Source: a virus
Virus record (IMG/VR): IMGVR_UViG_3300027714_000011
Coordinates: 14,554-78,553 of that record
Length of the DNA: 64,000 nucleotides
Direction: 5' to 3' (one strand)
Positions 1 through 64,000 of this stretch are shown here, in pieces. Positions within the stretch are counted from its first letter, which is position 1, and the number at the start of each line of letters is the position of its first letter. A program made the position numbers and the translations under genes. Under the pieces are notes generated by a model. The model was given only the letters and a program-made list of their open reading frames with translations. It did no database searches and had not been told where the DNA came from.

Positions 1-2501
1 AAACTAGTAAGGGCACATCACATTCAACAGTGACTGTATATACAACAACATGGCAAACTAATCACGGTACTTCTAGAGGCACGGCGCATTCAACAACAAC
101 TAAATGGAATACTAGTCAGTCAACAAGTAGAACTACTACAACGTCTTATACTACTTATTATAACACAACTAGGGGAACTTCTAGGGGAACTAGCAAAGCT
201 ACTACAACTACATGGTCAACGAGTAGAGGTACATCACATTCAACTACTACAGCGTATACAACTACGTTTAATACTAGTAGAGCAACAACTACTGCATGGA
301 CTACGTCATGGACTACTACTTTTGGAACTAGTAGAGGTACACAACATGCAACAACAACTACGTGGACAACAACATGGTCAACGAGTAGAGCTACAACAAC
401 TTCATATACAACTACATTTAACACTAGTAGAGGAACTAATAGAGGAACTAGTAAATCTACTACAACTACATGGCAAACCAGTAGAGGTACATCACATTCA
501 ACTCAGACAACATATAATACTAGTTGGAACACAACTAGGGCTACAACAACGTCATATAATACATCGTGGACTACTACGTTTGCAACGACACATTCAACAT
601 CTAGAGCCACTACTACGACGTGGGCAACGAGTAGAGGTACATCGCATTCAACTACTACAGCGTATACAACTACGTTTAATACTAGTAAAGCAACAACAAC
701 TACATGGACTACTTCATGGACAACCACTTATGGAACTAGTAGAGGTACGCAACACGCAACAACAACTGCGTGGACAACAACATGGTCAACGAGTAAATCT
801 ACAACAACTGCTTATACTACTTATTATAATACAACTAGAGGAACTAGTAGAGGAACTAGTAAATCTACTACAACCACATGGGGAACTAGTAAAGGTACAT
901 CACATTCAACAGTCACAGTGTATAATACTAGTTGGAATACATCTAGAAACACGACGACTTCATGGACTACTTCATGGACAACTACGTTTGCAACGACCCA
1001 TTCAACATCTAGAGCCACTACTACAACGTGGAACACCACTAGGGCTACAACGACTTCGTGGACTACTTATTATAATACCAGTAGAGGAACTAATAGAGGA
1101 ACTAGTAAATCTACTACTACGACATGGCAAACTAGTCACGGTACATCACGTTCAACAACGACTACGTATAATACTAGTTGGAACACTAGTAAAGCAACAA
1201 CGACTTCATGGACAACTTCATGGACAACTACGTTTGCAACGACCCATTCGACATCTAAAGCCACTACTACGACGTGGCAAACTAGTCGCGGTACATCACG
1301 TTCAACAACAACTACGTATAATACTGCTTGGAATACATCTAAAAACACGACCACTACATTTAATACAACAGTTTATACCGTATTCGCAACGAGTAGAGGT
1401 ACATCAAAGTCAACGACTACCAAATATGGTACATCAAAGTCAACGACTACCACATTTGGTACATCACATTCAACAACGACTGCATGGGTTGCTTCTAGAG
1501 GTACATCTAAGTCTACGACGACACAGTGGAGTACTGCTTGGAATACATCTAAGTCTACAACGACTAGGTATAACACTAGTAAATCAACGACTACTGTATG
1601 GGCTACTTCTTGGGCGACGTCTAAGTCAACTACGACTACTTGGTTGACATCTAGGTCTACGACCACTACGTTTAATACTAGTAAATCAACGACTACTACG
1701 TTTAACACTAGTAAATCAACGACTACATCATGGTCGTATAATGTTGGTACATCTAGAACGACACTTAAACATTATTCTAAAACAACACTTAAGACGTATA
1801 ATAGATCAACATATATTGATCGAAGTACAGTATATAATACTAGTTGGACACAATCCTCAGCAATCAACACGGCATGGAGTACTAGTTATTATATAAACAC
1901 AAAATGGACAACAGGTAGAAGCACAGTATCAGAGGAAATAGAGTGTATAGTAGAAGGCTCATTAGTGCATATTTCAACAACACAACAAGTTAAAGTTGAA
2001 ACATTGCAACCAGGTGATCCTATTTTAACATTAGATGGAACGTTCAATCTCGATGATGAGGATTTATTATTTGCATTAAAAGAAGACCAACTTTCCGATA
2101 TAAAATCAAATGATGATTATATATCAGCAATCATGGTTTCTCAAGTTACAGGCGTATGCGATATAAACAACGGTTTATTAAAAACAACACTCAATCACAT
2201 TCATATTGTAAAAAGAACTGTTCCAGATTCAGAAATTAAAAAATGGATTGCAATAGAAGGTTATCAACTAGTGGTTGGTGATATTTTATGGCACATCACT
2301 AATGGAGAAATTCCTATAACATCAGTAGCAGTAGACGAAACAAACATATATACTGTATATAAACTAGACGTTGAACCAAATGATGTCTTTTATGCTAACG
2401 GTATTTTAACGCATAACAGGAAATGTGATCCGGAGGAATATTGCAACCGCCGCAATATATGTTACGATCGATCAAAATGTTTGGACGATGGACAGTTTTA
2501 A
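1..2501 (+). CDS. 5'-truncated Thr/Ser-rich repeat (fibre-like) protein with C-terminal Hint domain and 27-aa Cys-rich tail
   Basis: Frame is open from nt 3 (TSKGTSHSTV...), so the GTG at 30 is not the true start. Repeats of xTx[RKHQ] and xTx[WYF]. Hint motifs C-IVEGSLV, TLNH and NGILTHN. Confidence 0.9.
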   Translation, partial: TSKGTSHSTVTVYTTTWQTNHGTSRGTAHSTTTKWNTSQSTSRTTTTSYTTYYNTTRGTSRGTSKATTTTWSTSRGTSHSTTTAYTTTFNTSRATTTAWTTSWTTTFGTSRGTQHATTTTWTTTWSTSRATTTSYTTTFNTSRGTNRGTSKSTTTTWQTSRGTSHSTQTTYNTSWNTTRATTTSYNTSWTTTFATTHSTSRATTTTWATSRGTSHSTTTAYTTTFNTSKATTTTWTTSWTTTYGTSRGTQHATTTAWTTTWSTSKSTTTAYTTYYNTTRGTSRGTSKSTTTTWGTSKGTSHSTVTVYNTSWNTSRNTTTSWTTSWTTTFATTHSTSRATTTTWNTTRATTTSWTTYYNTSRGTNRGTSKSTTTTWQTSHGTSRSTTTTYNTSWNTSKATTTSWTTSWTTTFATTHSTSKATTTTWQTSRGTSRSTTTTYNTAWNTSKNTTTTFNTTVYTVFATSRGTSKSTTTKYGTSKSTTTTFGTSHSTTTAWVASRGTSKSTTTQWSTAWNTSKSTTTRYNTSKSTTTVWATSWATSKSTTTTWLTSRSTTTTFNTSKSTTTTFNTSKSTTTSWSYNVGTSRTTLKHYSKTTLKTYNRSTYIDRSTVYNTSWTQSSAINTAWSTSYYINTKWTTGRSTVSEEIECIVEGSLVHISTTQQVKVETLQPGDPILTLDGTFNLDDEDLLFALKEDQLSDIKSNDDYISAIMVSQVTGVCDINNGLLKTTLNHIHIVKRTVPDSEIKKWIAIEGYQLVVGDILWHITNGEIPITSVAVDETNIYTVYKLDVEPNDVFYANGILTHNRKCDPEEYCNRRNICYDRSKCLDDGQF
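216..1031 (+). repeat. Two diverged copies of a 408-nt (136-aa) higher-order repeat in ORF1
   Basis: Blocks starting STSRGTSHSTTTAYTTTF (216) and ATSRGTSHSTTTAYTTTF (624) repeat the same 8-block pattern. Confidence 0.8.
1944..2417 (+). other. Hint (bacterial intein-like) autoprocessing domain
   Basis: Cys1 (E|CIVEGSLVHI), block-B TxxH (KTTLNH), C-terminal VYKLDVEPNDVFYANGILTHN. The +1 residue is Arg, not C/S/T. Confidence 0.9.
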
Positions 2502-2540
2502 ATAAAAGAAAAAGAAAAAGAAAAAGACTTAAATAATTAG

Positions 2541-5500
2541 ATGGCATCATACACTACATATTGGAGCGCTTCGAGAAGTGAAATAAGATACAGGAATACC
2601 TATCAAAATACTGCGATAGATCAAACTTATAGTAGGTCTACTTCCCATACTACAAGGGTCTATTACAACACGTCATGGACTGCTAACGCAACAACGTCAT
2701 GGACTGCTAACGTGACCACCGAATGGGCCACTTCATATTCAGCATCTAAGTCTACAACGACTACGTTTAATACATCTAAGTCTACAACGACTACGTTTAA
2801 TACATCTAAGTCTACAACGACTACGTTTAATACATCTAAGGCCACCACTACAGCATGGACTGCAAGTAGAAATACTAGTAGAGCTACTACAACTACATAT
2901 ATTACATCTAAGGCAACCACTACGGCGTGGACTGCAAAACGTAATACAACTAGAGCAACGACGACTTCATGGACTACTTCTTGGAATACTTCTAAGGCTA
3001 CAACGACTTCGTACAGCACATCTAGAAACACAACGACTTCGTATAATACAACGCATTCAACTACTACATCATATAGCACTTATTGGAATACAGCTAGAAA
3101 TACAACTAGGAGTACTAGTAAAAGTACCTCAACTACATGGTCAACTAGTCAAAGCACATCGCATTCAACGACTACGTCGTATACGACTTATTATAATACT
3201 AGTAAATCAACGACTACGACATATAACACAACATATAACACAACTAGGGGAACTAATAGAGGAACTAGTAAAACTACCACAACGACATGGTCAACTAGCC
3301 AATCTACTAAGCGTTCAACGACTACATCATATACGACTTATTATAATACTAGTAGAGCAACAACTACTGCATGGACTACGTCATGGACAACTACCTTTCA
3401 AACTAACAAAGGTACATCGCGTTCAACAACGACTACGTTTAACACTAGTAGATCAACGACTACGACATATAACACAACATATAACACAACTAGAGGTACA
3501 TCTAGGGGAACTAGTAAATCTACAGGGACTACTTGGTCAACTAGCCAATCTACTAAGCATTCAACGACTACTTCGTATACGACTTATTATAATACTAGTA
3601 GAGCAACAACTACTTCATGGACTACTTCATGGGTAACTACTTTTGGAACTAGTAGAGGTACATCACATTCGACAACAACTACGTTTAATACTAACCAATC
3701 AACTAGTAAATCTACAACTACGAAGTATACTACGTATTACAATACGAGTAGAGGTACATCTAGAGGAACTAGTAAATCTACAACAACCACGTGGGCAACA
3801 AGTAGAGGTACATCACATTCAACGACTACGTCTTATACAACTACGTTTAATACTAGTAAATCAACGACTACGACGTTTAATACAACATATAACACGGCTA
3901 GAGGTACATCTAGGGGAACTAGTAAATCTACCACAACTACATGGTCAACTAGTCAAAGTACTAAGCATTCAACGACTACTTCGTATACGACTTATTATAA
4001 CACTAGTAAAGCAACGACGACTTCATGGACTACATCATGGACAACTACTTTTGGAACTAGTAGAGGTACATCGCACTCGACAACGACTACGTTTAATACT
4101 AACCAATCAACTAGTAAATCTACAACTACGAAGTATACTACGTATTACAATACGAGTAGAGGTACATCTAGAGGAACTAGTAAATCTACCACAACTACAT
4201 GGGCAACTAGTAGAGGTACATCACATTCAACGACTACATCTTATACAACTACGTTTAATACTAACCAATCAACAACGACTGCATGGACTACTTCATGGGT
4301 AACTACTTTTGGAACTAGTAGAGGTACATCACATTCGACAACAACTACGTTTAATACTTCATGGCAAACAAGTAGAGCTACAACAACATCTTATACTACT
4401 TCATGGACTACATATTACAATACAAGTAGAAGTACAGAACATTCAACTACTACATCGTATACGACTAAGTTTAACACTAGTAACTCAACGACGACTTCAT
4501 GGACTACTTCATGGGTAACTACTTTTGGAACTAGTAGAGGTACATCGCATGCAACGACTACTGTATGGACTACTTCATGGCAAACGAGTAGAGCTACAAC
4601 AACAGCTTATACTACTTCATGGACTACATATTACAATACAAGTAGAAGTACAGAACATTCGACAACAACCGTATTCAATACAACATGGTCAACAAGTAAA
4701 GCTACAACAACAGCTTATACTACTTCATGGACTACGACATTTAATACTAATCAAAGTACAAAACATTCAACTACTACGTCTTATACAACTACGTTTAATA
4801 CTAGTAAATCAACGACTACGTCATATACTACTTCGTGGACCACGACGTTTAATACGAATAAATCTACTAGTCATTCAACGACTACTGTGTATACAACTAG
4901 TTGGAATACATCTAGGGGAACAAGTAGAGGTACGGAGCATTCAACAACAACCACATTTAACACTAATCAGTCTACTGAACATAGTACAACTACAACATAC
5001 TCGACATCGTGGACGACTTCATGGAACACTAGTCAATCCACTAGTCATTCAACGACACATAGTACAACTACTATTTGGGGTACTTCTTTAGGAACAAGTA
5101 GATCTACTAATCACTCAACGACAACAACATGGACAACATATTGGAATACTAGTCGAGTTGAGTCGCGTAACACTACGACTACGTGGGTGACACAAGATCA
5201 AACAAGTCAGTCAACTGTAACTGAGTGGACAACTTCATGGACAACTTCATGGAACACAAGTCAATCTACGGTAACTACGTGGACAACTTCATGGACAACT
5301 TCATGGAAAACAAGTCAATCTACTAATAAAAGTACAATGACTACGTGGAACACAACTAAGTCTACTGCGACAGTGTATACAACATCTAGAGTTACTTCTA
5401 CAACGTGGAATACAAGTCAGTCAACTAATAAAAATACGACAACAACATGGTCGACTTTATATGATGTGACTACTACTTGGACCACGTCTTGGAACACCAC

Positions 5501-5669
5501 TACTACATGGAATACAACTAAAGCTACCACTACCAATTGGACAACGAGTTATTCAACTGAATACGAAGCAAGAAGAACATGGTATGGAAAAGTCCACACA
5601 GGACATGAGATATTCCCTTACGCTACAGTACAACAGTGGAGAGTCAATTCTTATTTAGGTCGACCATAG
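2541..5669 (+). CDS. 1042-aa Thr/Ser-rich repeat protein, antiparallel partner of ORF1
   Basis: Same repeat grammar as ORF1 with mirrored block order and basic/aromatic counts swapped. Short unique C-terminal tail. Confidence 0.9.
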   Translation: MASYTTYWSASRSEIRYRNTYQNTAIDQTYSRSTSHTTRVYYNTSWTANATTSWTANVTTEWATSYSASKSTTTTFNTSKSTTTTFNTSKSTTTTFNTSKATTTAWTASRNTSRATTTTYITSKATTTAWTAKRNTTRATTTSWTTSWNTSKATTTSYSTSRNTTTSYNTTHSTTTSYSTYWNTARNTTRSTSKSTSTTWSTSQSTSHSTTTSYTTYYNTSKSTTTTYNTTYNTTRGTNRGTSKTTTTTWSTSQSTKRSTTTSYTTYYNTSRATTTAWTTSWTTTFQTNKGTSRSTTTTFNTSRSTTTTYNTTYNTTRGTSRGTSKSTGTTWSTSQSTKHSTTTSYTTYYNTSRATTTSWTTSWVTTFGTSRGTSHSTTTTFNTNQSTSKSTTTKYTTYYNTSRGTSRGTSKSTTTTWATSRGTSHSTTTSYTTTFNTSKSTTTTFNTTYNTARGTSRGTSKSTTTTWSTSQSTKHSTTTSYTTYYNTSKATTTSWTTSWTTTFGTSRGTSHSTTTTFNTNQSTSKSTTTKYTTYYNTSRGTSRGTSKSTTTTWATSRGTSHSTTTSYTTTFNTNQSTTTAWTTSWVTTFGTSRGTSHSTTTTFNTSWQTSRATTTSYTTSWTTYYNTSRSTEHSTTTSYTTKFNTSNSTTTSWTTSWVTTFGTSRGTSHATTTVWTTSWQTSRATTTAYTTSWTTYYNTSRSTEHSTTTVFNTTWSTSKATTTAYTTSWTTTFNTNQSTKHSTTTSYTTTFNTSKSTTTSYTTSWTTTFNTNKSTSHSTTTVYTTSWNTSRGTSRGTEHSTTTTFNTNQSTEHSTTTTYSTSWTTSWNTSQSTSHSTTHSTTTIWGTSLGTSRSTNHSTTTTWTTYWNTSRVESRNTTTTWVTQDQTSQSTVTEWTTSWTTSWNTSQSTVTTWTTSWTTSWKTSQSTNKSTMTTWNTTKSTATVYTTSRVTSTTWNTSQSTNKNTTTTWSTLYDVTTTWTTSWNTTTTWNTTKATTTNWTTSYSTEYEARRTWYGKVHTGHEIFPYATVQQWRVNSYLGRP
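3441..4256 (+). repeat. Two near-identical copies of a 408-nt (136-aa) higher-order repeat in ORF2
   Basis: The sequence ctaaccaatcaactagtaaatctacaactacgaagtatactacgtattac... occurs at 3691 and 4099, 408 nt apart. Confidence 0.85.
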
Positions 5670-5743
5670 TCTGCTAAAATAATTTAGATAAATAATTAAA
5701 CAAACTCTAATTTGTTTGTATAACTATTAAATTATTTTAACAT

Positions 5744-6655
5744 ATGGAAATGTTTAACAAAAAGGTTCTTAAGGAAAGAATAGGACCTCTTAAGAAAAAC
5801 GATAAACTTAACGCACTCGAACAAGTAGAGAGATACGTACTTAGAAAATGTAAAGAACTTGGATTAGAACATAGTTATGATGTAATAGCAGAAGAGATGC
5901 CATACTTTAAAACTATGGGATATACTGAATATGCTACGTGTTTTATGTTACAGCCCTTAAATTTAAAAATGAGAACTGCTCAGATCAATGATGCATATCA
6001 CGATAACGTGGATAATGTATCAGATTGGGCTGGTTATTTTAGAGCAAATGTTCAAGATAAGGTTGCTAATAAATATCAATCTCGTAAAGAGAATTTTAGT
6101 CAATGGCCTGCAAAACCAGTTTTAGTAGTTTTACCAGGATCTAATAAACTTAAATCAAACTGTTGTTTAAATAAATTAATAAAGGTTGCTGAAGAAAACA
6201 AAGGTAACATTTATTTTAAACCGCATCCTATCACAACACATGCTGTAATAGGCGAAATTAAAGATTTATTTGGTGAAGAATCTATTTTACCAAGAGACAT
6301 TGATCTTTATCACTTCATGCAACAAGCCGAAACAGTATACACTACACATATTAGCGAAAGTGCATTATATTCTTTAGTGTTGGGAAAAACAGTAGAACCA
6401 ATAGATGTTTGGAACAATGTACATCAAGGTTCATTTTATACTGTAAATTCTGCACTATTTGATAATGCTAGCAATGTTGATGAATGGATAAATAGAGTTT
6501 TTTCTAGTCCTAAATCAGGTATTATTAATCCAGCATTGGATACGGATTGGAAAGATAAAGTAGATAAGTACATGACATATATGTACGAAAAAAGAGAATT
6601 CTATAAAGGATGGTTTTTGGACCTTCCACCTAAAGTAAAACGTAACAAAGATTAA
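5744..6655 (+). CDS. GT-B glycosyltransferase, capsule biosynthesis KpsC/KpsS-like
   Basis: IYFKPHP and DLYHFMQQAETVYTTHISESALYSLVLGKTV resemble the HP and v.T.nS..g.EAl..GKpV motifs. Confidence 0.6.
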   Translation: MEMFNKKVLKERIGPLKKNDKLNALEQVERYVLRKCKELGLEHSYDVIAEEMPYFKTMGYTEYATCFMLQPLNLKMRTAQINDAYHDNVDNVSDWAGYFRANVQDKVANKYQSRKENFSQWPAKPVLVVLPGSNKLKSNCCLNKLIKVAEENKGNIYFKPHPITTHAVIGEIKDLFGEESILPRDIDLYHFMQQAETVYTTHISESALYSLVLGKTVEPIDVWNNVHQGSFYTVNSALFDNASNVDEWINRVFSSPKSGIINPALDTDWKDKVDKYMTYMYEKREFYKGWFLDLPPKVKRNKD

Positions 6656-6664
6656 ACCAAAAAA

Positions 6665-7093
6665 ATGCAAAGAAACATTAAATTTAATGAGAATGTCGGA
6701 GATGATGGACACTTGGTATCACCAGTATTAAAGAATGGTTGCAAAAACTATCTAATCGATATTGATGGAACTATTACAGATGACGTACCAAATGAAGAGC
6801 CAGAGAGAATGGCAGTAGTTCAACCTTATAAAGATTCTGTAGAAACACTTAACAGGTGGTATGACGAAGGTCATATTGTAACCTTCTTTACATCAAGAAC
6901 TGAAGAAGTTAGAGATATCACAGAAACATGGTTAAATGAGCACGGTTATAAGTATCATGGTTTATTAATGGGCAAACCTAGGGGTGGTAATTACCATTGG
7001 GTTGATAATCACATTGTCAAAGGAACTAGATATGAAGGTGTTTGGTCTGACCTAGTAAAAGAAGAAAGAATGATAGAAGTCTTTCCTTCATAG
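6665..7093 (+). CDS. HAD-superfamily phosphatase
   Basis: YLIDIDGT motif I, FTSR motif II, MGKP, WVDN. Confidence 0.8.
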   Translation: MQRNIKFNENVGDDGHLVSPVLKNGCKNYLIDIDGTITDDVPNEEPERMAVVQPYKDSVETLNRWYDEGHIVTFFTSRTEEVRDITETWLNEHGYKYHGLLMGKPRGGNYHWVDNHIVKGTRYEGVWSDLVKEERMIEVFPS

Positions 7094-7101
7094 ATATATA
7101 A
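7093..7101 (+). promoter_or_regulatory. Putative late promoter GATATATAA
   Basis: Motif recurs just upstream of many structural and head genes; resembles the T4 late TATAAATA box. Confidence 0.55.
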
Positions 7102-7104
7102 TAC

Positions 7105-8070
7105 ATGAAGAAGATACGCACATTTAATGATTTTATCAACGAAGCTGAGGAAGCTCAAGATCTACATAAGATTTATTTAGCATTTGATCCAGATTTGGGA
7201 CATCGTTTCTGGTCTTATAAAGATTTTGCTGGCGATAAGTTTTTTATCAGATTAACACCTGAGACATATAAGGATATAGAAATAAATAAGGATTATCCAG
7301 TTCTTACTTATAATTCAGATACTGTGCAAATGTTAATTGATAAGGATCTTATTAGTACTGATAATGTGTATAACCTTCCAGAATTTATTAAAAATTCAGG
7401 ATCTAAGAAAGAATTTCATAAAATAGTTGATGGTGATGATAACATCCCTAAAACTACAAGTGATCAAGATGATGCAATTAAACTTTTAGGATTTCCAATT
7501 ATTGCAAAACCAGCAGAAGGACATTCTGGAATTGGTATTGTTATTATGAAAGATCAAAAGGAATGGGATGCTACAGACCACGATAAGTTGGATGTGTATT
7601 CTCAGTATGTAGATAAAAAATCAGAGCACAGATTCTTTACATTTAAAGGAGAACCTTTCTTTTGGCAAGAAAGACAACCTACAAATGATAAGTCTAAGAA
7701 TGGTGGTGGTAATCCAGACGAAAAAATGGGATTCAATTATATTAAAAGAAACTCTGATAAAACACCACAAAAATATAGAGATCTAATAAAGAGATTTGGT
7801 GCAATGTTCTCAGATTTACCTTATATATGTTTTGATATAATGGAAGATCAAGATGGTAAATTATACATCATTGAAAGTAACAGTATGCCAGGTGTGCCGT
7901 TCGATGCAACTGTTGCAATATATAGAACTCTATTTAATGACTTTTATAAAAGAGGCGTGGACGGAAAAACAGATTTAAAATTAAAAGAATATTCGGATTT
8001 TATGTGTAAGAAATCAATGACACTTGATGGTGGAGATAGATTTAAATTAGGCACAGATCTAGAAGATTAA
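7105..8070 (+). CDS. ATP-grasp ligase (RimK-like) with capsid-targeting-like N-terminus
   Basis: FPIIAKPAEGHSGIGI, YSQYV..EHR, FDIMEDQDGKLYIIESNSMPG. N-terminus MKKIRTFNDFINE. Confidence 0.8.
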   Translation: MKKIRTFNDFINEAEEAQDLHKIYLAFDPDLGHRFWSYKDFAGDKFFIRLTPETYKDIEINKDYPVLTYNSDTVQMLIDKDLISTDNVYNLPEFIKNSGSKKEFHKIVDGDDNIPKTTSDQDDAIKLLGFPIIAKPAEGHSGIGIVIMKDQKEWDATDHDKLDVYSQYVDKKSEHRFFTFKGEPFFWQERQPTNDKSKNGGGNPDEKMGFNYIKRNSDKTPQKYRDLIKRFGAMFSDLPYICFDIMEDQDGKLYIIESNSMPGVPFDATVAIYRTLFNDFYKRGVDGKTDLKLKEYSDFMCKKSMTLDGGDRFKLGTDLED

Positions 8071-8103
8071 TAAAAAGATAAATAGAATTTAAAAAATAAA
8101 GTT

Positions 8104-8346
8104 ATGTCAGAGCCAAATATGAATTGTATGATCGTTAACGTGTGGATTCACCACATGCAAATAGACGAATTGTTTGATTTTCTAAACGAGAGAATTAACA
8201 GTGCACCTTATTATTGGTTGAATGAAGCATCTGTGCCAACTTCAATTACTGGAGGATATGTCATGATCTCATTGCCTTATAATTCTTATTCTCATTTATC
8301 TTCTAACAGAAACTGGGACGAAGCTCCTGGTTGGATAAAACAATAA
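8104..8346 (+). CDS. hypothetical protein
   Basis: 80-aa ORF in a co-directional gene run. Confidence 0.7.
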   Translation: MSEPNMNCMIVNVWIHHMQIDELFDFLNERINSAPYYWLNEASVPTSITGGYVMISLPYNSYSHLSSNRNWDEAPGWIKQ

Positions 8347-8348
8347 AT

Positions 8349-8459
8349 ATGAAAAAACAGACAGAAATGAAAGCGTTCCTTTTAAATTATAAAGGAACTA
8401 AGTACAAAGCAGATACGTTAATAGGTATCGTTTGGAAGTTTATTACTAAGCGTAAATAA
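8349..8459 (+). CDS. small hypothetical protein (36 aa, not in ORF track)
   Basis: MKKQTEMKAFLLNYKGTKYKADTLIGIVWKFITKRK fills the gap before a terminator. Confidence 0.5.
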   Translation: MKKQTEMKAFLLNYKGTKYKADTLIGIVWKFITKRK

Positions 8460-8485
8460 ACAAAATTAAAAATTTAAGTATAAAG

Positions 8486-8513
8486 AACGTCTAGATTATT
8501 CTAGGCGTTTTTT
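8486..8513 (+). terminator. Intrinsic terminator
   Basis: aacgtctaga-ttat-tctaggcgtt hairpin followed by a T-run. Confidence 0.7.
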
Positions 8514-8532
8514 AGGATTTAAACAATAATAT

Positions 8533-9267
8533 ATGTATACGTTAAGCGAACTTCAACAGATGATCTTTATCGACATCGAAACCAGTACTCAAAAACAAAC
8601 GTTCCAGGAGGTCATAGATGATAACCCTGCTCTTGAAGAGTACTGGAATATAAAGACTACACAACTTTTAGAAAATCAACCAGAAACACTCAAGGGCTTT
8701 ACTGATCCGCATAAAATGTGGTCTCGCATGGCAGGACTTTATCCAGAATGGGGTAAAATAGTTTGTATTTCTGTTGGTCAATTAAAGTTTGATGAAACAG
8801 GATTTCCTAATGATTTTAAAGCTATGTCATTCAGTGGAACCGATGAAGCTCAGATTCTTAAAGACTTCTCACAAACTGCTGCAAAAATCATGCAGAAATA
8901 TCCAAAAATGAATTGGGTTGGTCACAATATAAAAGGATTTGATCTGCCTTATATTATTAAAAGATCATTAATCAATGCAGTACAAGTACCTTCGGCATTT
9001 CACTTACATAAACAAAAACCATGGGAAAACTGTCTCTTAGACACTCAAGATGTTTGGAAATTCGGTGGATGGAATTCTGCTAAATTAGGTTTGATTTCAG
9101 AATTATTAGGTATACCTTCTCCTAAAGATGCAATGTCAGGACCAGAAGTTAATGAATACTATTGGAATGATAGATTAGAAGAAATAAAAACATATTGCGA
9201 AAAGGATATTCAAGCTACCGCTAACATCATGCTTAAAATGTCAGGCATGGATATAATCGTAAAGTAA
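8533..9267 (+). CDS. PolB-type 3'-5' exonuclease (DEDDy)
   Basis: FIDIET, GHNIKGFDLPYI, YCEKDI. Confidence 0.85.
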   Translation: MYTLSELQQMIFIDIETSTQKQTFQEVIDDNPALEEYWNIKTTQLLENQPETLKGFTDPHKMWSRMAGLYPEWGKIVCISVGQLKFDETGFPNDFKAMSFSGTDEAQILKDFSQTAAKIMQKYPKMNWVGHNIKGFDLPYIIKRSLINAVQVPSAFHLHKQKPWENCLLDTQDVWKFGGWNSAKLGLISELLGIPSPKDAMSGPEVNEYYWNDRLEEIKTYCEKDIQATANIMLKMSGMDIIVK

Positions 9268-9418
9268 AACATAGAAAGCAATTCAACACATTTCGACATA
9301 TCAATAGAGGTAGACAGTATGTGCAGATGGTATGCAACGAATATTTTTATTAGAGAATAATTGTTCGTAACTTTTAAAAATAAACAGCAAATGTCTTTCC
9401 CCTTTCAATATAAAGTTG

Positions 9419-9435
9419 TATATTAGTGGTATAAT
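9419..9435 (+). promoter_or_regulatory. Putative early promoter TATATTAGTGGTATAAT
   Basis: Variant of a motif present five times; resembles the Bacteroidota -7 element TAnnTTTG. Confidence 0.55.
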
Positions 9436-9464
9436 TAAAACAGAACCCTTTAACAGAATACGAT

Positions 9465-9713
9465 ATGGCAAAACAAACACCATTAGAATTTGCAAGAGAA
9501 TTAGTAGAAAAACACCATGATGTATATCAACTTGAAAGTCTAGCTGTAGAGCATGCGTTATTAACAGTAGATGAAAAGTTTAAAAGTATTAAAGATTCTT
9601 TTGGTGGAAATACTAAAACTAGCATTAAGCTAATGAAGCTATCAAAAGCATATAAAGAATTATTAGAAGTTAAACAAATACTACATAACCCTTTAACAGA
9701 ATACGATATATAA
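9465..9713 (+). CDS. hypothetical protein
   Basis: 82-aa ORF directly after the promoter motif. Confidence 0.7.
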   Translation: MAKQTPLEFARELVEKHHDVYQLESLAVEHALLTVDEKFKSIKDSFGGNTKTSIKLMKLSKAYKELLEVKQILHNPLTEYDI

Positions 9714-9716
9714 AAC

Positions 9717-10028
9717 ATGAGCGATTTTAACGACGAAGACTTCAACATGGACGACTTCATGAATGAAAGCAATAGCGATTTCGAAATGAAATTGGAAGAA
9801 TACAGAGATAACATGATGTCTATTGCAATAAATGCAAACTATGATAACATTAAAAAGAATGGAATCAATGAGTGGCACCTAAGACACTTGCATGAGGTAG
9901 AGCTTATAGATTTGGACAGAACATTCAAAATGATGATTGATTATTTTGAAGAACATGAAGATTATGAAAAGTGTGCATTTGTCTTAGAGCATCAAAAAAA
10001 GATAAGTTCTATTATTAAAGACATGTAG
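9717..10028 (+). CDS. UVR (UvrB/UvrC)-motif-like small protein
   Basis: C-terminal YFEEHEDYEKCAFV. Confidence 0.6.
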   Translation: MSDFNDEDFNMDDFMNESNSDFEMKLEEYRDNMMSIAINANYDNIKKNGINEWHLRHLHEVELIDLDRTFKMMIDYFEEHEDYEKCAFVLEHQKKISSIIKDM

Positions 10029-10036
10029 ATATATAA
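10028..10036 (+). promoter_or_regulatory. Putative late promoter GATATATAA
   Basis: Followed by TAC-ATG, as at 7093. Confidence 0.55.
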
Positions 10037-10039
10037 TAC

Positions 10040-10300
10040 ATGAAGAAACATATAAAATTATTTGAAGAGTTTAGAGCAGATCTTAAAGATGAAGATCCTC
10101 TATTAACTAAAGTAAGACACTTCGGTGGTTCTATTAAAAGTTTAGATGATTGGTTACGTAATAAGATTGGTGAAACTAATCCTTATAAAGATACTATAAT
10201 GGTCAATGGACCTCACATGGGTGAAAAAGATAATTCTCTGCCTTATCAGGATTTTCAAAATGGTAAGTCAGACTTAGTAAAGAATAAATATGGAAGATAA
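10040..10300 (+). CDS. putative internal head protein
   Basis: N-terminus MKKHIKLFEEF. Confidence 0.65.
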   Translation: MKKHIKLFEEFRADLKDEDPLLTKVRHFGGSIKSLDDWLRNKIGETNPYKDTIMVNGPHMGEKDNSLPYQDFQNGKSDLVKNKYGR

Positions 10301-10511
10301 ATTAGCAAAAGAACTTATTGTTCAATTAAAAAGGATTGCAGACGCATTAGAAAGTTCTAATAAAACATTAGAGACTTCTGAGAAACGATCGGTTATTCTA
10401 GAAAAACTACAAGAGAAAAACTTAAGAGCTGACTTAAGAGAAAAACTTAATATTGAAGAACCTACAACTAGACCATCCCCTAGATTAGAAAAAAATGATG
10501 GATCCGTATAA
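10290..10511 (+). CDS. hypothetical coiled-coil protein
   Basis: LKRIADALE heptads; overlaps both neighbours. Confidence 0.65.
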   Translation: MEDKLAKELIVQLKRIADALESSNKTLETSEKRSVILEKLQEKNLRADLREKLNIEEPTTRPSPRLEKNDGSV

Positions 10512-11301
10512 TATATTAGGAGTAGATAAATCATCTTCACAAGACGATATTAAAAAAGCGTATAGATCATTAGCTAAGAAGCATCATCCTGATAAAAACA
10601 ATGGAGATGATGTTAAATTCAAAGAAATTGCTGATGCTTATGAAAGGATAGGGGATCCTTCATCTAGAAAGGATTATGATCAGGCTTCCAATTTTCAAAA
10701 CTTTAATGGATTCGATGGGCGAGTTAATATGTCCGATGTATTCGATCAGGTTTTTGGCAATGCATTTGGTTCTAATAAACAATCAACTAAAGGTGATAAT
10801 CTCAGATTAGATTTACACTTAAGTTTTGATGAAGCATATTCAGGGACTAGTAAACAATTCGCAGTAAACGGAAAAGATTTAAAGGTAGATTTTAAACCTG
10901 GTTTAAAAACAGGAATGAAACTTAGAATCAGTGGAAAGGGACAACCTCATCAATACAATAGTACCTTACCAAATGGAGATCTCATAGTCCACATACATGT
11001 TATGTTTAGACCAGAATGGATACTACAAGGTGATGATATATGGTTAGAATTAAATTTACCATGGTATGATATAACGATTGGTACTAAAATAGCAGTTGAC
11101 ACACCAGAGGGTAAGATATACATCAATGTTCCTAAGAATAGTTATCCTGGAAAAACACTAAGAATTAGGGATAGAGGCTATCCTATATATGGCACAGAAA
11201 ATAAAGGTGCACTTTTATGTAAATTAAACGCAACATATTCTGACTTAAATGAGGAACAATTAGAATATATAAAGAAAGTAAAAGACGCTTATGATGGATG
11301 A
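10495..11301 (+). CDS. dnaJ: DnaJ/CbpA-type co-chaperone (class B, no Zn finger)
   Basis: J-domain YNILGV...KKAYRSLAKKHHPDKN, G/F region, DnaJ C-terminal domain. Confidence 0.9.
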   Translation: MMDPYNILGVDKSSSQDDIKKAYRSLAKKHHPDKNNGDDVKFKEIADAYERIGDPSSRKDYDQASNFQNFNGFDGRVNMSDVFDQVFGNAFGSNKQSTKGDNLRLDLHLSFDEAYSGTSKQFAVNGKDLKVDFKPGLKTGMKLRISGKGQPHQYNSTLPNGDLIVHIHVMFRPEWILQGDDIWLELNLPWYDITIGTKIAVDTPEGKIYINVPKNSYPGKTLRIRDRGYPIYGTENKGALLCKLNATYSDLNEEQLEYIKKVKDAYDG

Positions 11302-11557
11302 TAGTTTATTTAGTGGCAAGAATCAGAATTGGTTCAGAGTATTTGACAATTTAATTGTTAATGATGAAGACGCGTTTTATAATATGCTCTACATGGCCAT
11401 AACTAAACATCCTTCATATGTTATAATGTCAGACCTAGAGATTGATCGCAAAGAGACTATTTTAGGTGTAATGTTAAAACACTTTGAAAACAAAGAAGAA
11501 TTTGAAAAATGTGCTAGCATTTACAATATAAAAAAACAAATTAAAACAATATGCTGA
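11291..11557 (+). CDS. UVR-motif-like small protein
   Basis: HFENKEEFEKCASI. Confidence 0.6.
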   Translation: MMDDSLFSGKNQNWFRVFDNLIVNDEDAFYNMLYMAITKHPSYVIMSDLEIDRKETILGVMLKHFENKEEFEKCASIYNIKKQIKTIC

Positions 11558-11733
11558 TTATAGAGGTAAATAAAGATAACATAGAAAAAGCTCTAAAACA
11601 ATACAAGAGAAAGGTTATTAATACCAAACAATTAAAAAAACTAAGGGATCAGCAGAATTTTACCAAACCATCTGCCAGAAAAAGATTGAAACTCCAAAAG
11701 GCTAAATATCTACAGTCTAGATTTCAATCATAA
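11551..11733 (+). CDS. rpsU: Ribosomal protein bS21
   Basis: MLII..NIEKALKQYKRK...LRDQQNFTKPSARKR..QKAKY, Flavobacteriia-type. Confidence 0.9.
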   Translation: MLIIEVNKDNIEKALKQYKRKVINTKQLKKLRDQQNFTKPSARKRLKLQKAKYLQSRFQS

Positions 11734-11844
11734 TAATATATTAATAAATTATCCTAATAAGAAAAAAACAAATAGGACAATTTATACATTAATATATACA
11801 ATGTAGAATATACATTCTACCAAAAAAGACAGGTAATTCAAAAG

Positions 11845-12105
11845 ATGGCAGGCTTTATTTCAAATTCAGATAAGGATAGTTTAATGAGAGCTAGTTATTA
11901 TCAAATAACTAGAAACTTCACCAAGACAGTGAACAGATTCATCGCGTTTAAAGATTCTGACAGAATAGTTGAAATACCACACGGTATCAAACAACGTAGT
12001 AAATTTATAGATTTAATGATCAAGTATTTTGAATCTCTAGAAGAGTATGAGAAGTGCACTAAATTATTAAAACTAAAAGAACTTGTCATAATGGCAGGGG
12101 ATTAA
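11845..12105 (+). CDS. UVR-motif-like small protein
   Basis: YFESLEEYEKCTKL. Confidence 0.6.
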   Translation: MAGFISNSDKDSLMRASYYQITRNFTKTVNRFIAFKDSDRIVEIPHGIKQRSKFIDLMIKYFESLEEYEKCTKLLKLKELVIMAGD

Positions 12106-12125
12106 TTATAAAAATAATATTTTAA

Positions 12126-12833
12126 ATGAGTAGAGGAACTGAAAAGCAAACGAGACAGAGCAAAGGCGGAACAATTGATTCCGGTTTAAAACGAGTTACA
12201 CTTAGACAATCCCAACACAAATATGTAAAAACAATAGAAGAAAACGATATCACATTTTGTTACGGACCAGCAGGAACATCAAAAACATTTACAGCATGTT
12301 TCGTAGCACTTAAATTATTACAAGAAAAGAAGATTAAAGAAATTATCCTTTGTAAGCCCATTCAAGAGGCAGGTGAAAAGTTAGGATTTTTACCAGGTAC
12401 TAAAGAAGAAAAGATGGATCCTTACATGAATTCGTATGTGTCAAACATTACGAAAATCGTAGGAGGACAACAAGCAAAATATTTATTTGATAGTAAAACT
12501 ATTAGATTTGAACCACTTGCATATATGAGAGGCGACACTTTCGATGATGCACTTATGGTTTTAGATGAGGCACAGAACGCCACGTTTAAACAACTGATGT
12601 TATTTGTTACTCGTATGGGTAAAAGCAGTAGAGTAGTTGTAACAGGAGATGTTAGTCAACATGATATCGCTAGACAACATGTTGGTCTTCCTGGTTTTAT
12701 AGAAATCATGAAAGGCGTAAAAGGAATAGGCGTCCACGTATTTGATAACAAAGATATTGTTAGAGCTAAGATTTTACAGGAAGTTGTACAGAGGTATGAT
12801 GATTGGAAATCTAAAAACGAAAGTAAATTTTAG
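12126..12833 (+). CDS. phoH: PhoH-family ATPase
   Basis: GPAGTSKT, LGFLPG, LAYMRGDTF, DEAQN, VTGDVSQHD. Confidence 0.93.
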   Translation: MSRGTEKQTRQSKGGTIDSGLKRVTLRQSQHKYVKTIEENDITFCYGPAGTSKTFTACFVALKLLQEKKIKEIILCKPIQEAGEKLGFLPGTKEEKMDPYMNSYVSNITKIVGGQQAKYLFDSKTIRFEPLAYMRGDTFDDALMVLDEAQNATFKQLMLFVTRMGKSSRVVVTGDVSQHDIARQHVGLPGFIEIMKGVKGIGVHVFDNKDIVRAKILQEVVQRYDDWKSKNESKF

Positions 12834-12875
12834 AAACTATTTTACAGATTCACATATAAATACTAAACACATTAT

Positions 12876-13508
12876 ATGGATCAATATAAAATACTATTAA
12901 AACACAGTCACACTGGTGAGCAATCTATTATAGAGATTGGATTAGACGAAGCAGGCCGAGGAGCACTTGCAGGTCCAGTTACTGTCGCAGCATGTATTAT
13001 GCCATTTGGATTTCAACATGAAATCATTAAAGACTCCAAACTATTAAGTGAACCACAACGAGTAGATGCAAGGCGCATGGTATTAGAGAACGCGTTGGCG
13101 TGGTCTGTAGTACACATTCCAGTCGAAGAGATAGAATCTACTAATATTTTAAAAGCTACGCTGAATGGCATGAGGGTGTGCTTGGACAACGTTAAAAAAG
13201 ATCATGATTTTGATTTTATTTTAGTAGACGGAGATCAATTTCATGGTTACGATGGAATTCCTTTTGAAACAGTAGTCGGAGGAGACAACATATACACCAA
13301 TATTGCAGCAGCTTCTATTCTAGCCAAAACAGAAAGAGATCTTCTTATGAAAGGATTGAGTAGTGATTTTCCAGAATACGGATGGGGTTCTAATAAAGGA
13401 TATGGCACTAAACAACATAGAGACGCCATCGTAAGCGAAGGAGCAACTGATCATCATAGAAATTCATTCATTAGTCACATGTTGACTACAACCAATACTT
13501 TATTTTGA
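12876..13508 (+). CDS. rnhB: Ribonuclease HII
   Basis: GLDEAGRGALAGPV, DSKLL, AAASILAK, NKGYGT. Confidence 0.93.
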   Translation: MDQYKILLKHSHTGEQSIIEIGLDEAGRGALAGPVTVAACIMPFGFQHEIIKDSKLLSEPQRVDARRMVLENALAWSVVHIPVEEIESTNILKATLNGMRVCLDNVKKDHDFDFILVDGDQFHGYDGIPFETVVGGDNIYTNIAAASILAKTERDLLMKGLSSDFPEYGWGSNKGYGTKQHRDAIVSEGATDHHRNSFISHMLTTTNTLF

Positions 13509-13849
13509 GATCACTTTTAACAGGAATGCTATTATTCTTTGCTGGACAAACCATGATTTGGTTTCAAACTAATGGCCAATTTATATCTCCATGGGCTAAG
13601 AAAAACACTATTATAATTTCAGTACTCGGAGGAACTATAATTAGTTATATGTTTATTAAGGCTACTGCGTATATTGCGGGATATTATGACGGGGCACTCT
13701 GGCCTGGAAGATTCATAGGGTTTTCTTTGGGAATTACATCTTTTGCATTTCTAACATGGTATTTTATGGGAGAGGGTATAAACAGTAAAACTATGGTTTC
13801 GTTAGGTCTGGCAGTTTTATTAATATGTGTACAATTATTTTGGAAATGA
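13505..13849 (+). CDS. small four-helix membrane protein (DMT/SMR-like)
   Basis: Four hydrophobic segments; TTG start overlapping the rnhB stop. Confidence 0.6.
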   Translation: MRSLLTGMLLFFAGQTMIWFQTNGQFISPWAKKNTIIISVLGGTIISYMFIKATAYIAGYYDGALWPGRFIGFSLGITSFAFLTWYFMGEGINSKTMVSLGLAVLLICVQLFWK

Positions 13850-14100
13850 AAAAATCAAAATTACCTTGGATAGAAAAAGATAAACCGACAAATGTTGTTG
13901 TTTATAGAAAGCAAAAAACTAGCAGCACTTATTACATGATAATAACGAACGTACATGTTGACGTCATCAATAACCTAAGAGCAACTAAACCAATCATCGA
14001 TCATAAGTATGAAATTGTTGAATTAGGTGTAGGTTTTGCTTTTATTGAAGAGTGGTCTAATAAGTATAAAATTAAAAATCCTAAAATAATAACAAAATAA
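13846..14100 (+). CDS. hypothetical protein
   Basis: Likely start is the ATG at 13846 (ATGA overlap with the previous stop). Confidence 0.65.
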   Translation: MKKSKLPWIEKDKPTNVVVYRKQKTSSTYYMIITNVHVDVINNLRATKPIIDHKYEIVELGVGFAFIEEWSNKYKIKNPKIITK

Positions 14101-14111
14101 AGGCACATATA

Positions 14112-14152
14112 TTTTTTTATGTCAATTATTTGTGGTATATTAGTAGTATAAT
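14112..14152 (+). promoter_or_regulatory. Putative early promoter TTTTTTTATGTCAA-N-TATATTAGTAGTATAAT
   Basis: Conserved at 14112, 14619, 15392 and 16073. Confidence 0.65.
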
Positions 14153-14161
14153 AACAAACAC

Positions 14162-14386
14162 ATGATAAGAAATAAACTACACAAACATCAGGATAATCCA
14201 ATCGTTATAGATTTGACAGGGCCAGAAGGCAATGCATTTATGTTGATGTCATATGCAAAATCGTTTAGTAAAGATCTTGGAAAGAATTATGAAGATTTGC
14301 AAAAACAAATGACTAGCGGCGATTATGAAAATTTAATTAAAGTATTCGATGATGCATTCGGGGACTTTGTAATACTAGAAAGATAA
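14162..14386 (+). CDS. conserved phage hypothetical protein
   Basis: IDLTGPEGNAF...MTSGDYENL, a motif I recall from many phages. Confidence 0.7.
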   Translation: MIRNKLHKHQDNPIVIDLTGPEGNAFMLMSYAKSFSKDLGKNYEDLQKQMTSGDYENLIKVFDDAFGDFVILER

Positions 14387-14388
14387 CA

Positions 14389-14607
14389 ATGGAAAATAGA
14401 TCAATTAAAATTATAGGAACATGGTTCGGTGCAGTACTAGCACTAGTATTCATAGGAGTGTTCATGGCTTTACCAACAATGTGGCTGTGGAATAGTTGTT
14501 TAGTGCCATCATTAGACGGTGTACGTGTAATAGATTTTTGGCAAGCTTTAGGAATTAATATATTGTCAAGTATTCTATTTAAAACATCCAATGTTAAACA
14601 AAAATAA
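14389..14607 (+). CDS. small membrane protein
   Basis: MWLWN...IDFWQALGI with hydrophobic helices. Confidence 0.7.
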   Translation: MENRSIKIIGTWFGAVLALVFIGVFMALPTMWLWNSCLVPSLDGVRVIDFWQALGINILSSILFKTSNVKQK

Positions 14608-14618
14608 ATCACACCAGA

Positions 14619-14659
14619 TTTTTTTATGTCAAATAAAAGTGGTATATTAGTAGTATAAT
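14619..14659 (+). promoter_or_regulatory. Putative early promoter
   Basis: tttttttatgtcaa...ggTATATTAGTAGTATAAT. Confidence 0.65.
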
Positions 14660-14670
14660 AAAAACGTAAT

Positions 14671-15123
14671 ATGGAAAAGAAAATAATGTATTTGGATATG
14701 GACGGTGTTTTAGTTGACATCTTTAAAGCATGTGCAGATAAGTACGGAAAAGATTCAGTATCTAGAATTGGTGATTTACTAGATGAAGATCCTGAATTAT
14801 TTTATGAAGCAGAACCAATTCCTGGTGCTATTGAAGCTTTTAACAAATTAGTGGATGTATACGATGTATATTTATTGACTAGCGCACCATGGGAAAGTTT
14901 GGGTTCTGTCAAGGCTAAAAGATTATGGGTTAGAAAATACTTAGGTGCACCTGCATATAAAAGAATTATCACTAGCCACCATAAAAATTTAATGATTGGA
15001 GATTACTTAATTGATGATAGAACGGCTAACGGCGCCGGAGAATTCAAAGGAGAGTTGATCCAATTTGGTACAGAAAAATACTTAAATTGGGATATTGTAC
15101 TTGATTACTTAAAAATTAAATAA
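14671..15123 (+). CDS. 5'(3')-deoxyribonucleotidase (NT5C-type HAD)
   Basis: LDMDGVLVD, LTSAPW, K..WV, GDYLIDD. Confidence 0.85.
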   Translation: MEKKIMYLDMDGVLVDIFKACADKYGKDSVSRIGDLLDEDPELFYEAEPIPGAIEAFNKLVDVYDVYLLTSAPWESLGSVKAKRLWVRKYLGAPAYKRIITSHHKNLMIGDYLIDDRTANGAGEFKGELIQFGTEKYLNWDIVLDYLKIK

Positions 15124-15124
15124 T

Positions 15125-15355
15125 ATGGATTTTAAAGAAAACACAGACGCATTATTCGACATACATAGAAAAACTAAAAGAGTTATAAGTTCATGTGTAA
15201 TACCATCTCAATTAGAATCTGCTAGAAATTATGTAGAAAACTTTAGAAGGTGGATGTCATGTATTGTGTGTGAAGATAAAACACAAGAGGTTCTATTAAA
15301 AGGAATAATAGATGACGTTGAATTGGAGTTAAGACTCAAATATCTAAATATTTAA
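15125..15355 (+). CDS. hypothetical protein
   Basis: 76-aa ORF. Confidence 0.65.
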   Translation: MDFKENTDALFDIHRKTKRVISSCVIPSQLESARNYVENFRRWMSCIVCEDKTQEVLLKGIIDDVELELRLKYLNI

Positions 15356-15382
15356 TTGTTCGTAACTTTTTAGAAAATAATT

Positions 15383-15413
15383 AAGCCCACATTTTTTTAT
15401 GTGGGTTTTTTTT
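15383..15413 (+). terminator. Intrinsic terminator overlapping a promoter copy
   Basis: aagcccacat...atgtgggtt hairpin followed by a T-run. Confidence 0.6.
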
Positions 15414-15415
15414 GT

Positions 15416-15432
15416 TATATTAGTAGTATAAT
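15416..15432 (+). promoter_or_regulatory. Putative early promoter
   Basis: TATATTAGTAGTATAAT. Confidence 0.65.
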
Positions 15433-15448
15433 AAAAACAGTTAAAGAT

Positions 15449-15847
15449 ATGAAACAATTTAATGCAAATGAAGTAAAGTGCAACGGAACAGGTGGTTCAG
15501 GCTATCAAGCCGTTCTTAAACACAAAGACGAAATTCAAGGAATCTGTCAAGAAGTTAGAGATCTTATAGGTATTGAAAAACTATGGGAACTAGCAACAAC
15601 AGAACCTAATGTTGATTATCATCAAGGAACTAGATTTAATTCTGTAGAAGATAATACATATCGACTTATTAGTGGAATTGCAAATCATATCTCAGAATAT
15701 ATTCATACCAGTGAACTAATCGAGATGCACGTAGGATCTATTCTATCGATGTTAACAATTGAAGATAAAGTAACACTTGTTGCCGATGCTTGTAGAGATT
15801 GTGCAAGCGCAGATCACTGGTATACATTCGAAAAAGATTGGGGATAA
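15449..15847 (+). CDS. hypothetical protein
   Basis: Likely start MKQFNANE at 15449, downstream of the promoter (the track start at 15401 lies inside the promoter/terminator). Confidence 0.7.
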   Translation: MKQFNANEVKCNGTGGSGYQAVLKHKDEIQGICQEVRDLIGIEKLWELATTEPNVDYHQGTRFNSVEDNTYRLISGIANHISEYIHTSELIEMHVGSILSMLTIEDKVTLVADACRDCASADHWYTFEKDWG

Positions 15848-15848
15848 G

Positions 15849-16061
15849 ATGACTATTGAAGAAAGATACGATCGCATAGATTCTACATCATATGTAGTGT
15901 TTCCAGATAATAAGACAATATACGCTATTGAAAATATCGAAGTATTTGAAAACACCATTCTCGTAGAAACAGATACTGGTTGGTTATTCAATGACATGGA
16001 TGTGTTTACCGTTGAAGAAATGGTCGATGTTGAAAATAAATTAGAAGAATTAATGAAATAA
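15849..16061 (+). CDS. hypothetical protein
   Basis: Likely start MTIEERY, one nt after the previous stop. Confidence 0.65.
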   Translation: MTIEERYDRIDSTSYVVFPDNKTIYAIENIEVFENTILVETDTGWLFNDMDVFTVEEMVDVENKLEELMK

Positions 16062-16072
16062 ACGCATAAATA

Positions 16073-16113
16073 TTTTTTTATGTTAAATAAAAGTTGTATA
16101 TTAGTAGTATAAT
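16073..16113 (+). promoter_or_regulatory. Putative early promoter
   Basis: tttttttatgttaa...tgTATATTAGTAGTATAAT. Confidence 0.65.
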
Positions 16114-16128
16114 TAAAAACTTAAAGTC

Positions 16129-16263
16129 ATGTATAAAATTAAAACAAAATGGATCAAATTTATGTTTAAGTATGCTAAAACAACATTAGATTTGAATGGT
16201 ACATACATAAAAGAAGAATGGAATAAAGCTGGGTTTAAAGACTCAATAATTGAAAAAGTATAA
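16129..16263 (+). CDS. small hypothetical protein (44 aa, not in ORF track)
   Basis: MYKIKTKWIKFMFKYAK..., directly after the promoter. Confidence 0.55.
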   Translation: MYKIKTKWIKFMFKYAKTTLDLNGTYIKEEWNKAGFKDSIIEKV

Positions 16264-16299
16264 TTAAAGAATTACAAGAAAACTTTGAACTATAAGACT

Positions 16300-16506
16300 A
16301 TGAAAATTACAAAACAATCACAACTGTCGGGTAAAACAAATACCATGGAATTAGATATAACTAATGAACAATTAGTGAAATATGATAATGGTGAACTAAT
16401 ACAGAACGTATTTCCAAATATGAATGCAGATGAAAGAGAGTTTCTAAAATCGGGTATTACGTCTAAAGAATGGTCAGATGTTTTCGGTAATGGAGAAGAT
16501 GAATAA
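16300..16506 (+). CDS. conserved phage hypothetical protein
   Basis: LIQNVFPNMNADEREFLKSGIT..EW. ATG at 16300 preferred over the TTG at 16285. Confidence 0.7.
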   Translation: MKITKQSQLSGKTNTMELDITNEQLVKYDNGELIQNVFPNMNADEREFLKSGITSKEWSDVFGNGEDE

Positions 16507-16521
16507 TTTAAAAAAATAAAA

Positions 16522-16986
16522 ATGAGTAAAAAATCAGTAATTTTTGATCTAGATGGAACTCTAGCAATAATTGATAAAAGACGAGTATTGGCAACTAAGC
16601 CGGATGGTAAAATTAACTGGGACATTTTCTTTGATCCTAAAAACATTAGCTTAGATGTACCAAATCACTCAGTAATTAAAATGGCCCAATTGTTAAAAGC
16701 AGATGGACATAGAATTGTTATTTTTAGTGGTAGAAGTAAAGCGACTAAAGATACTACTAGAGATTGGTTAGATAAATTTGATGTGCCATTTGATGTACTT
16801 AAAATGAGGCCAACTGGTAACGAATTTGGATTTATGCCAGATGACAAGTTAAAACAAGGATGGTTAGACGATTTGTTCCCTGATAAAGCAGATATCTTAT
16901 GCGTATTTGATGACAGAGATAAAGTCGTTAAGATGTGGAGAGATAATGGATTGACTTGTATGCAAGTTGCACCGGGTAATTTTTAA
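16522..16986 (+). CDS. HAD phosphatase, polynucleotide kinase 3'-phosphatase-like
   Basis: FDLDGTLA, FSGR, MRP, VFDDRDKVVKMWR. Confidence 0.85.
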   Translation: MSKKSVIFDLDGTLAIIDKRRVLATKPDGKINWDIFFDPKNISLDVPNHSVIKMAQLLKADGHRIVIFSGRSKATKDTTRDWLDKFDVPFDVLKMRPTGNEFGFMPDDKLKQGWLDDLFPDKADILCVFDDRDKVVKMWRDNGLTCMQVAPGNF

Positions 16987-16996
16987 AATATAAATT

Positions 16997-17416
16997 ATGA
17001 AACACTTAAAAATAATAAAAGCAATTAATAAAGCTGAATTTAATCTAGAGGAACTAGAACAAATCAGTTTAGCAATAGCTAACATAAATCATCAAGAGAG
17101 CGCAGAACTAGAAGTTACATCGTATGATGGTAGAACTTATGAAACAGATGATTATGCATTCGAAGCTACTCGTATTTTACAAGAAGATGGTACACCGTAT
17201 GATGATCAGTGCTCGATTGAAGTCACTGATAAACGTACTAAACCATGGAAAGAAGAATACTTAGATAATGCACATTGGATGATTGGCGTTTTAGAAAATG
17301 ATAGCGAATCAATGGTTGAAGCAAATACTATGTTTAATAAACATGGCATTGCAGAATTTAGGGCTGTTGTCAGAGACCTTATTAACGTGGAATGGTTACC
17401 ACAACAAAAAACATAA
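16997..17416 (+). CDS. hypothetical protein
   Basis: 139-aa ORF. Confidence 0.7.
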   Translation: MKHLKIIKAINKAEFNLEELEQISLAIANINHQESAELEVTSYDGRTYETDDYAFEATRILQEDGTPYDDQCSIEVTDKRTKPWKEEYLDNAHWMIGVLENDSESMVEANTMFNKHGIAEFRAVVRDLINVEWLPQQKT

Positions 17417-17419
17417 ATT

Positions 17420-17788
17420 ATGATAGGCGGAGTACAAAAAAAAATATTAGTCGACATGAATGACGACGGTAATCTTGCAATCAACGCAGATTTTGCAGAA
17501 CTTTTTTATAAAGAACAAGAGAAGAACTGGAAATTAGTCAGAGAACGCGACAACCTTACTAAATATTCCAGAGCCATAATTTGGATAAATTGGAATGAAG
17601 ACAATACGTTTAAATCTCAACAAGAAAATATAGAGGTTGGCTTTAGTTTACTCATGAGCCCGTTTGACCAGTCTTTTACTTGGCAAACAACTGTTGTAAC
17701 AGAAATTATTGAAAACAGAGAACGCTATATTAAATTCAAAACTGGAAATAGTATTTACGAATTATTTAAAGTAGAAGATGAGCAGTAG
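17420..17788 (+). CDS. hypothetical protein
   Basis: WQTTVVTEI...FKTGNSIYEL, a phage-type motif. Confidence 0.7.
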   Translation: MIGGVQKKILVDMNDDGNLAINADFAELFYKEQEKNWKLVRERDNLTKYSRAIIWINWNEDNTFKSQQENIEVGFSLLMSPFDQSFTWQTTVVTEIIENRERYIKFKTGNSIYELFKVEDEQ

Positions 17789-18380
17789 ACAATTTACATG
17801 GTGGCGTAGATTTGGCGGAGTAATGAAATTACCAAAGTCATATCTATATAATGGAGCTTCTGAATTATTACAGCGTATAGAGTTTGGTGAATATGAATTT
17901 AATCATTTAGGTAGAGAGATTTATTTAGAAGATAAAATATATGAAGCTAAATCCGATATCATTAAAAAGGAAAGTCCGTGGTTGAAGGGCGAAACTTTAG
18001 ATGAGGCACTTGAATATGATCGCAAACAAACTAATAAACGTAAAGCTGTAATGATGAAAAAACACTTAGAGTTAGAACAGACATTATTGTGGAAGTTAGC
18101 AGAAGATCTTGCAAATGAATTCAAATTATCTAAAGAAAACGTGATAGAAATTATGGAAACATTTGATGGCACAACACGTGAACTTTATTTTAAATGCATG
18201 AGTATATCTATTAAAAAAGATATTGAACCATCTAAGATGCAGAGATTTTTTAAAGAGCAACCTAGACATATTTTAAAACCAAAGGAACGTAAATACTCTA
18301 AAATGTGGGCAGAATTAATTAAAGAACACAAATGGCAGAGATATTTAAACTGGGAAACAATTACAAAACCTAACATATAA
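17778..18380 (+). CDS. hypothetical protein
   Basis: 200-aa ORF. Confidence 0.75.
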   Translation: MSSRQFTWWRRFGGVMKLPKSYLYNGASELLQRIEFGEYEFNHLGREIYLEDKIYEAKSDIIKKESPWLKGETLDEALEYDRKQTNKRKAVMMKKHLELEQTLLWKLAEDLANEFKLSKENVIEIMETFDGTTRELYFKCMSISIKKDIEPSKMQRFFKEQPRHILKPKERKYSKMWAELIKEHKWQRYLNWETITKPNI

Positions 18381-18385
18381 CACAT

Positions 18386-18586
18386 ATGAATTTATTCGAT
18401 ACGATTTTATATTATATTTTGATAGGCGTTTGTTTTAACGCGCTGTATGATTTTATAATTTCTAAACTAGAAAATGAATCATTGCGATTAAATATGAGAG
18501 AGCGAATAGTGGTTACATTAATTTGGCCAGTGTATATTACATTACTAATATTTAATTCTATTAAAAACCAAAACAAAGATGAGTAA
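18386..18586 (+). CDS. small membrane protein
   Basis: Two hydrophobic helices, IWP motif. Confidence 0.65.
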   Translation: MNLFDTILYYILIGVCFNALYDFIISKLENESLRLNMRERIVVTLIWPVYITLLIFNSIKNQNKDE

Positions 18587-18770
18587 AGAAGATAATAGTT
18601 ACATAGTATTTGCAGAAGATTCAACTGCAATGATGCAAGAATCATTAATACAACAGAGTAATCCATTAACAAAGGAACGTGCTATTGAGTTTGCAGAAAG
18701 AATTAAAGATAGAGATAACCTATTCTGTGTTACCATTCTTAAAAGAGTTACTAAAGAAGAATTAAACTAA
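18579..18770 (+). CDS. hypothetical protein
   Basis: 63-aa ORF. Confidence 0.6.
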   Translation: MSKEDNSYIVFAEDSTAMMQESLIQQSNPLTKERAIEFAERIKDRDNLFCVTILKRVTKEELN

Positions 18771-18782
18771 ACCAAAACAAAG

Positions 18783-19700
18783 ATGAGTAATTACGGATAT
18801 TGTTGTATTAACACAACTTTGCAGAAATCAGATAAAGTTACTACTAATCGTAGTATGATTAAACGAACCTTTGCAGATAAAGGCATAGAGTACGCATCAG
18901 AACTTGCACTACTCAATGCAAAAGACTTAGTTAAGATTATTAATTGGAATAATCGTAATGGCATCAAGCTGTTCCGTATCAGTTCTGACATGTTTCCATG
19001 GATGAGCGAGTATGAATTGTCTGATCTTCCAGATTATAATAAGATAGCAAACATTCTTAAGGGCGCTGGTAAAATAGCAATGGATAACGGTCAACGTTTA
19101 ACATTTCACCCTGGACCATTCGACGTTTTAGCATCGCTTACACAACGAGTAGTTGATAAATGTATCATTGATCTCAACAAACATGGTGAAATTATGGATT
19201 TACTTGGTTTACCAAGAGATCACTCTGCACCAATCAATATACATGTCAATACTACACAAGGTGGTAAAGACGAAGCAATGCAAAGATTTGTAGATAACTT
19301 TTATTTATTAGATGACAGCGTAAGTAAACGTCTTGTTGTAGAAAATGACGATAAGGAAAGTCAATACACTACTGAAGATCTACATACAGGTATATATGAT
19401 AAAATAGGTATACCTATCACATTTGATTATCATCACCATTGGTGTCATCCTGGAGAATTAACACAGGAAGAAGCACTTAAACTGGCATCTACGACATGGC
19501 CTAATGGTATCAAACAACTAGTACATTTTTCTTCATGTCAACAAATCCATGAAAATTCTGAACAAACTAACAAGAGAGCACATTCAGATTACATATATGA
19601 ATTCATAGAAGACTACGGATTAAATTTGGATATTGAATTAGAAGCTAAAGCAAAAGAATTAGCCCTTCAAAAATACGTGAAACAATATAAAATATATTAA
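18783..19700 (+). CDS. uvsE: UV damage endonuclease
   Basis: GYCCIN, FRISSDMFP, RLTFHPGPF, LVVENDD, FDYHHH, AHSDY, EAKAKE. Confidence 0.92.
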   Translation: MSNYGYCCINTTLQKSDKVTTNRSMIKRTFADKGIEYASELALLNAKDLVKIINWNNRNGIKLFRISSDMFPWMSEYELSDLPDYNKIANILKGAGKIAMDNGQRLTFHPGPFDVLASLTQRVVDKCIIDLNKHGEIMDLLGLPRDHSAPINIHVNTTQGGKDEAMQRFVDNFYLLDDSVSKRLVVENDDKESQYTTEDLHTGIYDKIGIPITFDYHHHWCHPGELTQEEALKLASTTWPNGIKQLVHFSSCQQIHENSEQTNKRAHSDYIYEFIEDYGLNLDIELEAKAKELALQKYVKQYKIY

Positions 19701-19727
19701 TATAACTAGTATAAAATAAAAATATTT

Positions 19728-19940
19728 ATGAAAGGAATTTTAAACAGAATTAAAAAGTTTAGGAATATTCTTAATCAAAGACAACTTGGTATACAGAGTA
19801 CACTCTTTTTAGTCTTTGCAATAACATCGTTCTTTTTGGACAATTCAAATAATTTTTGGATGTTTATTATATGTTCGATCTTATTTTCAGGACTACAAAG
19901 AATAGTTGACGAATTAGAAAGTAATAATAAAAAAAAGTAA
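19728..19940 (+). CDS. small membrane protein
   Basis: Two hydrophobic segments. Confidence 0.6.
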   Translation: MKGILNRIKKFRNILNQRQLGIQSTLFLVFAITSFFLDNSNNFWMFIICSILFSGLQRIVDELESNNKKK

Positions 19941-19943
19941 ATT

Positions 19944-20189
19944 ATGAGTTTAAAAGTAGACGCGCTTAGAGCAAAGTACGTAGCGATGAGATTAGAAGCT
20001 GTCGCAACATTAGAAATTTATTCTAAAAATGCAGTAGGAATTGGTGAACACCCTCAGGTAATTGAAGAGATGGACAAATTAGTTAGAGTTGTCGCAGATG
20101 TCACTGGATATCTAGAAGCACTAGATGCTATATTTGTTACAACAGATGATGGAGCAATTGTAGGTGAAACAGGACCACTTAACGAGTAA
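19944..20189 (+). CDS. conserved phage hypothetical protein
   Basis: NAVGIGEHPQVIEE motif, which I recall from T4-like aquatic phages. Confidence 0.75.
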   Translation: MSLKVDALRAKYVAMRLEAVATLEIYSKNAVGIGEHPQVIEEMDKLVRVVADVTGYLEALDAIFVTTDDGAIVGETGPLNE

Positions 20190-20212
20190 CATTCTTAACC
20201 AACTTAACCACT

Positions 20213-20245
20213 AAAATGGGATGAAGAAATTCATCCCATTTTTTT
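20213..20245 (+). terminator. Intrinsic terminator
   Basis: aaaatgggatgaa-GAAA-ttcatcccatttt, a perfect stem with a T-run. Confidence 0.85.
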
Positions 20246-20247
20246 AT

Positions 20248-20256
20248 GATATATAA
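20248..20256 (+). promoter_or_regulatory. Putative late promoter GATATATAA
   Basis: Immediately after the terminator and before the head-protein operon. Confidence 0.6.
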
Positions 20257-20261
20257 TTCAT

Positions 20262-20960
20262 ATGAAACATTTAAAAACATTTGGTGACTTTCTAGTTGAA
20301 GGAAGATCAGCATACGATGGATTAGCATCTAAACTTACTAAAGCAATATTTAACAAATGGGTTAAATCTTATAAAGGCGGGAACGATGCTATTAATTACG
20401 CAGATCAAATAGAAGAAAGAGGCTTAGAATTTGATATTGAAGCTACTATTCATATTGATAAAAAGTTTAAGGGATTTGAAGTTATTGATTCAACTGGGGC
20501 AGATGGTAGAGACGATGACGATGACGGTGATTTTCAAACACCATTTATTAATATAGATTTTGGAATAAATCCAGAGTGGATTCCTGGTGAATGGTCAGAA
20601 GTTTATTTTCATTTAGCAGATGTTGTCCGCCATGAAATGGAACACATTACACAAGACGGTATCGATCACGGTAATTATAGAAAGGGCAAACCTAATGAGG
20701 ATGATAGTGAATTAAGAGCTTATATAAAAATGGGACTTTTACCAAAATCACAATATCTTATGTTACCTAAAGAAGTAGATGCTAATTTACAGGGACTTAG
20801 GTTTGAAGCTAAGAAAAGAAAGAAATCAATGATCGACACTGTTAACAAATATCTGGACACTCAAGAACAAGGCGGAACTATTAACGGTGAAGAACGAGAA
20901 ATTGTGTTAGATTTATGGAGACGAAGAGCTGAAAAAATAGGAGGTATACCTAAATTTTAA
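20262..20960 (+). CDS. putative Zn-metallopeptidase-like internal head protein
   Basis: N-terminus MKHLKTFGDFLVE; HEMEH (HExxH) with downstream EVDA. Confidence 0.6.
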   Translation: MKHLKTFGDFLVEGRSAYDGLASKLTKAIFNKWVKSYKGGNDAINYADQIEERGLEFDIEATIHIDKKFKGFEVIDSTGADGRDDDDDGDFQTPFINIDFGINPEWIPGEWSEVYFHLADVVRHEMEHITQDGIDHGNYRKGKPNEDDSELRAYIKMGLLPKSQYLMLPKEVDANLQGLRFEAKKRKKSMIDTVNKYLDTQEQGGTINGEEREIVLDLWRRRAEKIGGIPKF

Positions 20961-20961
20961 C

Positions 20962-21414
20962 ATGAAGCATATTAAATTATTTGAAGAATTTACGGCCAAT
21001 CAAGTTACGTGTGATAATTGTGGATGGTCTTGGGAAATAGAAGACGGTGGAGATGATGTGTTCCTTTGTCATAAATGCGAACATGATAATGACAATGTGA
21101 TCGGAGAAGAATATGTTTTACAAGATTTAGAAAAGGAATTAGGAATTTCTTTGGATTTATGGGACAATGGAGAGTATTTAACCTTGAGTAGAATAGTAAT
21201 ATCTAAAGAGCATCGAGGTTCTGGAATAGGAACAGATGCAATGGCAAGGATTATAGACTTTGCAGATAAATATAGTAAAGATATAAGATTAACTCCATCT
21301 AAGGATTTCGGTGCAACTTCGGTTGCAAGATTACAAAAGTTCTATAAAGGATTTGATTTCGTAAAAAATAAGGATTATAAATATAAGGACACTATGGTTC
21401 GATACGCCAAATAA
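20962..21414 (+). CDS. GNAT acetyltransferase with Zn-ribbon, putative internal head protein
   Basis: MKHIKLFEEF; CDNC..CHKC; HRGSGIGT; LQKFYKGFDF. Confidence 0.75.
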   Translation: MKHIKLFEEFTANQVTCDNCGWSWEIEDGGDDVFLCHKCEHDNDNVIGEEYVLQDLEKELGISLDLWDNGEYLTLSRIVISKEHRGSGIGTDAMARIIDFADKYSKDIRLTPSKDFGATSVARLQKFYKGFDFVKNKDYKYKDTMVRYAK

Positions 21415-21416
21415 TT

Positions 21417-22094
21417 ATGAAATATATTAAAATATTCGAGGATTTTATTAAAGAGTCCGTTTCAGAAGATTCATACAATGATTACCCTAGCGCTGCTAAA
21501 AAAAATGCACAATTGGCTATTGATTGGAAAGAAAAGTACGGCAGAGACGAAGTTGAAGCTGGAACTGCAGTTGGCTGGGCAAGAGCACACCAATTAGCTA
21601 AAGGTGAAAACTTATCAGGTGATACTGTTAAAAGAATGGCATCATTCAATAGACATCGTAAAAATTCTACAATTGCTTCAGAATTCAAAGACACTCCATG
21701 GAAAGATAAAGGTTATGTGTCATGGTTAATTTGGGGTGGAGATGAAGGTGTTGATTGGGCATTAGAAAAATCAAAATCATTATCTGAATCATTATCAATG
21801 TTTGGTCAATTTTTAAATGAAAAGAAAAAGAGTAAACCCAAAACAGATAAACAAAAGATAAAAGATCTTACTAAGAAACAGAAGAAGTTGTCTGATAAAA
21901 ACAAGGACATAGTAGATAAAATTAATAAATTGGGTAAAGATGATGAAAAAGATCCTACTGATAAATTACAAAGTTTATTATTAAAATCTCAATTGCAACA
22001 AACGGCAGCAGACGGTATGAAAGCCGCAGTTCAAAAACAACAGATAACATTAAAGTCTAAATTAAAAACAGTTAAAAAAAGAAGTAAAGTATAA
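21417..22094 (+). CDS. putative internal head protein
   Basis: MKYIKIFEDFIKE; phage domain GTAVGWARAHQL...TVKRMASF.RH...WLIWGG; second motif LSMFGQFLNE; Lys-rich tail. Confidence 0.65.
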   Translation: MKYIKIFEDFIKESVSEDSYNDYPSAAKKNAQLAIDWKEKYGRDEVEAGTAVGWARAHQLAKGENLSGDTVKRMASFNRHRKNSTIASEFKDTPWKDKGYVSWLIWGGDEGVDWALEKSKSLSESLSMFGQFLNEKKKSKPKTDKQKIKDLTKKQKKLSDKNKDIVDKINKLGKDDEKDPTDKLQSLLLKSQLQQTAADGMKAAVQKQQITLKSKLKTVKKRSKV

Positions 22095-22100
22095 ATCAAT

Positions 22101-22643
22101 ATGAAATTTATAAAAGCATTTGAAAACTGGAACGATAAGCGAAAAGGTCCACATCCGTATGACAGAGGTTTAACTAAGAAAGAGGAAGAAGAAAAGGAAG
22201 ATCAAATGAAGGATCAGGCTAAAATGGACAATGATGATCCTGATGCATATAAAGAAATGCCTGGAGATAAAGAAGCTAGGGAAAAAGGTGAAGTAAAAAC
22301 ATCTAAGCATGTAAAATCCTATCACGAATTATATGGAGATGAGACTGATGAATCATTAAGCGAAAGTGAAGATGGACCAATCGATGACGACAAAGTTGAG
22401 ACCGCACTTAAAAAGAAAGAGAAAGAAACAGGTGTACCTTTAAAATTCTTAAGAACTATAATGAGAAGAGGTATGGCCGCTTGGAAAACTGGACACAGGC
22501 CGGGCACTGGAGTTCACCAATGGGGTTACGCGAGAGTTAATTCTTTTTTGACAAAACAAGAAGGTACATGGGGCGGAGCTGATAAAGATATTGCTAAAGA
22601 AGTCAGAGACGGTGGTCATGATTCAGATCTAAAGAGTTCATAA
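22101..22643 (+). CDS. putative internal head protein (DUF5824-like C-terminus)
   Basis: MKFIKAFENW; RRGMAAWKTGHRPG...QWGYARVNSF. Confidence 0.6.
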   Translation: MKFIKAFENWNDKRKGPHPYDRGLTKKEEEEKEDQMKDQAKMDNDDPDAYKEMPGDKEAREKGEVKTSKHVKSYHELYGDETDESLSESEDGPIDDDKVETALKKKEKETGVPLKFLRTIMRRGMAAWKTGHRPGTGVHQWGYARVNSFLTKQEGTWGGADKDIAKEVRDGGHDSDLKSS

Positions 22644-22667
22644 TAAACAGCCAAATTATTTTACAGA

Positions 22668-23543
22668 ATGGAATTAAAAAAGACGGCTTTTTATAAAGCT
22701 ACACTGGAGTGGAGTGAAAAATTTAGAAAACTTTTACGATCCAGGCCATATAATTTTTGGCGAAGATATATGTTTGACGTGAATAGACATGTAGATAAAA
22801 TCTATATGTTACATCTGCCGCATCATATTAATAGAATGGTGAATATTGAAAAAAATCTATCTTTAATAAGAACACCAACTGGAACTCTCTTAGATCATGT
22901 GACATTGTGGGCAGGTTTTTATAAGAAAACAAAATGGGATCATAAACTACATGAACCAGAATATTCATTAGAATATGCATGGAAATTACAACCCTCTCCC
23001 GAATTAGAAGAAAATCTAGGTAGATTACTATCTAAACATGAACGAGAAACCTTTAAAATAACATGTTCTTTGCCAGAAAGTAATATTGCTCTTGGACATT
23101 TAAGTATTCTACAAGATATTGTTGATAACAATCACGGACATGCACTGATATTGGAAGACGATATTAGAATCTGTGATGGTTTTTCTTTCCTAATAACACG
23201 TGCAATGAATGAGTTACCAGAAGATTGGGATATTTTGTATGTATCATACCAACCTGTTATGTATGATTTTAAAAGTGAACCATATTCTGAGGATCTAGTT
23301 AAAATACAAAGAGGCGTTTGGTGGATGTCAGGTGTATTTGTTAGTCAACGCGCTGCTAAAAAACTATTAAGCAATTTACCAGTCATTGGGCCTATAGATG
23401 TATGGATTAATTATCATTTTGATGATCTGAATGTATTTGGCACAAAGTATAATTATATTAGTCAAAACAAAACAATAGATTCTAATAATGAACACTCTTA
23501 TCCTGTTGCTTTAAAAAATATGAAAATAAACAAGGATATATAA
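22668..23543 (+). CDS. Glycosyltransferase family 25
   Basis: IYMLHL...R, ALGHLSIL, ALILEDD, LPEDWDILY, PIDVW. Confidence 0.8.
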   Translation: MELKKTAFYKATLEWSEKFRKLLRSRPYNFWRRYMFDVNRHVDKIYMLHLPHHINRMVNIEKNLSLIRTPTGTLLDHVTLWAGFYKKTKWDHKLHEPEYSLEYAWKLQPSPELEENLGRLLSKHERETFKITCSLPESNIALGHLSILQDIVDNNHGHALILEDDIRICDGFSFLITRAMNELPEDWDILYVSYQPVMYDFKSEPYSEDLVKIQRGVWWMSGVFVSQRAAKKLLSNLPVIGPIDVWINYHFDDLNVFGTKYNYISQNKTIDSNNEHSYPVALKNMKINKDI

Positions 23544-23570
23544 TAAAAGATTATAAAAAAATAAATTATC

Positions 23571-24092
23571 ATGGATAAGAAAATATTATCATTTGAAGAG
23601 TATGCAGCTAATAAGAAATTAGACACAACTGATGACGTAGAATTAACAGAAGTTGAAGAGACTGAAGACGAAGAAGTTGAAGAGACTGAAGACGAAGAAG
23701 TTGAAGAGACTGAAGACGAAGAAGTTGAAGAGACTGAAGACGAAGAAGTTGAAGAGACTGAAGATGAGGATTCTGACGAAGATGAGGATTCTGACGAAGA
23801 TGAGAACGTAATAGAATCATGTTCTGAACAACTAAAGAAATGTTATGAGTCTGCTATCAAAGAAGCATGTACTTATGAAGGTGATGATTATCCTGATCAT
23901 ACATTGGAATCTTATTTAAAAGAAAATGCAACCTTAGTAGCTTCATTAGCGGCTGAAATGCTAGAACAAGCACATGCAGAACTTGAAAAAGATGATCTTA
24001 CCGTTGAAACATATGAGAGTTTATTAAATTCCATGAAAGATTCTTACAATAAGAAAATAGAAGAATTAAAAGAAACTTGGAGTTCTAAGTAA
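23571..24092 (+). CDS. highly acidic putative internal head protein
   Basis: MDKKILSFEEY; (EVEETEDE)x5; late-promoter motif at 23535. Confidence 0.7.
   Translation: MDKKILSFEEYAANKKLDTTDDVELTEVEETEDEEVEETEDEEVEETEDEEVEETEDEEVEETEDEDSDEDEDSDEDENVIESCSEQLKKCYESAIKEACTYEGDDYPDHTLESYLKENATLVASLAAEMLEQAHAELEKDDLTVETYESLLNSMKDSYNKKIEELKETWSSK
23649..23804 (+). repeat. Coding tandem repeat: 24 nt x5, then 18 nt x2
   Basis: gaagttgaagagactgaagacgaa; gattctgacgaagatgag. Confidence 0.9.
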
Positions 24093-24124
24093 TGTAATTT
24101 GAGTATCATCGAATTAAACTTTTT

Positions 24125-24160
24125 AAAAGGTTCATGTATAATACATGGACCTTTTTTATT
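24125..24160 (+). terminator. Intrinsic terminator
   Basis: aaaaggttcatgta-taa-tacatggacctttt plus T-run. Confidence 0.75.
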
Positions 24161-24171
24161 TAAGAGATATT

Positions 24172-24678
24172 ATGCCTAGAATACCAGTAGATTTAATTTA
24201 TATGCAAATGGCTTATCAAATAGCCAAACTATCATACGCCAAAAGACGTCGAGTGGGATGTGTTATCGTCAAAGATACGCAGATTATATCTACGGGCTAT
24301 AATGGAACTCCATATAATTTCGACAATGATTGTGAAGAAATACAAACCAGATATGTTGACAATCCAGACCATATGTTAATACTAACAGAAAAGGGATATG
24401 ATTGTGACAGAGGCTGCTGTTCTAAAGAAGTAACTAAACGTGAAGTATTACACGCAGAATCCAATGCATTGGCAAAAATCAGTAAGTCTACACTTTCATC
24501 TGAAGGTGCAGATCTTTATACTACTACGTGTCCATGTTTTGATTGTGCAAAGTTAATCATTCAATCAGGTATCAAGAGAGTTTATTTCTCTGAAGATTAT
24601 AGAGATATGAGTGGTGTTGAATTATTAAAAAGTGCAGGAATCGAAGTAAAAGAAGTTATATGTTGGAACGCGGAATAG
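24172..24678 (+). CDS. dCMP deaminase
   Basis: GYNGTP, LHAESNA, PCFDCAKLIIQSGI. Start moved to 24172 because 24145 lies inside the terminator. Confidence 0.9.
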   Translation: MPRIPVDLIYMQMAYQIAKLSYAKRRRVGCVIVKDTQIISTGYNGTPYNFDNDCEEIQTRYVDNPDHMLILTEKGYDCDRGCCSKEVTKREVLHAESNALAKISKSTLSSEGADLYTTTCPCFDCAKLIIQSGIKRVYFSEDYRDMSGVELLKSAGIEVKEVICWNAE

Positions 24679-26390
24679 ATGAAATTATAGATAGTGCACT
24701 GAACGGCAATTCGTTTGGTGAAGATTTTAAATTCCGAAAGGGACAACGAGAAATTATTACAAAGATATGTGAAACTTATTTAGAGGATCCTAAATCAACC
24801 TTAGTAATTGATGCACCAACAGGCGCCGGTAAATCACTGATTGCTATGTGGTCTGCTCATATACTAAAAGAATTAGGTAATAAGGGCTACATGGTAACTA
24901 GTGACCTGAGTCTTCAGGATCAATATGAGTCTGACTTCTATAAATATGGTTTGAGATGGCCATCAATTAAAGGTGTAGATAATTATGAATGTTCTGTTAA
25001 TGGTTTACCTTTTTCTCTTGGAGATTGTAAACTTAAAGGTATGGGATATGAACAAGCTGAACAATTAGATTGTTATAGTACATGTGATTATTTACAAAAC
25101 AGAAAAAGAGCAATCAATTACCCTATTTCATTATTGAATTATTCGTTTTGGTTAATTCAAAGAAATTATGTCGATGCTAAAATGAGACAAGACGATCGTA
25201 CTGTTCCATTTGAACAGAGAAACTTTGTTTTCTTTGATGAAGCACATAGAATAGATGACATAGTACAGAGTCATTTTAGTCCTCGAATAGATCCAACCGT
25301 AGTTGATAAAATGGTAACTTTAAATAGATTCGCCAGTAAACAAGGGTTTCAAGAAGCTACGTATACTAAAAATAAAATACAACATCTTGTAAATCAAATG
25401 ATGGTTGGAGGAAAGGCAGATGTTTTTTCTGCCATGGTAGAATTTGAAAGAATTTTGCATGGTTTTGGTAAAGTTAGGCAAGCTGCAAACAAAATAGCAA
25501 AAAAAAGATATGGAAGTGCAGGTGTTCCAAAAGATTGGCAAACTTCATTTGGACATTTCGATAGGCTCAAGGATATACATTGTAAATTTGAAGATTATTT
25601 ACGTTTAATAAAAGAGGTCGGTGTTGATAAAATGGTATTGGATCAAAACGAATATGAAGCTAAATTCATGTGTGTCGAAGAAAGTCTAATGATCAATAAG
25701 TATTTACATGAAAAGGCAGACTTTAAAGTTTTTATGAGTGCAACAATAGGTGATCCAAAGGCTTTTGTTAAAATAATGGGAATTAAGAATGCTAAGTTCA
25801 TTAGAATGGAGAACGCGTTCAATTATGACAAATCTCCTATAGTATTTGTTAATAGACATAAGCTTTCTTTCAGAGAAAGAGAAAAGAGCTTACCTAAAGT
25901 TGTAGAAATATTAGATCAGATTATAAGTAAACATAAAGGGCAGCGCGGAGTTATACACACTGGATCTTATGCATTTACTAATTTTATAAAACAAAACTCA
26001 AAACATACGTTTAGGCTCATGGATTATGAAAACTCCAAAGAGAAATCTGTAATGTTAGATTTGTTTAAAAAGAAAGAAGCTGCTGTATTGATGGGACCGT
26101 CGTTATTAGAAGGTTTAGATTTAAAGGATGATATAAGTAGATTTCAAATATTCTTTAAAGTTCCATACCCATCATTAGGTGATCCTTTAATTAAAGCTAA
26201 AATGCAAACGTCAAATGAATGGTATGATTGGAAAACGGGAATCAGTATTATGCAAGGTGTTGGAAGATCTGTAAGAAGTGAAAATGATTGGGCAGTGACA
26301 TATGTGTTAGATGCGTGTTTCAGGAGTTTGATATATAAACCAGGATTCTTCCCTCCAAGTTTCACAGAGAGGGTCAAGACTATAAAATAA
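24660..26390 (+). CDS. DinG/Rad3-like SF2 helicase
   Basis: APTGAGKS, Cys cluster, FDEAH, MSAT, EGLDL, KVPYP, QGVGRSVR. Confidence 0.88.
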   Translation: MLERGIDEIIDSALNGNSFGEDFKFRKGQREIITKICETYLEDPKSTLVIDAPTGAGKSLIAMWSAHILKELGNKGYMVTSDLSLQDQYESDFYKYGLRWPSIKGVDNYECSVNGLPFSLGDCKLKGMGYEQAEQLDCYSTCDYLQNRKRAINYPISLLNYSFWLIQRNYVDAKMRQDDRTVPFEQRNFVFFDEAHRIDDIVQSHFSPRIDPTVVDKMVTLNRFASKQGFQEATYTKNKIQHLVNQMMVGGKADVFSAMVEFERILHGFGKVRQAANKIAKKRYGSAGVPKDWQTSFGHFDRLKDIHCKFEDYLRLIKEVGVDKMVLDQNEYEAKFMCVEESLMINKYLHEKADFKVFMSATIGDPKAFVKIMGIKNAKFIRMENAFNYDKSPIVFVNRHKLSFREREKSLPKVVEILDQIISKHKGQRGVIHTGSYAFTNFIKQNSKHTFRLMDYENSKEKSVMLDLFKKKEAAVLMGPSLLEGLDLKDDISRFQIFFKVPYPSLGDPLIKAKMQTSNEWYDWKTGISIMQGVGRSVRSENDWAVTYVLDACFRSLIYKPGFFPPSFTERVKTIK

Positions 26391-26401
26391 AATCTATTAT
26401 T

Positions 26402-27262
26402 ATGAAAAAACTACTTGCAATTATCTCATTAATTATGTTAGCTAGTTGTGGTACAATTAGATTAGGATTTAATTCACAACCTATTCCAGTATCTAATGTT
26501 AATGTACAACATCCTGTTAAAACATACACTACAAATTTTCAAACATTTAAGAATTTAAACCCTGAAGATCTTGGATTACATAGCACTGGTAATTGGGTAC
26601 ATTGTAGAACTCATGGTTTTCATGATTTAAACGATTGGACTGACTTTAGTTATTCACCTCGCTTTTGCAGACCTAGTCAAGGATTTACGCAAGCTGCTCA
26701 GTGGAATTGGAATTGGGGAGGAGCAAATCACTGGAACAATAGTTGGATGTGGAACCCTAGATATAGATTTGATTATTTTGGAAATAATTGGTCACCGTGG
26801 ATGGGCAATGCTCACTATGGATATTATGGAAATTACGGGTATTATGGATATAACAACTGGAACTATGTACCTTATCGCTGGAGAAGATCTAACATGAACG
26901 GAAGAAGATCAAATTCATTTAGAACTGGAACATCAATAAGATCAACACGACCTGTTAGGGTTATTAGAAGCACTAACACAGTTGTACCTTCAAATACTAG
27001 ACCAAGAACTATTAGAAGTAGCGAAACAAGAGTTATTAAACCAAGAAGAACTCAAACAATAATTCCACCAGTTAGAACAAACACTAGACCCGTTAGAACT
27101 AATACAAGACCAGTTAGAACAAACACTAGACCTGTTAGAACTAATACAATACCAGTTATTAGAAACAATAATACGCGACCTACATATAACAATAACACAA
27201 GATCTAATAATACTAGATCAACTGCGACTACTAGAAGATCTAATACTAAGAAAGATAACTAA
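26402..27262 (+). CDS. lipoprotein with Trp/Tyr/Gly-rich core and Arg/Thr/Asn-rich tail
   Basis: Signal peptide with lipobox LASC; PVRTNTR repeats. Confidence 0.75.
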   Translation: MKKLLAIISLIMLASCGTIRLGFNSQPIPVSNVNVQHPVKTYTTNFQTFKNLNPEDLGLHSTGNWVHCRTHGFHDLNDWTDFSYSPRFCRPSQGFTQAAQWNWNWGGANHWNNSWMWNPRYRFDYFGNNWSPWMGNAHYGYYGNYGYYGYNNWNYVPYRWRRSNMNGRRSNSFRTGTSIRSTRPVRVIRSTNTVVPSNTRPRTIRSSETRVIKPRRTQTIIPPVRTNTRPVRTNTRPVRTNTRPVRTNTIPVIRNNNTRPTYNNNTRSNNTRSTATTRRSNTKKDN

Positions 27263-27272
27263 AATAAATTAA

Positions 27273-27503
27273 ATGGGATTTAACAAATTATGGCTTCCGG
27301 AAATAGAACGCCTAGAATTACAACTAAAAGAAATTGGAGAAATAGAATTTGGTAAACATTGGTTGAGGCGATTTCAAAAATCTGATGCTACTATAGGATC
27401 TAATGAGTCACATGCTTTTATTAAACCTTTTACAGATTTAGCGTATAAAGAAAGCAAACTAATATTTGTAAACGATGAATTGGCTACAGATATTAAAAAA
27501 TAA
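27273..27503 (+). CDS. hypothetical protein
   Basis: 76-aa ORF starting MGFNK. Confidence 0.65.
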   Translation: MGFNKLWLPEIERLELQLKEIGEIEFGKHWLRRFQKSDATIGSNESHAFIKPFTDLAYKESKLIFVNDELATDIKK

Positions 27504-27507
27504 AATA

Positions 27508-28116
27508 ATGGGGAAACAACAAAATAGTAATTTTTATGTTTGGGTTAAATCCGAACGAGTTGGACAAATAGTAGAGGTTTCTGAAAATCAAACAGATTCT
27601 ATGTTTTTGCAATTTACAGATGGAACTCAATGTAATTCACAATTACTAAGCGAGTTTTTACTTCCGGCTCCAAATGAAGATGCAGCTATACAAATAGCCA
27701 AAGATTTCGGAGGTATTACTACATTCAATACTGAAAATGCAACACCAGTGAGACCTCGTAGAGATGTTGAAACAGTAGACGCTACTCCAGTTAGACCACG
27801 TAGAGATCCAGAACCATCTGCTGAAATTAATGTAATGCAAGAGATGCTCAAAAAGATGAGCACTAAGAATAAAGCGGCTATGCCAGTTGAGATTAATATT
27901 CCTTCCAAAGAAATATATGCATTACTTAAAGATCAAATGGATATAACCAAAAAGGATTTAAATAATCAGATTTCGGCTCTTGTAGAAGATCAGATAGATA
28001 ATTTAAGAGAACAACTAAAAGAACAAATAGAATCATTTATTAATAATTATTATAATGGAAGAACAAGCAACACAAAAGGTAGAAAGTCAGACTCAACAGA
28101 ATCAGGAAATTCCTAA
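27508..28116 (+). CDS. hypothetical protein
   Basis: Likely start at 27508; ATPVRPRRD x2; C-terminal coiled coil. Confidence 0.7.
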   Translation: MGKQQNSNFYVWVKSERVGQIVEVSENQTDSMFLQFTDGTQCNSQLLSEFLLPAPNEDAAIQIAKDFGGITTFNTENATPVRPRRDVETVDATPVRPRRDPEPSAEINVMQEMLKKMSTKNKAAMPVEINIPSKEIYALLKDQMDITKKDLNNQISALVEDQIDNLREQLKEQIESFINNYYNGRTSNTKGRKSDSTESGNS

Positions 28117-28477
28117 TCGCAGAGAACGTAGACTTAGATTAAAACAACAAGGCATATTAAAATACCTTAGTAAGAAGAACTTCTTAGATCCTATTAGAGC
28201 CAATTTTCGTGCAGAAAATATTAAGAATGGTTTTAAGATTCAGGAAATTAGACGCAAGAAAATTGAAGCTGAACAAGAGGCTCTATTTGAAGCTAAGTTA
28301 GAAAGTATGAAAGAAACTTGGTATGATATAGGTTATAACTCAGAAGAAATGGGGTGGTTGGAAGAAGTTGCGGCGATCCACTTTGCAAAAGTTAAAGAAA
28401 CTTATCGCGAAGACAAGAAAGAGGCAAAAGAATTAATCAAGAAAGCTAAAGCATCTTTAGCTGCTAGAACTATTTAA
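28055..28477 (+). CDS. hypothetical protein
   Basis: 140 aa, NRRERR motif. Confidence 0.7.
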   Translation: MEEQATQKVESQTQQNQEIPNRRERRLRLKQQGILKYLSKKNFLDPIRANFRAENIKNGFKIQEIRRKKIEAEQEALFEAKLESMKETWYDIGYNSEEMGWLEEVAAIHFAKVKETYREDKKEAKELIKKAKASLAARTI

Positions 28478-28480
28478 TAT

Positions 28481-28801
28481 ATGTTAAGCATCGGTATAGA
28501 GCCAGCAGACAATGGCGTAATTAAAACATTAGTAGACGATAATGTAAACGGAGGTGGAGAAGAATTCGAATCTAGACATGTCTATGAATTTACCGGACCA
28601 ATGATGAGATCTAATCAAGTTAAATTTATAAAGGATTTAGTATTTGATTTAGGCATGGATGTAGGAACAGAACTAGATCCAGATTTTTTACAGATATATG
28701 TCGGTTGGGGTAAACAGTACACTGGATCTGACAGTGAAATTAAAAATAAAATCCAAATTTTAGAAAAGGAAATCAAAAGACTTGGATCACTAATAAAATA
28801 A
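28481..28801 (+). CDS. hypothetical protein
   Basis: 106-aa ORF. Confidence 0.7.
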   Translation: MLSIGIEPADNGVIKTLVDDNVNGGGEEFESRHVYEFTGPMMRSNQVKFIKDLVFDLGMDVGTELDPDFLQIYVGWGKQYTGSDSEIKNKIQILEKEIKRLGSLIK

Positions 28802-29202
28802 TGGAATTAAAAGTAGAAGGAGTTTGGTGTAAAACAAGAACTGAGTTTGATAAATTATCGAAGAATGGTAATTATGATTTATCTCTGTCTTATTATGATA
28901 TCTTTAATCGTTTAATTAAGAGCGACCCTGATAACATGGAACCATCCAACATTATTATTTCTATTTACATTAGAAAAACAATTCAAAAAGTATTAAGGGA
29001 TCTTGAAGAAAAAGAAGACATCAAGATCCTTTATATGTTTAAATCCCTGAGCACAGAAACAGTTACTGGATTCAGAGAATTTATTAATACATTGGTTGAT
29101 GAAGATTGTGAATTAGATCTATTGGTAGTTAACAGGTGTGACTTCCCTAAAACCGGCGTGTTGAGTAAATTTGACAATGTTAGGTTTTTAGACAATGATT
29201 AA
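28801..29202 (+). CDS. hypothetical protein
   Basis: Stop/start overlap with the previous gene. Confidence 0.7.
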   Translation: MELKVEGVWCKTRTEFDKLSKNGNYDLSLSYYDIFNRLIKSDPDNMEPSNIIISIYIRKTIQKVLRDLEEKEDIKILYMFKSLSTETVTGFREFINTLVDEDCELDLLVVNRCDFPKTGVLSKFDNVRFLDND

Positions 29203-29794
29203 ACACAAAATCTTTACTAAGGGTGATCAGATACATGCCCTTATTTCTACTACACAACAACCCAATCTTTTAATTCCAGTTAGGGCAACTATATACGATG
29301 TCAAATTCGATGACATCAATCCACAATATCAAATTAGAATTAAAAAGTTTTATGATCCTGTTTATTTTTTAAAAAAGAATTTATTCGGTGGTAGGTTTAT
29401 TAAAAACTTTGAAGGAAAAGATACTAGAATTAATTTAAAGAGGGCACTTTATCCAACAGTAGATGACATTGAAAATAATATATTTAATGGAGCTAAATGG
29501 AAACAATATCTAATATTAGTGGATTCTGTTTTTTGTACTCGCACTAGAGCTGAACAAGAATTACTATTTAACAATATCCAAACATTTCATATAGAAATGA
29601 AACTTAAGGAATTATATGAACTGGTTAATAGATCAGTTTATCGTAATGGACAATTCTATTGGCATACTAAAGGTGAATATATAAAATCTCTACAAAAATT
29701 CTTAGGAGATAAGTATCCAAATGATTCAAAATGGTCTGATAGTTTACTCTATAGACCTGATACTGATGAAATGGACAACGTAGAGTGGAATTAA
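29195..29794 (+). CDS. hypothetical protein
   Basis: 199-aa ORF. Confidence 0.75.
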   Translation: MIKHKIFTKGDQIHALISTTQQPNLLIPVRATIYDVKFDDINPQYQIRIKKFYDPVYFLKKNLFGGRFIKNFEGKDTRINLKRALYPTVDDIENNIFNGAKWKQYLILVDSVFCTRTRAEQELLFNNIQTFHIEMKLKELYELVNRSVYRNGQFYWHTKGEYIKSLQKFLGDKYPNDSKWSDSLLYRPDTDEMDNVEWN

Positions 29795-29818
29795 TATATT
29801 ATCCTACCACATTACGTA

Positions 29819-29830
29819 GATATATATAAA
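29819..29830 (+). promoter_or_regulatory. Putative late promoter
   Basis: GATATATATAAA at the head of the baseplate cluster. Confidence 0.5.
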
Positions 29831-29847
29831 AAACAAACTGCGTACAC

Positions 29848-31689
29848 ATGCCAGGAATTCAAGACGATGCAAATTTTATTTTTAAGAAGGTTTTAAATAT
29901 AGCCGATGAAACTAGTGGAGTTGACGTTACTCATTATTTTTATGACGACGTTAAACAAGGAAAAGAAATTTCAACTACTCAGAAAAAAACAGGGGCATTA
30001 GATTCTGCTCCTAAGGAACCAACAGATACGGCAGGTACTGGGAAAACTACACTAAATACAGAAAATCTTTTTGGAGAAGCTACTGCAGGCGAGTCTATGT
30101 ACCCTAACAAAGGTGTAGATTCTAGATCATATACAATAGGAGCAGTAACCAGCGGATCGGAGGGAACTAAAATTGAAAACAAAGGAGATACTGTAAATTT
30201 AGGTAAAGCTCCTAGATCATTATTCAATAACTGGGCTTTACATAAATATAGAAATAGACACGGTCAAACTTACGGAGATGATTCAAGTGAGACTACTGGA
30301 GCACACTATAATAAACCAGTAATGTCTGGTAATGATGTTAATAAAATTCTAAACCCTACTGCTAGAAATATTGTAGAATATGCTACAAAAACAGGTGGAG
30401 AATGTTTTTCTTATAGCTATAGTGATTTTATTCAGATGGAACACTATGGTCAAATATCTAATGATTATTTAATTACTCTTAGGAGATTTGCATACCCTAT
30501 TGGAGATGATTTATTTTCACCTAAAATAAAAGGAGCTTCGGAGGTGATGGTAGATGCATCTGCGCCTGATTTGGCTAGAGCGGTAACATGGTTGTCGCCA
30601 GCGCTGGGTAATGATTTAAAGGAAATCTTAAAATTTAAAACTGGTTTTAAATGGACTGAAGCTAAATCGGAGATACAAGATGCGCAATCACAATCAAAAG
30701 ATACTGGTTCAGTGGGTGCTGCTATCGCAAAAAGTCCTACTGGTTCCGCTATCGAATCCGGGTTAAATGGGTATACATCTGTTCAAGCTAAAAAACTTAG
30801 AAACGTAGGTAACGTAGATCATGCAAAATCTACATATCCCAATAAGGTTTTTGGGCCGCTCAATATAATAGATCAAGTATTAGCTAGAGATAAGGGTTTA
30901 AAATTTGAACAAGAATTTAAATTATCCTTTCATTACGATCTTAAATCATATCCAGGTACCAGTCCTAAGGTTGCATTTATGGACACGATGGCAAACATAT
31001 TGTCATTGACTTATAATAATGCACCGTTTTGGGGAGGAGCAACTAGATTTAGTGGTTCTGGAAAAACAGGTAAACCTTTTGGTGATGCTAAATTGTTAGC
31101 AAAGGGTGATTATGCAGGTTATATAGGCTCTATCGCTGATACGTTGGCAGGAATGGGAGGTAATTTTATGGACCAACTTAAGAAAACTGCAAGTAATATT
31201 GGTAGTGGTGCCGGACTTAATAAAATATTAGGAGATTCTTCTATTCTTGAAAATATAGTTGGTGGTGGATTAATGAAATTATTGGGAGGACCAAGTGGTG
31301 GTGATGTTATTAAAGCATTTTTAACTGGTGATCCTACTGGCCAACATCATTTAACTGTAGGTAATCCAATGAATCCTATTATGGTTTGCGGAAACTTAGC
31401 ATTACAAGATACAGAATTTGAATTTCAAGGACCTTTGAGTTTTGAAGGATTTCCAACTAAATTAAAAGTAGTTATAAGTTTAAAACCGGGTAGACCTAGA
31501 GATAAAACAGATATTGAATCTATGTTTAACGCTGGTAGAGGTAGAATATATTTACAACCAGAATGGGGTGAAGGTGAAGGTATAGATATAGATGCTATGT
31601 TTAACGTTGACGCATATGGTGGAAAAGCAGGAAAAAACATTACTAATGTACCTTACATGAGTAGAGTATCTGATATGTCTGTAGGATAA
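29848..31689 (+). CDS. probable baseplate/tail-tube initiator-type structural protein
   Basis: Position before the LysM/gp53-like gene; C-terminal GFPTKLKVVISLK tube-like segment. Weak evidence. Confidence 0.45.
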   Translation: MPGIQDDANFIFKKVLNIADETSGVDVTHYFYDDVKQGKEISTTQKKTGALDSAPKEPTDTAGTGKTTLNTENLFGEATAGESMYPNKGVDSRSYTIGAVTSGSEGTKIENKGDTVNLGKAPRSLFNNWALHKYRNRHGQTYGDDSSETTGAHYNKPVMSGNDVNKILNPTARNIVEYATKTGGECFSYSYSDFIQMEHYGQISNDYLITLRRFAYPIGDDLFSPKIKGASEVMVDASAPDLARAVTWLSPALGNDLKEILKFKTGFKWTEAKSEIQDAQSQSKDTGSVGAAIAKSPTGSAIESGLNGYTSVQAKKLRNVGNVDHAKSTYPNKVFGPLNIIDQVLARDKGLKFEQEFKLSFHYDLKSYPGTSPKVAFMDTMANILSLTYNNAPFWGGATRFSGSGKTGKPFGDAKLLAKGDYAGYIGSIADTLAGMGGNFMDQLKKTASNIGSGAGLNKILGDSSILENIVGGGLMKLLGGPSGGDVIKAFLTGDPTGQHHLTVGNPMNPIMVCGNLALQDTEFEFQGPLSFEGFPTKLKVVISLKPGRPRDKTDIESMFNAGRGRIYLQPEWGEGEGIDIDAMFNVDAYGGKAGKNITNVPYMSRVSDMSVG

Positions 31690-31703
31690 AATTATTAAAG
31701 ATA

Positions 31704-32540
31704 ATGGAATTTAAAATATTTAAGAATAAAAACTTAAGCAAAGATAAGGACAAATTATATTTGGCTCAACCTACTATGCTTTTTAAAAGCTTGGATCCAA
31801 GCGAATACTATATGATTGCTAAGCATACGGTGAAAGATGATGATATAGTTAGACCAGATAGGATTGCTGTAGAGCACTACGGGTCTACTGAAGGTTTAGA
31901 TATTATTTTAAAATTTAATGGTGTTCAGGATCCGTTTTCTATTAACATAGGCGATACTCTTTGGATTCCAATAGATTCTATTCCTTATTTTAGATTAGAT
32001 TCACCACAAATGTATGAGGAAAATCCAATTAAGAATCAGTTTATTCAAACAAAAAGATTGAGTAAAACAGATCAAAGAAGATTAGCGGCTCTTAAGAAAA
32101 AATATAACAAAGAAACTTTATTGCCACCTAATGTAATACCAGTTGGCAGAAAGAATTATGAATTTGACGGAACTAACGTTAGATTGGGTATGGGACCACA
32201 GACTGATGCTGTAGTTAATTCTATTTTAAAAGATATCGATAATTCAAGTTTTGATACAGACTCTAGTGATGACACAGAGGTTAGTCTAGTAATAGACACT
32301 TCAGATAATTCACAAACAAAGGATAGTGGAGCTGGTAGTGGAGCTGGAAAATCATATGAAGATAGCTTAAATGACAATAACGGTAAAGTTGATAGAGATA
32401 AGAACGGAACTGGTAGTGAAACCGGAGGAGGAAAAACAGACACTGCTGATGATTTAGGTGGAGACGAACCTGATGGAACTGCCCCTGGAAATAAAGATGA
32501 CAACCCAACCAATAATCCAGATGCACCATGTGCTAAATAA
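31704..32540 (+). CDS. gp53/LysM-like baseplate wedge protein
   Basis: RPDRIAVEHYGS..LDIILKFNGVQDPFSINIGDTLWIP. Confidence 0.75.
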   Translation: MEFKIFKNKNLSKDKDKLYLAQPTMLFKSLDPSEYYMIAKHTVKDDDIVRPDRIAVEHYGSTEGLDIILKFNGVQDPFSINIGDTLWIPIDSIPYFRLDSPQMYEENPIKNQFIQTKRLSKTDQRRLAALKKKYNKETLLPPNVIPVGRKNYEFDGTNVRLGMGPQTDAVVNSILKDIDNSSFDTDSSDDTEVSLVIDTSDNSQTKDSGAGSGAGKSYEDSLNDNNGKVDRDKNGTGSETGGGKTDTADDLGGDEPDGTAPGNKDDNPTNNPDAPCAK

Positions 32541-32545
32541 TAAAT

Positions 32546-34147
32546 ATGGAACTATCTAATAACATATTAGCAGTAGTAGAACCTGAAATCAGGCCAACTG
32601 AAATAAAAATTGACGCTTTAGCCGAAGAAGAAGGGCAAGAGGCCGAAATGAAACAAACTTCTGTAATAGCTACGTTGCAGCCAATGGTCTTAATTAATGG
32701 ATATCAGTTTCAACCAGGTGACATAGAGTTTTTTGAATTAAACTTAACTCAAGTTTTACCAACATGTAGACTTTCTTTAAAGGACAGCGCCGGTAAATTT
32801 GCTGTAGGTAGTTATCCTAGAGATGGTGACTTTTTTACTATCTTAATTAATTCAAAAAACCAAGAAACATTCAAGTCAATTCACATGGACTTTGATATCA
32901 GTGAATGTAGTGCGCCTAAAGAAGGTAATATTGCATCTGCACAATTTGACATTGCTGGTTTTTGTAAAATACCTAGAATATACGCAGAGAGTTGTATAAG
33001 TCTAGATAGTGCTGGATCATTAGATCACATGGAAGAAATTGCAAGGGATTTAACACTTGGATTGGCTACAAACATAGATGCAACTGACGATTCACAATCT
33101 AGAATTATGGCTTATACTCCATACATTGATTTTATAAAATCAATTGTTAAAGAAAGTTATATTGGAGAAGAATCTTTTCAAAAATGGTGGATAGACAGTT
33201 ACTATTACATGAACTATGTTGATGTGAACGCTTTATTTAATTCACCTAATCCACCAATTGAAGAATTTGCTGAATCATTAGCATCAGCTGCTGAGTCAAT
33301 GACTCCTGATTCAGATTCAGATAAAAAAGCAGAAACAGGTAATGATATTGAGGTACCATTGTTATTAACTAATCATATCGCTTTTATGGGAAACAGCTCC
33401 TTTATTGAGGCTAGCGAAATTATTAATAATTCAAATACTATCAGTGCCACTGCAGGTTATGCAAGAGAAGTTACTATATATGATAATAATGGTGACGAGA
33501 AAAAACAAGAGTTTAGAATTGAGCCTCTGGGTGGAAATGATCTAAAGGAATTAGAGGAGCCAATGAGAGGTAACAGGAACGATACCCGACACTTGGATCA
33601 GATTAAATATAAATATATTGGAAGACAAGAGGCTGGTGAGGATGGCTTAGGGAATGTACATCCTAACGCAGCGTTTTCTCAGTTACATAATGTTCAAAAT
33701 GAATTAGAAACTCAAAAGATGAAATTAATGGTAACTTTGAATTCATTTAATCCTTCATTATATAAGTATCAAAAGATTCCTGTATTGATGTACATTGTAG
33801 ATAAGAAAGCTATTGAGCAAAACGAAAGAATAAAGGGTGATAAGAAAGAATTAGGTATGGATAAAGATGAGCCATTTGCATTAGCAGAAGATTCAGAAGA
33901 TATCCAAGAAGCTGGTACTAGAAGCCCGAGCCAAGCATTAGATTCCTTTTTATCTGGATATTACTTAATAGAAGATATTGTGTATAGAACTGAAGATGGA
34001 GAAACTAAACAAACAGTAACTTTACTGAGAAGAGAATGGCCAACAAGAACTGAGAATTTAATAAATCCACCAGGTCTTGAAGATGCAACTGACGAAGAAA
34101 AAGCAGATAATGTGGCTGAAAATAGTCCTCCACCAGATAAGGTTTGA
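32546..34147 (+). CDS. probable baseplate hub protein (gp27-like)
   Basis: Lies between gp53-like and gp5-like genes; C-terminal LSGYYLIEDIVY...TLLRRE. Confidence 0.55.
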   Translation: MELSNNILAVVEPEIRPTEIKIDALAEEEGQEAEMKQTSVIATLQPMVLINGYQFQPGDIEFFELNLTQVLPTCRLSLKDSAGKFAVGSYPRDGDFFTILINSKNQETFKSIHMDFDISECSAPKEGNIASAQFDIAGFCKIPRIYAESCISLDSAGSLDHMEEIARDLTLGLATNIDATDDSQSRIMAYTPYIDFIKSIVKESYIGEESFQKWWIDSYYYMNYVDVNALFNSPNPPIEEFAESLASAAESMTPDSDSDKKAETGNDIEVPLLLTNHIAFMGNSSFIEASEIINNSNTISATAGYAREVTIYDNNGDEKKQEFRIEPLGGNDLKELEEPMRGNRNDTRHLDQIKYKYIGRQEAGEDGLGNVHPNAAFSQLHNVQNELETQKMKLMVTLNSFNPSLYKYQKIPVLMYIVDKKAIEQNERIKGDKKELGMDKDEPFALAEDSEDIQEAGTRSPSQALDSFLSGYYLIEDIVYRTEDGETKQTVTLLRREWPTRTENLINPPGLEDATDEEKADNVAENSPPPDKV

Positions 34148-34165
34148 AAATAGAATATATAATAC

Positions 34166-35587
34166 ATGAGTGAATTTAAGCATATTAATGAATTTAGAAA
34201 AGCTACTTTATCAAGAAAGATCAGCGAAGATCCGACTTATTTGAGTTTCTTTTTTATGTTTGATTATGTAGACAGAGAACATAGTCCTTTGTTATCAGGT
34301 CCTGCAGAAGAATATTTGAAAAACTTCGTGGATACGCCTATGGACGGCACAACTAACTATGCATCAAAACTAGCTTCATTTATAAAGGTTCTCAAGAAGA
34401 TCAACAAAGAAATGCCATGGTTTTGGCAAAAGATAACAGGATTAGAAGCTACTCAAACCTTTGGTACTATGGAAGAGCCATGGAGGGGTGCAGAAAAACC
34501 AAAGATAAGTATCGAGTGTTTAGAAGAAAATATAGAATTAACTGCATTGGGTTTAATGACACTCTATAAGAGTGCTGTTTATGATTATAATAGATTCATA
34601 GAAGTCTTACCAAAAAATCTAAGACATTTTAGAGTTTGGACGGTATTGTCTGAGGTTAGAACATTTCAACAAAATAAAGAAGCTAGGAACACAAATTCAC
34701 GAGGAAAACAGATGTATGAAACTGAAGCAGATGAGCCTATTAGTATTATACCCAGAGCTGGCTCAGAAACTTCAACTACTCCGGCATATGGTAAGTTTGA
34801 TGATACGTTAACCGGAAACTACACAGCAGAAGCAAAACCACACTTGATGATAGAATTAGGCCAATGTGAATGGCAACAGGATGAAATTGCGAGTATGTTT
34901 GCAGACTTTTCTAAAACACCAGAATTAAAGAAACCTAAAATTAGTTTTACGTATCAGACATGTCTGACTACTAGACAGAGATTTGGACCTAACATTGCAG
35001 TATTAGATGGTGGTTTATTAACACCGCGAACATCAGGTGACGATCTGTATCCTAATAATCCATTTGACCCATTGGCAATTGCACAAAATGCAATTAGCGA
35101 TAAATTAAATGGCATTGCCGGTGGTTTAGTAAATAGATTTAATAATTTAAAAGATAGTTTACCAGGTCAGGGTAATAATCCAATGGGTAGAGTTTATCCT
35201 GATGGATTAACAGGTGCTGCTAAAATATTGGCAAATACTGCAATGGACAGATTAAAAGGTTTGTTATTAGGAAACATACACGGTGGTATAGGTTTATCAG
35301 ATATTAATGCAGCGCTAGAAGCTGGTAGTATTAATGCTATTGCAAATTTAGCGGGTCAAGTTTTTAATCAACCTTCAAATAATTCAAATAGTGGCAAACC
35401 TGGTATTTCACCACAAACTATATATGAACCGGGAGTTGATAGTAGTCCAGACGATTATATAAACGAAAAGGTATATGATCCAATTGCAGATTTACCTGAT
35501 AGTTATAATATTACACCTGGTAGAATTTATGAACCAGGAGTTGATAGTAGTTCAGATGATAATTTAAACGATAATGTACACTCATAA
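34166..35587 (+). CDS. probable tail/baseplate structural protein
   Basis: Context; late-promoter motif at 34154; IYEPGVDSS x2. Confidence 0.5.
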   Translation: MSEFKHINEFRKATLSRKISEDPTYLSFFFMFDYVDREHSPLLSGPAEEYLKNFVDTPMDGTTNYASKLASFIKVLKKINKEMPWFWQKITGLEATQTFGTMEEPWRGAEKPKISIECLEENIELTALGLMTLYKSAVYDYNRFIEVLPKNLRHFRVWTVLSEVRTFQQNKEARNTNSRGKQMYETEADEPISIIPRAGSETSTTPAYGKFDDTLTGNYTAEAKPHLMIELGQCEWQQDEIASMFADFSKTPELKKPKISFTYQTCLTTRQRFGPNIAVLDGGLLTPRTSGDDLYPNNPFDPLAIAQNAISDKLNGIAGGLVNRFNNLKDSLPGQGNNPMGRVYPDGLTGAAKILANTAMDRLKGLLLGNIHGGIGLSDINAALEAGSINAIANLAGQVFNQPSNNSNSGKPGISPQTIYEPGVDSSPDDYINEKVYDPIADLPDSYNITPGRIYEPGVDSSSDDNLNDNVHS

Positions 35588-36300
35588 TGGCTGATGAACT
35601 TTTTCAAGATAATTTAAGAGACACTCACTGGTTAGGAGAAGTTGTAATAAACGAAGATCCTTTACTTAATGGAAGATGTCGCGTGAAGGTTTATGGTAAA
35701 TTCGATAAATTGACAGATGACGCTATTCCATGGGCAACTCCTATGAATAGAGATCAAGTTGGTGCACATGCAGTTCCTAGAGTTGGCGATATAGTTGCAG
35801 TTAGATTTGATAACGGAAATATTTACCACCCAGAATATTGGTTCCAGATAGATCAAAACACTGATTTAAAATCAGATATCTTGGAAGCAAGTGATGCACC
35901 GCAAGATGTCATAAGTTTAGTATACGACGCTGAAAGAAATGTTAGAATATATCATTCGCCTGAAGATGGCTTAGTTATCACCAGAGGTAGCGGTGCTAAA
36001 GAAAGACCAATGATACAAATAGACGAAGATGGATACATCAAGATAAGCACAGATGCGAAAATGTTCTTAGACTGTGGTGATATATTCGTTTCAAATGAAG
36101 GTGAACCAGGAGCAGATGAGACAGAACCTGCAGTAAGAGGTCAATCTTTACAAGATTGGCTACAGATGTGGTTAGATGACTATAACGCGCATATTCACCC
36201 AACGGGCGTTGGACCTAGTGGTCCTCCAATGCCACCAACTCCAGTTGTTGTTGGTAAATTATCAAGTACTCATATTAACTATCAACAAAAGAACAAATAA
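35587..36300 (+). CDS. gp5/gpV-like baseplate central spike
   Basis: OB-fold GEVV..DP..GRCRVKVYG, PRVGDIVAVRF; tip motif HIHPTGVGPSGPP (HxH). No lysozyme domain. Confidence 0.85.
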   Translation: MADELFQDNLRDTHWLGEVVINEDPLLNGRCRVKVYGKFDKLTDDAIPWATPMNRDQVGAHAVPRVGDIVAVRFDNGNIYHPEYWFQIDQNTDLKSDILEASDAPQDVISLVYDAERNVRIYHSPEDGLVITRGSGAKERPMIQIDEDGYIKISTDAKMFLDCGDIFVSNEGEPGADETEPAVRGQSLQDWLQMWLDDYNAHIHPTGVGPSGPPMPPTPVVVGKLSSTHINYQQKNK

Positions 36301-36302
36301 TT

Positions 36303-38132
36303 ATGCCTGCACTGTGGCCAACGTTCATACCGAATCTTGCATCTGATATTGCCGGTCAGGAATTTACAAAACCAGGCGGAGCACTTGTTTCATATGAATT
36401 ACCTAAAGTCGGAACAGATCAAGTTCCTATTTTTCCTCCATCTGCAGATTTAATAAAATCCATTAAGCCAGGTAATCCATTAAATGCATCATTAACAACA
36501 GATCCTACTGCTATGATAAATGCTATTAATTTAGCGCCGTTAAGCGGAAGATATGATTTTGGTGTTCGTGTAGCAGAAAGATATTTGGAAGCTGTTAAAG
36601 GTCTAGCGATGACGCCATTTGGTGCTACACATACAAATAATCCAGCAGCAGAATTTATTTTAAAACAGGGTTATGGTTTAGTATTTGAAAGAATATTAAA
36701 GGAAGGTGATATTCCTTTATTAGATCAAAAAGATGAAGATGGCAACATAATAGAGATGGGTAAAGAATCACATCCAGACTATGCTGATTTTTGTCCAGAT
36801 CCAGTTGAAGAACCAGATCCTATAGAAGAACAAAAGAAACTAGATAAAAAATTTAATAAGTTTCTTATAGAGTTTAAAGACGATCCAATAACTGACTTAC
36901 ATAAATTTAAATTTTTTGAATTTCACTGTTTAACTGGTGATGAATCTGAAAGTGATTTAATTAAACTAATCACTAACAGAATGATTCAACAGTTCGAGAA
37001 GATAACTAATGACGATAAAAAATGGGCTTACATTTTATGGGCAATAAGTTTAGGAAAGGACTATTATTCTGACTTGGGGCCAATTGAGCGACTACTGGGT
37101 GGTAATTATTTTACTAATATATTTCCATATGTCAATGTCAGTAGTCGTGCAAGAACAGACATTACTAATGCTGGTTACAATTATCAAACAATGACTGATG
37201 GAGTAAGTGCTTTGTTTCAATCTATTATTGAAGCATCATATCCTATATTTGATGACCAAAACGGATTGGAAAAAAGAGTAAGAAACGGACTAGTTAATCC
37301 ACTTCAAAGACCATGGTTGGATGATGGAACAACCGAGTGTCCTTTAAATGAATATAAAATACAAGTTTCTTTTAATAGAGAACATAAACTACCAGATTAT
37401 CCTAGTAAAAGGCCAAAGATATTAACAGACTCTATCGTGTCTCTTTTTTCATATGATAACAGGACGCTTACGCAAAAAACATTTAGTAACTACAGAAATC
37501 TTTCATTTGGGAATAAAATAACTTGGTGGAAAAAAGATGATAATTATACAGATACTTATTATGTGGAAAATGAATATGAGGCGAAATGGTCAAAAATACC
37601 AAATGCTATTAATTCTGCAAGAACGCCTGAAAATATAATTGCTATCAATCCATCTACATGTGGTACCGTTTTTAAATTTCAAAGACAACAAGTAATAGAT
37701 GCCATAAAAACAGCAGAAGAGTGTGATGCAGCAGAAGTTGGTGCAGATATTGATTTTAGTTGGCCAGGCGGTGATCCATATGAAGAAATGGCAGAAATAA
37801 CTATTGCATATTGGTATGCATGTCTTGTTAAACCTTTTGCACCATCTCCATCGGCGCTACCTGCATTAATTCCACCACCACTTACTGGTATTTACATTCC
37901 AATTTATTATGGTGGGAAAAAGAGATTGGCTGGAAATTTAAGAAAGGCATGGAATACTGGTAAGACATTTTCAATTATTCCTATTACTATGCCACCTGCA
38001 ATTGCAGTTTCTACTGCGGTCGCGGCAGCGTATATGTTGCACTTATTAGAATTTAAATTATTGTACTTGGGTGGAATACCAACACCAGCAGGCCCAGTTC
38101 CTATGGTTGGTTTTGTACCTGTAGTATTCTAA
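36303..38132 (+). CDS. baseplate-associated hypothetical protein
   Basis: Directly after the spike gene; Pro-rich termini. Confidence 0.6.
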   Translation: MPALWPTFIPNLASDIAGQEFTKPGGALVSYELPKVGTDQVPIFPPSADLIKSIKPGNPLNASLTTDPTAMINAINLAPLSGRYDFGVRVAERYLEAVKGLAMTPFGATHTNNPAAEFILKQGYGLVFERILKEGDIPLLDQKDEDGNIIEMGKESHPDYADFCPDPVEEPDPIEEQKKLDKKFNKFLIEFKDDPITDLHKFKFFEFHCLTGDESESDLIKLITNRMIQQFEKITNDDKKWAYILWAISLGKDYYSDLGPIERLLGGNYFTNIFPYVNVSSRARTDITNAGYNYQTMTDGVSALFQSIIEASYPIFDDQNGLEKRVRNGLVNPLQRPWLDDGTTECPLNEYKIQVSFNREHKLPDYPSKRPKILTDSIVSLFSYDNRTLTQKTFSNYRNLSFGNKITWWKKDDNYTDTYYVENEYEAKWSKIPNAINSARTPENIIAINPSTCGTVFKFQRQQVIDAIKTAEECDAAEVGADIDFSWPGGDPYEEMAEITIAYWYACLVKPFAPSPSALPALIPPPLTGIYIPIYYGGKKRLAGNLRKAWNTGKTFSIIPITMPPAIAVSTAVAAAYMLHLLEFKLLYLGGIPTPAGPVPMVGFVPVVF

Positions 38133-38178
38133 AATAAAACAGGATATATAATATGTTACACTTTTAATATAAAAATAA

Positions 38179-39462
38179 ATGAACAACGAAAAAAACAAGA
38201 GGATCAGAATCGGTGAGAACACGCCGAAGGAGACCAAAGTTGAAGAACTAGATGTAAAAGTCGAAAACTTAAAAGAAGATGAAGTTGTAGAAAACTTCTA
38301 TAACGAAGAGGGGGAATTCATGTGGGATGAATTCGAAGCTACTTGCCCATCTAGAACTCGAAAACCAAATCCACATATCAAAACTCAAAATGGAGATAAA
38401 GTATATTCTCGAGAAGTATACGCTCAAGAGATGTATGATATGCTTACTGCACATGATGATAGTATTGGGCAACTAATCACTATTATTAATCCTGGAGAAA
38501 TTCACGAGGGTAAGGTATATGCTATCAATTCTGAGTTTATCAGTGTAGATATTGGATATAGAGAATTAATTTATGTTAAATATGACAAAGAACCAGCTGA
38601 CGTACAGTCTCTTAAACCTGGAGATGAAACTGCGGTTCTTATTACACAACCTAGTAAAAATTCGCACGTCTTAGGTTCTATTAGTGGTGGAGTAAAACAC
38701 AAAGTGTTTATGGATCTTAGAGAAGCTGTAGAAACTGGAGGAACTGCATGGGTAGGAAATGTCACACATATGATTGAAAATGGTGGATACATGGTGAACG
38801 TTCAAGGAATTGATTGTTTTATGCCAGGTTCATTAGCAGGTATTAATAAACTACATGACTTTAGTTCTATTATTGGAACTGAAATGTATGTCGTTCCGGT
38901 GAGTTTCTCTCCAGACAGAGGTACATTAGTAGTTTCTCATAGAAAATATCTACAAGCACTGATACCTGGCGAAATAGACACACTAAAAGAAACACAAGGA
39001 GAAACACTAACTGGAAATGTTACTGGAACTGCTAAATATGGAGTATTTGTTGAGTTTAATAAATGTTTAACTGGAATGATTCATAATAATGATTTAGACG
39101 AGGAGACATTAGTTAAATTTAAAGCTAGAGAAATTAAGCCAGGTGATGAAATTTCATTTATGGTTAAAGATATAATCAGCAATTCAAAAATTACACTGAC
39201 TCAGAAAGCAAACATAACTATCAACCCATGGACAGATATTATAAGTAGATATCAAATACCAAGTGTTGTCGAGGCTGTTGTTAGAACTAAAAAGGATTAC
39301 GGCTTATTCGTTACAATCGAAGAAGGTGTGACTGGATTACTACATGTCAGTGAAGTCGGAGAGGATGTAATGAGCGTATTTAAATCAGGGGATCCAATCA
39401 CGGTACAGATCAATAGGATTGATGTTGACTCGATGAAAGTCTTTTTGAAAATGCCTCAATAA
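38179..39462 (+). CDS. rpsA: Ribosomal protein S1-like, four S1 domains plus N-terminal extension
   Basis: SVDIGYRE, FMPGSL, VVSHRKYL, YGVFVEF..TGMIH, YGLFVTIEEGVTGLLHVSE. Confidence 0.8.
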   Translation: MNNEKNKRIRIGENTPKETKVEELDVKVENLKEDEVVENFYNEEGEFMWDEFEATCPSRTRKPNPHIKTQNGDKVYSREVYAQEMYDMLTAHDDSIGQLITIINPGEIHEGKVYAINSEFISVDIGYRELIYVKYDKEPADVQSLKPGDETAVLITQPSKNSHVLGSISGGVKHKVFMDLREAVETGGTAWVGNVTHMIENGGYMVNVQGIDCFMPGSLAGINKLHDFSSIIGTEMYVVPVSFSPDRGTLVVSHRKYLQALIPGEIDTLKETQGETLTGNVTGTAKYGVFVEFNKCLTGMIHNNDLDEETLVKFKAREIKPGDEISFMVKDIISNSKITLTQKANITINPWTDIISRYQIPSVVEAVVRTKKDYGLFVTIEEGVTGLLHVSEVGEDVMSVFKSGDPITVQINRIDVDSMKVFLKMPQ

Positions 39463-39515
39463 CTATTGCAACGAGAGTGTGATATATAATCAAACGATAA
39501 TATCATAATCTTAAT

Positions 39516-40826
39516 ATGCAAAAATTAAATATAGATTCTTCGAGAGAATCAATTTTGAACGCGGCGCTCATGGGTGTTGAATTCGAATTCTATTCTAATC
39601 TCGGTCTAGAAGAAACCAAAAAATCTTTGGCGACTCTTCTAGACCGAAAGATTAGGTTAGAGGACAAAGCGCATTCAGATTTTGAACCATCAGCTGAAGA
39701 GTTTAAAATAGAACCTGATATGTCAGGTGGTAAAGGTCTAGTAGAACTAGTTACTGGTCCTATTCCATATAGGAATGCTAGAATCATGGTCATTAAGGTG
39801 TTGAAGTGGATATCTGAAAATGGCTATTCTAATGATAGAGCATCAATTCACATTAATTTAAGTTTTGATAAAAAACACCTAGAAGATAAAGATCTTATTT
39901 CAAAGATGAACGTTCTTAAGTTTATCTTGGATTTTGATGAAGCTCAAATTTACAAGCTTTTTCCTGATAGAGAAAAATCAGCTTATGCAAAAAGTGTAAA
40001 GTGGGTAATGCCAAAATGGGAAGCATTTCATTTTGATGCAAATCAAATAGCCTCAAATAATTTTAAATTTGCAGATACTAAGTACTATGGAATTAACTTT
40101 TCTAAAAAAGAAAAGAATTATTTAGAGTTTAGGTATTTGGGTGGTACTGATTACGAAAAGAAAACAGATAAAATTTTATATTTAACAGAGAATTTCCTAA
40201 TGCAAATGTGGAGTTCATGTAGTGATCCAAGGTTTACTTCTAGTAATAAGATAGAACTACAGAGAATTCTTAATAAGAACAAGCCTGTTTCAGATATGCT
40301 TAAAGATTATACTAGCATAGCTAAAAATTGGCCAGATATAAAAATACTAGCGGATTTACAAGATAACCCAACTATTATAAAAGTACACTGGGACAGATTT
40401 AAGAATAGAGTGATGGAGCTTATAGTGAACGGTTCAATGGAATCTGGAACTATAAATTATGATTCTGATTACGGTGCAGTACAGGTTAAAGATGGTAAAT
40501 TTCATACGGTTTATTTATTGGAAGATTTTGAGTTTATTGATTGTGAGCTTGCTGGTAATTTAACTAATTGTAGTTTTTATAACTGTAACATCAAAGGCTC
40601 CGCTGTCACGTGGGGTAGTTTATATCAGGGTACAACAGTTAAGGAATCTAAAGTAGAATCTTCATATACACACGGTAGTTGCGTATTGACTAATTGTTAT
40701 GTTGCGGGTAGAGATACAATGTTTAAAGGCAAAATGATAGGCGGAATATTTAGAGAAGGTTTTATGAGCGATCATGCTAGATTTGAAGACACCGAAATCG
40801 TAGTAAGTAAAAAAATAAAAGAATAA
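39516..40826 (+). CDS. putative amidoligase (COOH-NH2 ligase) with beta-helix-like C-terminus
   Basis: GVEFEF, EPDMS, ELVTGP, SIHINLS, KYYGIN, LEFR. Confidence 0.7.
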   Translation: MQKLNIDSSRESILNAALMGVEFEFYSNLGLEETKKSLATLLDRKIRLEDKAHSDFEPSAEEFKIEPDMSGGKGLVELVTGPIPYRNARIMVIKVLKWISENGYSNDRASIHINLSFDKKHLEDKDLISKMNVLKFILDFDEAQIYKLFPDREKSAYAKSVKWVMPKWEAFHFDANQIASNNFKFADTKYYGINFSKKEKNYLEFRYLGGTDYEKKTDKILYLTENFLMQMWSSCSDPRFTSSNKIELQRILNKNKPVSDMLKDYTSIAKNWPDIKILADLQDNPTIIKVHWDRFKNRVMELIVNGSMESGTINYDSDYGAVQVKDGKFHTVYLLEDFEFIDCELAGNLTNCSFYNCNIKGSAVTWGSLYQGTTVKESKVESSYTHGSCVLTNCYVAGRDTMFKGKMIGGIFREGFMSDHARFEDTEIVVSKKIKE

Positions 40827-40827
40827 A

Positions 40828-41670
40828 ATGAGTGAAATTAGAAGCGGGTCTAACAGTGAATTGACATCAGGAAGATATTTCGATCCAAATTGTTTAAATA
40901 CATTTTTAGATGAAATAGGGGATGATATTACTGGAGCTTGCATGGTTCCTATTAACTTACCACAAAAAGAAATAATTAATATTATTAAACGTGCTAAGAA
41001 ATGGTTCTATAAGAAATACGAGTATTCTGTAAAAGAAAACTTATATCACATTCCAAATTCTGTATTTAGTACAGAGCATTTCAAAAAACACAGAGCTCTT
41101 ACTTTGCCTGGCCCTAGTTTAGATGGCGGTGGAGGTGTATTCTCTGTTTATGGATTATATGACATATCTTCAGGATGGAATGGCAGTGGAGGCGGAATGG
41201 ATGTAAGATTTCAAGACGGTTCAGATTTCTCTATGGAAAGAATGTTATTTAGAGGTATGTATGAAGGCTCAGGGATGGCCGAGGCTGCAGAAGAATTACA
41301 ATATTATGTATTGAATGCTTCTATGGCAGATTTATCTAGACAGATCCTAGAGAACCCTATATCATATCACTACTCTAGTTTGACTGGAGAATTAAAATTT
41401 ATGGGTGATACTCCAAAAGGAGATGTTATTTTAGAGATATACGAAACTATACCAGATTGTGCACTATATTCAGATGAAATATTCTTTAGATACGTAAGCG
41501 CAAAAATAAAACAATCTATTGGTGCTAAATTAGCTATCTTTAAATTTGCATTACCAGGAAACGTTGATTTTGATTATGATGCCATTAAATCTATGGGTGA
41601 TGATGAGCTATCTGAAATAAATGAAGAGATCAAGGGTGATGAAGGTGTGGATTGGATGATGCATTCGTAA
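40828..41670 (+). CDS. neck protein (T4 gp13-like)
   Basis: IIKRAKKWFY near the N-terminus; YVSAKIKQSIGAKL..F.LPGNV at the C-terminus. Confidence 0.7.
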   Translation: MSEIRSGSNSELTSGRYFDPNCLNTFLDEIGDDITGACMVPINLPQKEIINIIKRAKKWFYKKYEYSVKENLYHIPNSVFSTEHFKKHRALTLPGPSLDGGGGVFSVYGLYDISSGWNGSGGGMDVRFQDGSDFSMERMLFRGMYEGSGMAEAAEELQYYVLNASMADLSRQILENPISYHYSSLTGELKFMGDTPKGDVILEIYETIPDCALYSDEIFFRYVSAKIKQSIGAKLAIFKFALPGNVDFDYDAIKSMGDDELSEINEEIKGDEGVDWMMHS

Positions 41671-41692
41671 ATAAAAGAAGATAAATAAACAA

Positions 41693-42049
41693 ATGGAATT
41701 ATATATAAAATATCTCAGTGATCCTAACTATGATCCAACACAGGTGCAAACCAATGGGGAAATAGAGATGTTAATCACGCAGATTCAGACAACTTTGTTT
41801 ACAAATACTGGTGAGGTTATGGGGTCTGAGAACTTTGGGTGTAATTTAGAAGATCTTATATATGAATTTGGTTCAAGTGCACATAATATACGTCAAAGAA
41901 TAATCGATCAGTTAAATCAATATTGTCCACTTGCGGATAAATATAATTTGGATGTGAATGTAGATTTTATGAAGGGTGAAGTGAGAGACATCGCATTTAT
42001 AGATATAATGATAGATAGTAGATATGCTATAAAAATAAGCATGCAATAA
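41693..42049 (+). CDS. gp25-like baseplate protein
   Basis: LFTNTGEVMGSENFGCNLEDLIYE. Confidence 0.85.
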   Translation: MELYIKYLSDPNYDPTQVQTNGEIEMLITQIQTTLFTNTGEVMGSENFGCNLEDLIYEFGSSAHNIRQRIIDQLNQYCPLADKYNLDVNVDFMKGEVRDIAFIDIMIDSRYAIKISMQ

Positions 42050-42065
42050 AAAGTATACACAAATA

Positions 42066-43895
42066 ATGGCAGAATTAAAATTTTTAAGTAAAATTAAAAC
42101 TAGTGCGGAGGCTATTAGATCCGATGCTAGAACTTATATTTCTAGGGTCTATGGTAGAGCAAACACACTGTTTACATCTGCATCTCCGTTTGCACAGATA
42201 GTTAATGTTTTAGCTGAAATGATGGATCTTATAATGTTCTACATAGAAGATTCTGTTGTAGAGCAGAATATTTATACAGCACAGCAACCGGAATCTATAT
42301 ATGGTATGTCAAGATTAACAGGCCACGATGCTACTAGAGGTTTTGCATCTACTGGTGAGATTGAATTTAGGTGGAAACCAGGTGCAGATATGGTTAAAAT
42401 AGCGGGTTCTACATTGAATATTGATGGTAGAGCTAAACTTAAATTTGACATTAATGGATTAACATATACTTTGTTAAATTCTGTCGATGCATTTAAATTA
42501 GAAAAAAGTAATTTTAATTCATTTAAATCTGCAATAATTCAAGGTGAATTTGAATCTCAAACTTTAACATCGTCGGGTGAGAAATTACAATCATTTAACG
42601 TTAATACAAGCGGGCTTACTGATCACAGTAAAGTCAGCATCAGTGTTAATGGAGAACTATGGACAAAACACCAATCTTTATATGATTTAGGTGCTAATGA
42701 AAAAGCATATTTAATTAAAACAGGAATTAGCGGTGGTTTAGATATTTATTTTGGAAACGAAAGTTTTGGAATGGTGCCACCTGAAGGTGCTACTATTGTT
42801 GTTGAGTATGTCAAACATGTTGGAATGTTAGGAAACTTAGATGACTCTCCTGATTTAACTATTAAATGGGATGCAAAAGGTAAAGATTCTGTTGGAGTAG
42901 AACATGATCTAAATGAATTTTTAGATGTTACAATTTCGTCATCGCCTAAAATGGGAGGTGATAGAGAAAATACTCAGTTTACTAAGATAATGACGCCAAT
43001 GGCCAGTAAATCATTCGTCTTAGCAACTCCAGATAATTATGAATATTTCTTATCTAGATACAATATGTTTTCATATATAGATGCATATAATACAACAAAT
43101 GATCAGTATTTAGATGATGATAATGTAATTTATATTTTTGCTGTTCCAGATATTAATAAGAAACTAGCTAAAAACCAAGATTATTTTAATATTCCACAAG
43201 AAGAAATGTTTTTTGATCAAGGCGAATATGATGCAATGCATAAAGTAATAGAGGACAGTGGACAACAAATGGTAACTACTGAAGTTGTTTTCGTGAAACC
43301 TCAAATTAGGAAATATAGCATGGATATTAATATTAGATATTTTGAAGGTTATACTAAAGAAGAAATTTACAATTCTGTTAGAGGTAAAGTTTCTGAATAT
43401 TTATTAAATATTACTAGAAGAGATAAGTTGCCTAAATCGGATATCATCTATATATTAGAAGAGATACAAGGCATTGATGCTGTGAATATTAAGTTTATTT
43501 CGGAAACTGAAGAAACTGCTAGAAGACTTGGTTACTATGAATCTGTTAATGTTAGTGTAGTTCCACAGGAACCAGTAACACTAGAAACAGTTGGGAATGG
43601 AAAGCAAAAATACGTTTTCTTTAAGAAGATTGAAGATGTTAAAGTTGTGAAAATCGATGAAACATCTAGTATCCCCGAAGATATTAAAGGATTAGATCAA
43701 TGGGGTGACATTATAATGGAGAAAGAAGAAGTTGCAGTATTTAGAGGTGGATGGGAAGATAGAGATGGAGATGTTATAGAGGACGACGTATTAATAAATA
43801 CAGAAGCTGCTATTAGTATAAACTTTGAAGCACAACCGGTTCCTAAAACTATTTACACTAGAGTACAGGCCGGAAATAGAAGAGCACTTAAATAA
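42066..43895 (+). CDS. gp6/baseplate-J-like wedge protein
   Basis: EQNIYTAQ..SIYGMSRLTGH, IYFGNESFGMVPPEGATIVVEY, GGDRE. Confidence 0.85.
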   Translation: MAELKFLSKIKTSAEAIRSDARTYISRVYGRANTLFTSASPFAQIVNVLAEMMDLIMFYIEDSVVEQNIYTAQQPESIYGMSRLTGHDATRGFASTGEIEFRWKPGADMVKIAGSTLNIDGRAKLKFDINGLTYTLLNSVDAFKLEKSNFNSFKSAIIQGEFESQTLTSSGEKLQSFNVNTSGLTDHSKVSISVNGELWTKHQSLYDLGANEKAYLIKTGISGGLDIYFGNESFGMVPPEGATIVVEYVKHVGMLGNLDDSPDLTIKWDAKGKDSVGVEHDLNEFLDVTISSSPKMGGDRENTQFTKIMTPMASKSFVLATPDNYEYFLSRYNMFSYIDAYNTTNDQYLDDDNVIYIFAVPDINKKLAKNQDYFNIPQEEMFFDQGEYDAMHKVIEDSGQQMVTTEVVFVKPQIRKYSMDINIRYFEGYTKEEIYNSVRGKVSEYLLNITRRDKLPKSDIIYILEEIQGIDAVNIKFISETEETARRLGYYESVNVSVVPQEPVTLETVGNGKQKYVFFKKIEDVKVVKIDETSSIPEDIKGLDQWGDIIMEKEEVAVFRGGWEDRDGDVIEDDVLINTEAAISINFEAQPVPKTIYTRVQAGNRRALK

Positions 43896-44176
43896 TGGGA
43901 TTATTCACAAACTTACTTGGCTATAAAGTAGCAAAGCGATATGATTTTTCAAAAACTAGGAAAGACGAAAGGCTTAATTCTGGTTTTAATTATCAGGATT
44001 TGGAACCAGGTGGATTTTTAGGAAGATCATTGTCTGGTCATATTCAGAGAAATCAAACAATACAACATTTCTTAATATTTCTTGATGACGCAATCAGAAA
44101 TTTACTGAAAGGTGTAAGACATCTTAAAAATTATAAAAATTATACCGTCAAAGAAGACGATAAACAAACTAGATAA
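43895..44176 (+). CDS. hypothetical baseplate-cluster protein
   Basis: Translationally coupled on both sides. Confidence 0.65.
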   Translation: MGLFTNLLGYKVAKRYDFSKTRKDERLNSGFNYQDLEPGGFLGRSLSGHIQRNQTIQHFLIFLDDAIRNLLKGVRHLKNYKNYTVKEDDKQTR

Positions 44177-46920
44177 TGTACGATAATTTAAGATTTTTTA
44201 GAGGGTTAGAATACGATTTAAATTTCGAGAAAGATGTTCTTGATGTTTGGAAAGGTACTGTGCATTTACCTGAAGTTTCTGAAGGGCTTTATGAAACTGT
44301 TAATCTTTTTATATTAGAGGAATCAATTTTTAAAGGAGATCCTAATATAAACTTTCCAATAGCGGAAGGCTCAGGTAATGAGAGTTTCGTATTTGAGTGG
44401 GAAGAGAATAACAGCAGAAACAGTAAATCTATTATATTATATGACATAGATCACACTGGAAATATACCTACTATCAAAGAAGTAAAATCGCGTTCAGTTG
44501 ATTTATTAAATATTACACATGTTGATTCTGTAATTGACGGAGTTAAACACGTAAACATACAAGATAATACTGCTATACAACTTAACATAACTCTTAATTC
44601 TAAAATACCGGGTTCACACGCTAGAGATTTAAATTTATACCATGTAGCAGACAGTGTTAAAACATTAGTTGCCACTATAGAAATATATGGAGAGGTAGTT
44701 GCAGAAGACGAAAGACTTAAGTTTTTATTACAGAATTTCGGCGCTACTTTATCTGAATCTGATTTTATGTTATTTAAAGATCATGATATTAGTGAAATGT
44801 CACCTGATCATATTCTATTAAATAGAAAAAGAAAAGAACTTCTCTTAGAGTTACATAACATTAAACCATTTATTGGAACGTATAAAGCCATATTGAATGC
44901 AATAGATTTCTTTGGTTACGATAAACTTACCCTAAAAGAATACTGGTTAAACATTGATAACAGTGTTAAGAATTTTGGTAAATTATTTGCAATTCCAGTT
45001 CCACATTCTTCAGTTAGAGGTGAAAACACTAGAAAGAAACTAGCATTTAAACTACCTTCTAGTACTATGAAGAAAACTAGTAAGTTTAGTTTAGTATACA
45101 GATTGAATGAACCTAATGGAACGTTTGATCAATGGGATATACCTAATGTAACTGAATCGTTTGATTATACACCGGAAGAAGTTTTAATTAAATTATATGG
45201 ATTAAAGGCTAAGTTACAAAAAGAGTACCTGCCATTACAATCCAGAATTATAGATATTACCGCTGAAGGCGATTATTTTACACAAAGAAACATAAATATA
45301 TGGAACGTTCAAAATGGCATAGACTTTTTTAGTGAAGGTCATACTATTAAATTTGGGACTGTTCCTAATGATAGACAGCTTTACATTGAAGATCTTTCAA
45401 TGGTACTAAAGTCTATGATGGATCAAAATGACGATGCTAGTAATTACACAACATTCTTAAATTTAGGAATAGGTAATGAAGACACATTGACTACTATACA
45501 AAGAACTGAACTAAAATCTATTTTTAATAAATTTTATGAAACGTATCATGATAGGGAATTACATTCATATAATCAGAATATTCCAATTGGTTGCCCAGTT
45601 TTATTAGACGGTACGGAGTCATTTGACGATATATGGGACGAGGCTAAATTTACATGGGAAGACGCACATGATCCTAACTCTAATCTTTTGATTACATGGA
45701 ACGATTGGTGGAAAGTATGGGTTTATGAAATAGAATGGGTAGTTACTAACAAAGATGGGAGCTATGATCAGACATACAGAGGTGCGATTGATGACTACTT
45801 GATATTACCACTGATATTACCATACGAAGGCTTATATGACGTAGAGATGAGAACATATGATCTATTTGGACACAGGTCACACTATAGGACAAAGGATATT
45901 ATTGACGTTAAATTAAAACAATTAGAATTATACGGCATGTATAAGTGGTTGGGTGATTTATCATGGTCAAGTAAAAAACTTTCATGGGACAAATCAGGTG
46001 GATATTGGGATTCTCCTCAGGATAATAAAACTGAAATAGATGATGCTATAGCAACTCTATACCTAACAATGGACAGGGCAAATTATATTCATTTTGAAGA
46101 AGATCAAGGTATTAGATTTTCTACGGTTAGAAGATACTTAGATATTTATTCTGAAACTGCATATAGCGAAACTACTGGACCATATGTTTGGGATGAATCA
46201 ACATTTAAATGGACTGACAGTGAGCATTTAGCATGGGATTATATGAGAGTAGGGCCAGATTTGGCATCTAGTTTTAAAATAAATGACATTGAGCAATATG
46301 ATACATTGGTTATAACTTATAAAGATCCTATTACGAAAGTTATTTCTATAGGTGAACATAAAATTCTCAATATGACGCCAACAACCATTAATGATATCAA
46401 TGGTTGGACTCAAATAATGGATGAGTTAAACTCAAGTTTAGATCCTATTATTAGTAAATTTAATTTTAATGCTGTATTTGAAGATTCAGATGACAATGAC
46501 ATTAGCGATATATTTAAATTCATATTAGCAGTTGGCTGGGAATATTCAAAAACATATGATTTTGAAGAGGTAACTATTACAAAGATTAATCCAGCGTCTA
46601 ATTCTAATATTAGTGGAGAAGTACATGTACAACATTTTAACCCAACATGGGATGATACTGTGATATTTAGTGATTATGCAGAAGTAGAAAGATCAACACA
46701 CGTTACAATTTCTACAGATATTTCTAAGTTCCCTGGTAGTAAAAATGCCAAATGGACCATCACTAATATAACTAACCCAAAAATCACTGATATATACTAT
46801 AATAATATGTGGCTTACGTACATTTTTAAAGAACCTGGATACTATTCAATTCAATTAGAAGCGGAAGACACTAATGGCAATAAAAACCTTGTAAAAAGGA
46901 ACATGTTAAAAGTAAAATAA
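44176..46920 (+). CDS. gp7-like/P2 gpI-like baseplate wedge protein
   Basis: IGTYKAILNAIDFFG helix motif following gp6; C-terminal PKD-like YIFKEPGYYSIQLEAED. Confidence 0.55.
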   Translation: MYDNLRFFRGLEYDLNFEKDVLDVWKGTVHLPEVSEGLYETVNLFILEESIFKGDPNINFPIAEGSGNESFVFEWEENNSRNSKSIILYDIDHTGNIPTIKEVKSRSVDLLNITHVDSVIDGVKHVNIQDNTAIQLNITLNSKIPGSHARDLNLYHVADSVKTLVATIEIYGEVVAEDERLKFLLQNFGATLSESDFMLFKDHDISEMSPDHILLNRKRKELLLELHNIKPFIGTYKAILNAIDFFGYDKLTLKEYWLNIDNSVKNFGKLFAIPVPHSSVRGENTRKKLAFKLPSSTMKKTSKFSLVYRLNEPNGTFDQWDIPNVTESFDYTPEEVLIKLYGLKAKLQKEYLPLQSRIIDITAEGDYFTQRNINIWNVQNGIDFFSEGHTIKFGTVPNDRQLYIEDLSMVLKSMMDQNDDASNYTTFLNLGIGNEDTLTTIQRTELKSIFNKFYETYHDRELHSYNQNIPIGCPVLLDGTESFDDIWDEAKFTWEDAHDPNSNLLITWNDWWKVWVYEIEWVVTNKDGSYDQTYRGAIDDYLILPLILPYEGLYDVEMRTYDLFGHRSHYRTKDIIDVKLKQLELYGMYKWLGDLSWSSKKLSWDKSGGYWDSPQDNKTEIDDAIATLYLTMDRANYIHFEEDQGIRFSTVRRYLDIYSETAYSETTGPYVWDESTFKWTDSEHLAWDYMRVGPDLASSFKINDIEQYDTLVITYKDPITKVISIGEHKILNMTPTTINDINGWTQIMDELNSSLDPIISKFNFNAVFEDSDDNDISDIFKFILAVGWEYSKTYDFEEVTITKINPASNSNISGEVHVQHFNPTWDDTVIFSDYAEVERSTHVTISTDISKFPGSKNAKWTITNITNPKITDIYYNNMWLTYIFKEPGYYSIQLEAEDTNGNKNLVKRNMLKVK

Positions 46921-46933
46921 TAAAACAAATAAA

Positions 46934-47500
46934 ATGGCAAACATTACTGAAATTTTAGGAACTGACTCAGTTTCTTCATCGAGACCAATCATTAATAGTA
47001 ACTTTGAGTTATTAAATGATGAACTGGCATCGGTTACTGCATTACTAAACCCAACAACACTGACATTGAGTGGAATTGCTAGCATTACTACTGCTTCTTT
47101 AGTAGTTGCGGTCGCTGGCACAAACTTATTCTTAGTAAATAGTTTAGGAGCAACAATGAACACGCCTGCTACATTTAGCGGTTCTTTAACAATTGGAGAA
47201 TCATTATTGAAAAGCGGAGTTTTAGGTTCGGCTGCAGTACCAACAACACAAGTTACACCAACTTCTGTCACCGCTACTACATATTTTGTAAATGCAAATT
47301 TCACTCTACCTGAAGCAACTGATGGACAAGAGGTTACTGTTATCAATGTCGACGGGGATGCTAAATCAATATTAGCTGCAGTCAACGTAACACTTGCAGA
47401 TACTTCTGTAGCGTTAAATGGTACAGGTTCTACAGTGACACTGAGATGTTTTAACAACACATGGTATGTTATATCGTCTCACAAAGTAACAATAGTATAA
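46934..47500 (+). CDS. virion structural/fibre protein
   Basis: ILGTDSVSSSRPIINSNF N-terminal motif; TLPEATDGQEVTVIN. Confidence 0.6.
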   Translation: MANITEILGTDSVSSSRPIINSNFELLNDELASVTALLNPTTLTLSGIASITTASLVVAVAGTNLFLVNSLGATMNTPATFSGSLTIGESLLKSGVLGSAAVPTTQVTPTSVTATTYFVNANFTLPEATDGQEVTVINVDGDAKSILAAVNVTLADTSVALNGTGSTVTLRCFNNTWYVISSHKVTIV

Positions 47501-47519
47501 AAATAAACTTAAAGAATAG

Positions 47520-49457
47520 ATGGCAACTCCTCTAGTTAGAATACCGCAGCCAATGGGCGGCACAATGTATGCTTTCGCATCTTCAGCGAGAGATATGACT
47601 AGGGCCTTTAACAGTTCAGATTTAAATTTTGAGTTTAGTAAATATGCTTTATTAGATCTTCCAGATTTTACTGATTCAGTTAACGGCTCTAACACAATAG
47701 ATTTCGAAACAACTCTTAAGCAACCCTCGGGACAATCATATGTCGCTGGAATGCCTAATGTTGATTTCGCTCAAACATTTCAGAATTATGCCCTAAACCT
47801 AGAAGAGCTTCTATTAAAGGACGATGACTATGATCCAATTATTTTACAGTCGGATGCTGAAAAGATATTTTTTAAATGGATGTCTTCATTAGGTGCTGTA
47901 GATTTTATAGCTGCAGATTCTAATCAAACACTTGTTGGTAATTATACTGAAAAGGTTAACGGTACTTTAGCGAGTGAGAATTATGATAGAATTGTAAAGT
48001 ACTTAGGAACTATTGATGTAGAAAATGATGTGGCATACCAAGGTAATGCATACCATGAAGTTTATATTAATGTACCAACTTCTGTTGGATACACACCTAC
48101 TATTTTATTTAAACCAACAAACTATAATACAACAGCAACCAAATTATATGCTTCTGATTATATAGAGGGCAGAGAGGGTCAAACACACCCTGACCCGAAC
48201 ATTAATATTGATGCAGTTGTTGATGATTATACGGTAAGCAGTGGAGCATTTTACGATATACAAACTAATGCAACAAACAGTGTTGGAATTCAATTTGATT
48301 CTAGCGCATATGAAGAAATTAATAATAGCACTGATGTTAAATCTCTTTTAGATTTTGCTAAAAAAGGTCAAAAGTTTAGTTTTAACGCAGTTCTTGTTTA
48401 CTATGATATTTATAGTGAATCAGTCTCTGCAAACAGAGCGACTAACTTATACGGTATCTTGATATTAGATGATATTCAAGATGCATATGGTCCAGGTTCT
48501 AAAATTAATGAACAATCAAAGTTTAAGCCAAATGAAGTAACAGGTTTAAATGGTAATGCATTCTCGTTAAAATTAAATTTAAAATTTAATTCATCACTTG
48601 ATAATGTAGGTGTAGAAACATCAATTAATGATTTTACTACATTTTCTATGGATTTATTCATGGACACTACTACTGCATTAGAAAACGCAACAGAATTATT
48701 ATTACAAGCAAATAATAGATACTCTAAAATTGTAGATAGATTAGATGCCATAGAAACTCTAACATCTTCTAGTGACAATACTGCAAACATTTTAAATAGA
48801 TTATTTGCTTTAGAAGAAGATTTTCAAAACGCATCTGTTCAGTTGGCCGATTCTAACTCTTTATTAGAGTTAATTACAAAGGCGCATAATAAGATCAATA
48901 ATTTAATTGATGGAACCATTCCTGTAGAATTACAATATAACACAGATGTTTTATTTGCAGGTAAAGGTACAGAAGTTGACAAATCTATTCCTAATAAAAT
49001 AAAAATTAACAGTACGGTAGACGGATATAAGTTAAACACACCATATCTTTGGAATATGGCTGCAAAAGCAATTGCGACGCAGTTATCTACTGATGTGCAG
49101 TTTGATTCAGGTGTCGCTGGAAACGGATCATCTAAATTCGCAGTTTGGACTAGACTTGAAATATTCACAAATAGATTAAGTCTTAAAGGATTAATCTCTT
49201 CTGATCCTGAAAGTAATCTTAATATATACATTGACGACAGTTTAGTTGCTTGGAAAAGTGGACAGACTTTTAAAATTACATTTGATCCAATCAATATGTC
49301 TGGCAATAATATTAAAATATGGACAGGAGCAACAACAGGCTTTAATCAATTAATAGCAGATATTGATTCAACACAATTAATAACAAATAAACCATATATT
49401 GAAGTAGTGTGTATTGATTCCACTAACTATCAATTTGAAGCAGATATTTTAAGATAA
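47520..49457 (+). CDS. probable structural protein
   Basis: 645 aa in the structural operon; central coiled coil. Confidence 0.6.
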   Translation: MATPLVRIPQPMGGTMYAFASSARDMTRAFNSSDLNFEFSKYALLDLPDFTDSVNGSNTIDFETTLKQPSGQSYVAGMPNVDFAQTFQNYALNLEELLLKDDDYDPIILQSDAEKIFFKWMSSLGAVDFIAADSNQTLVGNYTEKVNGTLASENYDRIVKYLGTIDVENDVAYQGNAYHEVYINVPTSVGYTPTILFKPTNYNTTATKLYASDYIEGREGQTHPDPNINIDAVVDDYTVSSGAFYDIQTNATNSVGIQFDSSAYEEINNSTDVKSLLDFAKKGQKFSFNAVLVYYDIYSESVSANRATNLYGILILDDIQDAYGPGSKINEQSKFKPNEVTGLNGNAFSLKLNLKFNSSLDNVGVETSINDFTTFSMDLFMDTTTALENATELLLQANNRYSKIVDRLDAIETLTSSSDNTANILNRLFALEEDFQNASVQLADSNSLLELITKAHNKINNLIDGTIPVELQYNTDVLFAGKGTEVDKSIPNKIKINSTVDGYKLNTPYLWNMAAKAIATQLSTDVQFDSGVAGNGSSKFAVWTRLEIFTNRLSLKGLISSDPESNLNIYIDDSLVAWKSGQTFKITFDPINMSGNNIKIWTGATTGFNQLIADIDSTQLITNKPYIEVVCIDSTNYQFEADILR

Positions 49458-49458
49458 T

Positions 49459-52400
49459 ATGAATACTAACAACTCTATTTCTAATTCGCTCAAGAAACTA
49501 CTTGAAATTAACTCTAACTCTTTAAGAACGTTTGAGAGAATTAATGAGGCGATAACCACAGATCAAAAAGATGTACCACTTGAGTTACTAACTGAAGATG
49601 GAACTAAAACTGTTTATGTACCTTCATTTGGTTACATGAAAAGAGAATTAGAGAGATTAGACGTTAACTTAAAATCTTTAGCAGGATTGGGTAAAGGTAA
49701 TACTAGGATTAAGTTACCAGATGGTACATATCAGAGTATTATTACTACTAGATTAAAAACACCAGCTAATGATATTACTAGTTTTTCTAGACCAGTAAAT
49801 TTTTCAACTAAATCAAATTATTTCTTTGAGGATTTCTTAAACCCTATATTGACGACATCATTTAATGTGGGTGGTCAAATTCCAAATAACACAGAAAGAA
49901 TTTTAGTCAAAAGAATTTTATTAGATTCAAGTAACGCAGTTACTGTTGATTATTTTAATGCTAATTTTAAAAACAAAGAAGGACTAGATTATTCTACTGT
50001 AATTAGAGATATTGCAAACAATAATTTAACATATACATTAGACGAAGATACTCGTGATTTACCATATAAAACAGTACAATTCTCTGGTAAGTTTGACGTA
50101 TTAAAAATCAGCAACTCAAAAAGAGAAGTGCTTGTTAATTCAAGTAGCGGATCAGGAGCTGGAGCTGGAGCATTAGTTAAAAGAGCTATAAAATTATATA
50201 CACTTGATTCGTTAACATATAACGATTCTAATAAAGATTTAAAAAACACAGAGTTATTAAAAGTAGGTGATGAATTAATGGTCCAAAGCGGAGCAAGAAA
50301 CACCAGGTATAAAATAACAAGAATTGATGGTTCAACTAATCAAGTAGAATTATTAATAATTGAAGGATATGAATCAATTAAAATAGGTGCCAATCTACTT
50401 GGAATTTATAAGAATGACAATAATGATTTAACGGTTAATGTTAATGTAGGATTTAATGAAAGAGTTTTAATATTTGTTAAAGCGATCGATCCTGATTCTA
50501 AAATGTTAGCTGAATCATGGTCACCTGGAATTGGATTGTACACTAATGAATTAACACTAATTCAAGTCGATGGTTCAAATATACGATTAGACGATTACTA
50601 TAAGGAAGAGGTTTCTGATTTTGGAAAATATATCAGTGCTCTTAAAGAGGACTCTATTCCTCCTGCTACTTTAGGTATCACACCTGATGCTCCGGCATTG
50701 GAACTTAACAACTTTAAGGTAGTACAAATTAACTCTCACCTGACGGCTAACGATACTTCTGATAAGATTAAGAAATTATCAGCTGATAAAATTAATGTTG
50801 AAGAGAAGATTAAAAAATTAGATGAGACTATAGTTAAAAAGAGGTCAGAGATTTCTACTAAGAAATATGAATCTAATATCCAGAAAGATAAAGATAGAAA
50901 TGCTCTAAATGCTCTTATTACAGAGAGAACTAGTGAAACTAGTCTATATAATAGTATTGTAAATCAAATTCAATCTCTAGCATCTGGTAATAGTGCAACT
51001 AAAGTTTCTCCTAAATATAGAGTTAGAGGTTTTTGGGAAGTACCAAGCCCTAAAAAAGTTGCCGACACGGTTGATCAAAATATTGTAAAATTTGTTGTAC
51101 AATATAGATATTTGTCAACTAGTGGAAAGGCAAGCGAAGTTACTCAACTTCCATTCACAGAAGGTACTAGACAGAAAACTGCGGTATTTTCTAATTGGAA
51201 TGAAATACAAACTAAGGTCAGAGACAGATATAGAAACGCCTCTACTAGAAAGTTTGAATGGAAAGATAGTTTAGTTGAAGATGCACAGGCTGTAAACTTT
51301 AATCAGTTGGATATTTCTATCAATGAAGGAGAATTAATTGAAATTAGAGCTAAGTCTGTTTCTGAAGCAGGTTATCCTGCAAACCCAATATATTCTGATT
51401 GGTCAGAAGCAATCACTATTGATTTTCCAATAGCTGAAATAGACACAACTAATGTTGATGTGCTTATAATGACAAATGCTGCGGAAACAGCATCAGTTAA
51501 AATTTCACAGGAACTTACTTCTAAAGGAGTATTTTCACACATTAATGATTCATTTAGTGCCAATGAAAAGTATTATGCACACAGTGCAACTAGTATTGCT
51601 TCTGGATTTCTATCAGCTGAGCAAAAACCAATATCGGTTTATGATAAGATTGCAGAATTAGAAGCACAAATCGCGGGACTTAAAGACACTGTTGAAGTTG
51701 AAATAGGCGAGTTGATAGTTAAAATAATGGATGAAGACGGTACAGTAACTGTCATCAATAACGATACTAAAAATGAAATATTTGCAGGTTACTATACTGA
51801 TGAGGTTGCAAGTTTAACTATTAAGAAGGGCCATATTGTCACAAAGACATTTAAACTTCTTTTGGAAAATACTAAAGCTACTAAATTAGAACTAGTTTCT
51901 AGATTAATAGGTGATAGAAATTTACCGGCATATAGATCAACTTCTACAATATCTACAATATCCTCTAATGGATTTGGTGTAAAATTAAATGACAGTGGAA
52001 ATACTGACGTAGACAATAAGGTTAGTTCTGATAATTATTATACATCTGAAGGTAAATATGATTTAGTGCCTATTCAATACCAAAATATTGATAATACATC
52101 TATATCGTCATATGACTTATTGGCAGAGGCGCCATATCAATCAGCACAAAGACGTGGTCAATTTGTATATTCTAGATTTATGGATATAGCAAATCAAAAC
52201 CCGCTATACACTACTGAATCACTATTGGACACAACTGGTGGCGGTAACAGTTTTATTAATTACGAATACAGTTTAAATTACGCGGATTTTCAAGGAACAG
52301 ATTCTGTAACCCTAGAGAGTGTCACTGGTGATGGAGATTCAGTTGATTTTATATGGACTGGAACATTCGGCAGATCAAGCCTTGGAGTTTCGGCTAATGC

Positions 52401-53211
52401 CGACATATCTAGTGACTTTAGTTCGTCTAAAGTTGACGTATGTAGTATTGGTACTATAGGAGCTGCAAATTATAATAATGGTTTGTTTCTTCATAAGGAC
52501 CACCCAGATTTAGAAAATCTATATCAGGATTTACAAGATAACGGCTCGTCCAATAATGCAAATGTAACTGTTGCTGAACAACAAACCAATATTCAAACCT
52601 TAGTAAATAACGCTCTATATACTATGCCAATACCATCTACGTATGCTACTGGAACTTCATATGTATATAGTGGTTTAGCAATAGGTTCTTCATTCTCACC
52701 TTCTGCTGTAAACGCTAATAAGGCAACCAAACAATTAGCGTTTCAGAAAACTTCAAATTTAATTACTGAAGGAGATAGAACCTTCAAAATGTCATTCGAC
52801 GCAAATGATCAATATCTTTTAGGTGGAAGATCATGTGGTGCGTTCTTATTCTTATCGCCTATTAATTTAAATACATTAAAAGTCGGGGGTGATACACGTC
52901 AAAGTAGAAAAAATATAAAAAAGAAAGTTGGTAATTTAGATAGCTCTAGTGCACTTTCAGTAGATATTGTTTTCCAGTACAGGATGACAGATTACTTTGG
53001 AAATGATTCCGATTCTGATATAGGTAGAGTTGGGGGACAAGCTAAATTAAGATTTCCTAATTTAACATATACCAAGAAGATAGGATTAGACATTTTTGAT
53101 AAGTATGACCAACAATTCTCATTTGATTTAGAGGTATTTGCTAAATACAGCCCAAGAGGTAAAAACTTAAACTCTATCAGAGCTGCAAAATTGACTAGAT
53201 TCGGTAACTAA
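49459..53211 (+). CDS. large probable structural protein
   Basis: 1250 aa; coiled coil and FN3-like segment (IRAKSVSEAGYP..YSDWS). Confidence 0.6.
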   Translation: MNTNNSISNSLKKLLEINSNSLRTFERINEAITTDQKDVPLELLTEDGTKTVYVPSFGYMKRELERLDVNLKSLAGLGKGNTRIKLPDGTYQSIITTRLKTPANDITSFSRPVNFSTKSNYFFEDFLNPILTTSFNVGGQIPNNTERILVKRILLDSSNAVTVDYFNANFKNKEGLDYSTVIRDIANNNLTYTLDEDTRDLPYKTVQFSGKFDVLKISNSKREVLVNSSSGSGAGAGALVKRAIKLYTLDSLTYNDSNKDLKNTELLKVGDELMVQSGARNTRYKITRIDGSTNQVELLIIEGYESIKIGANLLGIYKNDNNDLTVNVNVGFNERVLIFVKAIDPDSKMLAESWSPGIGLYTNELTLIQVDGSNIRLDDYYKEEVSDFGKYISALKEDSIPPATLGITPDAPALELNNFKVVQINSHLTANDTSDKIKKLSADKINVEEKIKKLDETIVKKRSEISTKKYESNIQKDKDRNALNALITERTSETSLYNSIVNQIQSLASGNSATKVSPKYRVRGFWEVPSPKKVADTVDQNIVKFVVQYRYLSTSGKASEVTQLPFTEGTRQKTAVFSNWNEIQTKVRDRYRNASTRKFEWKDSLVEDAQAVNFNQLDISINEGELIEIRAKSVSEAGYPANPIYSDWSEAITIDFPIAEIDTTNVDVLIMTNAAETASVKISQELTSKGVFSHINDSFSANEKYYAHSATSIASGFLSAEQKPISVYDKIAELEAQIAGLKDTVEVEIGELIVKIMDEDGTVTVINNDTKNEIFAGYYTDEVASLTIKKGHIVTKTFKLLLENTKATKLELVSRLIGDRNLPAYRSTSTISTISSNGFGVKLNDSGNTDVDNKVSSDNYYTSEGKYDLVPIQYQNIDNTSISSYDLLAEAPYQSAQRRGQFVYSRFMDIANQNPLYTTESLLDTTGGGNSFINYEYSLNYADFQGTDSVTLESVTGDGDSVDFIWTGTFGRSSLGVSANADISSDFSSSKVDVCSIGTIGAANYNNGLFLHKDHPDLENLYQDLQDNGSSNNANVTVAEQQTNIQTLVNNALYTMPIPSTYATGTSYVYSGLAIGSSFSPSAVNANKATKQLAFQKTSNLITEGDRTFKMSFDANDQYLLGGRSCGAFLFLSPINLNTLKVGGDTRQSRKNIKKKVGNLDSSSALSVDIVFQYRMTDYFGNDSDSDIGRVGGQAKLRFPNLTYTKKIGLDIFDKYDQQFSFDLEVFAKYSPRGKNLNSIRAAKLTRFGN

Positions 53212-53271
53212 TTAAATCTTGATATATATAAAACAGATAATAGAACTGTCTATATAAAAAGATTTAAATAA

Positions 53272-56200
53272 ATGGCCGTAACATCGATTTTACTTAAAAC
53301 CAACGGAGAGACAACGAGCGCACTATCATGCTCAAACACTTCTGTTGGTACACGCACATTAGATTATGATGATGCAAATCCAATCACTATTGGTGTAACG
53401 ATATTATATGAAACGTTTGACACTGTTCATTTTATAGGCGGAGACCTATGGTACGTACTGGATAGTGGAACAAAAACATATCAAATAAATAATAGCGGTG
53501 TGGTGATTGACATATCATCATGTTTGCCACCGACTGCAACGCCAGTTCCGACTGCAACGCCAGTTCCGACTGCAACGCCAGTTCCGACTGCAACGCCAGT
53601 TCCGACTGCAACGCCAGGTCCGACTGCAACACCAGATATATTGGCTCCAATAATATTGATTACAGGGCAAAATCCTTATCAAATTGAAGTCTCCTCTACA
53701 TATAATGATGCCGGCGCTACTGCTGATGGTGGAGAAACAGTTACTTCTACTGGAACTGTTGATACCTCAACAGTTGGAGTGTATACTATTACTTACTCAG
53801 CTACTGATGCTGCTAATAATACAGGAACTGCTAATAGAACAGTGAATGTAGTTGACACTACTATTCCAGTAATTACCTTATCAGGTGCTAATCCCCTAAA
53901 CATTAATGTTAATAGTGCATATGTTGATCCTGGATATACTGCAACTGATAACTATGACGGTGATATTACAAGCACCGTAAGCATTAGTGGAGACACAGTA
54001 GATGTCAGTACAGTGGGTGTATACACAATTACTTACAATGTAACTGATGCAGCAACAAATCCAGCTGTTCCAAAAACTAGAACTGTAAATGTAAACGACA
54101 CTTCAGCTCCAGTTCCAGACGACGCAACATATGATGTTGCATGGAATAGTTTTAAAAACATCATGTTAACTGCAACTGATAATGTAGACTTAAGCGGGGA
54201 TTTAACATATACTATAGAAACTAATCCCAGTAAAGGTACTTTATCTACGCTCAGTGGTAATACAATTACATACACACATACTGACACTGTATACGGCTCG
54301 GATTCTTTTACTTTTAAAGCTACAGATTCAGAAAACAACGTTTCAAACATTGGTACTATTACATTAAATCCATTAAACAGTGCACCTGTAATAACTGGAC
54401 CCAATATAGTTACTTTATTGCAAACAGAAATAGCAAGCTTTTCTATTGGAATCTCTGATAGCGATAGCGATGCTGTAAATATTGTAGAAATAACTGCAGT
54501 TGCAAATGGTACGATATCTACAACGACGACTACATCAGGGTTAGAGGTAACATATACACCTAATGTTGGACATTCTGGCGGTGATCAATGGATTATCAAA
54601 GGAGAAGATTCTAAAGGTGAAAGCTCAAACACATTAACGATTAATTTTGCTATTGAAGCGGTTCCTTATTTCGAAATGAATGCAGGCTCTTATGGAAGTG
54701 ACGAAAGTGAATTATGTCTTGCAGATACACCCTTTATATTATATGGTAAAACTTTACAGGCTAACAATGCAGTAGGCTTGGCGGTTGGAAATACATTATA
54801 TCAAGATAATAATTTGACGAATCCATTAACATGGACCGGAAGCGGGGATAATTCATTCCCTGTTTCAGATACAAGTGGAAAGCGTATACTTACTATTGAT
54901 ACCAATGGTTTAATCACAGCAATAGCTGATTCATGTGGGGACGATGTTGATTCAACATCAACTGACGTCAAATATGCAACAAATGCCATAGCATTTTGCG
55001 AAGGAGATACAGAGAACACTAGTGTATGGTATAACGGAACAGCCGAACAAACACTAGCAGAACTGGTTGCTGCAGGAATACCTCTTTTTATCGACAAGTA
55101 TTCTTCTGATTTATACACCCTAACAGAAGGCGCCACATTGCAAGGTGTTATAGATAGTGGAATTTATAGTGGAATTAACGAAAATATTCGATATTATAAG
55201 AGATCTACTGTAAACAATTGGGGTGCAACTGGTGATGTTGTAGATCCATATTTATGGAAATGTGAAGAACCAGTGGTTAATACGGTTCATGAATTAACAT
55301 CAATATACAAATCAAATTTAACCGATCCTGGTATAAATGAATTTTGTCAAGCGACACAGTCGGTTGTAAGTTTGTTTTATGTTTTACCAGAAGGTGTTAA
55401 TCCATATACTAATCTTATATCATTAGCTCAATCTAACACGTTAGTTTATATGTCATATGACGGTGCACTAGGTGAAGATCCAATTGATTTATTTGAATCT
55501 AATGTATTTTCAACCACCAGCAACACTGACGTGAATACTGAGTATTTAATTTGGGAAAATACTGGAGACGGTATAAATTTAAAATGGTTAGGATATGATA
55601 ATAACGGGCTCGTTGCTTTTGGTAATCAAATCACGGTAACTGGTAAATGTTCGAGTTACGAAAAACCAGCATTAACTTCAGTCTCAAGGAGTAATATTGA
55701 TGGAACTGAATTTTCTAACAACTCAGTATTCTATGCATTTTATTCATGCGATCCTGAAATAGAAGGTCCGGAATTAGGTAATGAAACAGAAACATTATTT
55801 TGGCCAATATATGTCATAGACAGCTTACACCTGGATTCTTCTGGAGATACAGGTAGTTATATAAAAGATTTTATAGATACTTTATCATTCGACAATGTGA
55901 TAAAGACCAGTGACTTTGGAAGTTGTTTAGAGTACGCGTTTAAAATAGTAGCAGAAGATTTAGACGATGCTATTTCAATATTAAATAAAGACTTTGAGCT
56001 TACTTCAAAACAAAGGACAGTGGTTTCAAGTGGCACAAGAATAGGTTTAGGTAGTGAAAGCACAGTAAATGTTTATGAAAATTCAGAATCAAGTGAGTGT
56101 GTTTCAGGTGTTACGTCTAATATTTTAAATACGTACACATTCCCAATAGTTCCTAACTATGACAATATTAACGCTAGACCTAACTTTAATACTCAAACAA

Positions 56201-59200
56201 ATTATAAATTAGATCACGTAGCTAAGCCTTTGGTGAGAACCAATCCTAAACTTTCAGGTAATATAAAAATAGTAACTGATTCAAATGATACGGTTTATTT
56301 AGAAAGTATTAGTGCAAATGCAGAACTATCTTCTATAAAATATAAAAAGTATCCTATTAATCCAAATGGTTTTTATTCAACTGATGTTGCAAAATTCTTT
56401 AAATCAACAAGTACACCTTCTGATTTAATTTATTTAACCAAAAGAGCTAATTCTGATTTAACGATCTTAAATTCATATGACAAACAAATAGAAGAAGAGT
56501 ATCAATATGGTACCACTTATAATTATTCAAAAAATTATACAGAGGGTTATAGAATGTTTGCACCTATATGGGCAGATAATAACATGCCAAGTAATTTTGT
56601 TATATTTAGAGTTAAAAATCCAACAGATGCTGATTCAACAAACACGTCTAATTTTGATAGAATTGATGACATGCTCAGTAATGCAGAGATAATTAAAACG
56701 TTTGATTTATCTAAATCTTCTAATTTAGGTAAGTATATTAGATCACATGTACAACAAGAGACATTCCCTAAATCGCCTATTACAGTTTCATTTGATAAAG
56801 GCGAGACGACTAATTACAATGGTATTGATATTAAATCTGGTGAAATTACAAGTAAAGGTGAATACATTTTTAAGGATTTCGTCGAGACTGACAAGCCCTT
56901 AATTGAAGCCAATGATTTTATCACTGATGGTTTTAGAAGAAATGACATGCTATGTGCAAATCTATTAAACTTAGAATTTTTATTCGATGACGCGGATGCT
57001 GCCGATTATGAGGTAAACAGATATTTTGGACTATATGTTGATGCTATAGATTCTGGTAATGGAGAAATAAACTCTATAAATAATAACATTGTTAAATTTA
57101 GTAAGGTAAATTCTTTGGTAAACCCCGAAGATCCTAATACTGCCATACCTAGTCATAAACAAATGTCAACTACACCTACTCTTGGTTATGTTAAAATAAA
57201 CGATATTTTTTATAAGATTTCTAATTCGGGATTATATGATCCTGTTAAATTAGAGGTTAAAATAGACACATCTTCTGATGTTGTTGAAAAATCTATTGGA
57301 ATTTCACATGTTGGCAGATCTGTTAATTTAACAGAAAATAATGAAAGAGGATATGATTTTGTTAAAATGTCTATTATTGATACACCTGAAACCGGTGATA
57401 AAATAGCGGCAATTGAATCTAGAGAAGAATCCTATGAATTTACTTTTATAAAGCATACTCCTGGAGAAATAATCAACATAAACATAGAAGATTCAACCGG
57501 AACATATTTGTTTAGTTTTAGTACAGCCTCTTTATTTCATGGAACCAATGTTTCAACAGAACAAAACATGAAAGTTTCATTTGCTGCACTACCGATAGGA
57601 TTAAACTCTTACCTGGACTTGTCGGTTAATCCTATCACTAAGTCCTTTGTTATAACTGAAAATAAAACCAATTTAGGCGATTTAAATATGTCTATTTCTG
57701 GAGCTTTAAGTTCTATTATTAGAATAGATCAACTACAAACTAACGTTGAAATTCAAAATGCAACGTACGTTGCTATATACAATTTACCTAAAGGAACTTA
57801 TAATGGCAGATTTTTCTCCAATCAAGGTAGCTTTGGCGATGTAGCTTCAGCGCTTTCAGCAGCAATAAATGATGATAAAGACTCGTCGCTAGAATCTTAT
57901 AACATCGGAGCTGATCTTTGGGTGAAATCTAAAGTGCCGGGTTATAGATTATTACAACATACTGTATTAGTAAATAAAGAGAATGTTGTTGATTTTATAA
58001 ATGTTAGAAATTTAGATCTAAGTAACATACTAAAACTTAGAAGTGGCGATGACACTGTACTTTCACAATGGTATGCACATTATCTAAATGGTGGTAATTC
58101 AACCGGGAAATCAATATTTGTTGATAACACAACTCTTAGTGAAATTTCTATTGGTGATTATCTAGAAACTAGACTAGACAGTGTATACAATAGAGTATTA
58201 GACATAGTTGAAGATATTACTGTACCTAATTCTATTAATTCTAAATTAATTTTAAAATTAAAATCTGATTTAAATGAAGGTGAGAATAGAGTATTTAACG
58301 AGAATGTAGTAGACATTGGTTTGTTTTCTGCATACAATGTGTATGACATGAACTTTGATTTCTATGACGAAACTAATTCTAAATTAAAAGAATTAGAATA
58401 TGAAGTTAGAGATAATATTCAATATGAGCCTTATGAAAATGCATTGTCAGAAATTGATCCTATTACTGGAGAGTTTAACACTATATTATCGGCTAATGAT
58501 ATTTTTAACGATGACTTCGCGCTTGAACCAATAAATTATTTTTCTAATCTTTCAGGTATTTTAAGTGAAGAGTCTATTGATGAGACCTTATCTGAAAATA
58601 TTACTAGTGAATTCGATAGATTAAAAGAAAATCAACTTAAAGAATTTTCTACTAATTCAAGAATTGTACCTAATATTAATAAGTGGGTGCTAAAAGATTC
58701 GTTAACTGTCAGAGATCAGCCGTATTATTTAAATACAAACGAGGCATTTGGTAGAACTAACTTTTCACCTGATATTAGTGTAACGGGAAGAAGCAAGGAC
58801 GACATGTCGCATGAATGGTTTTATATGGATAAAAAACCAAAGTATTTAAAATACAATGAATTAAATGATACGTTCTCATACGTAAACTTCATTGAGGATT
58901 TTGATCTAACTCCTGATTTATTTAAGAGTACCAAGAACAATTACTTTGATAAGTTTATGATTACTGAAGGTTTTGAAAAGAATTTGAATCAAGAAGACTT
59001 AGTGGACATCTCTGATAAATTCCGAGAGTTTACTGGAGAATATTTAAACCAAGATGATATTAATAATACATTCTTTAAAACAGAATTAAAGAAAAAGTAT
59101 ACATTAATTGATGGCGGTAGTAGTGACTCCTTTGCTAATACTATATTCAAGGGTTTAAAAGTTACTTTAAAAAATAGAAAGGAGTTTGTTAATAAAACTG

Positions 59201-61119
59201 CACTAGATTTTGTTGGTAGCTCAGAGTTTAATGGTTATAAATTTAGTATTTTACTAAAAACAAAAACGGATGTTTCATCTAATGATTTAGATTTTGAAGT
59301 TATTCAAAATAAGAAGTATAAATTTGTAATATTTTTTATTACATTAGATTTAAGTGACTATTGGGTAAAAGATAATATGAATAGAAAACTATTATATGAA
59401 ATGAATCATAAAATAGTATATGATCAATCAAGAGAAGACTACATATATGCCAATACTGAGTTTGACGGGGCATTGGATTGGAGCGCAATTGACACTTCAG
59501 ATGGCGCGCCATTTGAGTTAAACGGTATTAGTCATTTTGACGGTAGTCAACCAAATTTCTTGAATCAAATATTATTAGGTGCAAATGGACTATATGGTGA
59601 CGTAATAATGGACCTTTATCCTAATACGCCGGGTAATACTTTATATAAATTTAAAATATTCGGTGTTGAGGGTGATAATTTGTTAAAAATACAATCACTT
59701 CCAGTAAATGTATCTGATCCTAATGATATACTAGACATTGCGTATTTACCTAATTACATTCAAAGAAAAATAAAGTATTACGTAAGTGACGGTGGTACTA
59801 ATGTCCACAAAAACATATTGGAAAAACTTTCTATTAATGAAGTATCGAATATGGTTAATCTAAATGATGATAGTATTACATACACCACAGTACAAGAGGA
59901 TGGAACAATTAATAATAGTAGATTTACTATTAATTTTGAAGACGGTAGCGAAATTATAAAATATGCTACATTATCAGTGGAAGAGGACAACGATAAGCCT
60001 AAGAGCTTTAAACTGTTTAAAGGTATTATTGGATATAACTTAGTCAGAGACAAAGATGCTTCCTATTATCCGTTTCTGATTAGACATGGAGGAAATTATA
60101 CGGTAGATTTTAAACCTGTTATTACGTTCACTGACATGTACACTCATTTTAAATCAAATAGGGTTCAATCTACTGCCGATGCAAGAGAGATTGGATTTGA
60201 ATCAGAAATATACAAACACTCTTTGTCAAATGCATATGAATTACAGACCGCTAAATCATATTATGAAAGATACAATAGATGTGGAACTACATTCAATGTA
60301 GGCTTGATACATGATGACGGATCACATGATAGAAATTGGGGTATTATAAAAAATCATTTCTATCACAAGGTAAATGAAATAAACCCACAAGGTGTCACTA
60401 AATTATCGGAATCTTCAGATAAATTACCATTATATCCACTGATTGATGAGATTGCAATTTCTAAGAAAGATGTCAATGTGTTTAGATCTTCTTGGGACGC
60501 TGGTTATTATACTAGATCATTTTCTGGTGGAAAATCAGAAGAGATTCCTGGAACATTAGATAACACTGAAGAAAGATCTTACTTTGCATCTAGTATGATG
60601 AAAGTAAAGAACGAATATGATGTAACATCGTTTACATATGAAAATGTTAAAAGTCAAGAAGATTTAGACGATATACTTAGAAACTCTATTAATAGTGCTG
60701 AAGTAATATTCTTTGAAGATAAGACTCAAATTGTTGCAGATTTCTATATTGCTGATGCTACTACTAGATTGTTAAGAAATGATGGAGTATTAGATAGAAT
60801 TAAAAAGTATGTAAGTGCTGAAGATTCTGCAGGTGATAAGACTACTTTGATAGATGATGCTGATTTTTATATAAATAAAAATATTATTGAGAAATTCGTA
60901 GTAGATTCTATATCTCTTTACACTAAGAGATTCAAGGGACGTTCTTCGTCTATAATAGATGTTGAAAACTCAGATAATATTGGTGATGGAGGATTTTCCC
61001 CTGACAATAATTTTATATTTAAATCACATAAACAAAAGCCTATGAATTTTAGGTTGATATATAATAAAAGATTAGGATATTCTTACGACATTAAACCTAT
61101 GATAAAAATAAAGTCATAA
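53272..61119 (+). CDS. giant (2615 aa) structural/adhesin protein with PT linker and Ig-like and cadherin-like repeats
   Basis: (PTATPV)n; two DUF5011-type Ig repeats (GATA..VDTSTVGVYTITYSATD); YT...GSDSFTFKATD cadherin-like repeats. Confidence 0.75.
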   Translation: MAVTSILLKTNGETTSALSCSNTSVGTRTLDYDDANPITIGVTILYETFDTVHFIGGDLWYVLDSGTKTYQINNSGVVIDISSCLPPTATPVPTATPVPTATPVPTATPVPTATPGPTATPDILAPIILITGQNPYQIEVSSTYNDAGATADGGETVTSTGTVDTSTVGVYTITYSATDAANNTGTANRTVNVVDTTIPVITLSGANPLNINVNSAYVDPGYTATDNYDGDITSTVSISGDTVDVSTVGVYTITYNVTDAATNPAVPKTRTVNVNDTSAPVPDDATYDVAWNSFKNIMLTATDNVDLSGDLTYTIETNPSKGTLSTLSGNTITYTHTDTVYGSDSFTFKATDSENNVSNIGTITLNPLNSAPVITGPNIVTLLQTEIASFSIGISDSDSDAVNIVEITAVANGTISTTTTTSGLEVTYTPNVGHSGGDQWIIKGEDSKGESSNTLTINFAIEAVPYFEMNAGSYGSDESELCLADTPFILYGKTLQANNAVGLAVGNTLYQDNNLTNPLTWTGSGDNSFPVSDTSGKRILTIDTNGLITAIADSCGDDVDSTSTDVKYATNAIAFCEGDTENTSVWYNGTAEQTLAELVAAGIPLFIDKYSSDLYTLTEGATLQGVIDSGIYSGINENIRYYKRSTVNNWGATGDVVDPYLWKCEEPVVNTVHELTSIYKSNLTDPGINEFCQATQSVVSLFYVLPEGVNPYTNLISLAQSNTLVYMSYDGALGEDPIDLFESNVFSTTSNTDVNTEYLIWENTGDGINLKWLGYDNNGLVAFGNQITVTGKCSSYEKPALTSVSRSNIDGTEFSNNSVFYAFYSCDPEIEGPELGNETETLFWPIYVIDSLHLDSSGDTGSYIKDFIDTLSFDNVIKTSDFGSCLEYAFKIVAEDLDDAISILNKDFELTSKQRTVVSSGTRIGLGSESTVNVYENSESSECVSGVTSNILNTYTFPIVPNYDNINARPNFNTQTNYKLDHVAKPLVRTNPKLSGNIKIVTDSNDTVYLESISANAELSSIKYKKYPINPNGFYSTDVAKFFKSTSTPSDLIYLTKRANSDLTILNSYDKQIEEEYQYGTTYNYSKNYTEGYRMFAPIWADNNMPSNFVIFRVKNPTDADSTNTSNFDRIDDMLSNAEIIKTFDLSKSSNLGKYIRSHVQQETFPKSPITVSFDKGETTNYNGIDIKSGEITSKGEYIFKDFVETDKPLIEANDFITDGFRRNDMLCANLLNLEFLFDDADAADYEVNRYFGLYVDAIDSGNGEINSINNNIVKFSKVNSLVNPEDPNTAIPSHKQMSTTPTLGYVKINDIFYKISNSGLYDPVKLEVKIDTSSDVVEKSIGISHVGRSVNLTENNERGYDFVKMSIIDTPETGDKIAAIESREESYEFTFIKHTPGEIININIEDSTGTYLFSFSTASLFHGTNVSTEQNMKVSFAALPIGLNSYLDLSVNPITKSFVITENKTNLGDLNMSISGALSSIIRIDQLQTNVEIQNATYVAIYNLPKGTYNGRFFSNQGSFGDVASALSAAINDDKDSSLESYNIGADLWVKSKVPGYRLLQHTVLVNKENVVDFINVRNLDLSNILKLRSGDDTVLSQWYAHYLNGGNSTGKSIFVDNTTLSEISIGDYLETRLDSVYNRVLDIVEDITVPNSINSKLILKLKSDLNEGENRVFNENVVDIGLFSAYNVYDMNFDFYDETNSKLKELEYEVRDNIQYEPYENALSEIDPITGEFNTILSANDIFNDDFALEPINYFSNLSGILSEESIDETLSENITSEFDRLKENQLKEFSTNSRIVPNINKWVLKDSLTVRDQPYYLNTNEAFGRTNFSPDISVTGRSKDDMSHEWFYMDKKPKYLKYNELNDTFSYVNFIEDFDLTPDLFKSTKNNYFDKFMITEGFEKNLNQEDLVDISDKFREFTGEYLNQDDINNTFFKTELKKKYTLIDGGSSDSFANTIFKGLKVTLKNRKEFVNKTALDFVGSSEFNGYKFSILLKTKTDVSSNDLDFEVIQNKKYKFVIFFITLDLSDYWVKDNMNRKLLYEMNHKIVYDQSREDYIYANTEFDGALDWSAIDTSDGAPFELNGISHFDGSQPNFLNQILLGANGLYGDVIMDLYPNTPGNTLYKFKIFGVEGDNLLKIQSLPVNVSDPNDILDIAYLPNYIQRKIKYYVSDGGTNVHKNILEKLSINEVSNMVNLNDDSITYTTVQEDGTINNSRFTINFEDGSEIIKYATLSVEEDNDKPKSFKLFKGIIGYNLVRDKDASYYPFLIRHGGNYTVDFKPVITFTDMYTHFKSNRVQSTADAREIGFESEIYKHSLSNAYELQTAKSYYERYNRCGTTFNVGLIHDDGSHDRNWGIIKNHFYHKVNEINPQGVTKLSESSDKLPLYPLIDEIAISKKDVNVFRSSWDAGYYTRSFSGGKSEEIPGTLDNTEERSYFASSMMKVKNEYDVTSFTYENVKSQEDLDDILRNSINSAEVIFFEDKTQIVADFYIADATTRLLRNDGVLDRIKKYVSAEDSAGDKTTLIDDADFYINKNIIEKFVVDSISLYTKRFKGRSSSIIDVENSDNIGDGGFSPDNNFIFKSHKQKPMNFRLIYNKRLGYSYDIKPMIKIKS
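53530..53634 (+). repeat. Coding 18-nt tandem repeat, about 6 copies (PTATPV)
   Basis: ccgactgcaacgccagtt. Confidence 0.9.
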
Positions 61120-61120
61120 A

Positions 61121-62815
61121 ATGGCAATTAACATTCAAGAGATATTACACCCGAGCGATTCAGACTCTATAAAGTTTGAGAAGATTAATTACAATTTCGA
61201 TCAGATTTTAGCAAATGGTGGTGGACCAATTGGACCAAAGGGCCAAAAAGGTGACCAAGGTTTAGTTGGATCTACTGGGCAAAAAGGTGATAAAGGTGAT
61301 AAAGGTGATACTGGTCTTCAAGGAGAATCAGGAGCCAGCGATAGCCCGTGGTACAAAGTAGAAATAGATGGAAACAATGATGGAAACAATGAAATCACTA
61401 TTCTAAAACCAAAAAGAGGCACAGATTTAAACATACCTATCATATGGTTGGGTGATGATACTTTCACTGAAGATGTGAACAACGGAGAAGTTGATACCAA
61501 TGCTAGATTAACTATAGCCAAAGACAATATCTTTGAAAACTATATAAAATTACACCACGCAAGTGATAAGGGTTTAGTTTTAACCAGTAGCGAAGAAGCT
61601 GGATTTTCTAAGTTTAATTTTCAGAACGCATTCGGTAGTACATCATTAGAATTTGGAATTACTACTGACAAAATAACATTTTATGCTAATACTGCGCCAT
61701 TCACTGTGCATGGTTCCGGTATTAATTTAAAATCATTAGGATCAACTAATATTAAATTAGAAACTGGAGGTACCGGTATATTAGATGTAGATATTAATGC
61801 AGACTTTAAAGGTTATTTAAAATTACCTACAGGTACAACAGGTCAAAGGCCTACTACACCTCAAGTAGGTATGATTAGATTTAATACAAACTTGGACATA
61901 GTAGAATCATATTATGATAATGGTGGTTCTCCAATATGGAGAGAACTATGTACTGATTGTGGAAGTGCAGTTGCAGATAGTATTGGAATTATAGGAGGAA
62001 TCATTGATGCAAATGCAGATGGTTCACCAAGAAATAATACTATAAGTATTTCTGGTGGAAATATCGATGCAATCGCAGATGGAAGTCCAGTATCTAATGC
62101 TACTATAACTAGAACCGGTAGTGCAAATACAAATGTGGTATATAACTCTCCACAGACTGTATATTTATTATATAGTATAACACCAACGAGTGTTGATCCA
62201 GGCCCTAACGATACTACTGTAAGTGATACTGGTTTAACAATTACAAATGAGCCTAGCAATAATAGATTAAAAGTAATTACATCAACCAGGGCTGTTGGTT
62301 TAGCATGGACTATAACTGTTAAACACCCAGATGATGCGTCTAAAACAATATCTTGGACTATTACACCGATATCTGCAAATTCACCAACTCCAACACCTAC
62401 TTCAGGCAGTGGAGCAGGACCGACTGCAACTCCGGTTCCACCGACACCAACACCTACTTCAGGTAGTGGAAGTGGAAGTGGACCAACACCAACGTTTACG
62501 TTCGCAACTAATACAACATCTGGTAATAGATTTATATTTGCGCCTCTATCAAGTTATACTGACGTGGCTTATACTATCATAGGAGATGGTATTTCAAGTC
62601 CAGCTACACCTAGTAATTTTTCAACTACTGGAGTTAGTGGAACAAATCAATCTGGACCGACTGGATCAAACGATAATATTACGTTTACTGGAGTTTATAG
62701 GTTTACAAAAAATATGTCACCTGTTAGTGATTTGAATGTTAATTGTACAGTCGATGCGACATACAACACATCTGACACATGGTATTGTACTCTTGAATCC
62801 GGTTCAGTAAAATAA
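61121..62815 (+). CDS. tail-fibre-like protein with collagen-like repeat
   Basis: KINYNFDQI; GPKGQKGDQG..GDKGDKGDTG; LPTGTTGQRP..GMIRFNT; PT linker. Confidence 0.75.
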   Translation: MAINIQEILHPSDSDSIKFEKINYNFDQILANGGGPIGPKGQKGDQGLVGSTGQKGDKGDKGDTGLQGESGASDSPWYKVEIDGNNDGNNEITILKPKRGTDLNIPIIWLGDDTFTEDVNNGEVDTNARLTIAKDNIFENYIKLHHASDKGLVLTSSEEAGFSKFNFQNAFGSTSLEFGITTDKITFYANTAPFTVHGSGINLKSLGSTNIKLETGGTGILDVDINADFKGYLKLPTGTTGQRPTTPQVGMIRFNTNLDIVESYYDNGGSPIWRELCTDCGSAVADSIGIIGGIIDANADGSPRNNTISISGGNIDAIADGSPVSNATITRTGSANTNVVYNSPQTVYLLYSITPTSVDPGPNDTTVSDTGLTITNEPSNNRLKVITSTRAVGLAWTITVKHPDDASKTISWTITPISANSPTPTPTSGSGAGPTATPVPPTPTPTSGSGSGSGPTPTFTFATNTTSGNRFIFAPLSSYTDVAYTIIGDGISSPATPSNFSTTGVSGTNQSGPTGSNDNITFTGVYRFTKNMSPVSDLNVNCTVDATYNTSDTWYCTLESGSVK

Positions 62816-62846
62816 AAAGAATATATAAATAAACACAAACAATAAA

Positions 62847-64000
62847 ATGGCAGCAAACGATTATACAAGAACGGTCAATATTACACCACTAAGCACTGCT
62901 TATTCGTGGGATACACCTCCATCATGGATAACTATCACACAAGTTGGCAGTTCTAATGATTGGACAATCACATTAGCATCTAATTCTGGGGCAGCAAGAA
63001 ACGCAACGCTTACAGTTAGACATGCCAATACAACAACCATTGATACTATTACGGTTAGTCAATTAGGAGGAGTGGTTGCAAATCCTACTGCAACACCGGT
63101 CCCACCGACGCCAACACCTACTTCAGGAAGTGGAGCAGGACCGACTGCAACACCAGTCCAACCGACTGCAACACCACAACCAACACCAACGTTTACATTC
63201 GCAACTAATACAACATCTAATAATAGATTTATATTTACTACTGCGATACAAACCGCTGATGTGTATTATACTATTCAAGGTGATGGTGAATCAAGTCCAG
63301 TTACTCCTTCAAATTTTTCAACTTCTGGAATTAGTGGAACAAATGTATCTGGACCTACTGTAACAAACAACAACGATGTGTTTACTGGAGTTTATAGGTT
63401 TACAAAAACTTTTTCGCCAATTAATACCATGAATATTAATTGTACAGTTACTGCACCACCTAACACGTTTGATACATGGTATTGTACTCTTGAAACAGGT
63501 ATTCCAAACAACCCAACTGCGACGCCATTACCAACACTGTTTCCAACGGCGACACCATACGTTTCCGGAGGAGGAGGAAGCGGAGGCGGATGTCACGTAT
63601 CTGGAGAATTAATTACATTAGCTGATGGTCAAACTAAATTGGTTGAAGACATAATAATAGGTGATATCTTGTTGTCTATTGATTTTGAAGGACTCAACAT
63701 AAGCGGAGAATACAATGATTGGAAGAAAACTGAGGAGACATTAGTATCTGAATATACTAGTACTGTTGTTACTAACGTTACTATTTTGGACTTCTTTAGA
63801 TATTTTAATATAAATGCTGGCTTACTAAAAATTACAGAGGAGCATCCTGTTCTAATAAAAGATAATTTAGGTGATATTTACTTTAAACAAGTAAAAGACA
63901 TTGTTGTAAACGATAGTTTATTAAATGAAAATAATGTATGGATAAAAATAGATTCTGTAGAATTAGTAACAGTACCTGAGAAGTTTACGACATATGCACT
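62847..64000 (+). CDS. 3'-truncated BACON + PT linker + duplicated beta domain + Hint protein (missed by ORF track)
   Basis: Open from ATG 62847 to the window end. SWITIT..NSGAARNATLTV..TITVSQ (BACON-like); GGGGSGGG|CHVSGELITLADG (Cys1 at 63591); LLKITEEHP. Confidence 0.85.
   Translation, partial: MAANDYTRTVNITPLSTAYSWDTPPSWITITQVGSSNDWTITLASNSGAARNATLTVRHANTTTIDTITVSQLGGVVANPTATPVPPTPTPTSGSGAGPTATPVQPTATPQPTPTFTFATNTTSNNRFIFTTAIQTADVYYTIQGDGESSPVTPSNFSTSGISGTNVSGPTVTNNNDVFTGVYRFTKTFSPINTMNINCTVTAPPNTFDTWYCTLETGIPNNPTATPLPTLFPTATPYVSGGGGSGGGCHVSGELITLADGQTKLVEDIIIGDILLSIDFEGLNISGEYNDWKKTEETLVSEYTSTVVTNVTILDFFRYFNINAGLLKITEEHPVLIKDNLGDIYFKQVKDIVVNDSLLNENNVWIKIDSVELVTVPEKFTTYA

What the first reader, a model, noticed from the sequence alone, without database searches (positions are those of the whole stretch)
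1..5669. Two adjacent proteins are reverse complements of each other: a coded antiparallel protein duplex
Seen in sequence: both proteins consist of blocks of n tetrapeptides xTx[R/K/H/Q], a 2-aa spacer, then m tetrapeptides xTx[W/Y/F] (written n/m). ORF1, N to C: 2/2,3/1,2/2,3/1,2/2,1/3,2/2,1/2,3/1,2/2,1/3,2/1,2/2,1/3,2/2,1/2,3/1,2/2,1/3,2/1,1/2,3/1,2/2,1/3,2/1,2/2,1/3,2/1,1/1,1/1,2/2,1/1,1/2,1/1,1/1,1/1,1/1. ORF2 from residue 67: 1/1,1/1,1/1,1/1,2/1,1/1,2/2,1/1,1/1,1/2,3/1,2/2,1/2,3/1,2/2,1/3,2/1,1/2,3/1,2/2,1/3,2/1,2/2,3/1,2/2,1/2,3/1,2/2,1/3,2/1,2/2,3/1,2/2,1/3,2/2,1/3,2/2,... This is ORF1 read backwards with n and m swapped, in 37 of 37 blocks with no gap (about 126 basic-aromatic pairs; one aromatic slot holds Val). 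Residue i of ORF1 (track numbering) faces residue 638-i of ORF2, e.g. W568-K70 and W8-R630. It is not a DNA inverted repeat, so the complementarity exists only at protein level. Established knowledge: Thr favours beta strands, and cross-strand cation-pi ladders occur in thrombospondin repeats and WSXWS motifs. Inference: the two chains zip into one antiparallel beta-ribbon whose aperiodic pattern sets partner, register and length, much as base pairing does. At about 3.3 A per residue that is roughly 200 nm for the visible part and 300 nm or more in full, possibly a virion whisker or fibre. I know of no described system like this.
Basis: partly seen in the sequence, partly recalled or inferred. 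Interest (0 to 1): 0.97.

Follow-up and report, generated by a model that had tools for sequence, protein, structure and literature searches.

The report
Mirror-coded two-chain phage fibre zipper
Two neighbouring genes of an uncultured marine jumbo phage encode ~1000-residue threonine-rich proteins that match residue by residue when one is read backwards (aromatic opposite basic, Thr opposite Thr); related phages change both genes in step, which points to a very long two-chain beta 'zipper' fibre held in register by a pairing code that I found in no paper or structure database.

Summary
With the full ORF1 (1211 aa; it starts 1135 nt upstream of the window) and ORF2 (1042 aa), one gapless antiparallel register (i+j=1026) gives 185 Arg/Lys/His-aromatic pairs and 4 clashes over about 1000 residues. 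The next best offset gives 111/23, and block shuffles reach at most 88 (z=15).

The match is not in the DNA. The genes share only direct repeats.

Two other phage lineages carry the same gene pair with different codes. Each pair is complementary only to its own partner, with mirrored indels and double swaps such as R:W to W:Q.

The pairing is residue-specific: His faces only Tyr, Gln faces Trp, Arg/Lys face Trp/Phe/Tyr.

Single-chain relatives (baseplate-wedge proteins of T4-like phages, including Stenotrophomonas phage DLP6) fold back on themselves with the same grammar.

ORF1 ends in a Hint/BIL self-processing domain that starts where ORF2's N-terminus lies in the register.

Best reading: a register-coded heteromeric antiparallel beta fibre of about 330 nm. 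Stoichiometry and place on the virion are unknown.

This scan found the same kind of pair before on other DNA. I found no publication.

The parts
1..1943 (+). ORF1 zipper region. This is the window part, residues 380-1026 of the 1211-aa protein. The gene starts at contig position 13419, 1135 nt upstream of window base 1 (L001:13419-17054).
   Evidence: Translation. Gapless antiparallel complement to ORF2 at i+j=1026. On the code face, 265 Thr:Thr plus about 205 aromatic:basic/Gln pairs out of 496 positions.
1944..2417 (+). ORF1 Hint / bacterial-intein-like (BIL) self-processing domain, Cys1027 to Asn1184. It has Cys1, a TLNH block B at residue 1108, a terminal His-Asn, and Arg at +1 (no nucleophile).
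   Evidence: Weak Pfam Hint_2 and Intein_splicing hits. Conserved motifs in 6 homologues. AF2 model with pLDDT 79.6. Foldseek top hits are BIL2 6Y75 (E 8e-9), C. thermocellum BIL 2LWY, inteins and hedgehog 1AT0.
2418..2501 (+). ORF1 27-aa Cys-rich tail after the Hint domain (4 conserved Cys), plus the stop codon.
2502..2540 (+). 39-nt A-rich spacer between ORF1 and ORF2. The genes are probably co-transcribed.
   Evidence: No terminator-like site between the genes.
2541..5669 (+). ORF2, 1042 aa. Residues ~6-1006 (nt 2556-5558) are the mirror complement of ORF1. The last ~36 residues are a conserved non-repeat end (motif QWRVNSY).
   Evidence: The C-terminal motif is conserved in L002 and L004.
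197..1031 (+). Two copies of a 408-nt tandem duplication in ORF1 (residues ~445-722).
   Evidence: TRF, 86% matches. By my arithmetic its mirror partner region in ORF2 is residues 304-581.
3432..4263 (+). Two copies of a 408-nt tandem duplication in ORF2 (residues ~298-575), at the position that pairs with the ORF1 duplication.
   Evidence: TRF, 92% matches. Arrays of period 54, 216, 258 and 246 nt are mirrored in the same way (plus my arithmetic).

Best explanation
ORF1 (residues ~20-1020) and ORF2 (residues ~1006-6) lie side by side as extended, antiparallel beta strands over about 1000 residues. That would make a fibre of roughly 330 nm at ~3.3 A per residue.

Anatomy of the pairing:
- Every second residue lies on a 'code face'. 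There, Thr faces Thr, and each aromatic residue faces a cationic or amide residue of the other chain: His:Tyr, Gln:Trp, Arg/Lys:Trp/Phe/Tyr.
- The other face is small and polar (Ser/Thr/Asn/Gly/Ala).
- The aperiodic order of 10-, 14- and 18-residue blocks allows only one register and only the cognate partner. Neither chain can pair with itself.

Inferred steps:
- ORF2's first-made end pairs with ORF1's last-made end, and the genes are 39 nt apart. Zipping can therefore start at that end and follow ORF2 synthesis.
- The Hint/BIL domain of ORF1 begins exactly at that end. It most likely forms a thioester at Glu1026|Cys1027 and removes itself and the Cys-rich tail, or transfers the fibre end to a nucleophile.
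- Genomic context is collagen-like fibre genes directly upstream, in a jumbo myophage. Single-chain relatives are fused to a baseplate-wedge domain. Together these suggest an external virion fibre or whisker, strongly cationic (pI > 10), for contact with host surfaces.

Shown: the sequence complementarity, its co-variation between lineages, and the Hint fold.
Inferred: the beta structure, the stoichiometry, the processing, and the location and function.
For: - Gapless complement: 185 pairs and 4 clashes, z=15.
- Blind upstream test passed.
- Residue-level specificity in three lineages: His only with Tyr (42/42, 14/14, 17/17) and Gln with Trp (23/25, 28/29, 28/29).
- A bulky Tyr on the other face sits opposite Gly in 15 of 21 cases.
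- Strict two-residue alternation; 0 Pro and 0 Cys in ORF1 residues 1-1026, and 2 Pro and 0 Cys in ORF2.
- Orthologous pairs have different codes. They are complementary within a pair (183/6 and 187/7) but not with this window's pair (at most 111 pairs with at least 27 clashes).
- Between the two closer lineages there are mirrored indels: +24 and +10 aa in ORF1, +10 and +24 aa in ORF2. 842 of 864 homologous pairs stay partners, with 7 double changes such as R:W to W:Q and T:T to R:F.
- The code face is 90% conserved against 75-77% for the other face.
- Tandem duplications of equal period sit at mirrored positions in the two genes.
- In 18 of 18 PF23786 baseplate-wedge proteins of 1244-1416 aa, the best self-antiparallel register puts the C-terminus opposite residue 653-663 (z 4.9-8.6). 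This implies a fold-back hairpin whose arms change length together.
- Small stalk-head proteins do the same.
- Hint fold and catalytic motifs are present.
- Collagen-like fibre genes lie upstream. The contig has a baseplate gene and a jumbo-phage helicase.
Against: - There is no structural evidence. AF2 of a single-chain stalk protein gave pLDDT 29.
- Neither face is aliphatic-hydrophobic, so an isolated two-stranded ribbon 330 nm long may need further association.
- No virion proteomics or expression data exist for this uncultured phage.
- No homologue was found in the imaged relatives PAU, PTm1 and MA9V-2, so no micrograph can be linked to it.
- The exclusive His:Tyr pairing could partly reflect their fixed positions at block junctions.
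Confidence: 0.75

Rival explanations
1. Same pairing, higher-order assembly. The ORF1:ORF2 duplex is only the repeating unit of a thicker fibre. One option is three duplexes forming a six-stranded antiparallel needle, like the T4 gp37 tip. Another is two ribbons packed through their small-residue faces.
For: The gp37 needle is a six-stranded antiparallel beta structure made by three chains (PMC9659904). Phage fibres are usually trimers. The single-chain relatives sit on a baseplate-wedge domain. The Ser/Thr/Asn/Gly/Ala face could pack against another ribbon.
Against: No HxH metal motifs occur in either zipper. There is no aliphatic core face. No second complementary register was detected between or within the chains: the next best offsets give 111/23, and self-pairing gives at most 94 with 34 or more clashes.
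Confidence: 0.3
2. The pair is not an external fibre. It would be an internal or scaffold-like polycationic rod, for example one that binds DNA or measures a length inside the particle.
For: Both chains are very basic: pI 10.4-10.9, about 170 Lys+Arg against 27 Asp+Glu. No receptor-binding domain was recognised.
Against: The genes lie in a conserved block directly after a collagen-like fibre gene. Single-chain relatives are fused to a baseplate-wedge domain, and others carry C-terminal globular heads typical of fibres.
Confidence: 0.08
3. The complementarity is a by-product of shared ancestry. Both genes are built from the same code-palindromic repeat modules, so they look complementary without ever binding each other.
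For: The genes share direct DNA repeats of 72-88% identity. Some super-units, such as 1/2,3/1,2/2,1/3,2/1, are their own mirror complement.
Against: Each chain is poorly complementary to itself. Non-palindromic spacers are complementary, not identical: 2/2,1/3,2/2 faces 2/2,3/1,2/2. Shifting by one repeat period loses about 40% of pairs and adds about 20 clashes. Mirrored indels and double swaps between lineages need selection on the pair.
Confidence: 0.03

Closest known systems
T-rich C-terminal region of PF23786 'baseplate wedge subunit' proteins of T4-like phages (e.g. Stenotrophomonas phage vB_SmaS-DLP_6, P0040)
   Same: The same xTx[aromatic] / xTx[basic] grammar (phmmer E 1e-10 to 1e-26 against ORF2). 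The same antiparallel aromatic:basic and Thr:Thr complementarity.
   Different: It is a single chain that folds back on itself, with arms of about 300-375 residues, and is fused to a 540-aa baseplate domain. It uses Phe/Tyr:Arg pairs and hardly any Trp. It has no Hint domain. The fold-back property is not described in the DLP6 paper.
Needle domain of the T4 long-tail-fibre tip, gp37 (Bartual et al. 2010, as described in PMC9659904)
   Same: A phage fibre made of long antiparallel beta strands. I recall that in the structure each chain runs out and returns; the text I read does not state this.
   Different: It is a homotrimer of about 200 residues per chain. I recall that it is held by HxH-bound iron. 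There is no sequence similarity, no aromatic:basic code, and it is not made of two gene products.
Trp-Arg (cation-pi) ladders of thrombospondin type-1 repeats and the WSXWS motif; Trp-zipper hairpins
   Same: Aromatic and cationic side chains from neighbouring strands alternate on one face of a small beta structure (my own knowledge).
   Different: Those are 3-6 layers inside one disulfide-bonded domain. Here there are about 200 pairs between two chains, no Cys, a four-residue spacing, and the pattern works as an address.
Heterodimeric coiled coils (a/d/e/g heptad code) and collagen heterotrimer registers
   Same: A fibrous protein whose partner choice and register are set by a simple repeating side-chain code.
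   Different: Those are alpha-helical or PPII and mostly periodic. This is beta, antiparallel, aperiodic and about 1000 residues long.
A-type bacterial intein-like (BIL) domains; BIL2 of the Tetrahymena BUBL locus (PDB 6Y75)
   Same: The ORF1 C-terminal domain has the Hint fold, an N-terminal Cys, a TxxH block, a terminal His-Asn and no +1 nucleophile. BIL domains auto-cleave at their N- or C-terminus (PMC7765530).
   Different: It sits at the end of a phage fibre protein. Sequence similarity is below Pfam thresholds. Its activity is untested.

Membership tests
Hint superfamily, A-type BIL domain (ORF1 residues 1027-1184) | Hint (hedgehog/intein) fold | tested here: met
   AF2 model with pLDDT 79.6 and pTM 0.75. 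Foldseek probability 1.00 to BIL2 6Y75 (E 8e-9), 2LWY, inteins and 1AT0.
Hint superfamily, A-type BIL domain (ORF1 residues 1027-1184) | N-terminal nucleophile (Cys1), block B TxxH, C-terminal His-Asn | tested here: met
   Cys1027, TLNH at 1108 and HN at 1183-1184. Cys1 is present in the five homologues whose aligned segment includes that position. The block B His and the terminal His-Asn are invariant in all six.
Hint superfamily, A-type BIL domain (ORF1 residues 1027-1184) | Reaches the Pfam gathering score for Hint_2 or Intein_splicing | tested here: not met
   16.6 bits against 28.4, and 15.8 bits against 35.8. This is a divergent member by sequence.
Hint superfamily, A-type BIL domain (ORF1 residues 1027-1184) | Autocatalytic cleavage or transfer at its N- and C-termini | not testable with these tools
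   Needs expression and mass spectrometry.
Canonical (splicing) intein | Cys/Ser/Thr nucleophile at +1 after the terminal Asn; inserted in a conserved host protein | tested here: not met
   The +1 residue is Arg here, and Asn or Lys in the relatives. Only a 27-aa tail follows.
T4 gp37 needle domain | Sequence homology to the gp37 tip; HxH metal-binding repeats | tested here: not met
   No PDB sequence hit at E<=1. No HxH in either zipper.
PF23786 baseplate-wedge proteins with a T-rich hairpin | N-terminal PF23786 domain | tested here: not met
   No Pfam hit for ORF1 or ORF2. Only the repeat region is shared.
PF23786 baseplate-wedge proteins with a T-rich hairpin | Thr-alternating repeats with antiparallel aromatic:basic complementarity | tested here: met
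   Here the complementarity lies between two chains instead of within one.
Thrombospondin type-1 repeat / WSXWS ladder | WxxW motifs with conserved disulfides in a ~60-aa domain | tested here: not met
   No Cys in either zipper, aromatic spacing of 4, and no Pfam hit.
TxT ice-binding / beta-solenoid repeat proteins | Constant coil length so that the TxT motifs stack | tested here: not met
   Block lengths vary aperiodically among 10, 14 and 18 residues. No Pfam hit.

The most novel reading that the evidence does not exclude
The Hint/BIL domain does more than cut. Its thioester at Glu1026|Cys1027 lies opposite ORF2's N-terminus in the register: Met1 faces residue 1025 here, and 10 residues before the Hint Cys in the two other lineages. 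It could therefore be resolved by ORF2's alpha-amine or a nearby side chain. That would ligate the two chains into one covalently closed hairpin of about 2070 residues, the two-gene equivalent of the single-chain fold-back fibres. The zipper code would then also template a protein ligation. It would be a natural, orthogonal 'protein base-pairing' system that could be reprogrammed.
Probability: 0.12. Interest if true: 0.97.

Novelty: categorically new. Interest (0 to 1): 0.92.

Why it matters
If the two chains zip as the sequences imply, this is a natural protein analogue of nucleic-acid duplex formation. It is a long, aperiodic, residue-level code with pairs His:Tyr, Gln:Trp and Arg/Lys:Trp/Phe. 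The code would specify partner, polarity, register and length of a beta-structured fibre.

It would add a new architecture to the short list of fibrous protein folds: coiled coil, collagen, triple beta-helix or spiral, and amyloid.

It would explain how a phage can build a fibre hundreds of nanometres long from low-complexity sequence without register errors.

It would offer designers orthogonal, addressable beta 'zippers'. Different phage lineages already carry mutually incompatible codes.

It also makes the evolution of mirrored indels in two genes, and the role of a Hint domain in fibre maturation, directly testable.

Tried and rejected
- AF2 without an alignment on a natural single-chain stalk protein (P0026): pLDDT 29, uninformative.
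- tblastn of ORF2 and of the Hint domain against 50,697 phage records: no match. The low-complexity filter may have contributed.
- Whole-record search of Sphingomonas phage PAU, Tenacibaculum phage PTm1, Chryseobacterium phage MA9V-2 and uncultured phage LR756500: no homologue. The 'hairy' or head-fibre morphologies of those relatives therefore cannot be tied to this pair.
- Pfam on the whole proteins: nothing. PDB sequence search with ORF2 and P0040: nothing. ESM Atlas: only a 53-member viral 'hypothetical protein' cluster and no model.
- DNA-level explanations (inverted repeat, mirror repeat, complement): rejected.
- Self-complementarity of each chain: rejected.
- Sequencing runs: the locus is held by about 20 marine or seawater DNA runs from 8 studies. 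No RNA holder is listed.
- Laying contigs of four runs: the contigs break inside the repeats, so they say nothing about matched indels in the population.
- Literature searches by concept and by repeat motif strings: no description found.
- The metagenome scan with the Hint alignment returned only the two lineages already known.
Full report
**What is there**

The window opens inside a long ORF (window 3-2501). A second ORF follows 39 nt later (2541-5669). The window is bases 14554-78553 of a single 78,553-bp contig. Reading upstream, ORF1 starts at contig position 13419 and is 1211 aa. ORF2 is 1042 aa.

Both proteins are about 40% Thr and strictly two-residue periodic. ORF1 residues 1-1026 contain no Pro and no Cys. 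ORF2 has two Pro and no Cys. Both are very basic, with pI 10.4-10.9.

**Check of the observation**

I scored every antiparallel offset for Arg/Lys/His opposite Trp/Tyr/Phe.
- The window part alone gives 125 pairs and 1 clash at one offset. The next best offset gives 78 pairs with 11-22 clashes. Neither protein is complementary to itself.
- With the full ORF1, the same register (i+j=1026) gives 185 pairs and 4 clashes with no gap. It runs from ORF1 ~20-1020 against ORF2 ~1006-6. The next best offset gives 111/23.
- 2000 block shuffles of ORF2 reach at most 88, so z=15.4.

- The 379 ORF1 residues outside the window give 74 pairs (Gln counted), 4 clashes and 109 Thr:Thr at exactly the predicted offset. 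The next offset gives 51.
- 12 of the 13 predicted blocks are found. The single miss is a basic slot occupied by Leu.

**It is a protein-level property**

blastn finds 1073 plus-strand matches between the genes and one minus-strand match. Identity to the reverse complement, the complement or the mirror image of ORF2 is at background at every offset. The two genes are therefore direct paralogues built from shared repeat modules (72-88% DNA identity). The order of their block code, however, is mirrored.

**Anatomy of the code**

On one face (every second residue, 496 positions) there are 265 Thr:Thr pairs and about 205 aromatic:basic/Gln pairs. The other face is Ser/Thr/Asn/Gly/Ala.

Pairing is residue-specific in this phage and in two others:
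- His faces only Tyr: 42/42, 14/14 and 17/17.
- Gln faces Trp: 23/25, 28/29 and 28/29.
- Arg/Lys face Trp/Phe/Tyr.

On the small face, an occasional Tyr sits opposite Gly in 15 of 21 cases. Same-parity residues facing each other is what an antiparallel beta pairing gives (established knowledge).

**Co-variation**

A scan of viral contigs found the same gene pair in IMGVR_UViG_3300009495_000010 (L002: 1116 and 940 aa). It was also found in IMGVR_UViG_3300003937_000081 (L004: 1149 and 974 aa). Gene order, the ORF1 N-terminus (MKNIGFS...), the Hint end and the ORF2 C-terminus (QWRVNSY) are all the same. Metagenome contigs of 144-173 kb carry the first lineage again.

Each pair is complementary in its own register: 183 pairs/6 clashes at i+j=928, and 187/7 at 962. 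Crossing either lineage with this window's proteins gives at most 111 pairs with at least 27 clashes.

The two closer lineages are 82-83% identical and differ as follows.
- ORF1 has insertions of 24 and 10 aa. ORF2 has insertions of 10 and 24 aa, in mirrored order and position.
- 842 of 864 homologous residue pairs remain partners.
- Seven pairs changed on both sides, for example R:W to W:Q, T:T to R:F (twice), and Y:R and W:R to T:T.
- The code face is 90% conserved. The other face is 75-77% conserved.

Within this phage, tandem duplications of period 54, 216, 258, 408 and 246 nt in ORF1 have counterparts of the same period in ORF2. By my arithmetic they sit at the mirrored positions.

**Relatives with one chain**

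A full HMMER scan and a word-based search found about 20 proteins of 1244-1416 aa. They carry an N-terminal PF23786 'baseplate wedge' domain followed by the same Thr-alternating repeats. One is annotated in Stenotrophomonas phage DLP6.

In 18 of 18 full-length members, the best self-antiparallel register puts the C-terminal residue opposite residue 653-663, whatever the total length (z 4.9-8.6). The pairs are mainly Phe/Tyr:Arg, with Thr:Thr in phase. These are single-chain fold-back versions of the same zipper.

Small proteins of 180-300 aa have two complementary arms around a globular domain, and the C-terminus pairs with residue ~9-11.

The grammar is thus a recurrent building principle of phage fibres. 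The pair studied here is its two-gene form.

**The Hint domain**

ORF1 residues 1027-1184 have the following features.
- Weak Pfam hits to Hint_2 and Intein_splicing.
- A Cys1, present in the five homologues whose aligned segment covers that position, and a block B His (TxxH here) and terminal His-Asn that are invariant in all six.
- A confident AF2 model (pLDDT 79.6).
- Best structural matches to BIL2 of Tetrahymena (6Y75), the C. thermocellum BIL domain (2LWY), inteins and the hedgehog autoprocessing domain.
- A +1 residue that is not a nucleophile, as in A-type BIL domains, which auto-cleave (PMC7765530).

In the register, ORF2 Met1 faces ORF1 residue 1025, two residues before the catalytic Cys. 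In the other lineages it lies 10 residues before the Cys. Self-removal is the likely outcome. Ligation to ORF2 is a speculative possibility.

**Context**

The contig is a fragment of an uncultured marine jumbo myophage.
- Its helicase is 45% identical to that of a 462-kb uncultured phage. It is about 31% identical to those of PAU, PTm1, MA9V-2 and the Lak phages.
- It carries a baseplate wedge gene.
- The locus occurs in marine and seawater metagenomes of 8 studies.
- Two collagen-like GXY fibre genes lie directly upstream. The nearer one is syntenic in the other lineages.
- Relatives of this phage group carry head fibres or mop-like tail fibres (PMC7824862). However, PAU, PTm1 and MA9V-2 have no homologue of the pair.

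**Interpretation**

The only explanation I can find for a gapless, co-varying, residue-specific mirror match is direct antiparallel side-by-side pairing of the two chains along their whole length.

These parts are inference: the extended beta conformation, the length of about 330 nm, co-translational zipping from the ORF1-C/ORF2-N end, and an external fibre role. The quaternary state is open: a two-stranded ribbon, a bundle like the gp37 needle (PMC9659904), or stacked ribbons. No structure prediction of the complex was possible.

**Novelty**

There was no Pfam family, PDB relative or paper. The ESM Atlas holds only an unnamed viral cluster. The same kind of pair has been noted and confirmed by this scan in other genomes. 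Those notes agree with what I tested here but are not independent publications.

Noticed in passing
L001:3366-6407 and L001:10421-13390 (contig, upstream of the window): Two ~1000-aa collagen-like (Gly-X-Y) fibre proteins with globular N- and C-terminal domains. The second lies directly before ORF1 and is syntenic in L004, L008 and L009.
   Followed up: partly
window 62847-63998 (3'-open) and 61121-62815: The last ORF of the contig matches the N-terminus of a 413-aa protein of L005 (7218-8456) that ends in the same type of Hint domain (...LDVEPND...THN). A second structural protein of this phage therefore probably also carries a C-terminal Hint. The 564-aa ORF before it has tail-fibre-like PHROG hits.
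   Followed up: partly
P0006; L005:7218-8456; L007:6933-8486: Unrelated phage proteins (734, 413 and 518 aa) end in the same C-terminal Hint/BIL module with the motif ANG[IV][LV]THN. It appears to be a mobile 'fibre-end' processing module in large phages.
   Followed up: partly
window 6665-7093, 7105-8070; L001:8531-9730: Genes for a HAD/LNS2-like phosphatase, a sugar-transfer-associated ATP-grasp enzyme and a DUF2827 protein flank the fibre genes. The L002/L004 lineage instead has glycosyltransferase-like and 2OG-oxygenase-like ORFs downstream. These could be fibre-modifying enzymes. The zippers contain 39 and 51 N-x-S/T sequons.
   Followed up: no
window 10495-11301, 12126-12833, 12876-13508: Phage-encoded DnaJ (J domain plus C-terminal domain), PhoH and RNase HII.
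   Followed up: no
window 53272-61119 and 49459-53211: Very large ORFs (2615 and 1250 aa) of unknown function in the tail/baseplate region. The 914-aa ORF at 44176-46920 matches only an unknown PHROG.
   Followed up: no
window 1-6000: GC skew is negative (-0.13 to -0.14) over the two zipper genes and positive almost everywhere else on this one-strand contig. This is a compositional footprint of the ACN-rich Thr coding.
   Followed up: no
P0007 (4608 aa) and P0014 (498 aa): The best HMMER hit of ORF2 is a 4608-aa protein with a ~600-residue T-rich segment (2964-3585). P0014 has a 260-aa zipper-type N-terminal region and a globular C-terminal domain. Neither was analysed for a partner.
   Followed up: no
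window 5672-5742: An AT-rich inverted repeat (15-nt arms, 93% complementary) lies directly after the ORF2 stop. It is not a G+C-rich terminator by the consensus scan.
   Followed up: no

What the first reader, a model, noticed from the sequence alone, without database searches (positions are those of the whole stretch)
1731..2750. The pairing register brings the N-terminus of protein 2 exactly to the Hint cleavage site of protein 1
Seen in sequence: the i+j=638 register continues through the irregular 70 residues beyond the repeats (R576-W62, K584-W54, R592-W46, Y602-H36, W606-R32, W616-Q22, Y620-R18, W626-R12, R630-W8). It ends with I637 opposite Met1 of ORF2. E638|C639 is the Hint N-terminal scissile bond. 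The Hint domain has Cys1, TxxH and a terminal HN, but +1 is Arg. Established knowledge: such BIL/Hedgehog-type Hints cannot splice canonically; they form a thioester that an external nucleophile resolves. Inference: the zipper presents the ORF2 N-terminus (Ala2 amine or Ser3 after Met removal) to that thioester, ligating two gene products in trans into one roughly 2000-aa hairpin. Alternatives: the Hint is a self-removing cap or attaches a small molecule at the tip, or the pair descends from one gene with the Hint at the turn.
Basis: partly seen in the sequence, partly recalled or inferred. Interest (0 to 1): 0.88.

Follow-up and report, generated by a model that had tools for sequence, protein, structure and literature searches.

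The report
Self-excising Hint cap at fibre tip
One chain of a strange two-chain, residue-by-residue complementary phage fibre ends in a real intein-like (Hint) self-cutting domain placed where the partner chain begins. Comparison with about 70 related loci suggests the domain removes itself, perhaps re-attaching its own small cysteine-rich tail, rather than welding the two chains together.

Summary
ORF1 starts 1,135 nt upstream of the window and is 1,211 aa long. Its arm and ORF2 (1,042 aa) oppose aromatic and basic residues in one antiparallel register: 185 opposed pairs against 4 same-class pairs, next best register 111, with no slip in twelve 80-residue windows. That register puts ORF2 Met1 opposite the residue before Glu|Cys1 of a 158-aa Hint. 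The Hint has Cys1, TLNH and a terminal HN, then Arg-Lys. Its closest structures are BIL2 of the Tetrahymena BUBL1 locus and the C. thermocellum BIL.

Trans-ligation is neither shown nor excluded.
- For it: a single-ORF hairpin without a Hint (L046) is nested among Hint-bearing pairs, and BIL2 conjugates to amines in trans.
- Against it: the arms end flush in relatives that have no active Hint.
- Against it: sister lineages carry a Peptidase_S74 self-cleaving chaperone there, or a separate catalytically dead Hint fused to a methyltransferase-like domain.
- Against it: the same Hint subfamily caps many unrelated proteins, including a second one in this phage, and keeps HN plus Lys at +1/+2.
- Against it: most paired relatives keep a Cys-rich flank behind the Hint, and many ORF2s start Met-Pro.

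Best reading: a type-A BIL-like self-excising cap. This scan has reported similar Hint caps on other DNA, once on a related two-chain fibre.

The parts
1..1943 (+). ORF1 arm. This is the window part of a 1,026-residue Thr/Ser-rich strand. The gene starts 1,135 nt upstream of the window, at genome 13419.
   Evidence: antiparallel complementarity to ORF2
1731..1943 (+). Irregular last 71 residues of the ORF1 arm, ending ...TVSEEIE. This is the distal tip of the arm.
1941..1946 (+).
   Evidence: Cys1 is invariant in all 8 aligned Hints.
1944..2417 (+). Hint domain of type-A BIL kind, 158 aa
   Evidence: AF2 model pLDDT 82. Foldseek top hits are BIL2 of Tetrahymena BUBL1 (E 3e-8) and C. thermocellum BIL 2lwy, then inteins and Hedgehog. 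Pfam Hint_2 and Intein_splicing match only below their cut-offs.
2187..2198 (+). Block B motif Thr-Leu-Asn-His
   Evidence: The His is invariant in the alignment.
2412..2417 (+). Terminal His-Asn (block G)
   Evidence: Asn is invariant; His is replaced by Tyr in one lineage.
2418..2501 (+). 27-aa C-flank beginning Arg-Lys, with four Cys, plus the stop codon. It is the short form of a conserved Cys-rich flank.
   Evidence: No Pfam family. Modelled at low confidence.
2502..2540 (+). 39-nt A-rich spacer, (AAAAAG)-like repeats, ending in a TAG directly before the ORF2 ATG
2541..5669 (+). ORF2, 1,042 aa, the antiparallel partner strand
2541..2750 (+). ORF2 N-terminal 70 residues (MASYTTYW...). They face the ORF1 tip.
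62847..63998 (+). Second Hint-tailed protein of the same phage, cut by the record end. A Gly-rich linker precedes Cys1 at nt 63591.

Best explanation
Window 1944-2417 encodes an intact type-A BIL-like Hint domain. It is fused to the distal (C-terminal) end of the ORF1 arm of a two-chain, flush-ended antiparallel fibre.

Inferred mechanism:
1. Cys1027 converts the Glu1026-Cys1027 peptide bond into a thioester.
2. Asn1184 cyclises and frees the 27-aa Arg-Lys-Cys-rich flank.
3. The Hint leaves the arm.
4. The acyl group goes either to water (plain self-cleavage) or to an amine of the domain's own flank, as proposed for type-A BILs. The amine could be the alpha-amine of Arg+1 or the epsilon-amine of the conserved Lys+2. 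In the second case the arm ends in a small Cys-rich tip.

Before it leaves, the domain may act as a transient cap or register-setting clamp at the open end of the hairpin. ORF2's N-terminus lies at the site because both arms end flush in every class of this fibre family, not because it is the obligatory acceptor.

Shown: the Hint fold, the catalytic residues, the register and the comparative pattern. Inferred: every chemical step.
For: - Fold and residues. Cys1, TxxH and terminal Asn are invariant, and +1 is non-nucleophilic. The closest structures are BIL domains.
- Published behaviour. Type-A BILs have a C-terminal His-Asn and no +1 nucleophile. They mostly cleave, and they can splice through the free amine of the C-terminal fragment (PMC4031507; PMC7664689).
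- Family pattern. Of 151 distinct C-termini of this Hint subfamily, 129 have Lys at +1 or +2, only 7 have Cys/Ser/Thr at +1, 87 have flanks of 10 aa or less, and 21 end within two residues of the Asn. The domain sits at the extreme C-terminus of many unrelated proteins, often after a Gly linker.
- A second such protein lies in this same phage.
- Sister lineages put other modules at the same place. Class II has a tip domain plus Peptidase_S74 (E 3.6e-5, above cut-off). Class III has a short Cys motif at the ORF1 end plus a separate gene for a methyltransferase-like domain fused to a Hint-like domain. That Hint-like domain has Cys1 replaced by Gly and has lost HN.
- Arms end flush in class III too.
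- In the other classes ORF1 carries a directly encoded Cys-containing tip after the arm. In most class I lineages a conserved Cys-rich flank of about 40 aa lies behind the Hint. This fits a flank that is meant to end up on the arm.
Against: - No experiment or proteome was available, so cleavage, splicing and ligation cannot be told apart.
- Several class I lineages have tiny flanks (KEL, KES, FKISP, KDDKKG), so re-attachment of a functional tip cannot be general.
- A fused single-chain hairpin (L046) is the closest relative of Hint-bearing pairs. This shows that a covalently closed turn is viable and arose, or was lost, recently.
- The offset between ORF2 Met1 and Cys1 is 0 to +3 in 12 of 23 lineages. 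That is tighter than strictly needed for flush ends.
- BIL2, the closest solved structure, does conjugate in trans.
- Pfam Hint models match only below their cut-offs.
Confidence: 0.6

Rival explanations
1. Trans-ligation. The zipper presents the ORF2 N-terminal amine (Ala2 after Met removal) to the Glu1026 thioester. The Hint is displaced, and the two gene products become one covalently closed hairpin of about 2,070 residues.
For: - The register places Met1 opposite the residue before Glu1026. Ligation to Ala2 would leave a two-residue turn.
- The offset is 0 to +3 in 12 of 23 lineages and never beyond -11, which is within the 12-residue loop of the natural fused form.
- The fused single-ORF hairpin L046 is sister to Hint-bearing L042, with support 99/96.
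- ORF1 and ORF2 are separated by -1 to 75 nt.
- BIL2 conjugates its N-flank to amines of other proteins (PMC8616854).
Against: - Flush ends also occur without an active Hint (class III).
- S74 (hydrolytic) or a dead Hint occupy the same spot in relatives.
- The same Hint subfamily caps many proteins without such a partner.
- The conserved terminal Asn and Lys +1/+2 point to a cis reaction.
- Eleven of the 23 unambiguous class I lineages have ORF2 starting Met-Pro, which would leave a secondary amine.
- The -1 residue is usually Asp or Glu. From memory, this favours uncoupled N-cleavage in inteins; I did not verify it here.
Confidence: 0.12
2. Evolutionary relic. The pair descends from a single-chain hairpin gene in which an intein-like element sat at the turn. 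Loss of the +1 nucleophile and a stop codon split the gene. The Hint is now kept only because it must still remove itself. This is compatible with the best explanation as to present function.
For: - The fused form L046 lies inside a class I clade, and its DNA is 86-90% identical to L042 from ORF2 residue ~52 onward.
- In some lineages ORF1 and ORF2 are in the same frame, separated by one stop plus one codon (L089).
Against: - No single ORF with a Hint between two arms was found among about 230 Hint hits.
- The Hint subfamily is typically terminal on unrelated proteins.
- The frame relation is not conserved (gaps of -1, 1, 3, 4 and 23-75 nt).
- The direction of the L046 change is unknown because the tree is unrooted.
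Confidence: 0.1
3. Transfer to another nucleophile. The thioester is resolved by a small molecule (as cholesterol is in Hedgehog), by another virion protein, or by a host-surface group. The fibre tip would then carry an adduct or become covalently anchored.
For: - Hedgehog and BIL2 are precedents for Hint-mediated transfer.
- The tip of a fibre is a plausible place for a modification.
- Methyltransferase-like genes accompany the tip in classes II and III.
Against: - There is no adduct-recognition region after the Hint. The terminal HN and a short flank are present instead.
- A Hint thioester is unlikely to survive until host contact.
- No methyltransferase homologue was found in the 78.5-kb record, which is only 27% complete.
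Confidence: 0.06

Closest known systems
Type-A bacterial intein-like (BIL) domains, e.g. Clostridium thermocellum BIL (PDB 2LWY; Amitai 2003, Dassa 2004 and Aranko 2013 as cited in PMC4031507 and PMC7664689)
   Same: Hint fold, Cys1, block B TxxH, C-terminal His-Asn and no +1 Cys/Ser/Thr. Reported to cleave at both ends, and to splice through the amine of the freed C-fragment.
   Different: - Here the domain sits at the very end of a phage fibre chain, with only a 27-aa flank.
- The subfamily keeps a Lys at +1/+2.
- Pfam Hint models do not reach their cut-offs.
- The activity is untested.
BIL2 of the Tetrahymena thermophila BUBL1 polyubiquitin-like locus (PDB 6Y75/6TMM; PMC8616854)
   Same: Best structural match (Foldseek E 3e-8). 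A BUBL-like protein (P0130) is also hit by the sequence profile. BIL2 is reported to join the C-terminus of its N-flank to a lysine amine, also on other proteins.
   Different: BIL2 lies between two ubiquitin-like domains in a eukaryote. Sequence identity is about 19%. No ubiquitin-like flank is present here, and the acceptor is unknown.
Hedgehog C-terminal autoprocessing (Hog) domain (PDB 1AT0)
   Same: A Hint at the C-terminus of a protein. It makes a thioester at a Cys and releases the N-terminal part.
   Different: Hedgehog has a sterol-recognition region and no terminal His-Asn. Here HN plus a short flank are conserved.
Peptidase_S74 intramolecular chaperone domain of endosialidases and phage tail fibres (PF13884)
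   Same: A self-cleaving C-terminal module at the distal end of a phage fibre. It occupies exactly this position in class II relatives of this fibre. The transient fibre cap idea is discussed in PMC10579305.
   Different: Unrelated fold and chemistry: Ser-Lys hydrolysis, no thioester, no possible ligation. It is not present in the window.
Naturally split inteins (protein trans-splicing)
   Same: They join two separately encoded polypeptides through Hint chemistry.
   Different: Split inteins divide the Hint between the two proteins and use a +1 nucleophile. Here the whole Hint is on ORF1, and ORF2 starts directly with the arm.

Membership tests
HINT superfamily (fold) | Hint beta-fold | tested here: met
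   AF2 model pLDDT 82, pTM 0.76. Foldseek probability 1.00 to BIL, intein and Hedgehog structures, target-normalised TM up to 0.78.
HINT superfamily (Pfam models Hint_2, Intein_splicing) | Score above the Pfam gathering threshold | tested here: not met
   Hint_2 16.9 bits against a cut-off of 28.4. Intein_splicing 16 bits against 35.8. Only N- and C-terminal pieces match.
Type-A BIL domain | N-terminal Cys/Ser nucleophile and block B Thr-x-x-His | tested here: met
   Cys1 and TLNH. Both are invariant or conservatively kept in 8 aligned members.
Type-A BIL domain | C-terminal His-Asn | tested here: met
   THN at window 2409-2417. Asn is invariant.
Type-A BIL domain | No Cys/Ser/Thr at +1 | tested here: met
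   Arg at +1 in the window. Only 7 of 151 family members have Cys/Ser/Thr there.
Type-A BIL domain | Autocleavage and/or splicing activity | not testable with these tools
   Needs expression and mass spectrometry.
Canonical class 1 intein | +1 Cys/Ser/Thr nucleophile, and insertion inside a conserved host protein whose two halves are rejoined | tested here: not met
   +1 is Arg, and the C-flank is 27 aa followed by a stop. No ORF with arms on both sides of a Hint was found.
Hedgehog/Hog domain | Adduct (sterol) recognition region following the Hint, and no need for a terminal Asn | tested here: not met
   The domain ends in HN with a short Cys-rich flank.
Split intein pair | Hint divided between the two partner proteins | tested here: not met
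   All Hint blocks are on ORF1, and ORF2 begins with arm sequence.
Peptidase_S74 intramolecular chaperone | PF13884 match with the Ser-Asp-x-x-x-Lys cleavage motif at the C-terminus of the fibre | tested here: not met
   Absent from the window's ORF1. Present in class II relatives such as L070.

The most novel reading that the evidence does not exclude
The Hint is a built-in, single-use protein ligase. It staples the C-terminus of one roughly 1,000-residue strand to the N-terminus of its separately encoded antiparallel partner, closing a roughly 2,070-residue beta-hairpin fibre. Its end product would equal that of the naturally fused gene found in a close relative.
Probability: 0.12. Interest if true: 0.9.

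Novelty: new variant of a known kind. Interest (0 to 1): 0.66.

Why it matters
The Hint is a further member of a large family of intein-like caps on phage fibre and surface proteins. I found no paper describing that family. Here it sits at the open end of a fibre whose two chains are complementary residue by residue over about 1,000 positions.

The family offers natural experiments at that one position:
- an active Hint,
- a hydrolytic S74 chaperone,
- a dead Hint fused to a methyltransferase-like domain,
- a direct gene fusion.

This makes testable how a low-complexity two-chain hairpin sets its register, and whether its tip needs to be closed. If ligation or flank re-attachment were shown, it would be a natural, ATP-independent protein-stapling step in virion assembly and a possible tool for protein engineering.

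Tried and rejected
- Megablast and tblastn of the region and the Hint against deposited phage genomes: no match. The downstream anchor gene hits only Caulobacter phage Cr30 at 26% identity.
- PHROGs for the Hint, ORF2, the second Hint protein and the class II/III middle genes: no family.
- Pfam for the whole ORFs: nothing meaningful.
- Pfam for the Cys-rich flanks: nothing.
- The word-indexed homologue search with the Hint region gave only two weak hits.
- The profile search was diluted, because the long N-terminal domain of P0003/P0004 was taken into the profile. I re-extracted the Hint hits with a Hint-only HMM.
- tblastn of the class II/III methyltransferase-like genes against the 78.5-kb record: only the two Hints match and no methyltransferase is found. 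The record is 27% complete.
- Idea that the ORF2 N-terminus overshoots and folds back on itself in some class III loci: rejected. The apparent overshoot comes from a globular domain inserted in ORF2.
- Idea of stop-codon read-through making the Hint internal: the frame relation between ORF1 and ORF2 is not conserved.
- DNA-level inverted repeat as the cause of the complementarity: excluded by the codon logic, since the reverse complement of a Trp codon is a Pro codon. This is inference from the sequence.
- Literature searches for a Hint on phage fibres and for such Thr-rich paired fibres found no description.


Full report
**Where the finding lies.** The window is bases 14554-78553 of a 78.5-kb IMG/VR virus record that is estimated 27% complete. 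ORF1 is open at the window's 5' end. In the full record it runs from 13419 to 17054 and is 1,211 aa long, starting MKNIGFSK. ORF2 (window 2541-5669, 1,042 aa) starts at an ATG directly preceded by a TAG, 39 nt after the ORF1 stop. Upstream lie collagen-like and other fibre-type genes. All genes in the window are on one strand.

**The observation.** Each listed pair is present.
- Over the whole 1,026-residue pre-Hint arm and ORF2, the antiparallel register i+j=1026 gives 185 aromatic/basic opposed pairs and 4 same-class pairs.
- The next register gives 111, and parallel registers give at most 58.
- Against the other even registers this is z=7.7.
- Most unpaired Trp face Gln.
- In twelve separate 80-residue windows the same register is best or tied, so there is not a single indel between the chains.
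- In the last 70 residues alone the signal is weak (9 opposed/1 same, against 8/2 for the runner-up). The tip register rests on the global one.

This register puts ORF2 Met1 opposite Ile1025, one residue before Glu1026|Cys1027.

**The Hint.** Window 1944-2417 encodes 158 residues with Cys1, TLNH, and ANGILTHN at the end. It is followed by Arg-Lys and a 27-aa flank with four Cys. Pfam gives only sub-threshold matches, Hint_2 at the N-terminus and Intein_splicing at the C-terminus. An AlphaFold model from an 8-sequence alignment has pLDDT 82, with the flank below 50. Foldseek's best solved matches are:
- BIL2 of the Tetrahymena BUBL1 locus (E 3e-8);
- the C. thermocellum BIL domain;
- then inteins and Hedgehog.

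In BFVD it matches many uncultured-phage proteins named only as Hint-domain, FN3 or PASTA proteins. By the criteria in PMC4031507 it has the marks of a type-A BIL: C-terminal His-Asn, no +1 nucleophile, and reactions at both ends. For type-A BILs cleavage dominates, and splicing is proposed to go through the free amine of the released C-fragment.

**The family.** I used the conserved 303-aa gene downstream of ORF2 as an anchor, and then Hint alignments. This gave about 70 related loci. Every complete pair shows one unique antiparallel register, for example L010 185/9, L054 91/0 and L113 196/5. Arm lengths co-vary from about 170 to 1,425 residues. The two-chain antiparallel pairing is therefore a conserved property. 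The distal end, where the ORF1 C-terminus meets the ORF2 N-terminus, comes in distinct forms.
- **Class I** (the window and many others): ORF1 ends in an active Hint, and ORF2 follows within -1 to 75 nt.
- **Class II:** ORF1 carries a tip domain of about 95 aa plus a Peptidase_S74 intramolecular chaperone with the Ser-Asp-Arg-x-x-Lys motif (E 3.6e-5, above the Pfam cut-off). A 188-aa methyltransferase-like gene lies before ORF2.
- **Class III:** ORF1 stops 4-14 residues past the partner of Met1, in a Gly run plus Cys-x-Arg-Gly-Cys-Ile. A separate gene of about 350 aa lies between the two ORFs. It encodes a methyltransferase-like domain fused to a Hint-like domain, about 40% identical to the window's Hint over 93 residues. 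That Hint-like domain has Cys1 replaced by Gly and has lost the terminal His-Asn.
- **One locus** has an 80-aa Cys-rich tip instead.
- **L046** is a single 1,297-aa ORF with the ORF1-type N-terminus and the ORF2-type C-terminus. It has 97 self-complementary pairs and none of the same class, a 12-residue loop (ATGGDAKAKAAE) and no Hint. A single-sequence AlphaFold model of its middle gives two long strands with the turn at that loop, at low confidence (pLDDT 62).

On the anchor-gene tree L046 is sister to the Hint-bearing L042 (support 99/96), inside a clade with the Hint-bearing L043 (100/99). Class II is one clade. Classes I and III are interleaved. L042 and L046 are 86-90% identical in DNA from ORF2 residue ~52 onward.

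**How exact the fit is elsewhere.** In 23 unambiguous, de-duplicated class I pairs the offset between the partner of Met1 and the last pre-Hint residue is as follows:

| Offset | Lineages | Note |
|---|---|---|
| 0 | 8 | |
| +1 to +3 | 4 | |
| -1 | 1 | |
| -6 or -7 | 3 | |
| -9 | 6 | one lineage |
| -11 | 1 | a short-armed form with a Gly linker |

However, class III arms are equally flush without any active Hint. The coincidence follows from two full-length paired arms with a module appended to one of them.

**What the Hint subfamily does in general.** A profile search and a Hint-only HMM show this subfamily at the extreme C-terminus of many unrelated proteins, often after a Gly linker. A second protein of this same phage is one of them. 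Among 151 distinct C-termini:
- 129 have Lys at +1 or +2;
- only 7 have Cys/Ser/Thr at +1;
- 87 have flanks of 10 residues or fewer;
- 21 end within two residues of the Asn.

The terminal Asn is kept throughout. A domain that only had to cut at its N-terminus would not need Asn and Lys. This points to a conserved reaction that involves its own flank. Within the paired fibres, the main class I lineage keeps three tip elements:
- ORF1 ending Ser-Thr-Asp-Asp-Gly-h-x-Asp/Glu before Cys1;
- ORF2 starting Met-Ala-h-Tyr-Ile/Thr-Thr-Ser-Trp;
- a Cys-rich flank of about 40 aa behind the Hint.

The window has a short version of that flank. In the other classes ORF1 carries a directly encoded Cys-containing tip after the arm, so the flank may be the tip that a type-A BIL splice would place on the arm. 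Other class I lineages have only KEL, KES, FKISP or KDDKKG, so this cannot be general.

**Weighing the readings.**
- For trans-ligation: the geometry (Ala2 would close a two-residue turn), the fused relative, the tight gene spacing, and the BIL2 precedent of conjugation to amines of other proteins (PMC8616854).
- Against trans-ligation: flush ends without a Hint, replacement by a hydrolytic S74 module or a dead Hint, the generic use of the subfamily, conservation of Asn and Lys, Met-Pro starts in about half of the class I ORF2s, and Asp/Glu at -1.

The Asp/Glu point rests on my recollection that this favours uncoupled N-cleavage in inteins, which I did not verify. I put self-excision without ORF2 ligation at about 0.6, split roughly between plain hydrolysis and re-attachment of the flank. 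Trans-ligation gets about 0.12, and the remainder goes to other acceptors or a retained domain. A non-catalytic Hint-like protein is kept in class III. This suggests the fold also has a binding role at the tip, such as a transient cap or a clamp that sets the register of two low-complexity strands. That is inference; compare the cap idea for fibre chaperones in PMC10579305.

**Novelty.** I found no paper on Hint caps of phage fibres or on this paired fibre. Earlier agents of this scan reported the same kind of cap on other DNA, including one on a related two-chain fibre, and reached similar conclusions. New here are:
- the class II and class III replacements;
- the fused hairpin nested among Hint-bearing pairs;
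- the offset distribution;
- the conserved Cys-rich flank.

Noticed in passing
window 62847-63998 (Cys1 at 63591): A second protein of the same phage ends in the same Hint subfamily after a Pro/Thr-rich region and a Gly linker (GGGGSGGG|CHVSGELI). It is cut by the end of the record.
   Followed up: partly
L046:3550-7443: A single 1,297-aa ORF forms a self-complementary hairpin (97 pairs, none of the same class) with a 12-residue loop and no Hint. Its neighbouring gene is nearly identical to that of a Hint-bearing relative (L042).
   Followed up: yes
L044:4233-5279, L035:4572-5669 and other class III loci: The gene between ORF1 and ORF2 encodes a SAM-methyltransferase-like domain fused to a catalytically dead Hint-like domain (Cys1 to Gly, HN lost). 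ORF1 there ends in Gly-run-Cys-x-Arg-Gly-Cys-Ile. The substrate and role are unknown.
   Followed up: partly
L070:5352-5867 and 5872-6435 (class II loci): ORF1 carries a tip domain of about 95 aa plus a Peptidase_S74 self-cleaving chaperone. A 188-aa methyltransferase-like gene follows, before ORF2. An S74 module suggests that the ORF1 tip may be trimeric.
   Followed up: partly
L022, L025, L031 (ORF2 residues ~100-250): ORF2 carries an inserted non-repeat, probably globular, domain about 100 residues from its N-terminus. The insertion shifts the global register.
   Followed up: partly
window 2502-2540: The ORF1-ORF2 spacer is an A-rich run of (AAAAAG)-like repeats with no obvious Shine-Dalgarno sequence.
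   Followed up: no
L089:7335-7343 and relatives L147, L151-L154: In the KEL-flank lineage ORF1 and ORF2 are in the same frame, separated by one stop and one codon. The penultimate His of the Hint is Tyr there.
   Followed up: partly
P0130 (profile hit): An 810-aa protein with three BIL domains alternating with ubiquitin-like units (BUBL type) is hit by the phage Hint profile at about 1e-29. This links the subfamily by sequence to the BUBL BILs.
   Followed up: no
genome 3312-6407 and 10400-13390 (upstream of the window): Two proteins of about 1,000 aa whose alternative reading frames suggest collagen-like Gly-x-y repeats, plus other fibre-like genes. Together with the paired fibre they form a fibre gene cluster.
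   Followed up: no
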